Positions 1-64,000 of a stretch of 64,000 bases of DNA are shown here, in pieces. A model generated the notes under the pieces. The model made no database searches, was not told where the DNA came from, and worked only from the letters and a program-made list of their open reading frames with translations. Source of the DNA: Dimorphilus gyrociliatus (taxonomy: Eukaryota; Animalia; Annelida). Positions within the stretch are counted from its first letter, which is position 1. The number at the start of each line of letters is the position of its first letter. The stretch is from positions 4,059,689-4,123,688 of the forward strand of contig CAJFCJ010000005.1 of NCBI GenBank assembly GCA_904063045.1, read 5' to 3'. Both the position numbers and the translations under genes were made by a program.

Positions 1-670
1 GAAATCTTTAATTTATAGATTATTATTGAATAGCTTTTTTGCCTCTTAATAGACTTTATCGCTTTTTTCTAATTATAGAGCATATATTTTGGACTTGTGC
101 CATTTTAAAGCACTAGCAAGTGTGCATTACATAATATTCTTGTCTGAACACGTTCAAGCGCGGGCGGCGCAATTCATAAATAGCCGTGTCACTATTCTTA
201 CTTTCGTATTAAAGCGTAACGTAACACTTTATAATGAATAGAAATGAAAGTAAGAAAAAAACCGCTGTATTTCGAATTTAAAGTACTAATTAAAATGAAG
301 TTTAATTAAATTCATTGAAGTTGAAATCTAAAAGGCAGAATAATTTCAATTTTTAAAATGATGAATGTTTATTGAAAATTACGAAAATTTCTTAAAAAAT
401 AGATTAATAACCTGATATCTCTAAACATATAATAAATAATACACTTAATTAGTATTTTTTCAGTTTTTATTAAATCATCCAAATTCAATGTTATTGTTGA
501 ACATATCCATTAAAAACGTATTCTGCTACAAAGTGCTTAAAATAACTTTTTACCTGTAAAAATGAGTTTCATATTTTTTTTCTATTTATTATTATCGCTT
601 TCTTTCTAACTCGCTCTCACGCTATCTAGCTTTCTCTCTTTTTTCACTATTTTCCTCTTTTTTCTTCTCT

Positions 671-709
671 CTTTCTCTCGCTTACTTACTCACTCGCTCT
701 CTTTCTTTC

Positions 710-740
<31 letters not shown>

Positions 741-767
741 TTACTTACTCATTCACTCTCTTTCTTT

Positions 768-824
<57 letters not shown>
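671..824. repeat. Pyrimidine-rich low-complexity tract: a ~60-bp imperfect tandem duplication followed by a (CT)n microsatellite
   Basis: ctttctctcgcttacttactca... occurs at ~671 and ~731; pure (CT)n runs ~776-824. Confidence 0.85.
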
Positions 825-828
<4 letters not shown>

Positions 829-861
829 CTCCCTTTTCTATCTTTTTCATATATTCTCTTA

Positions 862-2352
862 TTAACTTGGATAATAATATCCTAAACCAAACAGGATTAT
901 AAAAAGATAGATAAAGAAGAAAATTCTATCCATGACCAATGCGACAGCTCTCCACTCTTTACTAATCTTTGTGGTAACGTCCTTTTCGTAAAGTTTGTTA
1001 TTGAATGCCCTCAGAGCTCTTCTTATCTAATGAGAGAGAGAGAGGGAAAAAATAGAAAATTAGGTTAACTTCATGAAATGAATATAATTATACCTCTTTC
1101 ACTTCATTCTCCAAAGCTCCTTTTTGATGTATAGGTGATTCCATAGCAATATTACCGTTACAAGTTCCCTTATTATTATCGCAAGCTCCTGGTGGCGGTT
1201 GGAATTTGTTGTATTTCATTTCGGGGCACTTAATTCTTTTTTTTAGCTGTATATGAATAATAGAGAATTCGTTTATTAGTTGAAAGGGGGGATGGGAGAA
1301 TAATTGTACTGGGTTTTATCTTACTTTTTGTCTTCCATCAGGCGAATCAATTATGATCATTTGCTCGCCTCGTTTACCAAGACCTAATTCACCTTTCAAA
1401 CAGAGAAATCCACCGATAAATTCTACTAGAAACTTCCTCAACCAAAGGGGAACACGATTACGCTTGTCGCTTCGAAAGTATAAATTTATAATGATGACCG
1501 AGAGAAAAGTCGATAAAGTTATAAGAACGAGATTTAGGCAGAAATAGGCCCCAATTAATGGAATAGAGTGGCTGGCTGGAGGCGTACAATCAGCCAAAAT
1601 CCTTAAGAGGAGAAAGAAGGCTACAAAAATATTCATACCTAGAAAAATAATAGAATAAATGAGTAAATTTTTTGCAGTCGCTTCAATGTACTGTAACAAA
1701 CCAAGAATCATCTTTGCAGAAGATTCGGGAGGCAACCAAAATACAACTAATGTTAATAGGGAGAGAAGGACGCAGGGCAATATGAGAATGTAATTGTAAA
1801 AGGCGGCTGATCTCTTCAATTTGAAAGCGAATGTCAAATCCGGATAAGGTTCTGCGCAACAAGGGTAATATTTGACGTTTTTAACTGCAGGATGAGCCAG
1901 CAATATCCATTCGTTACTTGCCACATATTCCGTTATATCAACGGCTTCTAGACCCTCGTAAAAATCAATATTTAGCTTGAAACCGTCATAAGTCCAGCTC
2001 CCAAACTTCATTCTACATTCCTGAATATCGAAAGGGAAATATCTAATATCAATGGAGCATGTACTCTTGAAGATGCCTCTGGGAATCCACATAATATTTC
2101 CATCATGATTTACAATAGCATAAGCGTCACGATGTTCTTTGAGGCGTTCATCCGCACTGTATACAACATATCAATAAAATAGAGTGTTGTTTTGTAATAT
2201 TAATATATAGATATATAATAGAAGAAAAATTAAACAAACTAATTGTAAAGAACAATATCCGGAGTCCATATTGTATCAACAGGTACGCGAACTTTTTTGA
2301 TATTTCCAATATAATCTGCTGGATCCCATTTTAGAAAATTATCGTGCCAAGA
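862..2352 (-). CDS. nAChR alpha-type subunit, 3' cassette B (exon 3 to stop); no private signal-peptide or N-terminal exons found
   Basis: Exons 2352-2240 ([11 protein letters not shown]...WTPDIVLYN), 2156-1702 (Cys-loop [15 protein letters not shown], loop C YYPCC, M1, [11 protein letters not shown]), 1638-1325 (M2, M3), 1246-1094 and 1026-862 (M4 ...[22 protein letters not shown]). All junctions are GT-AG and phase-compatible, with no internal stops. Confidence 0.9.
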
Positions 2353-3086
2353 CTGAAAGAAATTTATGAAAAGCTCTTTTTTTAATCTATTTCTTTTAAT
2401 TTTTGTTTCTGTTTTATGTTTTTAAAAGGTGAAAAAAACACATTAAAACTAATTCCTTGTTTTTATGCTTTTATTGTATGTAGGCTTTATTTTTCATTAT
2501 CCTAATTCCCTATATCAAAAAATAGAATGAAACGCCAAACAGATGTTCATTTTTTTACTTGTTTATTTATGGTATATATATATACTAATATATATATATA
2601 TATATATTAATCTATGCATTAACATATTTACAATTTTGGAATGTTCTATTACAACCTGAGCAATGCTTATGAATTAGAACAACAATACGAGGTAATTGCT
2701 ACGAATTATTCATATTATTAGCACTTTAAACATCTTCGAATAGAAGAAAAAAGACGAAAGAGGATGATGAAACGGGAACGTCTAGAAACTTCTAAAGTTG
2801 AAGAAAGTGTGTGTGTGCCAATGTAACAATTTTATTAAAATGTTAATCATGTGTATACTTGTTCCTGATTGTATATGCAATTTACTATTTCTTCGTCTAA
2901 TGCCCTCCCTTAAAATTTTAACGGCCTATTCATTTTCGTTCAAAATTCCAATCAATTGACACTTTACTTGTTTCAGTGGGTGTCTTTGTCTTCATTAGTC
3001 TTGCCATTCTGTTGGTCTTTCCTTCGCGTATTATCTTTCTATCTGTCTCTCTCTTTCTCTTTCTTTCTTTCTATCTATCTATCTCA

Positions 3087-3118
<32 letters not shown>

Positions 3119-3295
3119 ATATTTCTCCTTCTTTCTCTCTTTCTCTCTCTCCTATTCTCTCAATAGTCTTTCACGCTTTGAGCACCTGTACAGTGACTTT
3201 TTAAGTGTCATTTTCTACACCAAAAATGTTAAACGTAAACAATCAAACGAACGAACAAATAAAAAAACAAACAGTCCAACAGACAACTGACAAAG

Positions 3296-5100
3296 TCAAC
3301 CTTTTGGAAAAATCGTTCCTAATGAAATAATGATTGTTGCTAAATACATAAAGAAAAACATCCTATCTAGGACTAGAGCAACGATTCTCCATTCCTTGAT
3401 AACTTTCGTTTGAGCATCTTTGTCATGAACTCTGCTCATATATGACTTGAGAATACGTTTTATTTCCTTTACGTCGTTCTCAATTATTGTCGTCTGCGCT
3501 AAATTGTTATGAGCTTGTCTAGTCGAACAATTTCCACGTAATGTGGTCGTTTCCTTCGATTGGTCCGGATGTGGTACTTGGAACTTATTGTATTTCAATT
3601 CTGGGCATCGAATTCGCTTTTTGTCCGACTTTTTACCTGGGTCTAAATGAATAGCGAAATCGTGTTTGCTTTGCTCCTCCGATTGAATTAGTTCTCCCCT
3701 CATGCATAGCATTCGGCCAAGATAATCGACCATAAACTGTTAAAGAATTGTTTCATTCAGTACCCTCTTTTTTTGAAAAATTCCAGTCTTCTAACTGATT
3801 TTGTAGTTGTTTTATTATTATGTTTTTAAAGGAAGCTTACTTTTTTCAACCACCTTGGTACCCTTGATTTTTTGTCTCCTCTAAAGTATAAATTGATAAC
3901 GATAACGGACAAGAATGTCGACAAAGTGATTAAGACCATGTTCAGGCAGAAATAAGCACCTGTGAAAAAGAAGAGGGAGGTCCAACAACAGGAAGATAAT
4001 TACGGGTTATATTATTAAAGCTATTGTTACTAATATTATTATTATTATTATTAATATTAATATTTTATACGCCTAATTGGTTTTAATAAGACAACCTATT
4101 AATGGGACAGAAGAGGCGGCTGGAGGTGTCGAATCGGCAAGAAGTAACAATAATAAAAAGAACGCAACGAAGATGTTCATTCCTGGTAAAATAAGAGATA
4201 AAAAAAAGGTAATATTAAATTCTGAGACTATGCCGCTTGTCTCTTTAACAAAACTAACCCAAAATCATCTTTGCCGGAGATTCGGGGGGGAGCCAGAAAA
4301 TGACAAGAGTCAACGAGGACAGTAGAACGCAGGGTAGAATTAGAATATAATTATAGAAAGCAGCGATCCGCTTAACCCTTATTATAAATGTCAAGTCGGG
4401 GTAAGGTTCATTGCAGCAAGGGTAATATTTAGTATGCTTGATGGCGGGTGCTTCTAGCAATCGCCATTCGTTCGATTTTATATAATCTCTCTGATCGACC
4501 TCCTCAATGTCGTTGTAGAATTTTAGATCGAGCTTCCACCCATCGTAAGTCCAACTACCGAATTTCAGTGTACAATTTTGAATATCGAAAGGGAAATGAG
4601 TAATATCAATTGGACAAGTTGATTTAAAAATCGATGGGGGTATCCACATAACTTCACCCAAGTAGCTTACAACCGCAAGGGCGTCTCTTTGTTCCTTTAA
4701 TCTGGTATCAGCGCTGAAAGAGACGAATAATGTTTAATTATCACCTTTCGTTTACATTATTGAATGAGAACTTACTAGTTATATAGCACAATATCGGGTG
4801 TCCATATGTTTTCAACAGGAACGCGAATTTGTTTCACGTTACCATACTCTTCTGGGTTCCATTTCAATAAAACATCCGTCCAACTCTGGAAAAAAATTAT
4901 TATTTCTATTTGTTGTATTTATAACAAATAAATTATACAGGGAAATTTATTTTGCTTAAAGCTAAAACCAAAGTGACGCCTTTAAATATCTAGAGAGACG
5001 TCTACCAAGTATTTTATTTCAGCTTAATGCTATGTTTGGTTTGGAAAATGAGTCTTTTAAGATACAAATGAGATTGGGAGTAAAAAAGTGAGACATAGCA

Positions 5101-5147
<47 letters not shown>

Positions 5148-8100
5148 AAGAGAGGGAGAAAGTGTAAGAGAAAGAGAGATAGAGACAGAGAAACTAAAAC
5201 GACCTTTAAAAACATTGCACTGTTTAACAAATACCAATTGAATTAGGTCTTAATTTAGTTTAAATAGAAAAAACCTTAATTTATTAAGGAAATAAACTAA
5301 AAACAGAATCCTCCAAAACTATTTATATTATTGTTATCATATTATTAATAATACTAAATCCAAAATTAAACTTTTTCTACGAAAATAAACATTGCGATTA
5401 TAAAAAAAAATAGAACGCCGTGTTAGAATAAAGATAAACAATGTTTCTTTTTTTTTACTTTTTACTCTTTTTTTTATATATATGTTATATCGTAATTATT
5501 TTACTAAGATTATTATAAGATTGATTAGCCCTATAGTTAGGATACGAAAGTAAACAAAGAGAGAATATTAACTAAGAGAAAAAATTTACACAGCTATCTT
5601 AATTAGACTGGTGCTTTTTTTTTTATTCTTTATTATTTTTTGTTTATATTTGTTTTTTCATTTTGAAGAAGAGATACCAAGATCGAGTAGAGAACGATGG
5701 TCTCTTATCATATAGTATTTTCTTGAGAAAGAGAAGTAGGTTCATTATCTCCTGGTTTTCTGGAATTACGAAAGTATTTATTAATTCAAGTAATAGTTTT
5801 TTTTTCTTCTACTTTTTCTTCCTTTGCTTTCTTTTATGTTTATTTTTTAAGTAGTTTATTTAAATATTCAAAAAAATTGTCAATAATCTACTTTTTGGTT
5901 TTAATTAATAAGAAATCCGTAATTCCAGAATTCTTTTGTTAGAGTATCAAATTAAGAATTTTCATATATATAAAAAGGCATAATACAAATATTTTCTTTC
6001 ATTTTCCTTTTTTTAAAAGGGAAACGTACGTATTGTATATCGAATTAATTGGGGGAAATGTTCTGCTGTATCACGTGATCAGCTATTAGAGGATCAATAA
6101 GGAGTGGTACTCGACCACAGTCTAAATATAGTGGAAAAAGAGAAGTAACTTACCGAAAGCTGCTCTTAAAAATTCCTTTGCGGGAGGCGAAAAAAAAACT
6201 CCCAGCTGAGAAAACTTTAAAAGAAAATAATCGGATGTCGTCTTCAATCGCGTACCAAAAAAAGAGGGCGATCAAGAGAGAGAGAGTGAGTGAGAGGCAG
6301 ACAGAGAGAGAGAGAGAGAGGGCGGAATTGCGTTATAGCGAGCGAGCGAGCGTTTTTTTTTAAACAGTATACAGCACAAATATATCCTTATACAATATAT
6401 ACAGCGTAAATACTGTATACATATAATTAAAAAGACCCAGATATATATATATATTCTGTATATTTACAGTATATATGCTTATTTGTTCTGTGCATATATA
6501 TAATCAACTACACACTTCTTAATTGTCTTAGTTACATATTAAAAAAAAAGACCTATTCCTTTTAATTATTCATTTTATATATGCCTCTGTTTGGTTGTTT
6601 CATACAAAGAGGGAATAGAATAGATAGAAACTACATGGTTGTAAAATGAAAGTAAAAAGAGAGGAACAGAAAAAAAACTATAAGTTTTAAATGAAAAATA
6701 ATAGAATAAAAGAAAAAAAGAAGGAATATTAAATTTGTACTCACGTATCTGCTCCAGACGTTGGTCGTTAAGACTTGATTCTTTTCATCCAAATCCAAAA
6801 TTTGGATTAGAGCCAAACCATAACTGACACGAACTGTTTCGGACGTATTAAATACTGGTCTTCCCACTTTACCGACTTCTTTGTAATCGCCGAGGACCTT
6901 CTTTATTAGCCTCTTTTCCTCGGACATCGTGACTCCTTGAGCTGTTAATGAATTGATGATATGTAACTAGTACATTCATAAAATATTCAAATATAATGAA
7001 AAATAAGTAGAATATTTGACGGCTGCTTCGTTAGCAACCAACAACGAAAATCCTAATGAGTTAAAATGACAACGAAACGCTGAAGAGTCATTTCATCATA
7101 ATTGTAAAATAATACAACACTGTACTGATGCCTTTATGGGGGAAAATGAACTCGGAAGAATCCTAATTGGAGAATTTCGCAGTTGGCGTCTCTATTGATT
7201 TATCGGAAAGATAAGCGAATACGACAGCACAATTTCCACTAGATAAAACTACATAGACGCCTAGTGAATTTATCGAGGATGCCCTTTTTTTTGCGTTCAT
7301 CTATTTCCAATTTTGTTGTCGTTTCTCAACTTTTCACTTCTATATTTTTTCTCTTTCAGTAGGCAAATTGATTACCTAGACCGATTGATTATACTTTATT
7401 AGACGAGAAAATCGAAGAGAATCGGTTTTTCCCCCCATACCCTCCCTTCTTTTGCACTGATTGGGATTGATTTATGCAGGCATTCGTCTTATGAGTACTG
7501 CGCTCGAAGCGCCGTCTATAGAATCGATATTTTTTCGGAGGGGAAAAAATTGCATCAAAGTCTCGTAAATAATTTAGTGATAGAATTCGAGGGAAAAAAG
7601 TAACGAAATAGAATAAGTTTAGGGCTAAAAAGGTTTTTTGAACTACTAAGTTCTTCTTTCCGAAGCTATTCGTTTGCTCTTAAATAAAATAACAACTACA
7701 CGTAACGTCCTTACCTATGGCCACTTGTTTAGGTAACGCTTAAGTAGATTTACTAATTAGGGAGAGGGGGTAAAAGTATTGGCGATGGAAGAGGCGAAGG
7801 GGTGTGAGAGAAAACGAAGGAGTATTGCTAAGAGGAAGGAATAAACCCTTAGAGCGACAGGAAAAAATTGATATAAGAAGAAATGTGAAAGAGAAAATCA
7901 TAAAGAGAACGAGGGAGTGAGAGAGAGATTGACGAGAATCGATTATGATGGACAATTGATTACTAAAAACTAGTGGATGATGAGTCGTTAATCGAAAAAA
8001 TTTTACGAAGTGAATCGTCTCTGGTCGAAATTTTACCTTGACACGTCACACATGGCTGATTATTTAAATCTTATAATTTACATAATTAGTCGTTTCGAGG

Positions 8101-8482
8101 GTAAAATGTATCCTTTAGAGATAAATTGGATATACGAGTATCTATAATTGATACACGTGATATATATATATATATATACTGTATATGTATGTACATATAA
8201 TGTATATATTGTATAACATATATAATACCGGAAAGCGATAAAGCGTCTCCCTGTTCTATCTCCCTCAAAAAAGATTTTGATAAGCAATTTTTAATTTCCT
8301 TCTTCCTTTTTACACTTTCTATATATTTTGTATAGATTTATATTTTGCTTACGTTCTTTCCTCGAGTCGAATCGATCATCTTCCGCTCCGAATTCATACT
8401 TTGAGGGATAATTCGTATCTTCACTTATCACTGCAGTAACAACGTCTAAAATCAACAACACGCACAGTCTTATCCGCGACAT
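3296..8482 (-). CDS. nAChR alpha-type subunit, full-length form with 3' cassette A (putative anion-selective class)
   Basis: Exons 8482-8353 (signal-peptide-like [20 protein letters not shown]), 6941-6745 (EEKRL...GRPV...[22 protein letters not shown]), 4885-4776, 4713-4259 (Cys-loop [31 protein letters not shown]), 4182-4096, 3959-3841 and 3736-3296. Splice phases match throughout. Confidence 0.93.
5104..5141. repeat. (GA)n microsatellite in an nAChR intron
   Basis: Uninterrupted GA dinucleotide run. Confidence 0.95.
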
Positions 8483-8565
8483 TTCTCTTCATAGTTTCTT
8501 CTCCATCTTCCCCTTCCCTGCTGTTTTTTGTACAGTCAATAGACGCCTGACTACGTCAGTTTCAA

Positions 8566-8634
8566 TGCCCCCTAGTGACGCCCTTTCGCTTTACCGATAT
8601 TATAATTTATAAGAAATTTTCACACTAGGTGGCC
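8566..8634. promoter_or_regulatory. Pair of oppositely oriented CTCF-like motifs just upstream of nAChR exon 1
   Basis: TGCCCCCTAGTGA (8566-8578, reverse-strand match) and ACACTAGGTGGCC (8622-8634) each differ at one core position from the consensus CCASYAGRKGGC. Confidence 0.45.
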
Positions 8635-8829
8635 CAGAGTACGAGTACTGTTTGAACGGTTTAAAACATGAAAATACAAAAACTGCTAAGGTTGGAGGTA
8701 AACAAGCTTTTTAGAAATCAATAGAAAATTTTATTCCTAGAGTAATTTCTCTGAATAAGTCATCCAACCGTCAGTCTTTATACACGATACAGTAAATCAA
8801 CCAACTAAGCTTTCCTAATTTCCTTTTGC

Positions 8830-8833
<4 letters not shown>

Positions 8834-8877
<44 letters not shown>
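8834..8877. repeat. (TA)n microsatellite
   Basis: Uninterrupted TA run. Confidence 0.95.
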
Positions 8878-8880
<3 letters not shown>

Positions 8881-10171
8881 TTATATACATGTACATACAT
8901 ATATACGTATATTGTATATAATACATTACTTTTCCTCCTTTGGTGTATAATGTATGTTAAAGGGCTAGATGATATGCATCTATATACTGTATATATATAT
9001 AAAAATATATACTATATATATATACAGTCTATAACCCTATTGTACATATAATATTATAAATGTACTTTATATAGAATATATATCTTTTCGCAAACTCTAC
9101 ACAAACAATACGTTAACAATACGTTGCACTCATTTCAGCAACATCCTTTTAGATATATACGCCCTTTATTTTCCTTTTCTTACTTTTTTTCTTTTCTTTT
9201 TCTATATAAACCAAAAAGGAAAAAAAATATTCTTTCTCTCTTTTCTTTTCTTTTCTCTAGTTTTCTTTCTTTCGTACTTTTTTCTTGTTTTCAAACTCAG
9301 CGACGCCTCCGTTATTTTTTCTTTAGATATCCGATATCATCTTTCTTGATCCGTTAACGATAGAATAATTAAAAAATCATTTGGAATGGTATAAAACGTT
9401 TCTATTATTTGATTGGGAGATAAAGAGAAGCGAATTTTTCCTATTTTATAGCATGAACTTTAGCTTTGCAATCAAATTGTCATTTTTATTATGTTTACAA
9501 TATATAAATATCAAGACAAAAGAATATCAAGATATCATAACCTGCTCCCTGGCCTTGCAACATTTATTCACCCATATAACGTGCGATTCCCCACTATCGC
9601 AATGCCCTATGGAAATTTTACTGATTGAGCCTTTCTACTATACTATATGTACTGGCCAGTTTCGTCGGCTATTGTCCGTGGTAATCAATAACTGTTCTTC
9701 TTTTTTATCTTTAACAGGAAGTAGCCACTTTGGGTAATGTTTATCTTGATTAATCGATAGAAATTTTCAACATTTGTGATATCGACAAAAAAAAATTATC
9801 GAAGAAAGAGACACCTAGATACAATTTTAAATATGATCTTTGACGAGAGTATACACAAATGTATGAATCTTCATATTTTCTGTAATATTTCTCTCTTACT
9901 CTCTATCTTCTGCCCTTCCTATTCCATCTTCCCTTTTCTTCTTGCCTGAACTTTACGTTAGTTACTTAACATACTTTCTTCCTTACTAAACCATCCCTTT
10001 AAATTAGAGGGAGGGTAGGAGTACTCTTCTAGTCCCATGACATTAAAGGTCGAAAGCACTCGTTTAGCTCGTCTTCTAACCTAATGACAACTCTTTGTAG
10101 GATATGATAGCTAGAAGGCTAGATAGTAGAGAGTTTGTAGTTTAATTTCTTTCTTTCAACTTTCCTACAAG

Positions 10172-10184
10172 CCACTAGATGGCC
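10172..10184 (+). promoter_or_regulatory. CTCF-like motif
   Basis: CCACTAGATGGCC matches the core consensus CCASYAGRKGGC. Confidence 0.45.
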
Positions 10185-12321
10185 TCCTCCACTAAGTTTA
10201 GCCTCCTACGTAAGATGCGCATCGTTGTTTCTTGTTTACTCAAACCGTGCTACATTAGTTCGATAGATTAAGAAATGTCGACGCCGGTAGCGATATCTGT
10301 GATAGGTTTTACCCCAAGGCATTATAGAGAGCAACTAAAAGGAAGGGAGTTAAGGAGGAAGCCGAGGATAGACGGGAAGAACGAAAGTGTTTAGGAAGGG
10401 TGAGAAGCACTGACGAATGAGAGACGCCACCTAACGAGAAAAATAAAAGGCAAAAAAAAAGTTGAAAAATATGATAGAATGATGATGTTGGAAAAGGAAG
10501 AAGAGAAAAAATAAATAGAGATTGACATTAACAATAAGAAGAATAGAAAAGGGTATGAGCAATTGGAACTTTTCAAAATAATTACTTTTAGTGAATAGAG
10601 GTTTTTACGGGTTTAAATAAACGTAAGTGTCTCATTTGTAAGAATAGAGATTATTTGACCAAAAGCTTAATAAACACATAACGTACAGTAAAAGGTGAAA
10701 AGAATTGGATAGTAAAAGGACAAATTTTTTTAACTAGGCAAACGAATATCTGGTCTTGAGTGCTTATTTCAAAGCAGGTGTAAATTTAATGAAAAATTGT
10801 GACGTCATATAATTATACTAAGATTGAAATCCTCTGTTGGATGTTATTTGTCGCTCAGATTGTAATATCCGCCCCTTGTAGCCTTTACTCTAAACAAATA
10901 TACAAAATCGGACAGAACGAGTACAATAAACATAAAGTATAATGGGAGAAGTGTGAAAACTGGGAAATGTTGCGCATTCTTGTGCAAAAATAGGCAATAT
11001 ACGATGATTTACAGTTCATGGGCCAATAGCCCTCCAATATCTTATATAATCTGCCATTAATTGACGCATTAGATTAAATATGGCAATGGTAAAAGAGTAG
11101 CAGTTGGGCTGACGTTCTATTTATTTTCCCATTTATAAATCGGCTTATGTCCAGCAACCGACTATAATTAACATGTAAATCACGAAAATTCTGGTCATCG
11201 GTTTAGGAGGCGCTGTCAATGAATGGTGGAAAACAGAAAGGACAGAGAAAGAGAGAGAGAGAGAATGAAGGCGGAGAAGTATGGGAGGAATAAGGAATTT
11301 TTCAGAAAACTGCAAATCAGATGATTGAGAAAGAGAGAGAGAGAGAGGAGTAGAAGAAAATATTAAAGATAACAAAATTTAGGCAACACTTTTGAAATTG
11401 TCTATAATGGACTAGGTGGATTTTTTGTTAAAAAAATCTAATTACACTTAATTGCTTACAAGGAGAAAGAGGAGTGTGGGAAAATAGAGGGAAGATTTTT
11501 TTTTGTTATCCTCTTATAGAACAATAACGGTAAATGGATGAATAATTATTTAAATTTGGGCCAAATACTAAAAAATTCGGCCATGTTGAATAACGAACGT
11601 AAACAATTACCGACTTGTTGGATTCCTATATGTTTATCAGATAAGCAAAGGGTCGGGTAAAGTCAGTCAATTATTTCTACTGAAAAGAAAGTGCTGTTTT
11701 ATATTGCTCTCACTACAGCAATATTTTTTATCTGCATTTTCCATCAACAAACAAGAAAAAAGACTATTCGATCAGTAAGGCAATACAATTAAATTTTCCT
11801 TTTCCCTATCGTCAATCCGGTATAAATTGAAATTCTATACTTTCATAGCTTATATTTCCATTTGCTATAAGGCCAGGGGCGTTTCTTTACTTCGCAAACG
11901 TAACATAATCAATTAAAGCCGACTAGAAAGGTCTACAAAAATCAAATTCTCCTACCTGGAAGTGAACCAATCAAAACAAGCAGATTGAGCCAACAACTCG
12001 CCTGCTTGGTCATCTTCTTCTATTACAACTGAACTTTTTATTATTCTTTATTTTTTATATAAAGTATAGTCTTGTATAAACAATTCACGTAGAGTCTGGG
12101 TCCAGTCTAGTCCAGTATGAAACTTTCGTCTATTTCTCTCATAGAAACCAAATGCGAAAAAAGAGGGGTGGGGGGTGGGGGTAAACTAAACAGAACTCAG
12201 TCACCGTCTCTCCAAGTTTTAGGCACCTTCCTGCTATAGTAATAATTTCATTAAAATATAACCATCTAAACAGAAACATGTAAACAGAAACATATATATA
12301 GTATATATATAGATACATATA

Positions 12322-12325
<4 letters not shown>

Positions 12326-12367
<42 letters not shown>
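12326..12367. repeat. (TA)n microsatellite
   Basis: Uninterrupted TA run. Confidence 0.95.
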
Positions 12368-12370
<3 letters not shown>

Positions 12371-12685
12371 GATATATACCGGTTTAATACATACAAAGAG
12401 CAGAGTTATTGATATTAAAATAAATAATCCAACCCAATAAAGAAAACACGTTCACTTTGATTTTGCTTGGCCTATGTAGTTACTTGTAATAAGCTGTCAA
12501 TCTATAGGATGAAACTTGAAAAAGTTTCGTAAAGGAGTCAGTAAAATCATTTTCGGTTGAGAACTTTTCTAGTACTTTCCAAAGTGGAGTATTAAGTGGC
12601 GAAGAGGAATTGTCTAGAGGGCGTCGTTGCAGAGGCTATTGGATGTTTTTCTTGCTGACGTTTCAATTAGAATGCTTTCGAATGT

Positions 12686-12910
12686 TTTTTAGCTGTTGAA
12701 AATTGATAAAGAAAAAATAATTAAACATTTTCTTAGGAGGCTCGAGTAGAAGAAAACTCGGTTTCAGACTAAGAATGTGTTTGCAATTAGGAAACTAGTT
12801 GCACTGTTGCATGACTTTTCATTCTCCAATTCAACTGTATTGGCTTTTCCTGTTTCATTATGCATTATATACTCCCCTTAATCCAATACACTTTTATCGA
12901 ATGTAGAGAG
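12686..12910. repeat. Degenerate direct repeat, copy 1 (possible decayed retroelement fragment)
   Basis: Shares collinear blocks with 15803-16050: gaaaattgataa(a)gaaaaaataattaaacattt, gaatgtgtttg(c/t)aatt and ttaatccaatac(a/t)ctt. Confidence 0.55.
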
Positions 12911-15802
12911 ATGGAGAGATGGAACGAGGAAAAGGCAGGAATATATTCCTTTTCCTCAAAAATGAAAACCAGCTTTAAAAGCTTTTTCAGAAATTCGATA
13001 TTCTAAACTATTGGACGCACTAGCTCTGAAAAACTAAACTTTTTTCTTTGCTTTCTCTCTATTTTCTATCTCAATCTCAATCCCCTTAGTATAATCTCTC
13101 TTTTAATCTTATCTTTTCACTCTTCTCTTTCTACTTCTGAAAAAGTTCATTACTCCTAATCAATTTTTCGATACTCTATTTTCAACTTTTACAGTCTTTA
13201 CACTGCGATTTAAATAGATTATTACCCTGCAGCAGACTCCCAACTTTGCAACAGATTGCCATTTTACTGTTACCCATACAATATAGACCTAAACTTCTTT
13301 TTCGGTAATAGTCTAACAAAGTAATCCTACCAAAAAGCGGAAAGAGCTAAAAGACGATTATCCAGCTTCGTCCGTAATTTTATTGTCCAATCTGCAACCG
13401 TACAATACTCTCAGTCAGTTGCTGTCTAGACAAGAAATTTGCCCCAGTGAAGACTAGAAAAGTCTGCAATCTCGATATTTCTCTAGGCCCACGTAACCTA
13501 ATGAATTTTATTGACGACTAGACCGTAAATGAATTGGTATTTAATCTACAATTTCCTTAAACTTAGTTATTTCCGCGTCCAGCATCATTTACATATTTTC
13601 ACAGGTTCATCGCTCTGCGGTGAGCACTGCCATCTATTGCTTGATATGTTTGATATTATATCTTTATACCGATAAGAAAACTACGTAGCCTAAAACTATA
13701 TTTTTCTATAAAAAAGAGAGTCCGTGGGTGGTTGAGAATCACAAAATATAAATAAAAAGACTAAAATGAAACGTGAAAAGAAGCTGATGTTTCTTTTTCA
13801 GAGTGAAATAGTCTAGCAGAAGCTGCAAACGATACACATAAAAACTATTTATAAGTTAACTATATCAAACTATCGAACAACCAAAGCACGTGTGAATAAT
13901 TTTGCACTTCCATGCATATAAATCTATTTTTTAACGATAACTGAAATAAATTATTAGAAGGTGTATACATAGAATGTTACAATCTTCCCTCTATCTCTCT
14001 CTCTCTCACACTTTCCTCCGTTCTCTATATCTCTTTATCATACAGAAGAATTTTTCCTCGCATTCTATCAAGAACTAGTAGTAAGGAAGCTAAAGAGAAA
14101 TTCGAGACAACTTAAGCAACATGCATCCAAAGAATTAGATAAGAAACGAATTATTAATTGAAAATAAGGATTTATTTCATAATTTCACAAAATAGGAATG
14201 ATGAAGAATGATAATAAGAAAGACAGAATGATAGAAATAAGGAAGAAAACTGTTAAAAGAAATACTTGAGTTTGATATCGTTACCTCCTATTAACTATTT
14301 TGCAGTTGGCATCAAGACGATCAGATATATACTGCATATTATATATGATATTAATTGCATGGAAGAAACATTATACTGCATTTATATCTATAAATGCTAT
14401 AGGATATATCATTTTATGTAACTTTTTCTCGTATTTTATACAATTATTTTAAGGTTAATTAGGGAATCTTTAAGCTTTCTTTTTTTGTACTGGAATTTTC
14501 CAGAGGCATTGGAACTGTAGTACAAGATACTTATAAGTCTTTGCGGATAACTTACACTACTGGAAGATCTAGTTTATTCTCTATGTAAAAGTGTTGAAAG
14601 TAATCTTCAAACGTTTGCTTCATTTGCCTTTTGAAGACGGAGGCAAAGAGAGAGAGAGACGGAGAGAGATTTTATAGCTGATAGATCACTTAATTTTCAT
14701 TTTTATCTTGAATTGTTAAGTTCTTATAAAAGAATTCTTTCTTCCTAATCTATTCTTACGAGTTTCTGACTTCCCTTTCCGTTTTCTCTATCCCTTTTTT
14801 TTGCTGATTGAATCTCTCTAATCAAAGTCAATTATAAAAATGATTGATTACCCGGTTGATTTAATAGATATTCTACTATAATATTGTTTAATTAATATTG
14901 ATATTATAAATTAAATCATTTTCATATTTTGCCGTATAGTTAGTTGAATTAAAGGATATAACGTAAAAGTTTATCTTTCTCTACCCTATCAAATGACCTT
15001 AACCTTTTACATTAAACTGGTATATGCTGTAATTTGTAGTTCTGATAAATTACTTAATTTTTTACCTTTCCTCTAACTTCTTTTCTCGTTGAAGATTTTC
15101 TTTACGCTTTTGAAACTATTAGTTAGCTTCACGGAAAGTAGACTAGGGACATTTTTCGCACCTGATCCATTTATATACAGTATAGTATTTATATTCTAAA
15201 TTTTCAGAGTAAGACCTCCATCTCAAAGAGAAAAGAACATAGAACATTTTCACCTTTAAATTACAAACTAATTTAGCGTTTTAAGTGTTTGTCCTTTTAC
15301 TTTACATTCAACAAATCAGTCAGTCTATTCCATATACAATTTGGATTTTATTATTGTTAATCACGTGGGCAAAAATGTCAAATGCTAAAACGGTACAAAT
15401 GTTCTAAATTATTTTCTCTCTTTCGTCTATTGAACAATAAAAAAATGTTAAGATAAGGAAAAGCGAGCAAACAAGGGAAAAAGGCGACTAGTTTTAAAAA
15501 GTTTAGTTGCATTTGGGAGAATTTATCAACGTTGACCATTTGGGTACATTCAATCATTAGGCAAATAACCTAAAATCCCAATAGTAAGGGATTAAATAAA
15601 TTTATGCAATAGAAAGGTTGAAAAGTAGCTAAAGGAAAATATTCTCCTCTTGTCTTTTTGTCTTTAGCGCACGCAAACATACTCTCTGTCTTTCTCTCTC
15701 TCTCTCCCCCCCCCCCTCTCTCTCTCTCCTCTCACGCTGCCGTTGCTATCAATTTAACAATATTTTTAATTAGAATATACTTCTTCCTGTAAAGTATTTT
15801 CT

Positions 15803-16050
15803 TTTACTGCTAGAAAATTGATAAGAAAAAATAATTAAACATTTAGATAGGTAATGGAAAATTGCAGTAGAAAAATAAAATTACAGTTTTTAGACGATGA
15901 ATGTGTTTGTAATTTTAGTTTTTCGGCATGTTAGTTTATCTTCCATTTCTTTGAGTTTCCTTCTACTATTCAACTATCAAAGCATTCAACTACCACTGTT
16001 TTATTGGGTATTGTATACCACTTTAATCCAATACTCTTTCTTCGAATAGG
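15803..16050. repeat. Degenerate direct repeat, copy 2
   Basis: Same three collinear blocks as 12686-12910, in the same orientation. Confidence 0.55.
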
Positions 16051-16775
16051 GGAAGATTGAAGAAATAGAATACATTTACTTTCAACTTCAAACGTATCTA
16101 GGACTACTTCCAATGCTAGTCAATAAATAAATTAACGTCTTGGAAGGGCTAATCATTATTTATTTCTAGTATATATAGGCTTATATTTTTTTGTTTTTGC
16201 ATGTTTATTATCTAAGATTGTTGAGCATACGACGCCATCTATAATATAAAATTACTATTCTTTCCGCCCAACAGACTTCGCAAATTGATAAACTTTCAAT
16301 TTATCTAAATTCCAAGAAGAGAATGAATAAATAAGAATTACCCAAAAAATATAAAAAACACTATTATTACATCAGTTTCATCCCATCTCTTTCATTTTTT
16401 AGATTGTACCAATGTTTAACCAAATCCCTTGACTCCATAGTTTACAATTAAAAGGGAAAATATTTCCCCATTAAGGGATGAAATTGAGACTATCAACTTT
16501 CAAGTAAAAACTCCTTTATAAATATATAAAAACGAGAGAATCTATCCTGTGTATAGTGTACAATTTTCTGTATATATGGAAGGTAGTTTAACAAGTAATC
16601 TAAGATAAAATGATAGACAATAAGGTGACCTTTGGACAAGAAATGGAAAAGATTAAATTTTTAATCATGCTTATAAGCATTTGGTAGGAATCTCACGATT
16701 TGATAAAGATTGATAAAACAACAACTATAAAAGACACAAGTAATTGTTTATCTATTCAGAAATTTTCGCTACAAC

Positions 16776-17316
16776 ATGTCATCAATTTTCTTGTTGTTTC
16801 TGATAATTGGAACTGCTAGCGCAGTATTTACAAACAATTGTATGAAATGTATTTGCGAGGTGATTAACCTTAGTCTTTTCTTTCCTTGCAAATCTATTCT
16901 CTTTGATTCTTGCTTTTTATTATTGCTTAGGTTGAAGGTTGTGAGAGTCAAATTGGAAAATGTAGGTGGGACGTAAATTCGGATTCCTGCGGACCTTATC
17001 AAATAAAAGAAGGTTATTGGACTGATTGCGGCAGACCCGGAGGCGGTATGCTACTTTGGCTATTATAAATTAAGTAATTTAATGGCGTATATACTTTACA
17101 TTAGGCTGGAGGGTTTGCACAAAACAAATGGCTTGTTCAGAAACTTGCGTAAAAGGATATATGAATCGCTACGGAAAGTTTTGCACCAGAGGTCGTGAAC
17201 CAGTTTGCAAAGATTACGCTATGATTCATAACGGAGGACCAACTGGTTGTAGAAAAAATTTGATTAACTACTGGAATAAGGTGCAAGCTTGTTGCAACCG
17301 TGTTGGAGGTTGTTAA
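16776..17316 (+). CDS. Invertebrate-type (i-type) lysozyme, destabilase family, secreted
   Basis: Exons 16776-16859, 16931-17045 and 17105-17316 give MSSIFLLFLIIGTASA-VFTNNCMKCICEVEGCESQIGKCRWDVNSDSCGPYQIKEGYWTDCGRPGGGWRVCTKQMACSETCVKGYMNRYG...IHNGGPTGC...YWNKVQACC. Family motifs CICxVEGC, SCGPYQIK, YWxDC and HNGGP are present, and the muramidase Glu and Asp (12 residues apart) are retained. Confidence 0.96.
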
Positions 17317-17423
17317 GCCGTAACAAACGACGAAGAGTATGTGATAAAAAGAGAGAGGAAGAGATGAATAAGTTAGATAGAGTAAGAGTGAAAAAGAAAT
17401 AATACATATTTAAAAAGTGCTGT

Positions 17424-17444
17424 TTTATTTCAATAAAATTTATT
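17424..17444. terminator. Interleaved convergent polyadenylation signals of the lysozyme (+) and GT92 (-) genes
   Basis: AATAAA on + at 17432-17437; TTTATT (AATAAA on -) at 17424-17429 and 17439-17444. Confidence 0.5.
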
Positions 17445-17452
17445 GATATATT

Positions 17453-18847
17453 TTAGTTTAACTTGTAAAATTCTTGGTATTTTCGCATCTCTCTATCGAA
17501 TCTTGCAGTTAAATCTGATTTGAAAGGAAGTAAAGCATCATCCAATTCAAAATATTCAAGCTCCTCGCCGCAAGTTTTCCACTTTCGGTAGTGAGCTATA
17601 TGAGCCAAATGGAGCTTTACTTTTGGGAACTCTTTCTGACTCTTTTCGTTATACCATACACAAAAATGGTTGCCAATATATGGACAATTTGAAGTAGTTA
17701 TAAACGATTTGGGGTTATCGAGAACTGAAGCAGATGATATATTTTGCCTATATCTATGCTGAAAAATAAAATATTTATCGTCTACTTTCATATTACAACT
17801 GACATCGTATCTTAATTTGCAAAGTTCCACTTGAACTAATCCTGGTTTTTCATAGCTCTGAATGAGCTCGTGAAAACTTGAAAAATGTGACGAATTCATG
17901 ATAATATGCTCATCGAAATCGAGTGATAAAACATATTTTGAGCGAAGATGATTCATAATAAAACATTCATTTAGAGCCATTGGCATAAACGCCTTTATTA
18001 AATAAGGCTTACGGCTAGGCTTTAATTTATTCTGCCTTGAATCAATTGAGACCTTGAAAGGTAATTCCATTTTATTAATAAAGACAACATTTTGCTGTTC
18101 GTAATACTTGAAAACTTTGAGAACATTGTCAGGAACTCTCCAAATAGTTATATCAATTGTTCTAACACCGAAGAATCTCAGAAATTCGAACCATTCAATT
18201 AGTTGTTTTGTATCGAAAGAACCATATGTAATTGGTACGCATACTGATATAACTTCATTACCTGGTTGAGGTTTTTCAATAGTGAGTTCTGCCACTTCCT
18301 TCTCCTTTCGAATTTTTATTCGGTTTGGTACTATTTGAACATTTATTGGGCAATGAATAACGTATTCTTGGAGGCCCGTAAAAGGATACCTATACGCTTC
18401 GTTAGTCCACAAGACCACCGCCTCAACCTCCTTCGCATTCCCATACTTACAAAAGATGGATCCTATAGACTTCACCCTCCTCACATTACTAAGAACATAG
18501 AGCGTTACGCAAGGGCTTTGCCAATTTTCAAATTTTCTACTATCGTATATTGCTCTGTGAACGTATAAACTGGTACCTTGAGAATAGAATATATGCCATT
18601 CAGCAGACTTTAATGGAAGAGAGCTGCGATTACTCGACTTTTCGTGAAGTTTAGGCAAGATATATGTTCTCTGAGAGAACCAGTAGTCCGATTGAAGAAC
18701 AAAATAAAGAAACAATAAAAGTAAAACAGTAATTAGCCTGATTATTGTAAATCTAGGAAAATTCATTGTACATAAACAGATTCTGAACGTAGTCGATCTG
18801 AAACATGTGTCACATCTTAATTCTCTATATCTGAAACGTGTGTACAT
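17453..18847 (-). CDS. Glycosyltransferase family 92 (DUF23) type II membrane protein, intronless, copy 1
   Basis: 464-aa ORF with an N-terminal TM (likely start MNFPRF at 18766), ISVCVPITYG, LIEWFEF, ALNEC, LSLDFDEHI (DxD), NPKSF and AHIAHYR. Confidence 0.85.
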   Translation of the reverse strand: MYTRFRYRELRCDTCFRSTTFRICLCTMNFPRFTIIRLITVLLLLFLYFVLQSDYWFSQRTYILPKLHEKSSNRSSLPLKSAEWHIFYSQGTSLYVHRAIYDSRKFENWQSPCVTLYVLSNVRRVKSIGSIFCKYGNAKEVEAVVLWTNEAYRYPFTGLQEYVIHCPINVQIVPNRIKIRKEKEVAELTIEKPQPGNEVISVCVPITYGSFDTKQLIEWFEFLRFFGVRTIDITIWRVPDNVLKVFKYYEQQNVVFINKMELPFKVSIDSRQNKLKPSRKPYLIKAFMPMALNECFIMNHLRSKYVLSLDFDEHIIMNSSHFSSFHELIQSYEKPGLVQVELCKLRYDVSCNMKVDDKYFIFQHRYRQNISSASVLDNPKSFITTSNCPYIGNHFCVWYNEKSQKEFPKVKLHLAHIAHYRKWKTCGEELEYFELDDALLPFKSDLTARFDREMRKYQEFYKLN

Positions 18848-19343
18848 ATCTGACGGAAAAAAATCGAAGAAGAATCTAAATTTGAAGAAATTTATAGCCT
18901 AATATGAATACTGATTATGTTCTTACATGGGAGACTACATTATAGACATCAACAGTTTCGTAGCAGGTTTTTTGCTACATTCTATCAAATATATGACTTC
19001 AAGTTTTGTCTTTATGATACTTGAATCAATACTCTGCCCATTATATTTTATACATAGATGATTCCCAGAGACTAACTGCATATGTTGCCCAATTGAAAGA
19101 ATATACCTCTTTCAATTCCAGTTTAAAATGGTCGCTACTTCAATTTTTGGCTTTTTCTATACTCTTTCTTTTCTATCCAACTTTTAATTGATTAGACAAT
19201 TTTATTCATAATATTTAAATGTATTGCATATATTGGTGTATAAACATATATATAGTTTTATAAAAAAACTCCTTCCCCGTCCATAAAGAGTATATATAAA
19301 TTGTCTACAATATATTTCATTATAAGTGAATTTTATCATTTTG

Positions 19344-20696
19344 TCAATTTTTGTTAATTAAAAGTCCCAGCTTTTCTTTTGCTTTATTAAAATTTTCAAC
19401 TAAAAATGGTTCAATCTCCGTTAAAGTTGTGTCCATTGCGTATCTGGCAACCTTTTTTAAACAATAAACATGTTTTCTAAAATGAGCTATAAATGCATGA
19501 CTTGTTGGCACTCTTAAATAATGCTTTTGAAAACGTTCATTTCTCCACATACAGTAATGATTTCCTATAAACGGACAGTTACTTGTACTCATAAATGACT
19601 TTGGATTGTCATTATATGTCATTACTGAAAAGTCTTCTCTAAATTTATGAGAGATTATAAAATGAGGACTTGATAGTTTGCGTCCGCAAGTGACGTCAAA
19701 TTTTATCTTTCCGGTTTGTACTTGAACAGTTGATGTTTTTTTGTTACCAACATAACTGTCGACAAGTTCAATGAAACTTGGAAAAACCGATATATTTAGG
19801 TAGATAAATTCATCGAAATCTAGTGATAGAATATATCTAGATCTTAATGCATTCATCGTTAAGCATTCGTGCAAAGCAATAGGCACAAATGCTTTTAAAA
19901 ATTTTGGTTTGCTACTAGGAAGACGCTCGTTATCCGGCTCGTAAAGGTCTATTTTGAATGGAATTTCCATCTTATTCACCAGGAGAAAGCCTTGTTTTTC
20001 ATAATAGTCAAAAATTTGGCTAACACTACTTGGTACTTCCCACATAGCAATTTCAACCATACTAACACCGAAAAATTTCAGATATTCAAACCATTCAATA
20101 AGCATTCCCGCATCGAATGAACCATAGACTAGTGGTACGCAAACGGTTATAGCCTCATTACCAGGATAGGGTCTCTCAATTTTTAAAATTGCAGAATCAA
20201 CACCTCGACTAACAGTAATAAATGTGGGTATAGGATAAATATCATCAACTGGACATTGAATTGCAAACTCTTGCAAATTAGTAAGCTTATAACGGAAACC
20301 GGAAACAGGAAATATAACTTTAGCGGTTCTGCTGACAGTTTTGTTGGAAATGGTGTACGAACATATGATTGTTCCTAAATCCGAATGTCTTTGAGTATTA
20401 CTTAAAACCATTAAGGTAACAGCCGGTGTTTGCCATCGTGAAAAATTTCTTGAATCATATATAGCTCTATGAATGTAAATAACATTGCTGTGATTCCTCC
20501 AAATGTGCCATTCGCCGCTGTCTTTCGGTTCGATCTTGTATTCATAGCCTTCATGAGATTCAAAGTTGAAGTAGGTTAACGCTTGATTTCCATATTTTGT
20601 ATATCTTTCTAGAGCAGTAAATTTCATACAAATAATTATCAGAAATAGCAGAGTCAAAACTAAGATTATTCTATGACTTAGTCTCCTAACCGGCAT
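19344..20696 (-). CDS. Glycosyltransferase family 92 (DUF23) type II membrane protein, intronless, copy 2
   Basis: 450-aa ORF with an N-terminal TM, ITVCVPLVYG, LIEWFEY, ALHEC, LSLDFDEFI, NPKSF and AFIAHFR; a collinear paralog of 17453-18847. Confidence 0.85.
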   Translation of the reverse strand: MPVRRLSHRIILVLTLLFLIIICMKFTALERYTKYGNQALTYFNFESHEGYEYKIEPKDSGEWHIWRNHSNVIYIHRAIYDSRNFSRWQTPAVTLMVLSNTQRHSDLGTIICSYTISNKTVSRTAKVIFPVSGFRYKLTNLQEFAIQCPVDDIYPIPTFITVSRGVDSAILKIERPYPGNEAITVCVPLVYGSFDAGMLIEWFEYLKFFGVSMVEIAMWEVPSSVSQIFDYYEKQGFLLVNKMEIPFKIDLYEPDNERLPSSKPKFLKAFVPIALHECLTMNALRSRYILSLDFDEFIYLNISVFPSFIELVDSYVGNKKTSTVQVQTGKIKFDVTCGRKLSSPHFIISHKFREDFSVMTYNDNPKSFMSTSNCPFIGNHYCMWRNERFQKHYLRVPTSHAFIAHFRKHVYCLKKVARYAMDTTLTEIEPFLVENFNKAKEKLGLLINKN

Positions 20697-20993
20697 GTTA
20701 AAAGACCAGTAAGATTAAAAGTTTTTGAACAGCTCCTCAGGTGCCACCTATACGGCAGTCAAACTTCTAATAGCTTATCTACGAAATGGTACTCTGCGAC
20801 ACATGTTATTGATTATTAAATCTTGCTACAATTAGTTTTTAATTTTAGCACCATTCAGAACGTCACAAATAAATTAAGATTAAGGATTTTGCAATAAAGT
20901 ATAGTCAATCATTTTTAATCGACGTTTAGAGTTTTATTTAAACAAGAAAAAATAACAGTCTGAAGTCAAATCATTACCATTAGTATTGTTCTG

Positions 20994-21677
20994 TTAACTT
21001 GTCAAAATCTCTTTCTTCATTCTTAATCTTTCAGGTTCAGTTGGTAAATCATATGCTACAAAGTTGCCCACAGAAAAGTAGAATAAGTTTTCATCCAAAT
21101 TAATGTTATTTTTCAAAATAAACTTTTTTATGTCTTGTTTAGATCGAAATTTTATTTCCTTATCATTTTTTTGATAGAAATAATAAACATCAGCAATTCT
21201 TTTAGTTATGATATAGGATCCTAACGATCTTGGAACAACTTCACGTCTCCATCCTTCCGGAGTTTCAGCTGGTAGCCAATCTGCACGTTGTGAAATTTCT
21301 AATTTTTTGGCCATGCTTCCTTTATACCTAGATGATTTATAAGGTTTTTTCGTTGTCTTGTTTGATGCATCTTTTGGAGATTTATTTTGTTTTTTTGTCT
21401 CTGTTTTCGACACTTTTGTCACTTTTTTGTTAGTTACACGTGGAACCTTCTTAGTTGTTTTTAACTTTATTCTTAACGGGGTCCTTGGTTTTTTTTTCAA
21501 TAATACAGAAGCATTCGAAGATGGCGAAGGACGCTTTTTAGTTGACATTTTCCTTTTTCTTTTATCGATTACGTCTTCATCATAAGTAGAGGGTGGCGGC
21601 GGCGGAGGACTTTTTAGGCGTGTGGAGTGAACTCTTTTAGGCGGCCCGTTTCTTGTTGATTTTCTAGCTACGTTCAT
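20994..21677 (-). CDS. Methyl-CpG-binding domain (MBD) protein with a Lys-rich N-terminal region; single exon; no glycosylase domain seen
   Basis: C-terminal PEGWRREVVPRSLG...ADVYYFY...KFRSKQDIKKF is the MBD signature. The first in-frame ATG after upstream stops is at 21677 (MNVARKST...); the ORF track starts at a TTG. Confidence 0.8.
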   Translation of the reverse strand: MNVARKSTRNGPPKRVHSTRLKSPPPPPPSTYDEDVIDKRKRKMSTKKRPSPSSNASVLLKKKPRTPLRIKLKTTKKVPRVTNKKVTKVSKTETKKQNKSPKDASNKTTKKPYKSSRYKGSMAKKLEISQRADWLPAETPEGWRREVVPRSLGSYIITKRIADVYYFYQKNDKEIKFRSKQDIKKFILKNNINLDENLFYFSVGNFVAYDLPTEPERLRMKKEILTS

Positions 21678-22272
21678 ATATTCTTGTTGATGAACACCAT
21701 TCAAATTCTGGTTTGGCAGAAGAAACGTCAATAATCTAGTATGTCTATGAATCGATTATTACCTTATCATGTTCTTTAAATTTTTGACTAGGCTTCTGTA
21801 ACAAATATTTGAAAAAAATTATACGATGATTATATGAAAGTAATATCAAATTATTTTTATAACTTTTAGAATGCCTTTAAGAGGTTTTTTAGCAGAGTGT
21901 TCCACAGAGCTTTCTCCCGATTTTGTGCTTCTTAAGTTTTCTTCTTAAAAAATGTAAAAAATGATTTATTTGAACTCTCTTTAAAGTGCATGTTTAAGGT
22001 GTAGTTATACCTGACATCTTTGTAGAAAAGTTCTTTATGTTAGCAATTTATTTCACGTTCCTCTTTGAAAAAACAATATCTAATTCAAAAGCCTGGATAG
22101 AAGCAAGAATGTTTCGTTACGAAATGAGCTTCCGGTGAAGTTTCAATGTCAAGGCCAAAAGTAACATGGCCTTGCGAACTTTAGATTTTTCTATTCGCAA
22201 TCTGCGACCGTTATCCCAATGTTTCATAAAACTTTCTATTACAAATTATCATTTAACTAGAAATTTTCGAAT

Positions 22273-23563
22273 ATGTGCGGTATGTTCTTCAAGTTTAAAT
22301 TAATAATTTTTTCCGATTGTAGTTTTCATATTTTATGAGCGATATTAAGCAACACCCTTATTTTCTGCAATACCTGTCATACAGATTCCTTTCTCAAACA
22401 ATGCAATTCAAAGCAAAAACTATTCAACGGACGTTATCGCTCCAAAGAGTTTGTTAACTAAAATAAAAAGCAAACTTAGAATAAAAAAGTTAAAGTATAA
22501 CCAAGGTGTTAGTATACATATATTTGGTAAAACATAAACTTATTAAAAAATTATTTCTTTATTACAATTAAAGATTTTAAGGAAATCTGCCCTTAGATTA
22601 TATTTATGTTGTGCTGAAATAGTCGATTATGATGAATTTATAAAAGGTAAATGTATTGAATTAATTCAAATCAAATTTGTTAATGGAAGAGACAATTGAG
22701 GTCAAAATTAGATCTCTTCATCAAAAAAAAAAGATTGAAGATTCCAAACTATACAGATACAATATTTTCATTTTATTTCAGAACTAAGTCTACCTGATAC
22801 CTTTAATTCATGGTTTAGAATCAGTGAACTGCATATGTGGTTGGTTATATAATGGAAGTCTTTAAAATTGATTCCAAAGGCGCTTTTTTTTTGACAGGCT
22901 ATGTACTGTACGACTGGCCTCTGAGGGTCCTGAGGGTAAATTCATTAGGAATGAAATGCTAAAAGCACTATGGGTTGACGCCAAGAAAAGAGGGAAAAAG
23001 CTCGGGGTAAATGACTAATTTGACTCATCTTTTGATAATCAACTGACATTATGTATTGTACAAAAACTATAGGGAACCGGTTATTATGAAACAGCTGAAA
23101 GCATTGATATTCTTTGCGGTCAACTTAAATTCGCTTTTGTTGCTTATGATGAAGTATATATTTCTCCTAGTAAATATAAAATAATGACCGCCCTTTTAAT
23201 TTTGATACCAATTCCCTGTAGGGCCTTTTATCGGATGATAAAACATTAGCTGGTGCTGTTTGGAGGAATTTCTTTGAAATGAAAAGTGAAGATGCCACGA
23301 AAATAGATAAACTTGTAGAATTTATTAGAAAACAAGTAATTAACTTTGACATAATTGTTGTAATTTATTAAGGAAATTTGTTCTTTTTATACTTCTTGTT
23401 TAATTCTGACTACATTTTTCTTTGCTAGATTATTTATTTAGAAAAGCAGGATTCTTCAATTATCCTCCCCACTGGCTTAATGACATTTCTGCCTTTAAAG
23501 GGTCATGCTGAAGACGAAGCCCGAACTAAAGCCATCTTAAAAGAAATTCTTAGCAGAACCTAA
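22273..23563 (+). CDS. UQCC1: Ubiquinol-cytochrome c reductase complex assembly factor 1 (CBP3 family)
   Basis: Short exons missed by the ORF track encode ILRKSALRLYLCCAEIVDYDEF, LPDTFNSWFRISELHMWLCTVRLASEG, ALWVDAKKRG, AFVAYDEGLLSDDKTLAGAVWRNFF and LVEFIRKQIIYLE; TAA at 23561-23563. The start (ATG 22273, phase-1 intron 22280-22349) is less certain. Confidence 0.9.
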
Positions 23564-23984
23564 GGTTATGCATATATAGTTTGTTATATATATTCTATTT
23601 CTTTATATAATAAATAAACACAATTTTGATTAGCCATCTTTTTTTCGGCATTTTAGTTTTATTTGTTTCTTTCAATTTTTAATTGTATAAATGAAAATCT
23701 AACAAGAAATTATGATATATTCAAGTTATTTAAATTAATTTCGTTATCCCCACTCTCATTTCCTGCATAAAATCAATTATAAAAATGACAAATGCTCTTT
23801 GAAGCCCTTACAAAATCTTTAATTACGTAATTTAAAGCTAATTTTGCACACGAAACAGACAGTTTTCAGCTTGTTGGCACGATGTATAATCAAAATAGTA
23901 ATTACAAAGAAAAAAAATCGTATTTCCTTTGTATTGAATAGAAGTATACGTAAATTAATTTATTAATCCGAGCTCTATCCTCTT

Positions 23985-24953
23985 CTATGAGCTCTTCCTA
24001 TATGGCCCAAAGAATCTTCTCCATAAAGGAAGAATTGTTGTACCAAATGTTTGCAAAGAATATATCAATATGGCTGAAAAGGTTTCGACAATACATTAGT
24101 AAGTGATATAAAGTGAACGAAATAGGAATAAAATAATGCTTACTATCTTTATTTCGTCTAATCATATAAACAAGACAAAATACGAAAGCGATTAAAACTT
24201 GATATCGTAATTTTATATAACGAGATAAAATATCGTAAAAGCCTTTCTTTTTTTCGATAGTTTCTTCTAGTTCTTGCAGCTTTTCCTTATTCTTAGAATC
24301 GATATCGGCAGTTTCCAATTCTTTAGCTTTCATTACATATTTCGTCTTGAGATCATTATCTAGACCACAGCTCTCAGACAGTTTAATAATATCGTTGAAT
24401 TTTTTCTGAGGTGCCAATACATTAACAATATAATTGTCAAGTACTCCAAGATAATGTTCAGACGAAAAATTTGACTTATTATGTAACCATATATGGGCAA
24501 TGGCATTACAAGTTGCGTAGTCTTTGATTTTATAATGTAATTTTAAGCTATAAAAAATCAATTTATTCTTAAAGTTTTATTTTAATTATGAAAAAGAGAA
24601 TAAATCTAATATCTTACCATGTTAAGGTAATCAAACTAGGACAGTCTTCAATACCATTATAAATTTTTGTTACTAGTGGAAAAGCTTCTCTCCATTCGTT
24701 TAGTTCAGCGTAACATTGTATTGCCAATATACAAAATTCTTTTATTAGTTGCTTATTCCTAAATTAAATCAAAGTAACGTATACAGTATCCATTTATCGC
24801 TCAAACTACTTACTCTTCGGAATCTATTTTAGTCTTAAGAACGTCTAAGCATTGTAAGCAAATGTCTAAGGATTCTCGAAACTCTTTATTCATAATTAAT
24901 GAGTTTGCTGATCGGAGATTTGCGCGGAATTCTTCTATAGTTTGGTCTTCCAT
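23985..24953 (-). CDS. PEX26: Peroxisome assembly protein 26 (tail-anchored PEX1/PEX6 receptor)
   Basis: Spliced product: MEDQ...LRSANSLIMNKEFRESLDICLQCL | ...FCILAIQCYAELNEWREAFPLVTKIY...CLKLHYKIKDY...WLHNKSN...YIVNVLAPQKKF... followed by a TM (YQVLIAFVFCLVYMI) and a basic tail from last exon 24073-23985. It aligns by eye to vertebrate PEX26 (LCVVGIQALAEMDRWQEV; WLQDPAN). Confidence 0.8.
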
Positions 24954-25931
24954 AGTCGGCTAAAGTACAACAAATATTTCAATTGCAACGTTCTAAGCGA
25001 AAACTGGTAACAATATCAAAAAAACTAGAACGCGAGTCTTTAACAAGCCAACAAACTAGAAAAACTAGAAAGAAAAGTGATATTTTTTTAAAATAAGCCA
25101 AATAAATAATATGAGAAACGTATAGATTTTTTGTTCTAGTAGCATTTTGTAACAATTTAAAGTCACACTTAGAGATGGTAAACTTGTCAAACTAACTTTT
25201 TTATTATTGTCTACGAGTGAATATAGAAGATATCTATCTTTCTTCTATATAGATAATAGTATAAAGATAAAAGTTAAACAGAAACATAATAATAGAAAGA
25301 TATTTAAAAAATGTAATCAATTTATTTCATTACATAATATATAAACAATTATCAATTTTTTAATATTAATATTATTAATAATATAGCTGAGCATTTTAAT
25401 TGAGTTTTTATAAGGGTTTTTTGTTAGTTTTCATTTTTTACATTAAGAAAATATATAAAACTTTAACGAATATATAACATTAGAATGTTATGTTTATTTG
25501 TTTGAAAGGATTATATCTATTGAATATTAAATAATTCAATAAATCGTTTTTAATTTGTGGTATGAACAACTTTATATTACAATTTCTTAATTGTTTATAT
25601 TCATTTCATTAATAAGTCTATGGAAAATTGTTAAAATTAATAAATTTTTATTAGAAAGTAATAATTATGTATATTTATTTCGTTTTTAAGGTGAATTTGG
25701 AAATATAAAATTCAGTATGATCAGTTAGTGCGGGACTGCTCATCGGCTAAATTGCATTTTGCTAGAAACCAATAAATTGTCGAATTAAAGTTATTGACAC
25801 GCCTTGTTATCAGTTATTACCAAACTCACCCACTATTATATAATGAGGCAAGTATTTTTCACGTGTCGTTTTTTGTTGACTGTTTGACTAAGGCCCTCTA
25901 ATACAAGAATCGCGTTTGTAATTTTTTCAAC

Positions 25932-26587
25932 ATGGCCGACATGATTGTGTTTATTGAATTTCGTCTATTAAAATTACATAACATTATTTTCTTTATAGTC
26001 CTCCAATTAGTAAAGAAAACAAAGATATACTGCAGAAAATGATAATCGACACAATTGCAATGCTTTGTCGATCACATTTTGAGAAAGAACCCTATTTTAG
26101 GCTAGATGGCGTGGTGGGACTAACGCTATCCTCCGATGACGTTGTCCTTATCAATATGCATAAGGAAGTAGAAAATGAAACCGCTTTAATTAGCCATGTT
26201 CGAAAGAGGCCATTGGATGAGAAAGAATTAAACTCTGAAGACATTAAGCGAAGAAAGACGAAGAGGGAACAAGAAGACGATTCAGATTGGGTTGATCTAA
26301 CTGATCATGATATTGAAGTTAAGGAGGAAGTTGACGAACCAAATTATGAAACATTGCCCGATAATACAGCCCGACTAGAAGATGATAATAATCGACAAGA
26401 GGACCACTCTCAGGATGACCGGCAGACAGATACACCTCCAAAGAACAATTGGCCTGGCTTGGCAGGTAGTTCGACATCTTCTGCAGAATTTTGTGCTCCT
26501 GTAGTTGGTAAGATAGTTGCAACACCATTGTCAACAATATCTACTCTTTCAACAACCGGAGTAACATCAGCCGGTTCAACAAAGCAG
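25932..26587 (+). CDS. Common 5' exons of a C2H2 zinc-finger locus: a helical N-terminal module plus an acidic and Ser/Thr-rich linker
   Basis: Exon 25932-25948 and exon 25999-26587: MADMIVPPISKENKDILQKMIIDTIAMLCRSHFEKEPYFRLDGVVGLTLSSDDVVLINMHKEV...GSTKQ, ending at a phase-0 donor CAG|gttcgc. Confidence 0.75.
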
Positions 26588-27660
26588 GTTCGCATATATT
26601 TACTTCGCATTTTCTTGCCTTTAACCCACCCTTCGCCCCTAAAATTTAGCACTATACCAAAGTAATAATTACGAAAGAAAGTCTTAAATAGAATATCTGA
26701 GAGTAAATAAAGAAAATTACGCTTCCTTCGTTTATTCTATATTTAATCTTAATTTAGAAGATTCATACGTAATCTATAGGAAGTAAAGCGTAGTTTTCAA
26801 TCTTTCTTTTCTATTTTCATTTTCCTTATTTGCTTTTATTTACTTCTTTTTCTACTTCTGATTTTCTCATTCTTCTTCTGCTTCTTTTCCTTTCTCTATT
26901 TCCTTCTAGTCAAGTCTAAGTTTTAATTTATTCAACATAAACAAACCGTATTATTGTTATTATTATTATTGTTATTTTCTGTCGTAAATCTTTCTCTCCC
27001 TAGATAAATTATTCATAAGATACGCATGTTAATGAACAAATAGTCACCTGTTAAAAGAAGAAGAAAAAGTAAAACATATAAAATATTCAAAGCACAAAAA
27101 TCAAGTAAAAACAGCCACAACAGCAAGAAAAGATATATAATATCAGAAAGAGATGTGATCTATTCTAGTTATAATTAAATCTTTTAATCTTAACATCATT
27201 TAAATAACTAATTAGCGAAGGAAAAATGACAAAAAATAGGACGTTACCTTTTTGCTTAATCTGTGAAAATGAGTCAAATACGTTATCAAATGTATACAAC
27301 CCTTGTATTATAATTATTTTTATAACTTATTTTTTCTTTTATATTTTTTAGTGATAGGTTTATTAGTTTGTTATTTTATTCACTTATTCGTTCATTCACT
27401 CAGTCATTATTTTTATATTAAGTAGTAAAAGGGAAGAAGAAATATTTGGGAGTTGATGACCCATCAATTTTTCAACCAGTACATTTTCACTTTCGTTTTT
27501 ACTCATTTAATATTAGTAATATTTTTTAAAATATGTTCAACTTATAGTGTACAGTATAGAATGTATTAAGAAATGTATTACTTTTATAATCGTTCTACTG
27601 TAAAAGTGCACATCTGCACATTTATTACAGTTTATCCATAATTTTCTTTCTATCGTTTCT

Positions 27661-27672
27661 CTCTCCCTCTCT

Positions 27673-27729
<57 letters not shown>

Positions 27730-27730
27730 A
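27661..27730. repeat. (CT)n microsatellite, slightly interrupted
   Basis: CT dinucleotide run. Confidence 0.9.
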
Positions 27731-28679
27731 TCTCTGTAAAATCAACTATTATTTTGTTTCTGATATACAAATATCCGTTTATAAATTGCAGTTTATATTG
27801 ATATTACGATAAGAGAATGATACAAATACTGATCTGTTCAAGACATATTTTTTCGATTACTTTGAAATATATTTAAAAATAAAAAAAAAGGGGTGAGGAT
27901 GGGAAAGGGAACATTGGGGAGTTGGGGAGAAATGGTTATTTTAAAAAAAAATATACTTTTTCTCTTTTTTTCTTTATGTTCTAAATGGGAAAATTTAAAT
28001 TAGAGATATCAACAAAAAAAAAGTAATAAGTTTACTTATATTCTCAGGTAAAAAAAAAAGAAAAAGATACCTAACAAACATTAATTAACTATATATTTTA
28101 TATAAATTAATATACCTTTTAGTTGTTGGAGAGATTGACTGCTTCGTTCAAAAAAAGAGGGTCTTCTCTTTTTTTGAAATGCTTGTACTAAATTATAGAA
28201 AATAATCTAATATCTTCCTTCTAAATCTATACTATTAATTATGTTTAAAACATGAATTAATTGAATTGTTAACAACAATTAGATCAATGAAATCGAATTG
28301 AAAATTTATCAATTAAATGAATAATAGATTATATGAGAAGAAATCTTGGATAATTTAATAATTTTTTAAATTGAGGCTTAAGAAAAAAATTAAATGAAAG
28401 AACGTTTCGTAGTGAATGAATGTTATCACTTTCAAAGAATTATATTATATAGTCAACTCATGATCTCTTCCTCTCTAATTGTTTGGAATAAGTTTTAAAT
28501 TACTTTTTTTTTCATTGATTTTTCATCTCAATTAAAAAGAATGAAAAAAAAATTAATCCTTTGATTAGTAAACACAAAAGGCTTTTTTTTTTATTTTTGT
28601 TTCGCGTACAAGTTAAAATGAAAATAAAAAAAAATAGAAATAAGGCAAAAGTGCTGACCTGCGGTCTTTCATAACGCAG

Positions 28680-28970
28680 AGAGAAAAAGTAAAGAAGGAA
28701 CCTTCGGTATGCGTCGAATGCGGCAAGTGGTTCTCGAGCAGGGCGCACGTCCGCCGACATATGAGGAAACACACTGGCGAAACACCTTATGCATGCTCTT
28801 TTTGCCAAAGTCGCTTTTCACGTAGTGATGAATTGAAGACGCACGTTGTGCGAAAACACCCAGAACAATGTTGTTATTCATGCAGTTCTTGTACTCAGAG
28901 ATTTGTTAGCGAGAAGCATCTGAGCAGGCACAAGTGTATTAACGATCAAATTAAATTGCCGACAAGTTAG
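28680..28970 (+). CDS. Alternative terminal zinc-finger exon A (three fingers, the last C2HC-like)
   Basis: Branch-like ctgac and acceptor ataacgcag|, phase 0: REKVKKEPSVCVECGKWFSSRAHVRRHMRKHTGETPYACSFCQSRFSRSDELKTHVVRKHPEQCCYSCSSCTQRFVSEKHLSRHKC...*. Confidence 0.82.
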   Translation, partial: REKVKKEPSVCVECGKWFSSRAHVRRHMRKHTGETPYACSFCQSRFSRSDELKTHVVRKHPEQCCYSCSSCTQRFVSEKHLSRHKCINDQIKLPTS

Positions 28971-30005
28971 GAATATTCTTTTTTTTATGTTTTTTTTTGT
29001 GAAGAGAATTTTTGTATATATTCAAATAATTGAATGATAATACAAGAACAAATTGGTTCAATATTGGTATATATTTGAAAAACTATCTCTGAAATTTACT
29101 CATGCCGAAGGTGGCCTCTTGCTGCTGAGGTCGTCGGAAAATTTACTGAACAGAAGTATATATCTCTACACCTATTATGCTTTCTCTCTCTTTTTCTTTC
29201 TTTCTTTCTATCTTTGTTTATATATCTAATATGTATGATCTTCCTCTTTATTCTGTCACTCTGTCTCTCTCTCTTTTTCGCTCTCTCTCTCTCTCTCTCT
29301 CATTTCTAATTCTAATCTATAATACCTCTTCTAGTCTAGTAGTCATCTTTCATCCTCATTTTTTTTTATCTCTCAGTGTGTTTTCACACACCTTCACATA
29401 ATATTTCATAGCGAAATATGTATTCACAATATTATACTATATATGTATATATGCAATATTTGTTATAGTATATACACATAAATATTGACTAAACAATTTC
29501 TCGTATAACGATATCCGGGCGTCGAGAATACGAGAACGTGACCACCTGTTAAGCTGACCAAAGGGAGAAAAAGAAAAAGGTAAAAGAGTAGGAAAGTAGG
29601 AGGATGAGGATGAGGAGAAGGAGGAGAAGGAAAATGAAAAAGAAATTGTGGAAAAATTAAGAGGAATGTGATAAGCGAGAAAGATAAGGAGAAAAAAAAA
29701 GCAAGAAAGAAGTATATTTGTATATTATGGTATATGAATAATTGCTTTTATTAGTAATAAGAGAATTGAATTTAAAAGAATCTATCTATACTGTTTGTTT
29801 TTGAAAAACGTTAATTTTAATAGGAAAGCAAAATAAAGAAGAATAGTTTGCTAAGGAGTTAGAATCTATCATAAATACATAAAATCATATAAGTTGATTA
29901 GCATTAATGGAAAGTTTATGATGTTCTTTCTAGTTTTTTTACTCTTTACTGAATTAAACATTCCATAAATATTCATGATATATAAAGCTAACTGTCCTAT
30001 AATAG

Positions 30006-30150
30006 ATTTGGGAATACTCCCATTGTCATACACCGTTACCTTCACATGGAAACGTTGCCCGACCCGAGAGAACACAGTACGGGTGAAAGGCCATTTCCGT
30101 ACAATCATTGTGGTAAGAGCTTCAAGGGTGGGCAGTTTTTGCAACCGGAT
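30006..30150 (+). pseudogene. Decayed alternative zinc-finger exon B
   Basis: Phase-0 acceptor ctaac...ataatag|, then IWEYSHCHTPLPSHGNVARPERTQ (Cys to Tyr, His to Pro). An extra base at ~30077 shifts the frame, after which TGERPFPYNHCGKSF (Cys to Tyr) continues. Confidence 0.65.
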
Positions 30151-30716
30151 TTTTATATAGGCTTAAAGGCCCTATTCATATTAAGAGAAAAGTGGGCTTT
30201 AGATAATATTGTTGGCTTGTTCATCTTGACTATTTATCATTACTATTTGAATTTTGCGGAAAAAAAGAGACTAAAACAAAACTTTTGGCGAAGATCTTTT
30301 GTTCTCCCGCAAATAAAACGAATGAGAAGAAATTATTAAATAGAATTTGAGATTATTTTTACAACCAAATAATATCATAAAATGATCTCAACAGCAATTA
30401 AAACAAAACCGATGTAAAGTTCTTATCTATGAAGAGAAATAGTCGTATCCCTATCATTCAAGATATTTTGTGATATTTTTAAATCCCTTTTGTTTTTCAT
30501 TGTCTTCTTAGTTTTACCTTTCTGTCTCTTTTTTTTTCTTTCTTTCTATTTTTATGTCATTTTTTTCTGTTTTTTTTACGTAAACAAAAACATCAAAAAA
30601 CAAACAAACAACAAAACAAAACAAACTAAAAGACGAAACTCTTTTGATTTCATACAAAAAAAATAATAAAACAAACAAAAAATTGGAGTTTGCACAACTT
30701 ATTTTTTCTTAAGCAG

Positions 30717-31082
30717 GGAAAGTTGAAAAAGTGCCAAATTTGCCAGAAAGAATTATCAAGTCAAAGAGTACTTAGACGCCACGCCAAGACTCATAATTCG
30801 GAAAGAAAGTTCCTTTGTAAAGTATGCGGAAATTCTTATAAACGATCGGATCATTTAAACGAACACGTTCTTCACAAACATCCTCAAATTGAACGTTTTT
30901 TATGTATGGTTTGCAAGACCAAATTTAAGAAGATGACAGATTTTAAACATCATACAACTACTGTTCATGCTAATACACCAATTATGATAAGAGATTGTGA
31001 TTCGGACGGTTTTATAGAGAAAATTGCGGTTGTAGAATATAATAGAGAGGCCGAAATAGCAGACGCTTCGTTGTTGTCTTAG
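30717..31082 (+). CDS. Alternative terminal zinc-finger exon C (three C2H2 fingers)
   Basis: Acceptor ttttttcttaagcag|, phase 0: GKLKKCQICQKELSSQRVLRRHAKTHNSERKFLCKVCGNSYKRSDHLNEHVLHKHPQIERFLCMVCKTKFKKMTDFKHHTTTVH...*; AATAAA at 31153. Confidence 0.85.
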   Translation, partial: GKLKKCQICQKELSSQRVLRRHAKTHNSERKFLCKVCGNSYKRSDHLNEHVLHKHPQIERFLCMVCKTKFKKMTDFKHHTTTVHANTPIMIRDCDSDGFIEKIAVVEYNREAEIADASLLS

Positions 31083-31377
31083 TTGATTTTGTCAAAAAAA
31101 AGTGTAAATAACCGAAATGTACAAAAAAAAATACGAAAACAAAAATAGCTATAATAAACTAAACACCAAAAAACATCAAAAAAATGAAAGATATACATTA
31201 ACCTATATTTTTAAGTCCTAAAAGAGAAAAAGAACTTTATTAATTAGTTGCATAGAATGAAAGAGAATGTCCTCGTTTTAGGGTTAAACCTAAGAGAAAA
31301 AGTATAAAAACAAACAAAACAACAGCAAAAAAACCAAAACTCTTTAAATATTGACTTTGTACTCTGTATATATATAG

Positions 31378-31650
31378 GTACGGGATAAGCGAACGTGTCA
31401 GCTATGCCTAAAGAGGTTCCCATCTTCAGCACACGTCCATCGACATATGGTGGTTCACACGAAGGAAAAACGCTATGCCTGCCTTTATTGTGATGTCAGA
31501 TACTCGCAAAAAACTCACTTGACAAGTCATATTGCTAAAAAGCATCCAGAAATTTCACCCTTCTCTTGCGATTGCTGTTCAATGAAATTTAAGAGCTATA
31601 AGGAGATGAAAGAACATCGAAACACCAATCATTTCTTATCCTTGGCCTAA
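31378..31650 (+). CDS. Alternative terminal zinc-finger exon D (three C2H2 fingers)
   Basis: Acceptor tatatag|, phase 0: VRDKRTCQLCLKRFPSSAHVHRHMVVHTKEKRYACLYCDVRYSQKTHLTSHIAKKHPEISPFSCDCCSMKFKSYKEMKEHRNTNH...*; AATAAA at 31804. Confidence 0.85.
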   Translation, partial: VRDKRTCQLCLKRFPSSAHVHRHMVVHTKEKRYACLYCDVRYSQKTHLTSHIAKKHPEISPFSCDCCSMKFKSYKEMKEHRNTNHFLSLA

Positions 31651-34600
31651 TCTACGTGATCTTCCCGTTCATTAATCGTAGCTATATGACTATTCGCCTG
31701 TAAACCATTCATCATAATCCGTCAAAAGCAGGGGGAGAAGGGGATGAAACAAGCTCAAGGTCATTAGTAAATTACTGCAAAGATTATCCATAAGAGAAGG
31801 TGGAATAAAAGATTGGTTTGAATAAATGTTTGAGAAGAATTGTTAAGAAAAAGAAAGAATTCTACCTTTTAAGTGGCTGTTTATCTCACGAAAAAGTCAT
31901 TATTGTTCCTTATATATAACAAGTCCGTAATTGCAGTTTCTCTATATAACATCGTAAATAATCCATGATTCTTTTCCAAGTTAAGAAAAGACAAATAAGC
32001 ATGCATACTATAAATAGTATATCAGTATATATGCAATATATACCATATGTAAAAGAAAATGCAATAATTCTTTGATGAACATGTTCTATACTGTCAGAGT
32101 TTATCCCTCCAAAGAAAACCTATGAGGGCGGAAGAACATTTCTCTACTCGGGTTGTGGGAACCTTGTTTTCGACTTAGCCGCCCCTAATTATAGCTCAAA
32201 GTCGATCCGAAGCCAAAATATTTCGCAATTTCCCATCATTTTATTTATGAAATATAGTGAACTATTTTCAAACGAAACTAAACTCACGAAATCATTTTCT
32301 CGGTCGCAATCTAAAGCACGCAAATCATCTAGACTTTCATTAAACAAATTATACCGATTACTAAAGATTCCCAGTATTCCCTCCTTCCTTCCTGCTTCTT
32401 TTCCGTTCTCTTTCTCTCTTTTCTTTTTATTATTAGAGGAATTGAAACAATTGAAGGTCCATCCATAAGTTACGTAATGGATGTTTTACTTGTTCTTCTT
32501 ATATTTTCCATAATAAATTTTATTAAGTAAATAGAGCTATGAATTAATAAAAACTCTACTTGAAACCATTTTCCTTTCTTCATTCAATCTCTTTAATATC
32601 CTAAGCTTTGATTCTCTGTCTTTCTTTCTCTCTCTCTCTCTCTCTCTCGACCACTTTCATAATATAGCTTCTTTTTCCCTTTAATCCGAATTAATTCCCC
32701 CCTTCTACTTTTTAAATTACACATTCCATCTTACAACAATATGCGCTTATGTACACGAATACATAATTAAACATTCATTCATTCATTCACCCATTTATTT
32801 CATTTCGCCTTTCTTCCCTTCCATCTAAAGTCACCGATACACAATTAAATTACGCAATGGGTAACGTAAGAATCTATTTTAAAGCTTTTTCGACAGTTGG
32901 ACATAAAGGAAGAATTGATTGATTTTGGGTAGCACGTAACTGTGTTGCCCAGAAGTTTGTCTTGGCTTTTAACAGATGATGAAAACGTCTACAAGATGCA
33001 AATTAAATGATTTACGGTAACAGATAAACCCTCTAGAGGATATTCAATAACACATAAGGTTTCCTCTTTATTAGTCACTTATAGAGTATACGACTTACAC
33101 CTGCTGGCAAATTTGCAAAGTTTTAACGAATGACATTAGAAGACAAAGGAAAGAGGAATTCATTAGAATTATTAGTCGTTCTTGCCTCTTTCCTCGAAAA
33201 TAAAAAGGATGAGAATTAAGAGACGCAATAAGAATATCAATAATCAACTATACAAGTATAGTACACTTTTTTATTAGTCAAAGTAAGAAACGTTCATCGT
33301 AAGTGGAGGTGTCATCACTAAAAAACCATCACAATTAATTAAATTATATCCAAAAGGCATTTGCTATTTCTTTTCTCTCGTTTATAATCTCCTTTCTTCT
33401 ACATCATTAATTAGGCAAGAAATTGACATAAGATGCACTACTTCCGCTTTTCAACCTAATAACCCAATAGTAATTTTATTCAAGTGAACGCAGAAAATTA
33501 TTAACCTTTGCACGATACTTACCTGTATTTGAAAGTCACTTTCTATGCCTCTTCGTCTGCCTATCTTTCTATACTGTATCTCTTCTCTCTCTCTCTCTCT
33601 CTCTTTTTTTTTCTTTTTATTTTGCTTCTCTATCCCTGTCTCTATCTCTCCGTATTTCTCTTCATTATGCTGTAATGCTAAGTAAAATGAATATTTCTTT
33701 GGAAAAAGTTACTTCGCATAAGACTGAGCATAACACAACCTGGCAATTAACGAAGGTAATAAATAGATGCTTTAGCAACTTTCATGTCACAAAATTCCAA
33801 TAGATTGGCTATTTCTTTAGATAAATTAAAAAAAAAAACCAATACCAGATAAGTGAGTTAGTTTTCATTAATCAAAGAAACTTATGCGCCTACGGGAAGA
33901 AGAAGAAAAAGACAGGAAAAGATATTTCATACAAAAGGACGATGGAAAATAGGGTATTAAAGAGGTATGAAGAAGAACAAAGAAAGAAGAAAGTTGGAAA
34001 AAAATTGAAAATAAAAGTTGAGAATAAACTGGACGGTATCGTCCGTAAAGATAGTCAAAAGAAAGCGTGACATACATGAAGGATAAGGCCAAAATGGAAT
34101 ACAAATTTAGCACCTAAATTCTAGAATTTCCCACCATTGGCCATTCTGCACACTTTAGCCGAATAATTCAGAATATGTTTTCCCTGTTTTTTTTACTGAG
34201 TAATACATAGATAATAAATAAAAGCAAAAAGTGGGGCACAGAGGTAGGGGGACGGAGAAAGAGAAAGGGAGAGAGAGGAGCGGGAAAGAATTGACAAACA
34301 TTAAAAAACAAGCACTTTTTCAGGTCAACATTCGCATAATACAAAACATGTGAAAAAAGCATTATAGTAGAGGAAATCAACATGACTAACAATAAGGCTA
34401 AAGTAATAGATATACAAATAAAAAAACGTATAAAAATGTTGAATATGTCATTTATTATCACCTAAAATGATTATTTCGTTAAGTTACGTAAGAGTCAACT
34501 GGAAATAAGCGACAAAACTTTATAATAGCAAACAATAAGAAGAGAGAAACCTTTCAAAAAAATCTGTACTAAAGAAAAGAAGAGTAAATAAAGGGCTTTT

Positions 34601-35280
34601 TTACTGCAATACAGCGCTTTTTTTATACAGATTTTTTTTTGCAGTGTTACAGCAGCCAATTTATTTTATATAGCTGCAATTCCGCTAAGGTAAAAGTTAA
34701 AATATCTCAAAATTTGCAATATTTATGTTTGGTTCTCTAGTGAATTTTCTCGACATATAACTAGGCATATATACTGTATATACATATATATATTTATATG
34801 TATATACTGTTTTATATATATATCATATTTTCCTCCATCGCAATTGTCTGTAAATATTTATATTCATTAAGGGATTTCAAAATGTCTCGTCTATAATATA
34901 TCAAGGTAATAGGAGCAATTATCTGTTTTTTAAGAAAAAATTGTTGGAAGAGAGAAAACTAAGGAAGAGAAAGAGCGTTACCCATCAAGTATGATATTTA
35001 GTGCACTTTTCACAATAAAAAAAGTTATTTAGCTGGGATTTTTTCTATATTATTACTATTATAACCAGTGCTTCTACTGGTTTGAGTATCTCTTTACTTT
35101 TGTCGCTAAGTAGAAAAAGAATAAAATAGTCCACAAATAGGTTACAGTATAGTGTGTCCTTTAAACTTAAAAAAAAATCAATAGTCTGCTCACCTTCCCT
35201 TTTTAACAAAAAAAAAAGGATATCTGCAGCATATTTATACATTGTTTTATTGATATTAAAAAGAAATAGTGATGAATCTG

Positions 35281-36393
35281 TCAAGTGGCTGCCAAATTTT
35301 CCAGATCAACTTCAGCAAGGTGTCGACTGTGTCTGCTGAAGGAGAAGGATACGTGACATTTTGTAAAGTTATACCGAATCTTTACTAGGAGCGCCTGAAA
35401 GGCAGTCCGAAATGATTTAGAGCAGGCGCTGTACAAATAAAAGTTAAAGGAGAAGGACGTGTAAAAGAGGAACTGGAAAATAGCTTGCCAATTAACCGCT
35501 TGTGACGTAACTGTTGATTCTGAATAAAGTCCAAAAACGAATGGCATTCGATAAAGATGACTAGGGAGATTGAGAGCTATAAAAACTGTAGAAACGATAA
35601 GTAACGTCCGTGTTGTGCGCAATTGCAGTTTCGTGCAGGATCGAAGTACTCTTATCCTTCTACCTTCTGATCTTAAGGATGATGTTGACGACGAAGTTTT
35701 CTTTTCAAACCTTATAATAAGAGTAGGATCTGCAAATTTCTTCCTCTTCTGCACAAATCGAACAACCTTAATCATTATCGATATATTAAGTATGAGCAAA
35801 AGGCAGGACGGTAAAATACATGTTACAACTGTATCGACTGCAATCATTGCTTTATGAATATGAAAGTGACGAGCAATAGGTCGACATATTTTTTTTCCTT
35901 TCTCCTCAACTATGCCGTTCGACCAAATTGTATAAGAGTAAAGTAACAAACCGGAAACAGTTATTGAAAGCAATATTCTCTTCGTATTCTTTCTCTTGCA
36001 CCATTCATGCTTTAAAAAAGGTTTATATACTATGATAAATCTCTCAATAGTAAAGCAAACAACCGTCCAAACACTCTGATAGGTTGTCACTGGCAATATA
36101 TAGTTGAAAAGTTGACAAAACCCCTGCTTATGTAGCATATGAAAATTCAAGTGGCCAAGAAAAGTTGTACAGGCTAGACCTAACAAGAATATAAAATCTA
36201 CTGCAGCCAAATATGCAAGGTACAAGGAAGTTGTTTGCCTGACGAGATAAGTACCAAGGAAAACTGCTATAGTCACCGTGTTACCGATCAGACCGCTCAA
36301 CAGGATAATCGGAAGGAAGTAAGTGTGTAACGTCACTTGTATAACGTCAACGAAGCTGGACGAATTGTCCAACGACGAAACGTTCCTATTCAT
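35281..36393 (-). CDS. Rhodopsin-class GPCR, invertebrate neuropeptide-receptor-like (FMRFamide/MIP-receptor-related clade), intronless
   Basis: 370 aa, seven TM segments, N-glycosylation sites in the N-terminus, GLIGN (TM1), LAAVD (TM2), FTIERF (TM3), LNLP (TM6) and FSFNFYLY (TM7). Confidence 0.9.
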   Translation of the reverse strand: MNRNVSSLDNSSSFVDVIQVTLHTYFLPIILLSGLIGNTVTIAVFLGTYLVRQTTSLYLAYLAAVDFIFLLGLACTTFLGHLNFHMLHKQGFCQLFNYILPVTTYQSVWTVVCFTIERFIIVYKPFLKHEWCKRKNTKRILLSITVSGLLLYSYTIWSNGIVEEKGKKICRPIARHFHIHKAMIAVDTVVTCILPSCLLLILNISIMIKVVRFVQKRKKFADPTLIIRFEKKTSSSTSSLRSEGRRIRVLRSCTKLQLRTTRTLLIVSTVFIALNLPSHLYRMPFVFGLYSESTVTSQAVNWQAIFQFLFYTSFSFNFYLYSACSKSFRTAFQALLVKIRYNFTKCHVSFSFSRHSRHLAEVDLENLAAT

Positions 36394-37134
36394 GTAGACG
36401 TCCAGCTGCCTTCTGCAAAAAAAGTACCATAGAGAAACAGTCGCATGGTGACGCTCCTGATTGCCGCTCTTTCGTTTTTATAGACGTCTGCGATATACTT
36501 TAAACAGAGTATCATACCTACTGTAAATTTGTTTCGTTTAGGTTGGTCGAGCCATTCATTTCATTTTCTAAAATCTTTAGTTAGGATTCAGCCTGGAAAG
36601 AAGAAGAAGGTAGATTCCAAAGTTGTAGAGGCATACCGCCTTTAATCAACGACAAAAGCAATGTACCAGATGATGATTCGATCTGAATGACGTCGTCAGA
36701 TAAGCAAAAAAATACAAGTTCTTCTATAGCTTCATGCTAAGAAATACCACTGTAAAAAACCTATTATTATGTAGACCTATTGTCCATACAATGCATATAT
36801 ATACATGTCTGTCTTTCTCCCTCTCGTCTTAATTCTCTCTCACTACTTACTCACCTACTAAGGTACTCTAGTCGTCTATTTATACATTTTATTATATGCT
36901 TCTGCCGCTGTCCAATATGTATAATTATCCTTATAATTAACGGCGCCATTAGATGACGCCACAAATACAATTATGGCGGATACTTTAGGTTAAAAATGGT
37001 TTCATAACTTTCCTACTGACCCCGTCGAACGCAGCGAATCATTTATTCCAGGCAGGTGACGCTGTTACGCAAAGGCGTCTATTGTTGCTTCTCTGACTGT
37101 GCCAGGCTGCGGGAAATTTACGATAGATAAGAGT

Positions 37135-38190
37135 ATGCTAACTTTATCTAGAAATTTAACTGATAGAGAACTGCAGACAATAGCTTTAAATCATCAACTT
37201 CACAAAATACTCCTTCCTATCATAACAATACTTGGAATAGCTGGAAACGTCTTATCATTTAGCGTCTTCACGACAAATCGCTACAAAAGAAAAAGTGCAA
37301 GCGTCTTTCTCGCTTTCTTGGCTGTTGCCGATTCGGGATTTCTGCTTTCCTTAATACCTATTTGGCTGGGTTATATGAAAATTCATGCCTTTCATGTTCA
37401 AGGCTTGTGCCAGATAATTCTATATGGAACTTACGTATTTGGTTTTCTATCTGTTTGGACCGTAGCTGCCTTCACAATAGAAAGGACTATAGTCGTTTTC
37501 CTGCCTTTGGCAAAACATAGACTTTGTACGAGAAGAAAAGCCAAAGGCTGTGTAATAATTATGACAATTTTCGCACTTATCGCCTATTCATTCTCTGTTT
37601 GGACGTCAGGCGTGGTAAAACAAGAAAGTACTCAACAATGCCGCCCATTTGCTAAATACGAAAACTTTTTAAGAATAGCTACTAGCGTTGATACTGTTCT
37701 TACGCTGATCTTACCATCTCTAATTATAGTTATCTTAAATACTGCCATTGCAAGCAAACTATTTATCTACTTGAAAGGTCGAGGGCAAACATCTGGTAGT
37801 AGAGATCGCCAACAAACGGAGAAAGAAGAAACACATCAATTAACTAGTCGCGTAACGGACATCAGTGGTGTACAGTTGAGAATCAATAAAACTTCCTCCT
37901 CTCGATTTGTTGAGAATACTCAAGCAAGAACAACACTCTCTCTCATAGTTGTTTCAAGTGTATTCGTAGCTCTGAACTTACCATGTCACGCCTATCGTAT
38001 CCACGGATTCGTTATAGATCTTGCAGGCTTCAAATTTAAGAACGCCAGCTCTGAGCCGGGCTTTTATCAAGGATATTTGCAACTGCTATATTATATAAAC
38101 TTTGCTGTCAATTTGTATTTGTATAGTTTGTGTAGCCCAGCATTTAGGAAAGCAGCCTACAAACAATTATTTCGGAGTTGTTCATGCTAA
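37135..38190 (+). CDS. Rhodopsin-class GPCR, paralog of 35281-36393, intronless
   Basis: Seven TM segments, GIAGN, LAVAD, FTIERT, LNLP and FAVNLYLY. First ATG at 37135; the ORF track starts at GTG 37099. Confidence 0.9.
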   Translation: MLTLSRNLTDRELQTIALNHQLHKILLPIITILGIAGNVLSFSVFTTNRYKRKSASVFLAFLAVADSGFLLSLIPIWLGYMKIHAFHVQGLCQIILYGTYVFGFLSVWTVAAFTIERTIVVFLPLAKHRLCTRRKAKGCVIIMTIFALIAYSFSVWTSGVVKQESTQQCRPFAKYENFLRIATSVDTVLTLILPSLIIVILNTAIASKLFIYLKGRGQTSGSRDRQQTEKEETHQLTSRVTDISGVQLRINKTSSSRFVENTQARTTLSLIVVSSVFVALNLPCHAYRIHGFVIDLAGFKFKNASSEPGFYQGYLQLLYYINFAVNLYLYSLCSPAFRKAAYKQLFRSCSC

Positions 38191-41100
38191 TTCCTTCATA
38201 ATTCATCAAATAATTCAATTTTTATCCTTTTTCAGATAATACTTTTAATGAGAGTAAAAACCATAAAGATAAAAGATTAGTTTATAGATTTTGTTTCATA
38301 TATTTGTTATAATAATGGAAATGCGTTAAGAGAAGAATACCGAGAGAAAAAGAAGATGGGATTAATGACGCATTCTGCGAGGGGGAAAAAAAGAGACCAG
38401 TCTACAGATAATTGGTCTACTAAAGAGTTCATTTATAAATTACTATTAATTACTATTATAAACGCTTGAAAGTTATCTTAAACCCTATTGCACTTCTCTT
38501 TTTCTATGTTAATATAAACGTGTTTAAGTTGTGTAAATTACTGTTTTAAGCTGCTTAATACTTATGTTAATGTTAATGAGCAGGTAGGTTGATTGATTCT
38601 TTTCAATAATCTAAAGTATATTTTCATTTTGTTACGTGTCTTCTTTTAGTACACCATTGGCAAAAAATCCCTTTAAATATCAATGAGATTAGCTCAAATC
38701 CTCTAAAGATTGTAAAGAATGAAATTAGTATGTGAACATAGATTTATTGACCTTTTTAATTGAGTGTTACTCTCCTTGGTTTCTTTTTTCTTCGTCAACA
38801 AAATAAACATAATGTTCTGTTTCTGATAGAATAAGTATATTCTTTTATATTTCTCTGTGAAAAACAAACAAAGCATACTGAGAAAAGAGACTTAATGAGG
38901 TTCTTAGCTTCACAATACAACCAACTGTATCATCTAAATAAACTAGACAATTTTTTTTCTCCTTTTACAAACCGTCTTTATCCTTTGATGTTGAAAGATA
39001 TATGTTCTCCAGCTTGTTTTTTTTTTTTACCATATTTGTAAAAATAGCATGATAAATTTTCTAATTTATGAATAATTCATGTAATGGAATAAGGTATAAA
39101 AAAAGATCACGTTCGCCATTTTATCATCACTAGAAAATCGTACATGCCTCTATAATCAAAGATCAAGGAAACTTGCTCAGCTCGTAGCAATAGAACAGAA
39201 AAAAATTTCCTTCTAGTGTAGTAATTGATTAGATAACAATTTTAATGATAATTAATTAAGGAAAAAATATCAAATATTTCAAATTAATTATTAGATATTT
39301 TAGTTCTCTTTCAACTCTCTCTCCATCTTTTTTTGTTGTAAACATTGTTTCAATCATAGGTATAAAGATTGTAATTACGAATGTCTAGTAAAGCGTTTAA
39401 GTGGAATTACCAGTCAGAAAGTACGATTAATTAAAGAGATTAATTTCAGGTAATTATTTCCTCTTTTCTCTTTTGAGAGAAAGAGAGAGAGAGAGAAAAA
39501 AGGAGGGAAGGAAAAGGTTTGGTGGGGGAAGAGGGGAGAGAAAAAGTAAAGTAAAGTGTAGTAGAGTAAGAGACTTTTTATTGGTCTTTGAACCAATTTT
39601 AAAATGCTGTCATTATTCAATAATCCCATAAGTGAAAATGTACTCTGCGCTCTTAACTCTGAAAGTCGCTAATGTACCAATAAAAGAACAATTTCTCATT
39701 ACTCCTCATCAAGTAACAGGTTAGAATATTGAAACATTTTCATTATCCTATACTTTAATAAACATCGCCACTTTATGATAGACAACTTTTTACGAATTAT
39801 GGTACTCAATTTTAAATCAGCTTTAATTCGCTAGGAGTAAAGTGGAGAGTCAGATGACAGCAGGTTCCTAAACTTTAGAGCTTAGCAAGTCTATTTTTAA
39901 CTGGCCCAACCTTGAATGTGAATTAAGTCGAAGACTTTTACCTTTAGGCAATAGACATAGTTTTATTATTGATTCACGACATATAATCTAAAATCACGAA
40001 AAATATTAGATTTACTTGTATTAACTGAGATGTTTTATGAATATGTCTATCAATATTGGTTTAAAAATAGATATACATCCTGTACTCTTTTCATCTTTAG
40101 ACATCAAAGAAAGATTGCCTATTTAGATGGTTTACTATTCCAAGAAAAAAAGGACCTAAGAGGGAGAAAGTAAAAGACGAAAAATGATTTAATTATTAAA
40201 AAATCTAAACCTTACTTTATCAAATAAGTTTTTGGTGCAATATTAAAGGAGGAAATAATAAAAGAAAATTATAGAATGATTCTTAGAAAAGGGGAAAAAA
40301 ATGAAAAGAATTAGGAGGGATCTCGATACCTTTTCAACCAAATCGATAGATGGAAGGGAGAGAATAAGCTTTTACTCTTTAAGAATTCTTTCTATTTACT
40401 CATGACACACATGCGCTCAATCTCTTTCCCTCGTCTATTTATTACATTTTTTTTTAAACTGGTTACAATCCCTCATCTCCTAAGGATGGAGGAAACATGG
40501 AACATGAATCTAATCATTGCTAAAAGTCTGTCTAACCAATTCGTCGAAGCCATTAACGAACGACCTGATACCTTCAGTATGAAAGTTATTTTCTATTAGC
40601 AAAAATTTTCTGCTGCTTCCTGAAATATTATACAAAAAACGATAAATTTATTTCTCATGGGATTCAGTAGTTACAGATCAATTACAACATCGATTTAAAC
40701 AGTCATGAGAACTATTATAATTTTCTTTTTGCTTTTTCTATCTTCTTCTTCCTTTCGACAAAAACTGTATTGTATGCCTTCATCTTCTACAATAATATAT
40801 ATATATATATATATATACAGTATATGTACAGTATATTCTATACAGAATATTGTTCGAGAAGATACAGAGTATATATTTGAATAGTTTAACGCTTCTCTTT
40901 CTATATTAGACTAATAACTTTTAAGGGATGAGAAGGAATCGTTCGTTATCAATGTAATCGAGGGTTTTTTTACATGTCATGACACTGTCCTGGTTTTCTT
41001 CACTAACCTTCGATATAAGCAAGCAAAACATTTATATTTTGCTAGTTTGTACTAAACATGTAAGTCTAGTTTAAATTGTGTCTGTTATAGATCATTAATA

Positions 41101-43601
41101 TTGCGAGAATCATTGAAAACTGAGTATAACCTTCGTACAAAATCCTCTAAATCCCCAATTAACAGAGTGCTCCTTGGCTTAAGCCGTCAGACTAATTTTC
41201 TGATTTACCAAAAGCTCATGAACTCTGTCGTCTAAAGCAGGCTCAAAATATTACAATGCACATATATATTCATTTAACACCTATGCTGTATACAAGCATT
41301 ATTATTAACAGTTTCTATTACTACTCCATCTCATGTAGTGTATTGAGTACGAGTCTTCCTTTAAACCTTTACTTACAAAATAGTCTTTGTCCTTACTTGA
41401 TAATGAACTTTTAATAAACTTAAAGGGCATAAAAAGGTAAATTTCGACTTGTTAGCAACAGTATCCTTAATTCTCTATTTTTTGAATAAAAGCCCCAAAA
41501 ATATCCTTACAATCACAAAAGAGTTAGAGGCAAAAAGCTAATTGTCAATATGCTAATTAGTTTATACATCAGTTATTTTGATCATTTCTTTACCTTTCTC
41601 AAAGTATTTCTTTTTATTTTTATATTACCCCATAAAAAAACTACAGATTGAAAAGATAAGGAAAAGAAGGTGAATTTCTCATAATAAAAATGAGAATTGG
41701 GAGTTTTATTACAGAAAGAGCCGATGAGAAATTAATTATTCCCGATGAGTATTAAACTACTTTAATTCCAATAAGAATAATAATTATATAAACTTGTATA
41801 CGAATGCTACCGAACGAGTTTCTAATGTAGAACATTCTTACATCCTTCATAGTTAGAAATTGTTTATAAATTATAAGATAATTAAAGTCTCATAGAAAAT
41901 AACGAATAACGTTGACGAAAAAATCTGTAACTATAGAAACGCTATGTGGCGAAGTGTTTACATACTACAATAACTGTAGGCTATAGGTGGAGAGTGATAC
42001 AACGAAAGTTTCTATGAGTATTCCCAAAGGCTGCTTTTACACCAAGCTATTAAGGCTTGGAAAACGTCGTCTACGTGTGCCTCATAATCCGTAATGTAAA
42101 ACCTCCATTTTTAGGAATTTATCAGGAACTGTTGCGTGCATTGAAAATATTCCTTCAATTGAGTTAATATTTACGTTAATGAGCAAGCTAAATCGACATA
42201 TTCACCTTACTCTAATAATTACTCTTTTAGATACTCTCTATTCCCCTCTCCTAACACTTTATATTAGTATATATACATCCCTTCCCGAGTCCTAATTTTG
42301 AAATTAACGTCGTTCTTTAGTAATTAGCACGTATTAATTACTTTATTTTACAGCCGCTAATACCACTAGATTACTGTTACGTTTTTCTTGTAATATTTCG
42401 TAAGTTTATCTTTTGTCATTTTAACCTTTAAACAAACATTTTTTTCAAACTTTCTTTGTTTAACTACATTCGTAAATCTCATCTGTTTTTACAGCCATCA
42501 CTTTGTGATAACCAAGTTAGACAAGCTTCCTCTCTCCACCCTTAATTGCATCAGTATTTCTCAACATCCCCTCGGGAATCCTTATCTACTCGCGATCCGG
42601 AAAATTAATTAAGAATATTACCTTCAACAATTGCACAAGGAGAAGGAGACAAGATAATAATTGTTTGATTATTCCCATAGTGACAATAAAGAATTTTTAG
42701 GTTAACAACCTGTCCATTCACTATTCACTCTTCTCTCTATCTCTCTGTCTCTGTTTCTGCTCTATTGATATTATTTTCAGCGAGCAAGAACTTATAACTT
42801 TCTTTTTATTTACGACTTGTGAGAGCTAATCGAATATTGTTTCAGCAGATGTATAAACTTTCGTTCTAATCATTAAAATTAATCGTCAACTTATACGAGT
42901 ATAACAGATAAATTTGATTGAAAGTATAACATGTTTGGTTTAGTATTACACTAGAGAAAATTTATTCGAAAGCTCTATAATTAATTAATTAGAAGTCAAA
43001 CAATTAAATGTCATTGTAAAATATACCTAAAAAATTTTAAATAAAAAAAAAAGACACATTACCAGTTTTCGTTTAAGAACTTTTGAAAACCGTTAAACAG
43101 AACGTCAACGACCGTAAATTTTCAAATTTAACCAAAATAAACTATTAAAACAAGAAAAAAGAACAATCAAAGAAAGCCAAAGTAATTCTGATAATCTTTC
43201 TGAAGAAGAACATTATATATAAAAAAAAAGAAGGAAACTTTAGACGGAAAGAAATGCGCCTAGAATGTTTCTTAATAGCCTCAATTTGTTTGTTAGAAAG
43301 GGCATACTTGAAAAGTACGTTGGCATTAATGAGATACGGTGTCATTTTAAAATACTTTGATATAAGTATAGGTTGAGAGAAACTTAGGTTTAGTTGCATT
43401 ATGTAAAAAAGCAATTATGTTCATTTCCTATATTATATTTTATTGTTTTAAAGAGCTTTGAGGTAAAGAAAAAAAGTTTTTAATAGTTATTAATTACTGT
43501 TTTTTTTTTGTACACCTTCTCTCGTTCTCGCTCTCTCTCTCTCTCTCTCTCTGTCCTTTTCTCTATCTCCATCTATTTATTTATTAATATATAAAAAATA
43601 T

Positions 43602-45126
43602 ATGTCTATCTCTCCCATTCCCCTATTACTAATGATATTTCCCTGTTTAGAGTCTACCTACTTCCCCACAGGATTACAACAGACTCTGTTCAATTTCAAA
43701 GATGACGTCATAGAATTAGTAAACGCTACCCAATTTGAAAGGAGGGTTTTGAATAGCAATAATTTATGGTTCGTCTGTTTTTACAGTCCCAAGTAGGTTT
43801 TTAAGCGCTATCCATCAAGTGTCAGTGAAATACAATTCACATTTTGGTGAACAGGTGCACCTTTTCTCGGCGCGTCGTCGTTTCATATAAAAAAGCAGCA
43901 ACCGCCTTAAAAGTACGCTAATCGTTCGTAATTATTCTTTTTTTATATAAATACAAATACAAAAAGAGGGCAACATCTGACAGGGCGTTGCTAAATTTGG
44001 TCATATCAACCAGCCAAAGAACAGGTACAGGTTTAGATCATTGATTAAATTTAGAAATTCATATCCGTACATTTATATCTATACGGAATCAAAAGACACT
44101 AAGCCAATGTTATGCAAAACATGCAAACGATATAGCGGTCTTATTGAATGGATCAGTAATTATTTTATGAAACAAGGAAAGTTTCGCAACGACACTATCG
44201 CATCTCTTAATGACTATAACTACAGAGATATTTTACGGTCTGGTGGGAACCTTACTAAATTGTTAATAGCTTTCTTCGACAAGGGCCAAAACCCTGAAAT
44301 TGAACTCTACTGGCTTCTTATGGCTGATCAACTAAAAGCGAAAAATATCATCCCAGTTATAAAGAAGAATGCTCTCTCAAAAAAAGTTCATGTGACCTTG
44401 GATGTTAAATCTTATCCTTCTATCAAATATATAGAATTCTCTCAAAACGCCATAAGCAAAAATAACGACTATAGGGGTTTAATGAATACTAATGACATTA
44501 TCAAATGGGCTAATTGTCAACATATGAGTAACATTGCGCAGATTATCAACGAGAATGTGCTAAAATGTAAATGTAGACGACGTGGAGTGACTGCTTGCGT
44601 GCTCGTCTTTCTACAAAAGCTATCGGTTTGCGACAAGGAATGTCGAAACGATTATTTGAAAATGATGGCCCAAGCGTCAACAGAGTTTACCGAAAGGGAA
44701 TGGGGCTGGGCCTGGGCGACCGCCGGTCAGCAACGGCATTTGGAAAAGGCCTTAGGGGTCCAATGGACAGAATATCCCGCTCTGTTCTTAGTAAATCTGT
44801 CCAAGTCAGAGTTTATGCCCTTTAAAGGTATTTTTTTTTTGAAAACTATTTAGCCTCCACTTGAAATTAAAATGTAACATCTGTCGTTTTATTCAATAGG
44901 ACCTTTCAATAGGCAGACTATAGTAAACTTTCTTAAAAGGCCGCAAAGTAAAGAGTATGGACAAGGCAGGTTGATTATCAGTGGATTATTGCCCGAGGCT
45001 GTTCAGATCAGATTCTGGCCTAAAAGTGTTTCTACCTATCCAAAGCCGAATCTTTGCATCTTGCTAAGTGCTATTATTATAGAATTCCAGCTACATTTTT
45101 CCACCTACTTTTCACCCTGCTCATAA
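43602..45126 (+). CDS. Divergent protein disulfide isomerase, PDIA6/P5-like, with signal peptide
   Basis: Exons 43602-43792, 43855-43912, 43984-44827 and 44900-45126: DDVIELVNATQFERRVLNSNNLWFVCFYSPKCTFSRRVVVSYKKAATALKGVAKFG... and WGWAWATAGQQRHLEKALGVQWTEYPALFLVN...FKGPFN. These resemble the PDIA6 a and b domain motifs (KKAATALK, WGWLW, GYPA). Confidence 0.78.
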
Positions 45127-45700
45127 TAGAGCTCGACGGCTAACAATTAGACCTCAGTAGACGACTTTTTCTTCTTTTTGAATTGCACAGGATGACGCCT
45201 TTAAACAACGTGCAATATATATTATTTGTTTTTTTTTTCTTCTTTTTTTTCATTTTATTTAAAGGATTCGGCGGAAGTAGGACGTTTGTATAGGTAACAC
45301 CTGCTAAAAGAAGGAAAAGGCGTGCATATAAGTATTCCGAAATTAATCGACTGTGGTATCAGCTGTCAACAGCTATTGCTTAAAAAAAATTTGAAAAACT
45401 GCGATAACACCCGTTTTTTTTTTAATAAATAATAATTAAAAAAATTGTTATAATAATGCGATTATTAGCCGCAGGTCGTTCTCTCTAAAAATATCGCATA
45501 TCCTATTACTCGGGGGAGGGAGGAGATTGAGTACTTCCGATTAGGGAGGAAATTGACCTTTGGATAAAAAACTACAACGACTAACGCGATATGCGGTTTT
45601 TTTCTCTTTCATTCTTATTACCTCTTTCCGAGATAAGAAACTACGTAATTACACCTAAACAATTAGTTTCCCTTTGACACCGTTTTAAAGGCCTACACTT

Positions 45701-45716
45701 GACTGCCATCTATTGG
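45701..45716 (-). promoter_or_regulatory. CTCF-like motif (overlapping CCAAT) between the PDI-like and E2F genes
   Basis: The reverse strand reads CCAATAGATGGCAGTC, one mismatch to the CCASYAGRKGGCRS core. Confidence 0.4.
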
Positions 45717-47206
45717 TTTAATTATAAAAGAATGAGTAGAAGTAGATAAAAGAGGGTAATTAAGTCTCTCAAACCAAATACGAACAATATTACATAACAG
45801 GCAAAGGACTAATGAGCCGGGTTAGACATTTCCGGCAAAGGAATTCGAAGCGTGTTTGACGCTGTCTAATGACCATCTCTTACGTCAGACTACCCACATT
45901 TGTGGGCTGTACGCTTCGCCTTTCCCTAAGGGCTTTTCTATCGGCAGACAACCTACTTTCTTCACAATTATACGGCTCAATTTGAGCCATTGAATAAGAG
46001 AAAAGCTTGAACGACGGTCAAGTTGGCGAGTTGTCAACCTATAGGCCTATAGCGATGACCCGATTTCAAGGCGACTGGCTTATCTGGTGCTAAGTTGATT
46101 GATGCATTTACTAAATTCCTAAACGACTTATTAAATTCTCAAAGGAGTTGATTAAAAATCGTAATTGATACGAGTTTTCAGACCTGTCTTTAGATTTATT
46201 TTAACGTCGCCTTTAGGCTCGTTTCGGTTGAATCAAAGCGACGTTGAATCAATCGAAGCGTTAAGCCGAACCGTATGAAATTATCTGCAGGCTATTCGAA
46301 CGAAAAAGTTTGGTGGAATGTGGCGGAAAATTGGTCTTTTTTTATAAACGAATTGTATTCGTTATAAATAAAATAAAAAAAAAAGAAAGGCTATAAGACC
46401 ACACAAAGCGTTGGACGCGTTATGACAGCCGCGTGTTTGTAGCGCTTATCAAGGCGATAAGGTTGGCTTTTATCGGAGGAAGGGTGTGAAGAGATTGGTG
46501 CTGGTAGCGTGCTGTGACACACTTTCGCTTGACCGACGTCCAGCTTTCAGGGTTGTCGGTTGGTCGAAATGTAAATTTGAACAGCGAGAAGAAACGCATT
46601 GTTGAAACGTCCAACCGAAATCTGTCTAATTGTTCAAGAGTAAAAACAGTGTTTGATGTGAGACTCTTTAATCATCCCGACTTACGTAATTTGTTACGTA
46701 GGCGAAACGACGCTTTAAACGCGTTGGAAAGGCGTCGGTCGACAAATAAACAAAGCAGGCGATTGTTTAATGTTTGCCGATAAGGAAAACGTCTTATAAT
46801 TATCATGGGACGCGTGTCAGCCGGTCGTTTGCGTCTTGGCTCATTTGTAACGCCCTTTAGACAAGTCCGGGCACGCTTGGTTCCCTTGCACCTGTCCTGT
46901 AGAATCGCAGGCGTCTCGCATCTGTCGCCCTTTCAACGTGGTCTTGTTACTAAGGACGCCTTTTTCCGATTGGTTTAAACTGGTCACGTGTTTTTATTTA
47001 CACTGTGAGATGTAAAATCTATTGGTAATTGCATTTTTTTCTTAATCGGTGAAGTGTATTACTCAAATTCGTAAGTTATTTGTTTTATTAGATATGATTA
47101 CAAAAAAGGTTTATCAAATTGACAAGAATGTAACAGTCTTGATATGATTTTTAAATGGTTTGTTTACTGTGCATCCCAAGATGGACCCATCATAGCCTCG
47201 TTTCTA

Positions 47207-47214
47207 TTTCGCGC
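47207..47214 (+). promoter_or_regulatory. Canonical E2F-binding site upstream of the E2F start codon
   Basis: TTTCGCGC lies 160 nt before the ATG, within a CpG-enriched region (~46400-47350) that also has CCAAT and CACGTG motifs. Confidence 0.4.
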
Positions 47215-47373
47215 CACTTTCTAGCTTTGTCAAAGGGAGGTTTCTGTTTCAGTAGCGTAGACGTGTCGACATTGACCGGATGAAATGGGTCCCAATCCAC
47301 CTATAATGTCGCTGTTCGTCTAATTAACATCACATCCGCCCGGGAAGCCAGTGAATATACAACAATATATACC

Positions 47374-50300
47374 ATGCCAGGTCAACGGCAAAAAGTCTTG
47401 AATATACTAGGACATCGGACGAAATTAAACTCTAATCAACTTCTACCGGCAACTCCGGCTTACAAGTCGACAGCACCTTCACCTTGTACACCGAATGAAT
47501 CGGCTGCAAGCATGGATTTTCTAATATCGCCCGTTCCCGCAAACCTTCAAACTCCGATGAACAGTTCGTTTGCTACACCACTTTCGCAGGAACGTTTACA
47601 AGTACGTATACCAAATGTAGATTATTGTATTTATAATATATATATAGTTAATTTATCGATCGGTAAGCCAACTAACCAATCGCCTTTGGTCTGTTCGAAC
47701 GTGTTCGAACTGGTCAAACTAAATGGTAGATTATTGGTGCTCAACGATTAGTCGAGTTCCACATTCTTCACTTACGTGAGGGATATGGGCACGTTCGGTA
47801 AGTATAGACGTAGGACATTGAGTAGTTTTTCATTCTTTTATTAATATTGAGCACTGACCTGAACCTGACCTAGCAGGTGCTTCTTATATAGACACTTCGG
47901 TCTAGTCTTGGTAACATTTTACTAAATATCAAATACATAGAGCTGATTTTTTCGTTATATAATGTTTTATATACAAATGTATTGTACTGAATAAAGACGT
48001 GATTTTTACGATTGTCAGGTAAAGCGAAGGCTCGATCTGGACTTGGACGATGTTACGCCTAAGAAGAAGCGTGCCCGCCCTCTCTCCACCTCCCCTAGAG
48101 GTATGATTGACCCGGATGACAGTAAGCATCAGTGTTGTATCGGCTAATCCTTCAATAGTTGCCTAATAGCTACAAAGCAACCGATTAACCTACTTTCTCT
48201 TTTTTAACCACACTGAAGACGCCGAACCAGCGTCTTAATGCTTTCTCTTTTTTCACAAATACTTTCGCTTTTCATACGCAACTCGAGAGTGTATTCCTCT
48301 CACTTTCGTTCAACGATTAGGGTTTTTTTTTGTATAAGCGTCTCATTTCTCTTACTCTCTCTCTCTCTCTCTCTCTTTTCCTTGCCCTATCTCTTGCTCT
48401 TCAACTATCGACACGCAACTCTCAACAAACTCTTGTTCGTGCTTATACGAGAAAAATGATTTATTTACGTAAACGTATCTGCCAATACTTTACGACAGGA
48501 AGTACGAACGACTTTGAACTGTGTAAAAGTATATTAGTGTTATATTTATAGGCCTAACAAACCGATAGCATTATCTGAGATTAGTACACGTAGTCAGCTG
48601 CTCTCGATAAGCTCTGTCGCATTGCTTAAGACCCTTAAGGGATTCTAAGTGAATATGTTGGCATGCTTTTATAACTTTAGTTTAGTTAAAGCATGGGTTC
48701 AGTGTGAAGAGATTCTTTTTGATCTCTTTTATTAGTTAGCATTGCTTTGAAAAGATTAGCGCTCTGCTGGTACTCCTTTTTTTTTGTTGTCTATTGTATT
48801 AAAAAGCGGAAGGGAAGCTAAAGAGGGCGAGGGCCATTGGGGGAGAGAGAAAAAATATTATTCGGGTACGCAATGCTCTTACACGTTATATATAAATGAT
48901 ATCTGAAGCTATTAGTATAGCAAATATAAATATAAAAATAAGAGTAAAAATGTATATAAACGAGTATGCATTGTTTACTCGAAATCTCCTCACTATCTCC
49001 TTTTTAACAATTATTACTTGATTCTGTTATCTTTTGTTCTAGGATCAAAGTCGCCGTTTGGAACGTCGCGATACGATACATCTTTAGGCCTATTAACCAA
49101 GAAATTCGTTCAACTCTTGCACGAATCGCCTGATGGCGTAAGTATTTTTTATTTTATGTTCAATAGGAATTGAGAGCAATTCCTAATAGTATATTCATCC
49201 ATATATATATATATGTACAGTATATATTTATATATTTGACAATTTGACCAACGTCTGACCTCTTTACAATATACGATTTCAATAGCCGGTACGTAATTAA
49301 GTTTTAGGCCGTCGTAGGAATGTCGCCCCTGCCAGATTTTCGTTAATTGTCGGCTGACTCTAGTGGGGCCTTGGGAAATGTAAAAAGACCCCACACATAC
49401 CTATCCTCTTCCTCTCCCGCCCCCTTCATTTTACTCATTTTTATCTTATTAGAATAGAGTTTTCAATGATAATAAATAACTTGCATAACAAAATAAACCA
49501 CCTATTACATCCTCTACAAAGAGCATAGAAGGTTATACTGTTCAAAACAATTTTTTCATTTTCAGTAATAGGTTGAGTAATATACAAAACTAGGATTGTT
49601 CCCATTTTCATCCTATCTTTTTTGAGAAAGCTTAACCGCAACTGATATACGCCTTTCAATCTGATAAGAGGAAAAACTCTTAGGTAGAGTTGTCGGCCTC
49701 GAAAGGAGACCTAAGGCTTTTTATGGACATAGTCAACACGACATTTTCAACCTAAGCAATTGTTTGATTAGGCATATTTTTATTATACCTAGGAATTAGG
49801 AATTTTTGTGGTCTCTCTTTTGCTAGAGTCTATTTCAGGGAAAATAACAGGAAGGGAAGGAGTGTTTTAGAAGTGAATTGATTGAGAAAAGAGGAGAAAA
49901 TTGAATACTAGTTTGATAGTACTAGCATAGTTAAAGGGTGAAAAAGATTAATGTAGCATGCGAGAAAATACGCGCCCCATAGATGCTATATTAATCGACC
50001 ATGTACGGGCTGACAAGGCTGATTTAAAGGGTGAGGTAGGGGGGAGGATCGTGGGAAAGCTAAGCAACCGATATTGTTAACCTAAGTCATCTGTACCCAA
50101 TACACCCAACACCGTACATCATTCGACCTTCTAACCTTTTATATGTTACCGTTAAAAAGAAAGAAAGAAAATAAAAGTAAAATGTAAATATTAACAATTC
50201 TAACAGATTCTCGACTTAAATGAAGCGTCCAGTATGCTCGACGTCAAGAAACGTAGGATATACGATATTACCAATGTTTTGGAAGGGGTTAATCTGGTCG

Positions 50301-51573
50301 TCAAGAAATCTAAGAATAATATTCAGTGGATGTAAGTTTGTTATTTTGAGGCTTTTTTTTTATTATTATTATTTTTTTTATTATTTTATTTATTTGTTTC
50401 TTTTTTTTTTGCATGATTTTTATTTTTAGTTAAATTTTTTTTTTAAAAAAAAAATTGAAAGAAAGAACAAAAAAATAGAATAACATTGTTGTTGTACATA
50501 TATATATATATATATATATATAAATATATATATAAAAGAGAATAGGGATTGATTTGTCTTTTTTTTTTCTCTCCTTCCCCCACTCTCTTCACTTGTTGTT
50601 GTTTGCCAATTGGGAACAAAAAAAAAAAAACACTTTAGTGGTGGATTGAACAGTTTGATGTTTTTCGAAAATCAGCATAATGGCGGCTCGAATGCCGATC
50701 ATAACTTTCACTCTTCCGACGTTTTTCGGCTACGTAATGAGCTGACAAGTTTACGGCAGCAGGAAGCACTTCTAGATGAACTTCTTAACGAGTGTAAACT
50801 GAATTTGGATAGGAGTACGGAAGATCCCAATCAAAGCCAATATAGTTATATAACGTATCCGGATATAAGAGGATGCGAATGCTTTGACGACGAGACTGTA
50901 TTTGCCGTTAGAGCCCCACCAAATACTAAATTGGAAGTTCCCGATCCAACAACGGTATGTATTGAAATAAATTCCTACTAAGCCATATTATTGACATTTT
51001 ATTGAAGATTTTAAATAAAAGGCTATTTTTTACCCTTAGGACGGTTTTTCAATGTTTCTGAAGAGTTCGAAAGGGCAAATTCAAGTATTCCTCTGTCCCG
51101 AGGGTAATTCTAAAGCTATTAGAGCGCAAGCCGATGAATGTAGAGAACCATCACCCATGCCCGATTTGGGTAGTTGTCTTCAAGATACAAATACGGTTAT
51201 TCCTATTCATATAAAACCGGAACCTGACGAAGATGGTTCCACGGCCTATGCCTGCCCAGGTAATGTCAAGCGAAAGTCTCTGCCTAACTTAGTAGGAGTC
51301 TGTAATGGCGATGAACAGGATGGTGAAACGTTCAATTTGGGTATGACGATCGACGCAGATCCAGCCTTGAGGAATGCTCTACTATCAGCCCAAGATATCT
51401 CTCCCGAATCAACCAACAACCTCTTCTTCCAAACGGACGATCAAAACATGCAGAACCTCGATGCTCATTTTGAACAACTCGAACCGTCATTAACAGACGA
51501 TGACTACATTTTCTCGCTCGAACCGGAGGAAGGTTTGAACGAATTATTCGACTTTGATATACCAAGGTGTTAG
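47374..51573 (+). CDS. E2F: Transcription factor E2F, activator class (E2F1/2/3-like)
   Basis: Exons 47374-47601, 48019-48100 (VKRRLDL cyclin A/NLS motif), 49043-49137 ([13 protein letters not shown]), 50207-50331 ([13 protein letters not shown]), 50639-50954 (marked box [15 protein letters not shown]) and 51040-51573 (Rb-binding [18 protein letters not shown]). All phases match. Confidence 0.95.
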
Positions 51574-53350
51574 CCATATGAAAATTTTTTTGAAAAAAAA
51601 GAAAAGACATTATTACTACTACTGCCCTTCTAAAATCTGTCGAATAGTGTTCGTCTCTTTCTTTCTCTTTTGTTCTTACTCTATCTCTCTACTTTCTTCC
51701 TCTTTTTTTTCTTTATTCTTTCTATCTGTCTCTTTCACTTTCTTTTTTTCTTTATTCTTTCTCTCTCTTTATCTATCTATCTATCTATCTTTTTTATTTT
51801 TTTTTCTAACTAAATAATTGTTATTTATCTTTTTTTTGTTTAAAGAAGAAACAAAAGCAAACAAACAAACCGATGTTTTATGTGGAAAAATGTTTCATAA
51901 GTTATTATTTTTACTTTTGTTTTATCGAATCTGCGAATTAAGCCTTGTAGAATGTATTTCAGTAGATAAATGAGTGTAATTGTAATAATGAATGAGATAT
52001 TTATTAGATAAAAAAAAAACAAGAAAAAAAAAAGACACGCCAGTTTTAACAAGCGTATTATAAAAAAAAAAGCTTCTACGATAATATATGAATGGAATGA
52101 TTTTGTGTATATAGTTGAAGAAAATCCCGTAAAAATAGTGGTATTCCGAATGGGATTAGCAATCATTTTATTATTGAATATTTTCGTATTGTATTATTTT
52201 TTTTCAATGTTTAAGGGAAAAAAATAATAGTTCTCTGCTAACCTATGCAAGTTTCAAGTCGAGTGTTTTTTTTATATTTTTGTATATATATATATATATG
52301 TATTTATATATTTATATATATATATATATATATTCAGTGTTCAAAAACGACCTAAGTTGAAAAGGGAGAAAGAAAAAGAGAAATGTTTTCAATGTAAATA
52401 CAAGCCTGTTTTAAAATGTGTCTCGCGTCTCTCCTTGCTGCTGCTTATTCTACTTTTAGTATAAAAATAATGGACGAAAGAAGAAGAAGGGATGAAGAGA
52501 AGGGAGGAGGAGTACAATACGCTTATATTTTCTATTTTTTTTTCTTTAGAGGATGAAATTTGTTTTCATTTTAAAACAAAAAAGAAAAAAAAGTTTATCT
52601 TAAAATTCGGCTTTTATCATCTGATTTTTTTGAAGCTTTTTATTTACTTATTTATTTCAAAACTAATTTTAGCCATTTTTATCGGTTAACGCAAACAAAT
52701 GCCGTCATCTGTCTGCTTGTAATTTTCAAGTGTTAGGCCTACAACACCTCCTTTCAACCTCAATCTGGCGTATTTCCCCTTGATCGACCAGACGATTTCT
52801 GTCATTACGCATAGTTAAGGCCGTGCCAATTCAGAGGGTTATTTTTTCTCTACTTGTATAGCGACACGCGCCCAATTGAAATAATTCAACTTTTCACCGT
52901 ACTTCCTCCTATTCTTTTCAATGTTGTTCAGACTTTTCAATCAGCCTATTCAGCCTTTCCGGTAGCCCCAAGGAACGATCAAATGAAAGGGGTTTGACCG
53001 TAACGTGACCGACCTAGTCGTATATATATTTTCTTACTTGTCAGTCGTCAAACTGACCGAGCTAGACATCTGGTAAGGGGGCAGGGTTGTGTGAGGGGTG
53101 AAAAAATAAGCAGGGGGTTGGGGGTTGGGGGTGACGGAGAGAGTGAGTTAAGAGTGAAGGTGCCCTAATGTCCGTATATGCATGTATATATTAGGTTTAA
53201 TGATTGACGGTGGTCTCTATTTGAATAAATTATGCGTCACAAATATTCGGTTACTTGGATTAAGGTCAAACTACAAACTTGTCTTTACTCAATAAAATAC
53301 ACTATTAACAAAGAGAGGGCAGAAAAATTAAACATTAGAGTTTACGTATT

Positions 53351-56300
53351 TTAAATTTGATCGAAATGATAAACATCCTTCTGCCATGCTTCAACAATGT
53401 CCATCAGTTGACTATCACCAAACTTTCGAGCAAGCCTCTCGAGAATCGTGGCACTGGTTAAAGAGTCTGGAATGCTTTCAAGTGGTTCCTGTTTTGTTTT
53501 GTTGTTATTTTTGTTTTATGAAAAAAAAAGAAAGAAAAATCTGAATAAATAAATAAAAACAAATAAAGTACCAACAACAGCGACGACTAATACTTTATCT
53601 ATTATTTTACGACATTCAATTGCCTCTTTGACTTTTGTGTTGGGCAAATCAAATGACCTTTAATTACTTTATATACGTTTATTGTCTCTCGCCAGTTCAA
53701 TGTGAAGAAATTATAGATATGACAAAAAATTCTATTTATATATATATATATATATAGATATATATATATGTAGAGCGCTTTATTACTAATTTGAATAGAA
53801 TATTCTTAATATTTACCTTTAATAATTCCTCAATTTCTTCTTCGTATTTCTTTTGGTTGTTGCACAAACAGAAATAATTGCAGGATTCGAGGTATTTTTC
53901 GAACGAAATTTTTTCTTTTACGCTTTGATGAGGCTCTTGAAGTCCGCTAAGGTTTCCGTCAAGATTCTCATCAATAGCACCGGACTTCGTTTGCTTAACA
54001 ACTTCGGTAGTCGTTTGATCTTCAATTTCGCTTGTAGTCTTCTCACCCGAGGGTTTCGATTCCCTTTCTTCAATTTTTATTGGACACTTATCCATCTCGC
54101 AGTTTTTCTCGCTTTTAACATCATCTGTTAGTATTTTTTCTTTTGGTACAGTCTTACATTCATTCGCACTCTCATCTTTCATTGCGCTATCTCTTCGTGC
54201 TAAAGAATCTATGCTATCTGTAGTGACAGGTGGTCGACCTCCGTTATTCGAACCCTCTTCGCGATTAGTTTTAGGCAATTGTTCAAATTTTAATTCATCT
54301 TTATCACACTTGTCGATCTTAGAGCACTCTGCTTTGACACTCTCACCATTATTTTTATCTTCAATCGTTCTAACAACTTCCTCAGGTTTTGCGTAATCTG
54401 TATCATTTTTCTTCAAAGCGTCAACACCTGGTTTGTTATCATAGTCCATTCCTTCGCCAATAAACTTCTCTTCAACCGTTACATCCGTCTCGCCTCCCTT
54501 ATCGTTTCCGCTTTCAATTTTTACGGCACCCTCTAGATCATTATCAACTTGACTACGCCCCTTGACAGAATTAACCTCAGTCGAGCTCTTCTCCAGATGC
54601 TCGTATCTAGTATGGTCAATTAGCTTATCGTCAGCATTCTCCTTTTTATCAATTTCAAATTCACTAGCCCCGCTATCCGTTAAACATTCATCTTGATCGT
54701 TCACATTCTGGTTTTGCTGCTTGTGCATATGGACAAGGTTTCTAATAGCTGTCTCAATTTGGGTTAAATACTTCTTAAGGACGGATAGTCTACCATCTCT
54801 CTTATTTAATAAAGCCTTAATAATGCATTGGTTCTGATTATTGCCCTTTAACCAAATCGGTTCGTTTTGGTCACAGTCCTCTTTTTGGTCTTCATCGAGC
54901 AGACTCGTAAAAGCGATAAATGGATATAATTCTTTTTTTAATTGGTTTATTTTGGCGTTTTCGTCCGGATTTAAATAATCTGATTCATTCTCTTTAGTTA
55001 TTGGTTCGTTTATAATCTTCAAGAGCGAATCTTTTATATCAAAAAATAATTCGTAACCTGCATCGAAAAAAAAACAAAATTAATCTTTCACGTCTGATCA
55101 ATATGCAGTCACATACAAATACTGAAATCAAATACAATTCAATAGCCAGAACGCATAAATAATAGACAAAGCTAGGGTGTGATCTTTTGCAAAAACATAC
55201 AATTTACATATATAACTTATCCTTCAAACGTTCATAATATAATAAAAAGAAGGAAAAAAAAGACATTTATATTGCAAATGCTGGCCGTAAAATACTTCAG
55301 AATAGCATGGGGCATAACTCGAATACCGGCATCTTCAACGTTTTTATTACCCCCCTTCTCCGTTATTTAACTTAACGTAAGACACTTTTAACTGTTATTT
55401 ACCTTTGATAAACAACAAACGATTTAAAACGGACAATATTTGCGTGCAGCCGGCTTTATAACAGCAGCGTTCGCTTTCTAAAACCCAATAGAAAGCGGAA
55501 GGCTTATCGTCTCTTAATAGGGCCAATATCGTTAGGGTTGTGTAGAGTCCAATGGCAGCCAGAGTCTGAAGGACACATTAAAGGGATTATTTAGGAAAAA
55601 AGTCTTTTAAGAAAAAAGATATATTATTAAACTGTTCAGAAGAGGATTATTGTGCTCGATTAATTTTTTTCAAAGAGATTTAAGTAGAAAATATCTTATA
55701 TCTGAAATAGACCTGTTTTTCATTTCCGAACGCCTGCTTGCTTTTGGCCAGCTCATTTAAAATTGTATATGCATCGGTAAGCTTGTCGAAACTGATACAT
55801 AAACTCTTCCATATGGCTGTGACGTGAATAATAAATGGTACGTCCTTATCAACCAACAGACGTCTTGCCGGAAGGCACCCTTTGTCTTCTCCATCCGAAC
55901 CACTGCCCTCCTCCAAACCAAATGTTGTCATATCTGCTTATGTATAATATAAAAAGTAATTCAACAAGCTTAAAGGTTATTCAAATTGCCCTACAACTTT
56001 AACCTATTTATTCAATGTTCTTACCTATATTTTCGTCAACTTCAAAAGTAAATGAACAATTTTTCTCATTTAATTTAAAAGCATTTTCCCTATGCATAAC
56101 CTTTAAAATAGTTTCATGGCACGAAACAACCATAATATGCGGCTGGAAACAAAAATAAAATCCGCTTATTTTCTTATGGATTTTCCAGATAAACATTTTT
56201 TGAATACTTACAAAACATTTTTCAGGAAGAACTTGGTAAACTTGAAGCATTTCTTTCCATTTGAATTCCGTCATTACACTTTGTGTTAAGGAATTTATCC

Positions 56301-59300
56301 TTGTTGCATATTGCTTCTCATGGCCGCTCAAACCAAACAGTACAGTTTCAATTCTCAATGAAGTCACTGTTCCTATTTTTGACAGCATACAAGCCGCTTC
56401 TTCTGGTCGTTTCAAGCTTATATAACTAAAAAAGCCGAAATTTTAGACATCATAAATATACATATTCAAATTATAGTTTACCATTTTGCGGACAATTCGT
56501 ATTTTTCTGCTTTCCTTAATTGTTGAGCGTAATTATCTATCAGATTGATAAAATTCGAGTTGTTTTTCGACCATTGAAGTCGTCCCAGGCATATTGCATC
56601 CCTGTCAAATTTAGATATGTAAATAAAAACAGATAAAATAGATAAGTCAATAATTATTTTAAGGTATTTTTTAAGCACTTGAAAAGTCCTCGTTTATATA
56701 AGGTTTTAACAGCTTCTTCCACTAAACCAGCTGTTGTGAGAAATGCAGCTGCTAAATAGTAGGAACCTTGAGTGTTCAGATCTTTGCAATAATCATTAAT
56801 AACTGTTCTAGACCATTTCGAGGAGTCTAATAGATAAAGGGAAACACGGTTAACAATACATTCCGCTTATCAAAATATTTTGCTCTACTAACTGACTAAA
56901 GACAAAAACATTAAAGTTTCCCGTGGAATTTCTTTGGAACGAGCAAAAGCTACAGCTTGGGGCAATGTACCTTTAAAAGCATGAAGTGCCCAAAGATGAT
57001 CCCAGTTCTTTTGACTGATGTGATATTTAACTATTAAACAAAAATTAAAGAGATAGAGAATTATTAAAGATGCGTAGAATTGAGTAGCATTTCGTGTATA
57101 CACAAGTGTATAAACAGTATGCATGTACAAAGTATGCATTGTGTAATAGTGGATTGTAAAGAATTCTTACTCTCTTCTCTTAGAGCTTCTATAACGAATG
57201 GTCTATCTAAATAAAGACCCAGATATTTTAATTGCTTCGGTAAATTTTCACCTGTTGTACATGAATAAGAAAGAAAAAAAAGCCAGATTTTTATCTATTC
57301 CTTTATAATCAAGTATTTATAAACAAACCCAAATAAATGCATCTGGCCAAATAAATGCAGTCTTCTAAATTAGCAACTCTTGATCTATTATTTTCTTTCG
57401 TTCCACTCTCTGGTAATAGAGATTTCAGCCTAAATTTTACTTTTGGCTCTATTTTAAATTCTTTTGTTCCTTTAGCCAACTCTTCTTTGTGTTGTAATTC
57501 TATATAAGAATGTAGGTTAATATTAGGCTGAAGGAAATATTTTTGCGGTCTAATGATTATAAATTACCTCGATACTTCTTTGCGTCAATTATCGCCTGTT
57601 TTCCCACGATATTCTCCAATTCAGAAATGAAGTCTTCGTCGACTTGCGTTTGAGTATTAGCGTCGGGCTTCTCTCCCAAGCCGTCACTAGCCTGAATCTC
57701 AAGTGGATTTTCATCTGAAATAAACCCATATTACATTTCCGTTATATTCAAGTGACTATTTCAAACTAACCTTTTGTGGAGGTTACTGGCTGTGCTCCCG
57801 TTTCGGACTCTTCCTTCGACTCTGGTACTGGCTTTGGAGGTTTAATCTTCAATTTAGACGCTTCTAAGGCTACAGACGCAAAAATTATTTTAATATATAA
57901 GTATGACGTGTAAAATTACAAACTAACTGTTGGGCGGATTCCTATGAGATTGTTGAGATGGTCTCCAAGATCTTAACAAGCAGTCAGTAGAACTGGTTAT
58001 TATCATATTTTTACATGTTTGACTGAATACTGAGAAAAGGGCTTGGCCAGGCATAGTACGAAAGTTAGCAGTTGGTTCAAAATTATTTTCTTGAAGTTGC
58101 CACACCTTTGGAGAATAATGAAAATATTGCAATTTGAGAACATAATAGTTAGTTATTTTTATAAACCTGCGCAGATTTATCATCTGAACTACTGACAAAC
58201 ATTGCTTCGTCCCAAATACTCCAAGATAAATGATTTACTCCGGCGTTGTGTAAATCTAATTTATATTTTGCCTCGGTGAATGTTTTGGGATCATTCTCAC
58301 CACCTGAAATTGTCATAAAAAACAAATATTATAAGTTTACTATCCGATAGAGCACATTTTTGGTTTTTATCTAATACTTACATGATTCAAGTATATCTTT
58401 AAGATCGTATATACATATTGTTTTATCTTCGCTGGCCGAACCAAGGAGATATGAGTTCGGTGACTTTACATTAAGACTAGTGGTTGTAGGATGCCACGCA
58501 ATACTGTTTATACATTGCCGATGAGTCTTATACTTTGCTCTAAACTTTAGTTCGGGATAATCGAAAACATAGACACATCTATAAGAAATTTAGTGGAGAA
58601 AATAACAATTGAGTAACTAGTTTACAAGATGGAATCATTGATTTAAAATACCCAGTAGTACTACCGATGGCCAAATAATCTCTGTCCTTCCATGCTAAAC
58701 AATTACAGTTGAATTCTGTGTCCTAAATTTAAAAGCAATTAAATTAATTGATGAAACTTTAATGTTTATTTAACTTGAAAGCATACATCATCTAGGCCTG
58801 AAGCTCTAAATTCGGTCATAATATTCTTATATTTTTGCTCTTTGAATGGCACAGAATGTAGTATACCATCGATAGCGAAAAATAGAGGAATCTTCTTAGA
58901 TTTATTCCCTGAAGTAGAAAAATCCTTATTAGACGAAGAGAAATCGATTAATTTTTTTTGTATAACCTTGGGATGGTGCCCATGAAACAATATTACAGAT
59001 AGTTTCTTGTTCCAAGTAAATTATAATAGATTTTTCCGTTTTGAGATTATATTGTACAACTCTGTTGTCGCTAGTACAAAAACTTACAAATTGTTCCTCT
59101 TCAGGATGCCAAGAAATCTAAAATATTTTCATTAGTTTTGATAACTATTATAAATATGTTAAAAATGCATTCTTACCGATATTATTCTATTTTTAATAGG
59201 ACACTTAGACTCTAACTTTTCGTTCCGAGTTTCATTCATTCTAAGAATTCTTATATGACCATCTCCTCCGGCAATTGCCAATTTACCTAGTAAAAAACAA

Positions 59301-61163
59301 AATACTGTACATATGATAAATGAATCGTTAAATTTTTCTAAGATTCCAAAGGGAAAGGTATTCGATAAAAATATTGACTTTGTGAATAGTTTATATAAAT
59401 ATAAAATTTCTCATCTCATTTCTTTTGACAGGCGGTGAATGAGTCAATTTAAAGACCCCTTTAATCTCTTAGTTAAACACTGAGACAGAAAAAAACCGCA
59501 AAAGTAAAGATTATTATTTATAATTAAACAAACTTGGATTCTTAGGGCAATAGCTATAATCATATGGAAATCCAGCGAATGTCATAAGAGAATTAGTTTC
59601 CTTTAAGGCATTTGTATCAAAAAATGATATCTGCAAAATTAGTTGAATAAATAAAACAATATTTATTAATAAAAGTAATTAATAGCAAACTTTATCAAAC
59701 ATCCGATTAACTATTATTCTATTTCCAGCTGAGATAATAAATTTAATTGGATTAGATTGATGTAAGTAACGACCAATATCCTTAATAGGCTTTAAACTCC
59801 CTGACCTATAAGAAAACCCAGACAGAGTTCTGAAAAAAATGAATATGAATGAATATAGAGGGCTATGTTTTTCCGTTTTAAAACAAATATAAGATATATG
59901 TAAAACCTTTTCGCATCTCCAACAAGTATAATAAATCCGTAAGCTTTGTTATGAATAACAAGAGAAGGAAACCAAGGACCTTTTTTGTTACGGAGATTGT
60001 ATTCGCATTCTGGCGAATGATGGAACATTTTCCATACATACAATGTATTATTTTCACAAGTAGTGACCAATTGCGCTACGCTCTCCTCTGTAAATATGGT
60101 AAAAGTTAATATTTGGATTAGGTCTTTTCATAGATAAGTAACATTCTATGACATTACTTGTTGTTAGCTTTGGAATCCAAGACATTGAACAAACTACTGC
60201 AGGAATGTTAAATGAAAAGAAAGTATGAAGATTCGGAAATTTCACTATATGAATGGAATCGCGATTGCATCTGTTTCAAAATAATCCTTTTAAGTATTTA
60301 ACATTATACAATTGTATATAAACTAACAATATAGCTATAAGTTGATTTTTGACGACGTATGGACAATGTTTAATAGCTCTTATCCAACCTTTACCAAAGT
60401 TCTCAAATATGGTTGATGATTGGAATACGTCCAAAAAATGTATTCTACCGCAGTTCGTTCCAAAAGCTATAGCATTCTTTTCATGAATCCAATCCAAGCA
60501 AGTAAGTTCAGAAGACTATTTTGTAAAAAAATTTATTGTGCAATTCAATATTTTTGAGCGATATTATACGCACCGTTGATATTGAGAATGTCTTTGTTAA
60601 AATAACTTGCCAACTATTATCTTCATTTAATTGAATAATGACTATCCCTTTAGCGGCAGCTACACAGATATATACAATATCCCTTTCGGAATGGCAGCTT
60701 AGACCAATCCAAGACCCAAACTCTTTTTGTATAAGGAAAGCATTAAATCTTGTAATGATCTCACCATCCTCTTCTTTTAAGACTAGAACATGCCTATTGG
60801 AGAGGTAGGCAACCTGCAATAAAATATCCTCTTTAAAAAATATAATTAATTAAATTGAAAACATGCCTCTCCATCCCTCCCAGTCCATGTAAAAATATTA
60901 TTGCTTGGGCGATAACGGTCTGAATCCGCAGCTCCTAAAAGAATACTTTTCTCATCACCGTGTTTGAGGATTTCACCTTTTGTTTCGTCCTTAACTTTTC
61001 CTAAAACATCTAGAATAACTCACGACAAATTAAATTGCAAGAGTCAGATTAATTTACCTGCTGAACCATCAGCCGCCAATTCTGGTGCGTTTCGCAATTC
61101 GTTCATTTCTTCTTTAGAACTTGTCTCTTCACTATACTTAGACGAAGCGTTTGCACTTTGCAT
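53351..61163 (-). CDS. GEMIN5: Gem-associated protein 5 (WD40 propellers plus TPR-like dimerisation region)
   Basis: Multi-exon gene with segments LAIAGGDGHIRI, ISWHPEE, YLGLYLDRPFVIE, WALHAFKGTLPQAV, AAAFLTTAGLVEEAVKTL and DAICLGRLQW...YELSAK. The last exon 53488-53351 (IPDSLTSATIL) corresponds to the conserved C-terminal FPD motif. ATG at 61163 follows an in-frame stop. Confidence 0.88.
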
Positions 61164-62359
61164 TTCTGGTCAATTTTTACTTCATTTGCCAATACTAATA
61201 TTATCAAAACTTTCTCTGGTGATACTTTTTTTGTAGAATTTCCAAAGATGAGCGAAATTACAGCTATATTACAAATTCAACTTGCGTTTTTCTACCAGTT
61301 TATACTAGACATATAAGTTGAATAAGATCCCGTCTATTAGAAAGCCTATTATCAACTGTTGGGAAGAGCGGCTAATATGTGAAATACTCTTTCATACATC
61401 ATCAGAATGCAATGTTATGTTGATAGCCATATGCTTATCCTAAAAAAAACTATGTTTTCCATTAATTTAGCTAATGAGTACAAACATTCTGATTAAAATC
61501 TATACATCTGTTTAGAGTAGTATTTATGATTTTATTATTGTTATGACACTGTACAAATGAAAGTTATGATCTATTGTACACTGTACAAAAGAATATTCTA
61601 TACTTAAAAAGCTATATCAATACTTAAAAATTATTGAATCTAATTAGCATTATATTCAAATCACTTGCTAAGATAATTGAACATAATGTTATATATAGAA
61701 GATAGAAAGCGTTTCCTTATTAAATCTTAACAATATTACTAAAACAGGAAAGATACTAATATGATGTATATTTTGTATCTATACAGTATACAATCATTTT
61801 AACAAACAATAATTACTTTTGTTAAGTTGGGGACGTGCCTAAAATTGTATAAACACTATATATATATATATAGTTCTGTTCGACAGACATAGAATGTTAG
61901 CTATCTTTATATACGAAAAATTACTTTATAAAGATAAGCCTTGTTAAATTAACAAGAGCGCCATTGAATAAGGAAATTGTCAGGCTTATCTTTCACAAGT
62001 ATCTCAAAGTATTAGAAATATGATTAAAATACTTTTTGTTAAAATTAGATAGCGAAAGGAATTTAAATATATGTAAAATTAATAAAAATTGCTTCAGTAA
62101 GCAACTTTTAATACTGTTAATTATAAAGCAATATAGCGGTTAATGATTGTCTCTCTTTTAATATAAATGTATTTCGATCGTTGACAGCAGTTCTCGGACG
62201 ACAAATAGTCTGAGATTGAGACAAACACAGTTTCCAATTTACGCAATGCATGCGTATGAATTTTACGACATCCACTAAAACAAAAAGAAAAGTCAAGTCC
62301 GGAAAATAGTTGAATTCGTTCTGAAAATGTAACGAATTTTGTTTGTTTTGTTTTGTTTT

Positions 62360-64000
62360 TCAGTTAGAATCATTCTGTCCCCAGCCTCCCGAATTCGGTC
62401 TCTGCTCTGATGCAGTTGATGCTGGTGTCCAAATGTTCCCTAATGACTGAAACATATCAAAAGTAGCTGGTGTATGTTCTTGTTTCTGTTCAGCAGCTGA
62501 AGAAGTATTTTTCCATATATTCTGTAAAGCACTGTCATCGTTGCTCATCGGATTCCAACCTTCTGAACATCCCCAAGTAGAGGTCGATTGTCTTTCCTCT
62601 GTTCTCCATAAGCTCGGATTTCTATCGGCATCCCACAAATTTTCTGCATTTATAACAGTTGGGAAGTCTGACCATTCCGTTCTTGGTTGAACGCCTGGAG
62701 CGGCATTGCTCCTCATGATTGGTCTATTCCCAAAGTCAAATGGCGAACTGTCATCTTCCAATATTCCATGGCTTAAACTGTAAGAACAAAAAAGTTAATT
62801 AATTAAAACTAGATCCGATCTTAACAGTAGGAATTGATAGCTTCATTAATTGTGTATTTAATTTAGAATTGTTGAGGATTACATTAATATTTCATTTACT
62901 TATATTCCTTCTTCTATCAACTACGTGTATTACTTTAAAATTTATGTCTCCGTTAATTATATTAGATAAATTACTTAAATGATTGTAAAAACGTAGTATT
63001 TATTTGTACTGTAGTTGTAAAAGTATAATAAAATTCTTGGAAATAAATCTCAACAAACCCATTTGATTGAGTCATGTGAGTTTGATGACGGTCAATTCCA
63101 TTCCACTGCGAAGTTGAAGACATAATCGATTGTCCAACAGCTGTATTCGACCTCTGAGAATCATACATTCCACGATTCGGTTGAGAACAATTATTGGTCA
63201 TTACAACCTGACTGTAAGTGGCACCTTGTTCAGATGGACTAGATGCTTTTGGTAGAGTTGACCGATTATGATGTTGTCTATCCCACATTTCAGTAACATT
63301 TGACAATTCACTAAGATCGCCAGTTTCACCTGGAAATTTTTAATAATTTTTCAATCAGAAAAGAAAATTAGTGTTAATTTCATTTTGCTTAGAAAATATT
63401 ATTCCAAAAACTTTAAACAAAAAAGAAAAATCGTGCAGAAAAAATCAAAAGAAAAGATTAACAAACCAGGGGTAAATTGAGAGGAAGATTGCGGCATTTC
63501 CCAAACAGGAGTTGTAGTATCAGAGAACGCATCAGGCTCTTTTGGCCTTTCCGAAAACGTCGACCATACAGACATACTTGTTGATTCACTCGACGATGTG
63601 GCGGTTAATGAACGTCCATTACCTGTAAGGTTGTCAAACACAGGGTACACTAACACACACCATGCGCAATCTCTACTTAATTATTCGCTAATTAATCTTT
63701 GTTATTAGTAATAAGATTATGCTGAAAACTAATTAATTCTAACAAATAGACACGTACCTCTGTTATTTCTGCCGCGTTTCGAGCGATCTTTACTTTGTCC
63801 AGTATTCTTACGTTGTTGCCCACCTGTGTGAGATTTATCTGTACTTGTTGAATGTGTAGTTGTAGTTTCCTTGGTAGATGCAGTGTCAGATTTTGACGAA
63901 TTTCGACCTTCTTTTCGCCTGGCTTGTCTGGCTTTTGCACCAGTAAGAATGAACTCATCTTCATTGACAGTTTCTTCTTTACTTTTCTTTCGAACTATGG
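62360..64000 (-). CDS. 3' end of a large protein with a basic, Ser-rich, Trp-studded disordered tail (tentatively TMEM131-like); 5' part is outside the window
   Basis: Four phase-consistent exons: ...VRKKSKEETVNEDEFILTGAKARQARRKEGRNSSKS...RGRNNR | GNGRSLTATSSSESTSMSVWSTF... | ...EMWDRQ...SQWNG... | ...TWGCSEGWNP...FDMFQSLGNIWTP...GGWGQNDSN*. The family guess rests on overall style only. Confidence 0.6.

What the first reader, a model, noticed from the sequence alone, without database searches (positions are those of the whole stretch)
862..8482. Two complete nAChR bodies share one set of 5' exons (partial tandem duplication read by alternative splicing)
Seen in sequence: cassette A (4885-3296) and cassette B (2352-862) each contain everything from exon 3 to the stop with intact frames. 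Only one signal-peptide exon (8482-8353) and one exon 2 (6941-6745) were found, and 2353-3295 contains no EEKRL/GRPV/LDEKNQ-like exon. Exon 2 ends in phase 0, and both cassettes open with phase-0 acceptors encoding SW. Inference: one promoter yields two diverged alpha subunits by choosing the acceptor at 4885 or 2352. Shared intron phases (2 after exon 3, 1 at MILG) would also allow A/B chimeras that mix ligand-binding and pore regions. B's intact frame despite clear protein divergence argues against a pseudogene.
Basis: partly seen in the sequence, partly recalled or inferred. Interest (0 to 1): 0.78.

Follow-up and report, generated by a model that had tools for sequence, protein, structure and literature searches.

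The report
One gene, two acetylcholine-receptor bodies
In the tiny marine worm Dimorphilus gyrociliatus, one promoter and two shared first exons are spliced to either of two complete, diverged nicotinic-type receptor bodies lying in tandem, so one gene makes two different channel subunits, and three other annelid genomes show the same layout.

Summary
On the minus strand, exon 1 (8482-8353) and exon 2 (6941-6745) are followed by two full receptor bodies. Body A is 4885-3296 and body B is 2352-862. Each has an intact frame, canonical splice sites and its own stop. No second exon-1 or exon-2 copy exists anywhere in the 64-kb window.

Assembled RNA contigs show both joints, 6745->4885 and 6745->2352, in independent studies, and every internal intron of A and B is spliced as modelled. 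No A/B chimera was seen.

A and B are 65% identical in protein. Synonymous sites are saturated while pN is 0.25, so the duplication is old and constrained.

Both belong to the lophotrochozoan nicotinic clade that carries Pro-Ala in place of the cation-type Glu before M2, the anion-channel type. B has lost that Pro and carries an Arg at pore position 16'.

Lamellibrachia, Paralvinella and Helobdella also have a same-strand downstream body. It starts at a phase-0 exon-3 acceptor with no exon 2 of its own. The arrangement is therefore probably ancient, but there is no RNA proof in those species.

It is a new variant of a known architecture (avr-14, lola). Interest is moderate.

The parts
8353..8482 (-). 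Shared exon 1: start codon and signal peptide, ends in phase 1
   Evidence: Reading of the sequence. Overhangs at 6941 in X2 and X3 read the last 30 bases of this exon, which shows the E1-E2 splice. It has no second copy in the window.
6745..6941 (-). Shared exon 2: N-terminal helix, strands beta1-beta2 and the loop-D Trp (..NVWSRY), ends in phase 0
   Evidence: Pfam Neur_chan_LBD positions 1-54. It is unique in the window. Its donor at 6745 joins both 4885 and 2352.
3296..4885 (-). Body A: exons A3 4885-4776, A4 4713-4259, A5 4182-4096, A6 3959-3841, A7 3736-3296 (stop TGA). It holds loops A, B and C with the YxCC motif, the Cys-loop, M1-M4 and the ESPAK pre-M2 motif.
   Evidence: All four internal introns are spliced in X3, and partly in X1 and X2. 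One 1447-base X3 contig runs 3'UTR-A7-A6-A5-A4-A3 plus 30 bases of E2. Pfam; best solved-structure matches are human alpha3, alpha4 and alpha7.
2545..3295 (-). 3'UTR of body A, with a (GA)n tract and AATAAA at 2567-2562; the end point is approximate
   Evidence: X3 contigs cover 3155-3295 and 2620-3029 at a depth like that of body A. Depth is about 5 in the 2350-2549 bin. AATAAA position.
862..2352 (-). Body B: exons B3 2352-2240, B4 2156-1702, B5 1638-1325, B6 1246-1094, B7 1026-862 (stop TAA). It has the same domains as A, with ESSAK before M2 and Arg at M2 16' (LLLRIL).
   Evidence: One 1289-base X3 contig runs 3'UTR-B7-B6-B5-B4-B3 plus 30 bases of E2. X1 has the 2352/6745 and 1026/1094 joints. 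Pfam; motifs.
2353..6744 (-). The 4392-base intron removed to make isoform B. It contains all of body A and A's poly(A) signal.
   Evidence: The joint 2352-6745 skips 4392 bases with CT..AC ends on the plus strand, which is GT..AG on the minus strand, in X3 and X1.

Best explanation
This is a single transcription unit of Dimorphilus gyrociliatus with one promoter, one signal-peptide exon and one exon 2. Exon 2 encodes the N-terminal helix, strands beta1-beta2 and loop D.

The exon-2 donor at 6745 is spliced to one of two acceptors.
- Splicing to 4885 gives subunit A, which ends at its own stop (3296) and poly(A) site (about 2545).
- Splicing to 2352 removes a 4.4-kb intron that holds the whole of body A and its poly(A) site. 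This gives subunit B.

About four fifths of the mature protein is swapped as one block:
- binding loops A, B, C, E and F
- the Cys-loop
- M1-M4
- the cytoplasmic loop

Both products are alpha-type (YxCC) nicotinic-family subunits of the lophotrochozoan Pro-Ala clade, which is presumed anion-selective. B differs at pore-relevant sites: Pro -2' is replaced by Ser, and Leu 16' by Arg.

Shown here: the exon structure, the uniqueness of E1 and E2, both splice joints, and the colinearity of each body.

Inferred:
- that full molecules run E1-E2-B
- that the regulated step is 3' splice-site choice coupled to bypass of A's poly(A) site
- anion selectivity
- that the same sharing operates in the other annelids that have the same gene layout
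For: 1. Structure. The exon model, phases and GT..AG sites are.

2. Splice joints. The joints 6745->4885 and 6745->2352 are both in X3, 6745->2352 is also in X1, and X2 has an overhang reading the start of A3. Each body is one colinear spliced contig ending exactly 30 bases into E2. That is what a k=31 assembly graph gives at a branch point.

3. E1-E2 link. Overhangs at 6941 show it.

4. No private 5' exon for B.
- tblastn and the exon-2 profile are blank in the spacer, the introns and upstream.
- Depth is about 5 in 2350-2549, and no other donor joins 2352.
- The last 31 bases of E2 are unique in the window.

5. Constraint.
- A versus B: 65% identity, pN 0.25, pS 0.80.
- In the related lineage X1, 11 synonymous against 2 non-synonymous changes were placed.
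- That lineage differs by about 1% in exons and about 4.7% in A's 3'UTR.

6. Family. The motif is PPESPAK, against SGEK in outgroups. The Pro-Ala motif marks the nicotinic chloride channels of Lymnaea and Schistosoma (PMC4055736).

7. Conservation of layout.
- In L003 (Lamellibrachia), L001 (Paralvinella) and L006 (Helobdella) a complete upstream gene is followed on the same strand by a second body.
- That second body starts at a phase-0 acceptor one codon before the conserved Trp.
- The spacers hold no exon-2-like sequence.
- The B-type pore signature is shared by the window's B and the downstream bodies of Lamellibrachia and Paralvinella.

8. Contrast within the genome. The paralogues DgyrCDS7081 and DgyrCDS7085 each have their own exon 2.

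9. Trans-splicing. D. gyrociliatus is reported to lack trans-splicing and operons (PMC7854359).
Against: - The RNA evidence is assembled contigs, not reads. Each joint carries only 30 bases of E2, so no single molecule was seen to run E1-E2-B3...B7.
- The library type of X3 is not on record. I infer RNA from the spliced contigs and the very uneven depth.
- X1 and X2 are low-depth metatranscriptomes of a near relative or strain.
- The 5' end of B transcripts was not mapped. A private non-coding first exon outside the 6-kb stretch laid would have shown only as an overhang at 2352. None was listed, but five overhangs were not shown.
- Orthology of the window's B with the other downstream bodies is not resolved by the tree. 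B pairs with Helobdella's downstream body (90/86) but sits nearer to A plus Dgyr7085 (84/97) than to the Lamellibrachia and Paralvinella downstream bodies. One clade of all downstream bodies is merely not rejected (AU p = 0.196).
- There is no RNA evidence for sharing in the other annelids.
- I could not see how the public annotation models this locus.
Confidence: 0.87

Rival explanations
1. B is a separate gene with its own promoter and 5' exons that lie outside what was examined. The E2-B3 joint would then be only occasional read-through or conjoined-gene splicing from the upstream gene.
For: Contigs cannot give the share of B transcripts that carry E2. The 5' ends were not mapped. Five overhangs were not shown.
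Against: - No exon-1 or exon-2 homologue exists anywhere else in 64 kb.
- The only donor seen at acceptor 2352 is 6745, and it is seen in two studies.
- The B contig ends exactly at the graph branch inside E2.
- B3 begins with an acceptor in phase 0 and has no start codon or signal peptide of its own.
- The same headless layout occurs in three other annelids.
Confidence: 0.05
2. B is a decaying partial duplicate. It would be spliced and transcribed only because it sits downstream of a live gene, and would make no functional subunit.
For: It lacks its own 5' exons. It has lost the Pro of the Pro-Ala motif. There is no functional test.
Against: - The frame is intact over five exons, and the Cys-loop, YxCC, loop A-C aromatics and M1-M4 are all kept.
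- pN is 0.25 against a saturated pS.
- The B exons are nearly invariant in the related lineages X1 and X2, while A's 3'UTR differs by about 4.7%.
- The B-type pore signature is conserved in Lamellibrachia, Paralvinella and Intoshia.
Confidence: 0.04
3. The headless downstream bodies arose independently in Dimorphilus and in the other annelids by recurrent partial tandem duplication. The shared-exon arrangement would then be young in each lineage rather than ancestral.
For: - The free tree places the window's B nearer to A plus Dgyr7085 than to the Lamellibrachia and Paralvinella downstream bodies.
- Tandem duplication is rife in lophotrochozoan nAChR genes (PMC6896357).
- The downstream bodies of the other annelids have an intron inside exon 4 that the window's B lacks.
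Against: - A and B have saturated synonymous sites.
- B pairs with Helobdella's downstream body at 90/86.
- The Ser/Ala -2' and Arg 16' signature is shared by the window's B and the downstream bodies of Lamellibrachia and Paralvinella, and is absent from all upstream bodies.
- A single clade of downstream bodies is not rejected (p = 0.196).
- D. gyrociliatus is reported to have lost introns (PMC7854359).
Confidence: 0.3

Closest known systems
Nematode avr-14 (GluCl alpha3A/3B) of C. elegans and Haemonchus
   Same: A Cys-loop receptor gene whose shared 5' exons are spliced to either of two alternative sets of 3' exons, giving two subunits from one promoter (PMC3144221).
   Different: In avr-14 the whole ligand-binding domain is shared and only the channel and intracellular part is swapped. 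Here only the signal peptide, N-terminal helix and beta1-beta2 are shared, and nearly the whole receptor is swapped, including the principal ACh-binding face. avr-14 also belongs to a different family (glutamate-gated, GABA/Gly-like).
Insect nAChR alpha6/alpha4 mutually exclusive exons
   Same: Tandem exon duplication inside a nicotinic subunit gene, read out by alternative splicing (PMC1919356, listed).
   Different: Insects substitute single exons (3a/3b, 8a/b/c) and all isoforms rejoin common downstream exons and one 3' end. Here five-exon bodies run to separate stops and 3' ends.
Drosophila lola / mod(mdg4) / fruitless type genes, and the zinc-finger gene at 25932-31650 of this same window
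   Same: Common 5' exons plus an array of alternative 3' terminal exon sets, each with its own stop.
   Different: Those are transcription factors with short alternative zinc-finger ends. Here the alternatives are whole ion-channel bodies of about 400 residues. My knowledge of the fly genes is from memory. The zinc-finger gene in this window is an earlier scan note (s1-080734) that I did not re-test.
Human CHRFAM7A (partial duplication of CHRNA7 exons 5-10)
   Same: A partial duplicate of the 3' body of a nicotinic subunit gene that lacks the parental 5' exons. A solved chain of it appears among the matches.
   Different: CHRFAM7A acquired unrelated FAM7A 5' exons and its own promoter at a distant site, and it lacks part of the binding domain. 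Here the duplicate reuses the parental exons 1-2 in cis and yields a complete subunit.
Nicotinic-type acetylcholine-gated chloride channels of Lymnaea and Schistosoma (SmACC-1/2)
   Same: Same protein clade. The pre-M2 Glu is replaced by Pro-Ala (PPESPAK). Database relatives carry the names 'acetylcholine-gated chloride channel-1' and 'nAChR subunit type B'.
   Different: No shared-exon architecture has been reported for those genes in the papers I read. B has Ser-Ala instead of Pro-Ala and an Arg at 16'. Ion selectivity is untested here.

Membership tests
Cys-loop (pentameric) nicotinic receptor subunit, alpha type | A ligand-binding domain plus a four-helix channel domain | tested here: met
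   Pfam PF02931 and PF02932 hit E2, A4, A7, B4 and B5. The best solved-structure matches are human alpha3, alpha4 and alpha7, with E down to 5e-45.
Cys-loop (pentameric) nicotinic receptor subunit, alpha type | A Cys-loop (C-x13-C) and vicinal cysteines in loop C (YxCC) | tested here: met
   The Cys-loop is [15 protein letters not shown] in A and [15 protein letters not shown] in B. Both have KYYPCC.
Nicotinic-type acetylcholine-gated chloride channels (Lymnaea / SmACC clade) | A Pro-Ala motif in place of the cation-type Glu at the M1-M2 border | tested here: inconclusive
   A has ESPAK, so the feature is met. B has ESSAK: the Glu is absent and the Ala is kept, but the Pro is replaced by Ser. 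Outgroup nAChRs have SGEK. The definition of the motif is from PMC4055736.
Nicotinic-type acetylcholine-gated chloride channels (Lymnaea / SmACC clade) | ACh-gated chloride conductance | not testable with these tools
   This needs heterologous expression and reversal-potential measurements.
Genes with shared 5' exons and alternative 3' bodies (avr-14 / lola architecture) | One donor spliced in cis to two or more alternative downstream exon sets, each with its own stop | tested here: met
   The joints 6745->4885 and 6745->2352 are seen, and each body is a separate colinear spliced contig. The stops are at 3296 and 862.
Mutually exclusive tandem-exon substitution (insect alpha6 type) | The alternative exons rejoin common downstream exons | tested here: not met
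   No joint runs from body A into body B, and each body runs to its own stop and 3'UTR.
Operon with spliced-leader trans-splicing | The downstream gene receives a trans-spliced leader at its first acceptor | tested here: not met
   The B3 acceptor is joined in cis to exon 2. The species is reported to lack trans-splicing and operons (PMC7854359).

The most novel reading that the evidence does not exclude
The locus is an ancient, annelid-wide 'two receptors in one gene' unit. A partial tandem duplication would have happened before the radiation of the main annelid lineages (dinophilids, siboglinids, alvinellids, leeches, perhaps orthonectids). It would have left a headless second body that has depended ever since on the exon 1-2 and promoter of its upstream neighbour.

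Splice choice would then switch the pore chemistry of an acetylcholine-gated anion channel (Pro -2' and Leu 16' in A, against Ser/Ala -2' and Arg 16' in B). Alternatively it would fix co-expression of two partner subunits.
Probability: 0.45. Interest if true: 0.7.

Novelty: new variant of a known kind. Interest (0 to 1): 0.55.

Why it matters
- **Scale of the swap.** Alternative splicing of nicotinic subunits is known to swap single exons. Here it swaps almost the whole receptor, so one promoter encodes two subunits that differ in their ACh-binding face, gate and pore lining.
- **Gene models in other genomes.** It explains why several lophotrochozoan models of this clade are 'partial' and begin exactly at exon 3. 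Examples are Lamellibrachia P0001 and Intoshia P0015. The Paralvinella model P0002 begins later still, at the exon-4 equivalent, behind a spurious N-terminus. Such bodies should not be counted as fragments or pseudogenes in gene-family censuses.
- **A natural experiment.** If the layout is ancestral to annelids, it shows how long a gene can persist without a promoter of its own. It is also a tractable system in a compact genome for studying the coupling of 3' splice-site choice to poly(A)-site bypass.
- **Channel biology.** The A/B pore differences offer a ready-made test of determinants of anion permeation in nicotinic-type chloride channels. This receptor class is of interest as an anthelmintic target.

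Tried and rejected
- **Exon-4-only tree** (151 columns). It was unresolved, so I replaced it with a tree on whole bodies.
- **All-against-all search for shared exact 30-mers** among the fetched proteins, meant to find annotated isoform pairs with identical N-termini. The conserved M1-M3 segments swamped it, so it was uninformative.
- **Owenia.** P0122 and P0126 have different N-termini, so they are separate genes. The DNA of the Owenia locus was withheld.
- **Intoshia.** The B-type gene lies 1.4 kb from a contig end, so its upstream neighbour cannot be seen.
- **Lottia.** The two neighbouring genes are convergent, so they do not have this layout.
- **Dimorphilus paralogues.** DgyrCDS7081 and DgyrCDS7085 each have their own exon 2, so the arrangement is not general in this genome.
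- **Public annotation of this locus.** No protein of the three word searches matches the window's A or B at 100%, so I cannot say how the locus is annotated.
- **Big representative search, structure prediction and fold search.** Not used, because family and function class were clear from Pfam and from the search against solved-structure (PDB) sequences.
- Every search used single exons by reference, database proteins, or the genomic ORF 1316-2092. That ORF is B4, a stop-free 63-base intron and B5 read straight through.
- **How the body tree was built.** Exon pieces were added as separate fragments to an alignment of database proteins. They were merged only as alignment rows inside the script.
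- **Rejected readings:** an assembly artefact or retrocopies in DNA (depth runs from 0 to more than 1000 across the locus, and two runs on record as RNA show the same joints), and trans-splicing.


Full report
**What is in the sequence**

- E1 (8482-8353) has an ATG and a hydrophobic signal peptide and ends in phase 1.
- E2 (6941-6745) ends in phase 0 after ..NVWSRY.
- Body A has five exons: 4885-4776, 4713-4259, 4182-4096, 3959-3841 and 3736-3296.
- Body B has five exons: 2352-2240, 2156-1702, 1638-1325, 1246-1094 and 1026-862.
- All boundaries are yAG|..|GT.
- Both bodies open in phase 0 with Ser-Trp.
- They share phase 2 after exon 3 and phase 1 at ..MILG.
- B has lost two of A's introns and has two that A lacks.

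Pfam finds the ligand-binding and channel domains in both bodies and in E2. The best solved relatives are human alpha3, alpha4 and alpha7. Both bodies keep the Cys-loop, the loop A-C aromatics and the YxCC pair.

**Only one set of 5' exons**

- tblastn of the E1 and E2 peptides against the whole 64-kb window returns only the exons themselves. The next best hits have E about 0.9.
- I built a profile of exon 2 from 17 homologues. It scores 52-125 bits on four positive controls. It scores no more than 4.5 bits in the A-B spacer, in introns 1 and 2, and in 8483-16000.
- The last 31 bases of E2 are unique in the window.

**RNA evidence**

The look-up of sequencing runs gave three runs:
- two metatranscriptomes, X1 (marine) and X2 (coral)
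- X3, from 'organism A', holding 77% of the sampled words

I laid all three on 950-6949, which is 6000 letters.

The library type of X3 is not on record. Its contigs are spliced and its depth runs from 0 to more than 1000 across the locus, so I take it for RNA.

- Every internal intron of A and of B is removed with GT..AG ends.
- One 1447-base X3 contig is colinear through A's 3'UTR, A7, A6, A5, A4 and A3, plus 30 bases of E2.
- One 1289-base X3 contig is colinear through B's 3'UTR, B7, B6, B5, B4 and B3, plus 30 bases of E2. The arithmetic of the pieces fits exactly.
- Thirty bases is k-1 of the assembly graph. Both contigs therefore stop where the graph branches, as expected if one exon 2 feeds two acceptors.
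- The joint 6745->2352 also stands in X1, in a 150-base contig that is 97.5% like the window.
- X2 carries a 17-base overhang at 6745 that reads the start of A3.
- Overhangs at 6941 in X2 and X3 read the end of E1.
- No other donor joins 2352, and no A/B chimeric joint is listed.
- A's 3'UTR is covered down to about 2620, and an AATAAA lies at 2567.
- The 2350-2549 bin is almost empty.

The limits are these. The evidence is contigs, not reads, so it shows presence, not abundance, and not whole molecules.

**Selection**

- Compared exon by exon, A and B are 65% identical over 373 codons. pS is 0.80 (saturated) and pN is 0.25.
- Of the differences between the window and the X1 lineage that could be placed in codons, 11 are synonymous and 2 are not.
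- X1 differs by about 1% in exons and by 18 substitutions plus 3 indels in 387 bases of A's 3'UTR.

**What the proteins are**

At the M1-M2 border both bodies, and their whole clade, read PPES-P-A-K. Outgroup nicotinic subunits and the human alpha3/alpha4 chains read S-G-E-K.

Replacement of that Glu by Pro-Ala is the stated hallmark of the nicotinic-type chloride channels of Lymnaea and Schistosoma (PMC4055736). Relatives in the databases carry such names.

B departs from A at two pore-relevant sites: Ser for Pro at -2', and Arg for Leu at 16' (LLLRIL against LLLLLL).

The shared exon 2 carries the loop-D Trp. Loops A, B, C, E and F, the Cys-loop, M1-M4 and the cytoplasmic loop are all body-specific.

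**Organism**

A window ORF (19347-20696, minus strand) is encoded exactly on contig CAJFCJ010000005.1 of assembly GCA_904063045.1. The same assembly holds proteins named Dimorphilus gyrociliatus. This confirms the lead from the earlier scan note s1-080734.

The genome paper reports short introns, some intron loss, and no trans-splicing or operons (PMC7854359).

**Other genomes**

A word search with the genomic ORF 1316-2092 found annelid and mollusc relatives. Several models begin exactly at the exon-3 equivalent: Lamellibrachia P0001, Helobdella P0004 and Lottia P0010, and later Intoshia P0015.

I fetched the loci and mapped them with the window's exon peptides.

| Species (locus) | Upstream gene ends | Same-strand second body starts |
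|---|---|---|
| Lamellibrachia (L003) | 7317 | 10470 |
| Paralvinella (L001) | 2873 | 9073 |
| Helobdella (L006) | about 20000 | about 25351 |

- Each downstream body opens with a phase-0 yAG acceptor one codon before the conserved Trp.
- None of the spacers holds an exon-2-like sequence.
- The Ser/Ala -2' plus Arg 16' signature is shared by the window's B and the Lamellibrachia and Paralvinella downstream bodies. It is absent from all upstream bodies.
- The two neighbouring Lottia genes are convergent.
- The Dimorphilus paralogues DgyrCDS7081 and DgyrCDS7085 each have their own exon 2.

The tree on whole bodies has 403 columns.
- All upstream and downstream bodies fall in one clade (94/98).
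- The window's A pairs with Dgyr7085 (100/99).
- The window's B pairs with Helobdella's downstream body (90/86).
- The Lamellibrachia and Paralvinella downstream bodies group with P0121 and P0123 (98/99).
- The tree does not unite all downstream bodies.
- An AU test does not reject uniting them (p = 0.196).

I therefore rate common ancestry of the arrangement as probable, at roughly 0.6, and not as shown.

**Mechanism**

The shown part is alternative use of two 3' splice sites by one donor. For isoform B this removes a 4392-base intron that contains body A and its poly(A) site.

The rest is inferred.
- Commitment is probably a co-transcriptional competition. Pairing of 6745 with 4885, followed by cleavage near 2545, gives A.
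- Failure or repression of that pairing, together with read-through of A's poly(A) site, lets 2352 be used.
- Whether this is a cell-type switch or a way to co-express two partner subunits cannot be told from contigs.

**Comparison with what is known**

- The architecture is that of avr-14, where a common ligand-binding domain is joined to alternative channel halves (PMC3144221). It is also that of lola-type genes. Here the split lies much further upstream, so that nearly complete receptors alternate.
- Insect alpha6-type exon substitution differs, because those isoforms rejoin common exons.
- The survey of lophotrochozoan nAChR expansions describes tandem arrays and odd domain combinations, but no shared exons (PMC6896357).
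- My paper searches found no report of this arrangement. The library is limited to open papers.

**Compliance and gaps**

The searches were made exon by exon, by reference.
- I could not see the public annotation of this locus.
- I have no raw-read or long-read evidence.

Noticed in passing
window 5203-6774, plus strand (intron 5736-6019): X3 contigs at 5203-5736 and 6020-6774 are joined by a skip of 284 bases with GT..AG ends on the PLUS strand. The acceptor is preceded by a pyrimidine tract. This suggests a spliced antisense transcript inside intron 2 that runs over exon 2. It has no ORF of note.
   Followed up: partly
L005 37054-37137 and 36920-37003 (DgyrCDS7085); L003 4284-4367 and 5074-5157 (Lamellibrachia upstream gene): Both genes carry two tandem copies of the 87-base M2 (pore) exon. 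These are likely mutually exclusive exons. The public DgyrCDS7085 protein (P0125) contains both copies in series, which is probably a model error. The window's body A has only one M2 exon.
   Followed up: partly
L007 10001-11563: A metagenome contig (ENA) carries an intronless 520-residue gene of the B-like group (Lys at 16'), complete with signal peptide and the exon-2 part. It looks like a retrocopy of a spliced mRNA.
   Followed up: no
window 3030-3190 and 700-840 (minus strand), also 5100-5170: Both bodies are followed by a long (GA)n tract, starting roughly 20 bases (B) to 110 bases (A) after the stop codon, inside or next to the 3'UTR. A (CT)n tract lies in intron 2 upstream of A3. This may be part of the duplicated unit or mere microsatellite richness.
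   Followed up: no
window 17453-18847 and 19344-20696, minus strand: Two tandem single-exon ORFs of 464 and 450 residues. The second hits Pfam Glyco_transf_92, and a further family member lies next to it in the assembly.
   Followed up: no
window 35281-36393 (minus) and 37099-38190 (plus): Two divergently oriented intronless ORFs of 370 and 363 residues that look like seven-helix receptors by eye. Not scanned.
   Followed up: no
P0040 (Logan contig, 156 residues): A transcript-derived protein is 96% identical to exon A4. It probably comes from the same near relative of D. gyrociliatus that appears in the marine metatranscriptome X1.
   Followed up: no

What the first reader, a model, noticed from the sequence alone, without database searches (positions are those of the whole stretch)
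25932..31650. One common N-terminal module, four phase-matched alternative terminal zinc-finger exons: a lola/broad/fruitless-like isoform system without a BTB domain
Seen in sequence: the common exon ends in a phase-0 donor at 26587. Downstream lie four homologous triple-finger blocks at 28680, 30006, 30717 and 31378. Each starts exactly at a phase-0 AG acceptor and ends in its own stop, and none has its own ATG or N-terminal exon. The three intact blocks share HxxxKHP in finger 2 but differ in recognition helices (finger 2: RSDELKT, RSDHLNE, QKTHLTS). Established: Drosophila lola, broad, fruitless and mod(mdg4) join a constant BTB region to variable zinc-finger exons to diversify DNA specificity. 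Inference: this locus uses the same logic with an unrelated N-terminal module in a lophotrochozoan-like genome, giving one promoter and several transcription factors. I know of no description of this arrangement outside insects.
Basis: partly seen in the sequence, partly recalled or inferred. Interest (0 to 1): 0.85.

Follow-up and report, generated by a model that had tools for sequence, protein, structure and literature searches.

The report
Annelid gene with swappable zinc-finger ends
One gene of the tiny marine worm Dimorphilus gyrociliatus joins a single front half to any of three alternative DNA-gripping zinc-finger ends, as the fly genes lola and fruitless do but with an unrelated, unnamed front domain, and related genes in other worms are built the same way.

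Summary
The window is from Dimorphilus gyrociliatus. A common coding exon (25999-26587) ends in a phase-0 donor. Three intact triple C2H2 blocks (28680, 30717, 31378) each open at a phase-0 AG, lack a usable ATG and end in their own stop. The 30006 block is only a decayed relic.

- Public proteins DgyrCDS4065 and DgyrCDS4064 equal the common exon joined to block 1 and to block 4, letter for letter.
- Block 3 is unannotated. In a related species it is 97% identical in protein, with many silent changes and the same acceptor and stop.
- The N-terminus is not BTB. It is an unnamed ~55-residue domain (helix plus beta-hairpin; no Pfam or PDB match), also found in Paralvinella, Capitella and many unlabelled assemblies.
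- Related loci carry 2 to at least 8 start-less terminal finger blocks behind one such exon.
- In one species, two intronless contigs share that exon and then switch to different finger blocks exactly at the junction.

The scan noted related start-less finger exons elsewhere in this genome.

The parts
25722..25847 (+). Exon 1: conserved 5' region ending in the 5-nt first coding piece ATGAG (start codon 25843-25845). The 5' boundary is approximate and the TSS is not determined.
   Evidence: Public proteins start MS-PPISK, which requires ATGAG + T of 25999. The stretch 25722-25847 is nearly identical in the related species.
25848..25998 (+). Intron 1 (151 nt), GC-AG here (AG|GCAAGT); the related species has GT at the same position.
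   Evidence: Alignment A1; exact reconstruction of both annotated proteins across this intron.
25999..26587 (+). Common coding exon: unnamed ~55-aa N-terminal domain (helix + beta-hairpin), then an acidic and Ser/Thr-rich linker. It ends in a phase-0 donor, CAG|GTTCGC.
   Evidence: Domain family. Model pLDDT 83. The donor is identical in the related species. pN 0.13, pS 0.44.
28680..28970 (+). Terminal exon 1 (block 1): 96 codons + stop, three C2H2 fingers. Joined to 26587 in public protein DgyrCDS4065.
   Evidence: In the related species: 98% protein identity, pN 0.009, pS 0.14, with the acceptor and a CTGAC branch-point-like site conserved.
28971..29162 (+). Conserved 3' UTR of block 1 (about 190 nt, long stretches identical between species; contains TGTATATA). 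No AATAAA or ATTAAA within 450 nt.
30006..30130 (+). No intact finger in the frame opened by the AG at 30004-30005.
30717..31082 (+). Terminal exon 3 (block 3): 121 codons + stop, three fingers plus a 35-aa tail. Not in the public annotation; predicted here to be a third alternative end. AATAAA at 31153.
   Evidence: 97% protein identity, pN 0.02, pS 0.55; acceptor TTTTTTCTTAAGCAG| and stop conserved; first Met only at residue 64.
31300..31377 (+). Conserved ~75 nt just upstream of the block-4 acceptor. It contains no ATG. Probably branch site, polypyrimidine tract and splicing control.
31378..31650 (+). Terminal exon 4 (block 4): 90 codons + stop, three fingers. Joined to 26587 in public protein DgyrCDS4064. 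AATAAA at 31804 and 31821.
   Evidence: In the related species (partial): 88% protein identity, pN 0.08, pS saturated.

Best explanation
This is one gene of the annelid Dimorphilus gyrociliatus, spanning about 25.7-31.9 kb on the + strand. One promoter and one constant N-terminal part (a 5-nt first coding exon plus the 589-nt common exon) are joined, through a single phase-0 donor at 26587, to one of three mutually exclusive terminal exons. Each terminal exon encodes a different triple C2H2 zinc-finger unit with its own stop and 3' UTR. These are alternative last exons, meaning splice choice coupled to poly(A)-site choice.

The products share an unnamed ~55-residue N-terminal domain and an acidic linker but differ at most recognition positions of fingers 2 and 3, so they most likely act as transcription factors with different DNA targets.

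Shown: the exon anatomy, junctions to blocks 1 and 4 in the public protein set, and purifying selection on all three blocks. Inferred: use of block 3, separate poly(A) sites, DNA binding, and any pairing role of the N-terminal domain.

The design is a trait of the whole domain family: related loci carry 2 to at least 8 such terminal finger exons.
For: Organism and public isoforms. My splice products equal DgyrCDS4065 (block 1) and DgyrCDS4064 (block 4) exactly. The annotation method gives alternative variants from PASA transcripts.

Anatomy, phases and absence of ATG.

Related species (Logan contigs L001-L003):
- the donor, the three acceptors and the stops covered (blocks 1 and 3; the contig ends inside block 4) are conserved;
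- pN/pS is 0.009/0.14 for block 1, 0.02/0.55 for block 3 and 0.08/0.76 for block 4, against 0.13/0.44 for the common exon;
- nothing exon-like is conserved between 26605 and 28618.

The introns are 2.1-4.8 kb, against a genome median of 66 bp.

Family:
- 22 distant and 54 closer proteins carry the N-terminal domain, and nearly all the ORFs read through a ...Q|GT phase-0 donor;
- arrays of 7, at least 6, at least 8, 2 and 2 start-less finger blocks, each with a pyrimidine-rich phase-0 AG, lie behind one such exon;
- the Paralvinella annotated model uses exactly such a junction.

In one further species, two intronless contigs are 849/851 identical up to CAACAG| and 69% identical after it, each continuing into a different finger block. 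A third record reads through the donor.
Against: No reads could be laid on the locus, so I saw no junction reads myself. The two public isoforms are gene models whose transcript support I infer from the paper's methods.

No public protein joins the common exon to block 3.

Block 1 has no canonical poly(A) hexamer within 450 nt.

The stretch 29163-30716 is not covered by the related species' contigs, so an unseen exon feeding block 3 is not excluded.

DNA binding and distinct specificities are inferred from sequence only. Finger 1 of blocks 1 and 4 has the same contact residues.
Confidence: 0.85

Rival explanations
1. Only blocks 1 and 4 are alternative ends of this gene. Block 3 is a coding exon of something else (fed by an unseen exon between 29163 and 30716, or by a rare donor inside block 1), or it is used only in a condition never sampled.
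For: No public protein of 108-343 aa joins the N-terminal part to block 3, although three other products of the locus are on record. The related species' contigs do not cover 29163-30716.
Against: Block 3 has pN 0.02 against pS 0.55, a conserved strong acceptor in phase 0, no ATG before residue 64 and a conserved stop. The pre-mRNA that makes the block-4 product must run through it. The only conserved phase-0 coding donor upstream is 26587. Related loci use many blocks of the same build.
Confidence: 0.12
2. The blocks are separate small zinc-finger genes, each with its own promoter or first exon, and the public joined models are annotation artefacts.
For: Tandem paralogous finger units are a common product of gene duplication. 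I could not inspect reads.
Against: There is no in-frame ATG upstream of the fingers in either species, while the residues before the first Met are conserved as protein. No conserved sequence upstream of block 1 beyond about 60 nt of acceptor region, and no ATG in the conserved stretch upstream of block 4. The models include a GC-AG intron, which ab initio predictors rarely propose. Spliced contigs in another species show the same junction type with two different blocks.
Confidence: 0.03

Closest known systems
Drosophila longitudinals lacking (lola), and likewise fruitless, broad and tramtrack (TTK-type BTB zinc-finger loci)
   Same: A constant N-terminal protein module is made from common 5' exons and joined to one of several alternative 3' exons. 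Each 3' exon encodes a different small C2H2 unit with its own stop, giving several factors from one locus (lola: 17 of 20 isoforms with different fingers, PMC11426971).
   Different: There is no BTB domain here. There are three fingers per end rather than the usual pair. The organism is an annelid, whereas TTK-type BTB is reported as arthropod-specific and was not found in Annelida. All exons are collinear on one strand, so ordinary cis-splicing suffices, while lola and mod(mdg4) also use trans-splicing. Only three ends here, although related loci have up to at least 8.
Drosophila mod(mdg4)
   Same: One common N-terminal part is joined to many alternative terminal exons that carry the DNA- or partner-binding domain.
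   Different: mod(mdg4) has BTB plus FLYWCH domains, exons on both strands and trans-splicing. None of that is seen or needed here.
Alternative last exons (splicing-coupled alternative polyadenylation) in general
   Same: One donor, several acceptors, each followed by a stop and a 3' UTR. The proximal ends sit inside what is an intron for the distal isoform.
   Different: Here every alternative end is a paralogous, complete DNA-binding unit, and the layout is conserved across a gene family. It is not a truncating or UTR-changing event.
Human PEG3/ZIM2 (from my own memory; the paper read did not state it)
   Same: Recalled as two zinc-finger proteins that share 5' exons and differ in their finger-coding 3' exons. 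If so, the logic is not confined to insects.
   Different: That is a KRAB/SCAN-type vertebrate locus with long finger arrays, not a tandem array of short paralogous ends. Not verified here.
Earlier scan notes on this genome: shared first exon with alternative nuclear-receptor cassettes (s1-080184); start-less zinc-finger end exons (s1-080369); three tandem zinc-finger genes sharing an unnamed ~55-aa N-terminal domain and a 5-nt first coding exon (s1-081934)
   Same: The same theme of one 5' part serving several DNA-binding ends. The last note appears to describe paralogues of the very domain and 5-nt first exon found here.
   Different: They are other loci, and I did not examine them.

Membership tests
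TTK-type BTB zinc-finger multi-isoform loci (lola/fru/broad/ttk) | N-terminal BTB/POZ domain of the TTK type | tested here: not met
   Pfam gives no family at E<=1 for the 196-aa common part or for ten relatives. The AlphaFold model is one helix, a beta-hairpin and a short helix, and no PDB match was found.
TTK-type BTB zinc-finger multi-isoform loci (lola/fru/broad/ttk) | Common 5' exons joined to alternative 3' exons that each encode a different C2H2 unit | tested here: met
   Two junctions equal public proteins. The third end is inferred from conservation.
TTK-type BTB zinc-finger multi-isoform loci (lola/fru/broad/ttk) | Arthropod lineage | tested here: not met
   The organism is the annelid Dimorphilus gyrociliatus. 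The TTK motif is reported absent from Annelida.
Alternative-last-exon gene | One shared donor and two or more acceptors, each followed by its own stop | tested here: met
Alternative-last-exon gene | A separate poly(A) site after each end | tested here: inconclusive
   AATAAA at 31153 (block 3) and at 31804/31821 (block 4). None within 450 nt of block 1, which instead has a conserved 190-nt 3' UTR. No 3'-end reads.
Alternative-last-exon gene | Junction-spanning RNA for each end | not testable with these tools
No run on record as RNA holds the locus.
C2H2 zinc-finger proteins | C-x2-C-x12-H-x3-5-H units matching Pfam zf-C2H2 | tested here: met
   zf-C2H2 / zf-C2H2_4 above the curated cut-off in all three blocks.
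Unnamed N-terminal-domain zinc-finger family (annelids and unlabelled assemblies) | An N-terminal domain of about 55 aa (helix ending in L-C-[KR]-x, then strands around G-[IV]-T-L and [VI]-[FV]-L-[VI]) at the very start of the protein | tested here: met
   phmmer hits at E 2e-9 to 1e-3. In the alignment of 30 domains, Cys is invariant and L, G, T, L are nearly so. 54 further members.
Unnamed N-terminal-domain zinc-finger family (annelids and unlabelled assemblies) | A large first coding exon ending in a phase-0 donor, followed by one or more start-less terminal finger exons with phase-0 acceptors | tested here: met
   Window. Loci L004, L005, L010, L012, L013. Capitella P0070 shows no such array, so the feature is not universal.

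The most novel reading that the evidence does not exclude
Annelids (perhaps spiralians more widely) have a transcription-factor family defined by an undescribed ~55-residue N-terminal domain. The family routinely diversifies DNA specificity through tandem arrays of 2 to at least 8 mutually exclusive terminal zinc-finger exons. This would be a convergent counterpart of the arthropod TTK-BTB loci (lola, fruitless, broad). The N-terminal domain would play the pairing role of BTB, and isoform choice would be set by competition between splice and poly(A) sites. The unusual silent-site conservation of block 1 would mark the control sequences.
Probability: 0.55. Interest if true: 0.72.

Novelty: new variant of a known kind. 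Interest (0 to 1): 0.6.

Why it matters
Loci that make many transcription factors from one promoter by swapping the DNA-binding end are known from arthropod BTB genes, where they control neuronal wiring, sex-specific behaviour and metamorphosis. That gene class is reported as arthropod-specific.

An annelid family does the same with an unrelated N-terminal domain, and the layout is conserved across distant annelids with arrays of up to at least eight ends. This indicates the design arose independently, so it can be studied comparatively.

It also matters for annotation. Such loci are filed as several genes (here two CDS numbers plus an unannotated third end), so zinc-finger factor counts and orthology tables in spiralian genomes are distorted.

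The unnamed domain is a candidate new protein-interaction module.

Tried and rejected
- Reads: the look-up of sequencing runs gave no run on record as RNA. The three small-share runs hold 7-9% of the words. That share fits the near-identical block 1 and its UTR in the related species, not RNA.
- Exact look-up of DgyrCDS4064 on contigs: not on record.
- Naming the N-terminal domain failed with every tool: Pfam, profile against PDB sequences, Foldseek PDB (best E 0.5), VIA-align wide (best Z 3.5), and ESM Atlas by features and by shape (only its own annelid cluster).
- Naming the source organisms of the unlabelled contigs through cluster look-ups gave no names.
- Papers: no paper holds the three locus names. 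One search failed on a term with an apostrophe. The PEG3 review did not state the shared-exon point I recalled.
It lies in the annotated intron, and both differences between species inside the short reading frame change the amino acid while the flanks are identical. That suits a regulatory element better than coding sequence, though an alternative first exon is not excluded.
- Sequential splicing of the blocks into one six- or nine-finger protein is rejected. The stops of blocks 1 and 3 and the 35-residue tail of block 3 are conserved as coding.
- The intron-retaining 223-aa public product is rejected as a functional short isoform. Its read-through tail is not conserved in the related species.
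Full report
**What is there.** The window is AT-rich (about 32% G+C). A protein search with the common exon returned 100% matches named DgyrCDS4064 [Dimorphilus gyrociliatus], so the window comes from this miniature annelid.

- The common exon is open from 26000 and ends CAG|GTTCGC after 26587, a phase-0 donor.
- Right after AG dinucleotides at 28678-9, 30715-6 and 31376-7 begin three reading frames of 96, 121 and 90 codons.
- Each frame has three C2H2 fingers (Pfam zf-C2H2 above cut-off) and its own stop.
- The blocks are 33-39% identical to each other, with the same finger spacing.
- None has an in-frame ATG between the nearest upstream stop and the acceptor. The first Met lies at residue 28, 64 and 24, inside or after the fingers.
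- A scan of the whole window found no other multi-finger frame.

The fourth block (30006) is only a relic. In phase 0 from its AG it reads 26 residues without a finger, and a one-to-two-finger remnant lies in another frame.

**The start of the gene.** The public proteins begin MS-PPISK. That requires ATGAG at 25843-25847, a GC donor (AG|GCAAGT) and the acceptor before 25999. The related species has GTAAGT at the same place, and the 5' region from about 25722 is nearly identical. With this 5-nt first coding exon I rebuilt both public proteins exactly. The two differences between species inside its short frame both change the amino acid, so I read it as a regulatory element. An alternative first exon is not excluded.

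**Are the blocks joined to the common exon?** I could not lay reads. 

The public protein set answered for two blocks. The 90%-identity cluster of the intron-retaining product P0001 also holds DgyrCDS4065 (CAD5115047.1, 294 aa). DgyrCDS4065 equals exon 1 + common exon + block 1, and DgyrCDS4064 (288 aa) equals exon 1 + common exon + block 4, both letter for letter.

The genome paper states that transcript assemblies (PASA) were weighted tenfold and were used to generate alternative splice variants, giving 14,203 loci and 17,409 peptides (PMC7854359). So these two junctions most likely rest on transcripts. The GC-AG intron in the models points the same way. No product joining the common exon to block 3 is on record.

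**Comparative evidence.** Logan contigs of runs SRR23372228, SRR23372229 and SRR23372231 hold the orthologous locus of an unnamed related species. The same paralogue protein occurs in two of these runs, so I treat them as one species.

| Part | Protein identity | pN | pS |
|---|---|---|---|
| Common exon | 75% | 0.13 | 0.44 |
| Block 1 | 98% | 0.009 | 0.14 |
| Block 3 | 97% | 0.02 | 0.55 |
| Block 4 (first 65 codons covered) | 88% | 0.08 | 0.76 |

- The donor, all three acceptors with their upstream 35-75 nt, and the stops of blocks 1 and 3 are conserved; the related contig ends inside block 4, before its stop. The related species also has no ATG ahead of the fingers.
- About 190 nt after the block-1 stop are conserved, as expected for a 3' UTR.
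- Between 26605 and 28618 nothing exon-like is conserved by blastn or tblastx, so block 1 has no conserved first exon of its own.
- The conserved stretch upstream of block 4 holds no ATG.

Block 3 is therefore a translated exon that needs an upstream phase-0 coding exon. The pre-mRNA of the block-4 isoform runs through it. I put its use as a third alternative end at about 0.7-0.8.

The introns (2,092, 4,129 and 4,790 nt) are 30-70 times the genome's median of 66 bp.

**The N-terminal module.** It has no Pfam match and is not BTB. An exhaustive phmmer search found 22 distant relatives matching residues 5-90. A word-based search seeded with one of them found 54 more.

The alignment of 30 domains shows a ~55-residue unit with an invariant Cys and nearly invariant L, G, T, L. 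It sits at the very N-terminus, and in some proteins it is tandemly doubled.

AlphaFold with this alignment gives a helix, a beta-hairpin and a short helix (pLDDT 83). There is no convincing solved-structure match: Foldseek best E 0.5, VIA-align best Z 3.5, profile against PDB sequences none. In the ESM Atlas it matches only its own cluster, commonest phylum Annelida.

Named members are Paralvinella palmiformis KAK2164442.1 (N-terminal domain plus three fingers) and Capitella teleta CAPTEDRAFT_220096. A pairing role like that of BTB is my inference only.

**The design is a family trait.** Nearly all family ORFs called on genomic contigs read through a ...Q|GT donor in phase 0. Downstream of the N-terminal exon I found these arrays:

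| Locus | Source | Finger blocks behind the N-terminal exon |
|---|---|---|
| L005 | ENA ERZ25070167 | 7 triple-finger blocks |
| L010 | paralogue, same assembly | at least 6 |
| L013 | ENA ERZ21781341 | at least 8, mostly four-finger blocks |
| L012 | ENA ERZ26222911 | 2 |
| L004 | Paralvinella palmiformis | 2 |

Each block has its own stop and a pyrimidine-rich AG in phase 0. The Paralvinella model uses exactly a phase-0 donor to phase-0 acceptor junction. Capitella's member shows no array.

In one further species, two intronless contigs (L011 from SRR6255878 and L014 from SRR28002515) are 849/851 identical through the 5' UTR and N-terminal exon up to CAACAG|. After that point they are 69% identical, each continuing in frame into a different finger block. 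A third record of the same gene reads through the donor into intron. That is spliced-RNA-type evidence for alternative terminal finger exons in this family.

**Mechanism.**
- Shown: one donor and three acceptors with stops; two junctions in public models.
- Inferred: transcription from one promoter near 25.7-25.85 kb. The spliceosome pairs 26587 with one acceptor and cleavage follows that exon. AATAAA lies at 31153 and at 31804/31821; block 1 has no canonical hexamer but has a conserved UTR.

By the usual -1, 2, 3, 6 contact positions (read by eye):

| Finger | Block 1 | Block 3 | Block 4 |
|---|---|---|---|
| 1 | SAHR | SRVR | SAHR |
| 2 | RDET | RDHE | QTHS |
| 3 | SKHR | KTDH | SKEE |

Different DNA targets are therefore plausible but untested.

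**Comparison and novelty.** The logic is that of lola, fruitless, broad and tramtrack. Those rest on the TTK-type BTB domain, reported as arthropod-specific and not found in Annelida (PMC11426971). Here the constant part is an unrelated, unnamed domain, and ordinary cis-splicing suffices.

The two isoforms are already in public databases under separate CDS numbers, so the data are not new. I found no paper naming these loci or describing the arrangement.

Earlier scan notes on other pieces of this genome report start-less finger end exons (s1-080369), tandem finger genes with an unnamed ~55-aa N-terminal domain and a 5-nt first coding exon (s1-081934), and alternative nuclear-receptor cassettes behind one first exon (s1-080184). 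I did not test those loci.

I class this as a new variant of a known kind. The family-wide arrays and the new domain are the parts worth following up.

Noticed in passing
window 28680-29162: Block 1 is far more conserved at silent sites than the other exons: pS 0.14 against 0.44-0.76 (Fisher p about 5e-8 against the pooled others). Its 3' UTR has long identical stretches, including TGTATATA (a Pumilio-like motif, from memory). This suggests RNA-level constraint, perhaps control of the proximal splice/poly(A) choice.
   Followed up: partly
The two changes between species inside its short frame are both amino-acid changing. It could be a regulatory element or a second first exon.
   Followed up: partly
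window 25846-25849: The first intron has a GC donor (AG|GCAAGT) in D. gyrociliatus and a GT donor at the same position in the related species.
   Followed up: yes
window 31300-31377: About 75 nt upstream of the block-4 acceptor (an A/C-rich stretch followed by TCTTTAAATATTGACTTTGTACTCTGT) is conserved, while the rest of the 296-nt spacer is not.
   Followed up: no
window 26731-26753: A 23-nt match (96%) to the related species lies inside the otherwise unconserved 2.1-kb intron, collinear but at a different distance from the donor. E is 0.008, so it may be chance.
   Followed up: no
window 35281-36393 (-) and 37099-38190 (+): Two intronless ORFs of 370 and 363 aa that look like seven-helix receptors by eye. 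They bound the locus on the downstream side.
   Followed up: no
window 23998-25013 (-): A minus-strand gene head-to-head with this locus, conserved with the related species (24500-25013, 69% DNA identity). The roughly 0.8-kb spacer is probably a divergent promoter.
   Followed up: no
L006 10001-11983: The related species has a paralogue (P0012) whose N-terminal-domain exon is followed within 0.4 kb by a single long frame with four fingers. So not all family members have arrays.
   Followed up: partly
window 26588-26665: A public 223-aa product (P0001) retains the intron after 26587. Its 25-residue read-through tail is not conserved in the related species, so it is probably unspliced RNA captured by the annotation.
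   Followed up: partly
window 27655-27730 and 29270-29310: (CT)n microsatellites lie inside the long introns.
   Followed up: no
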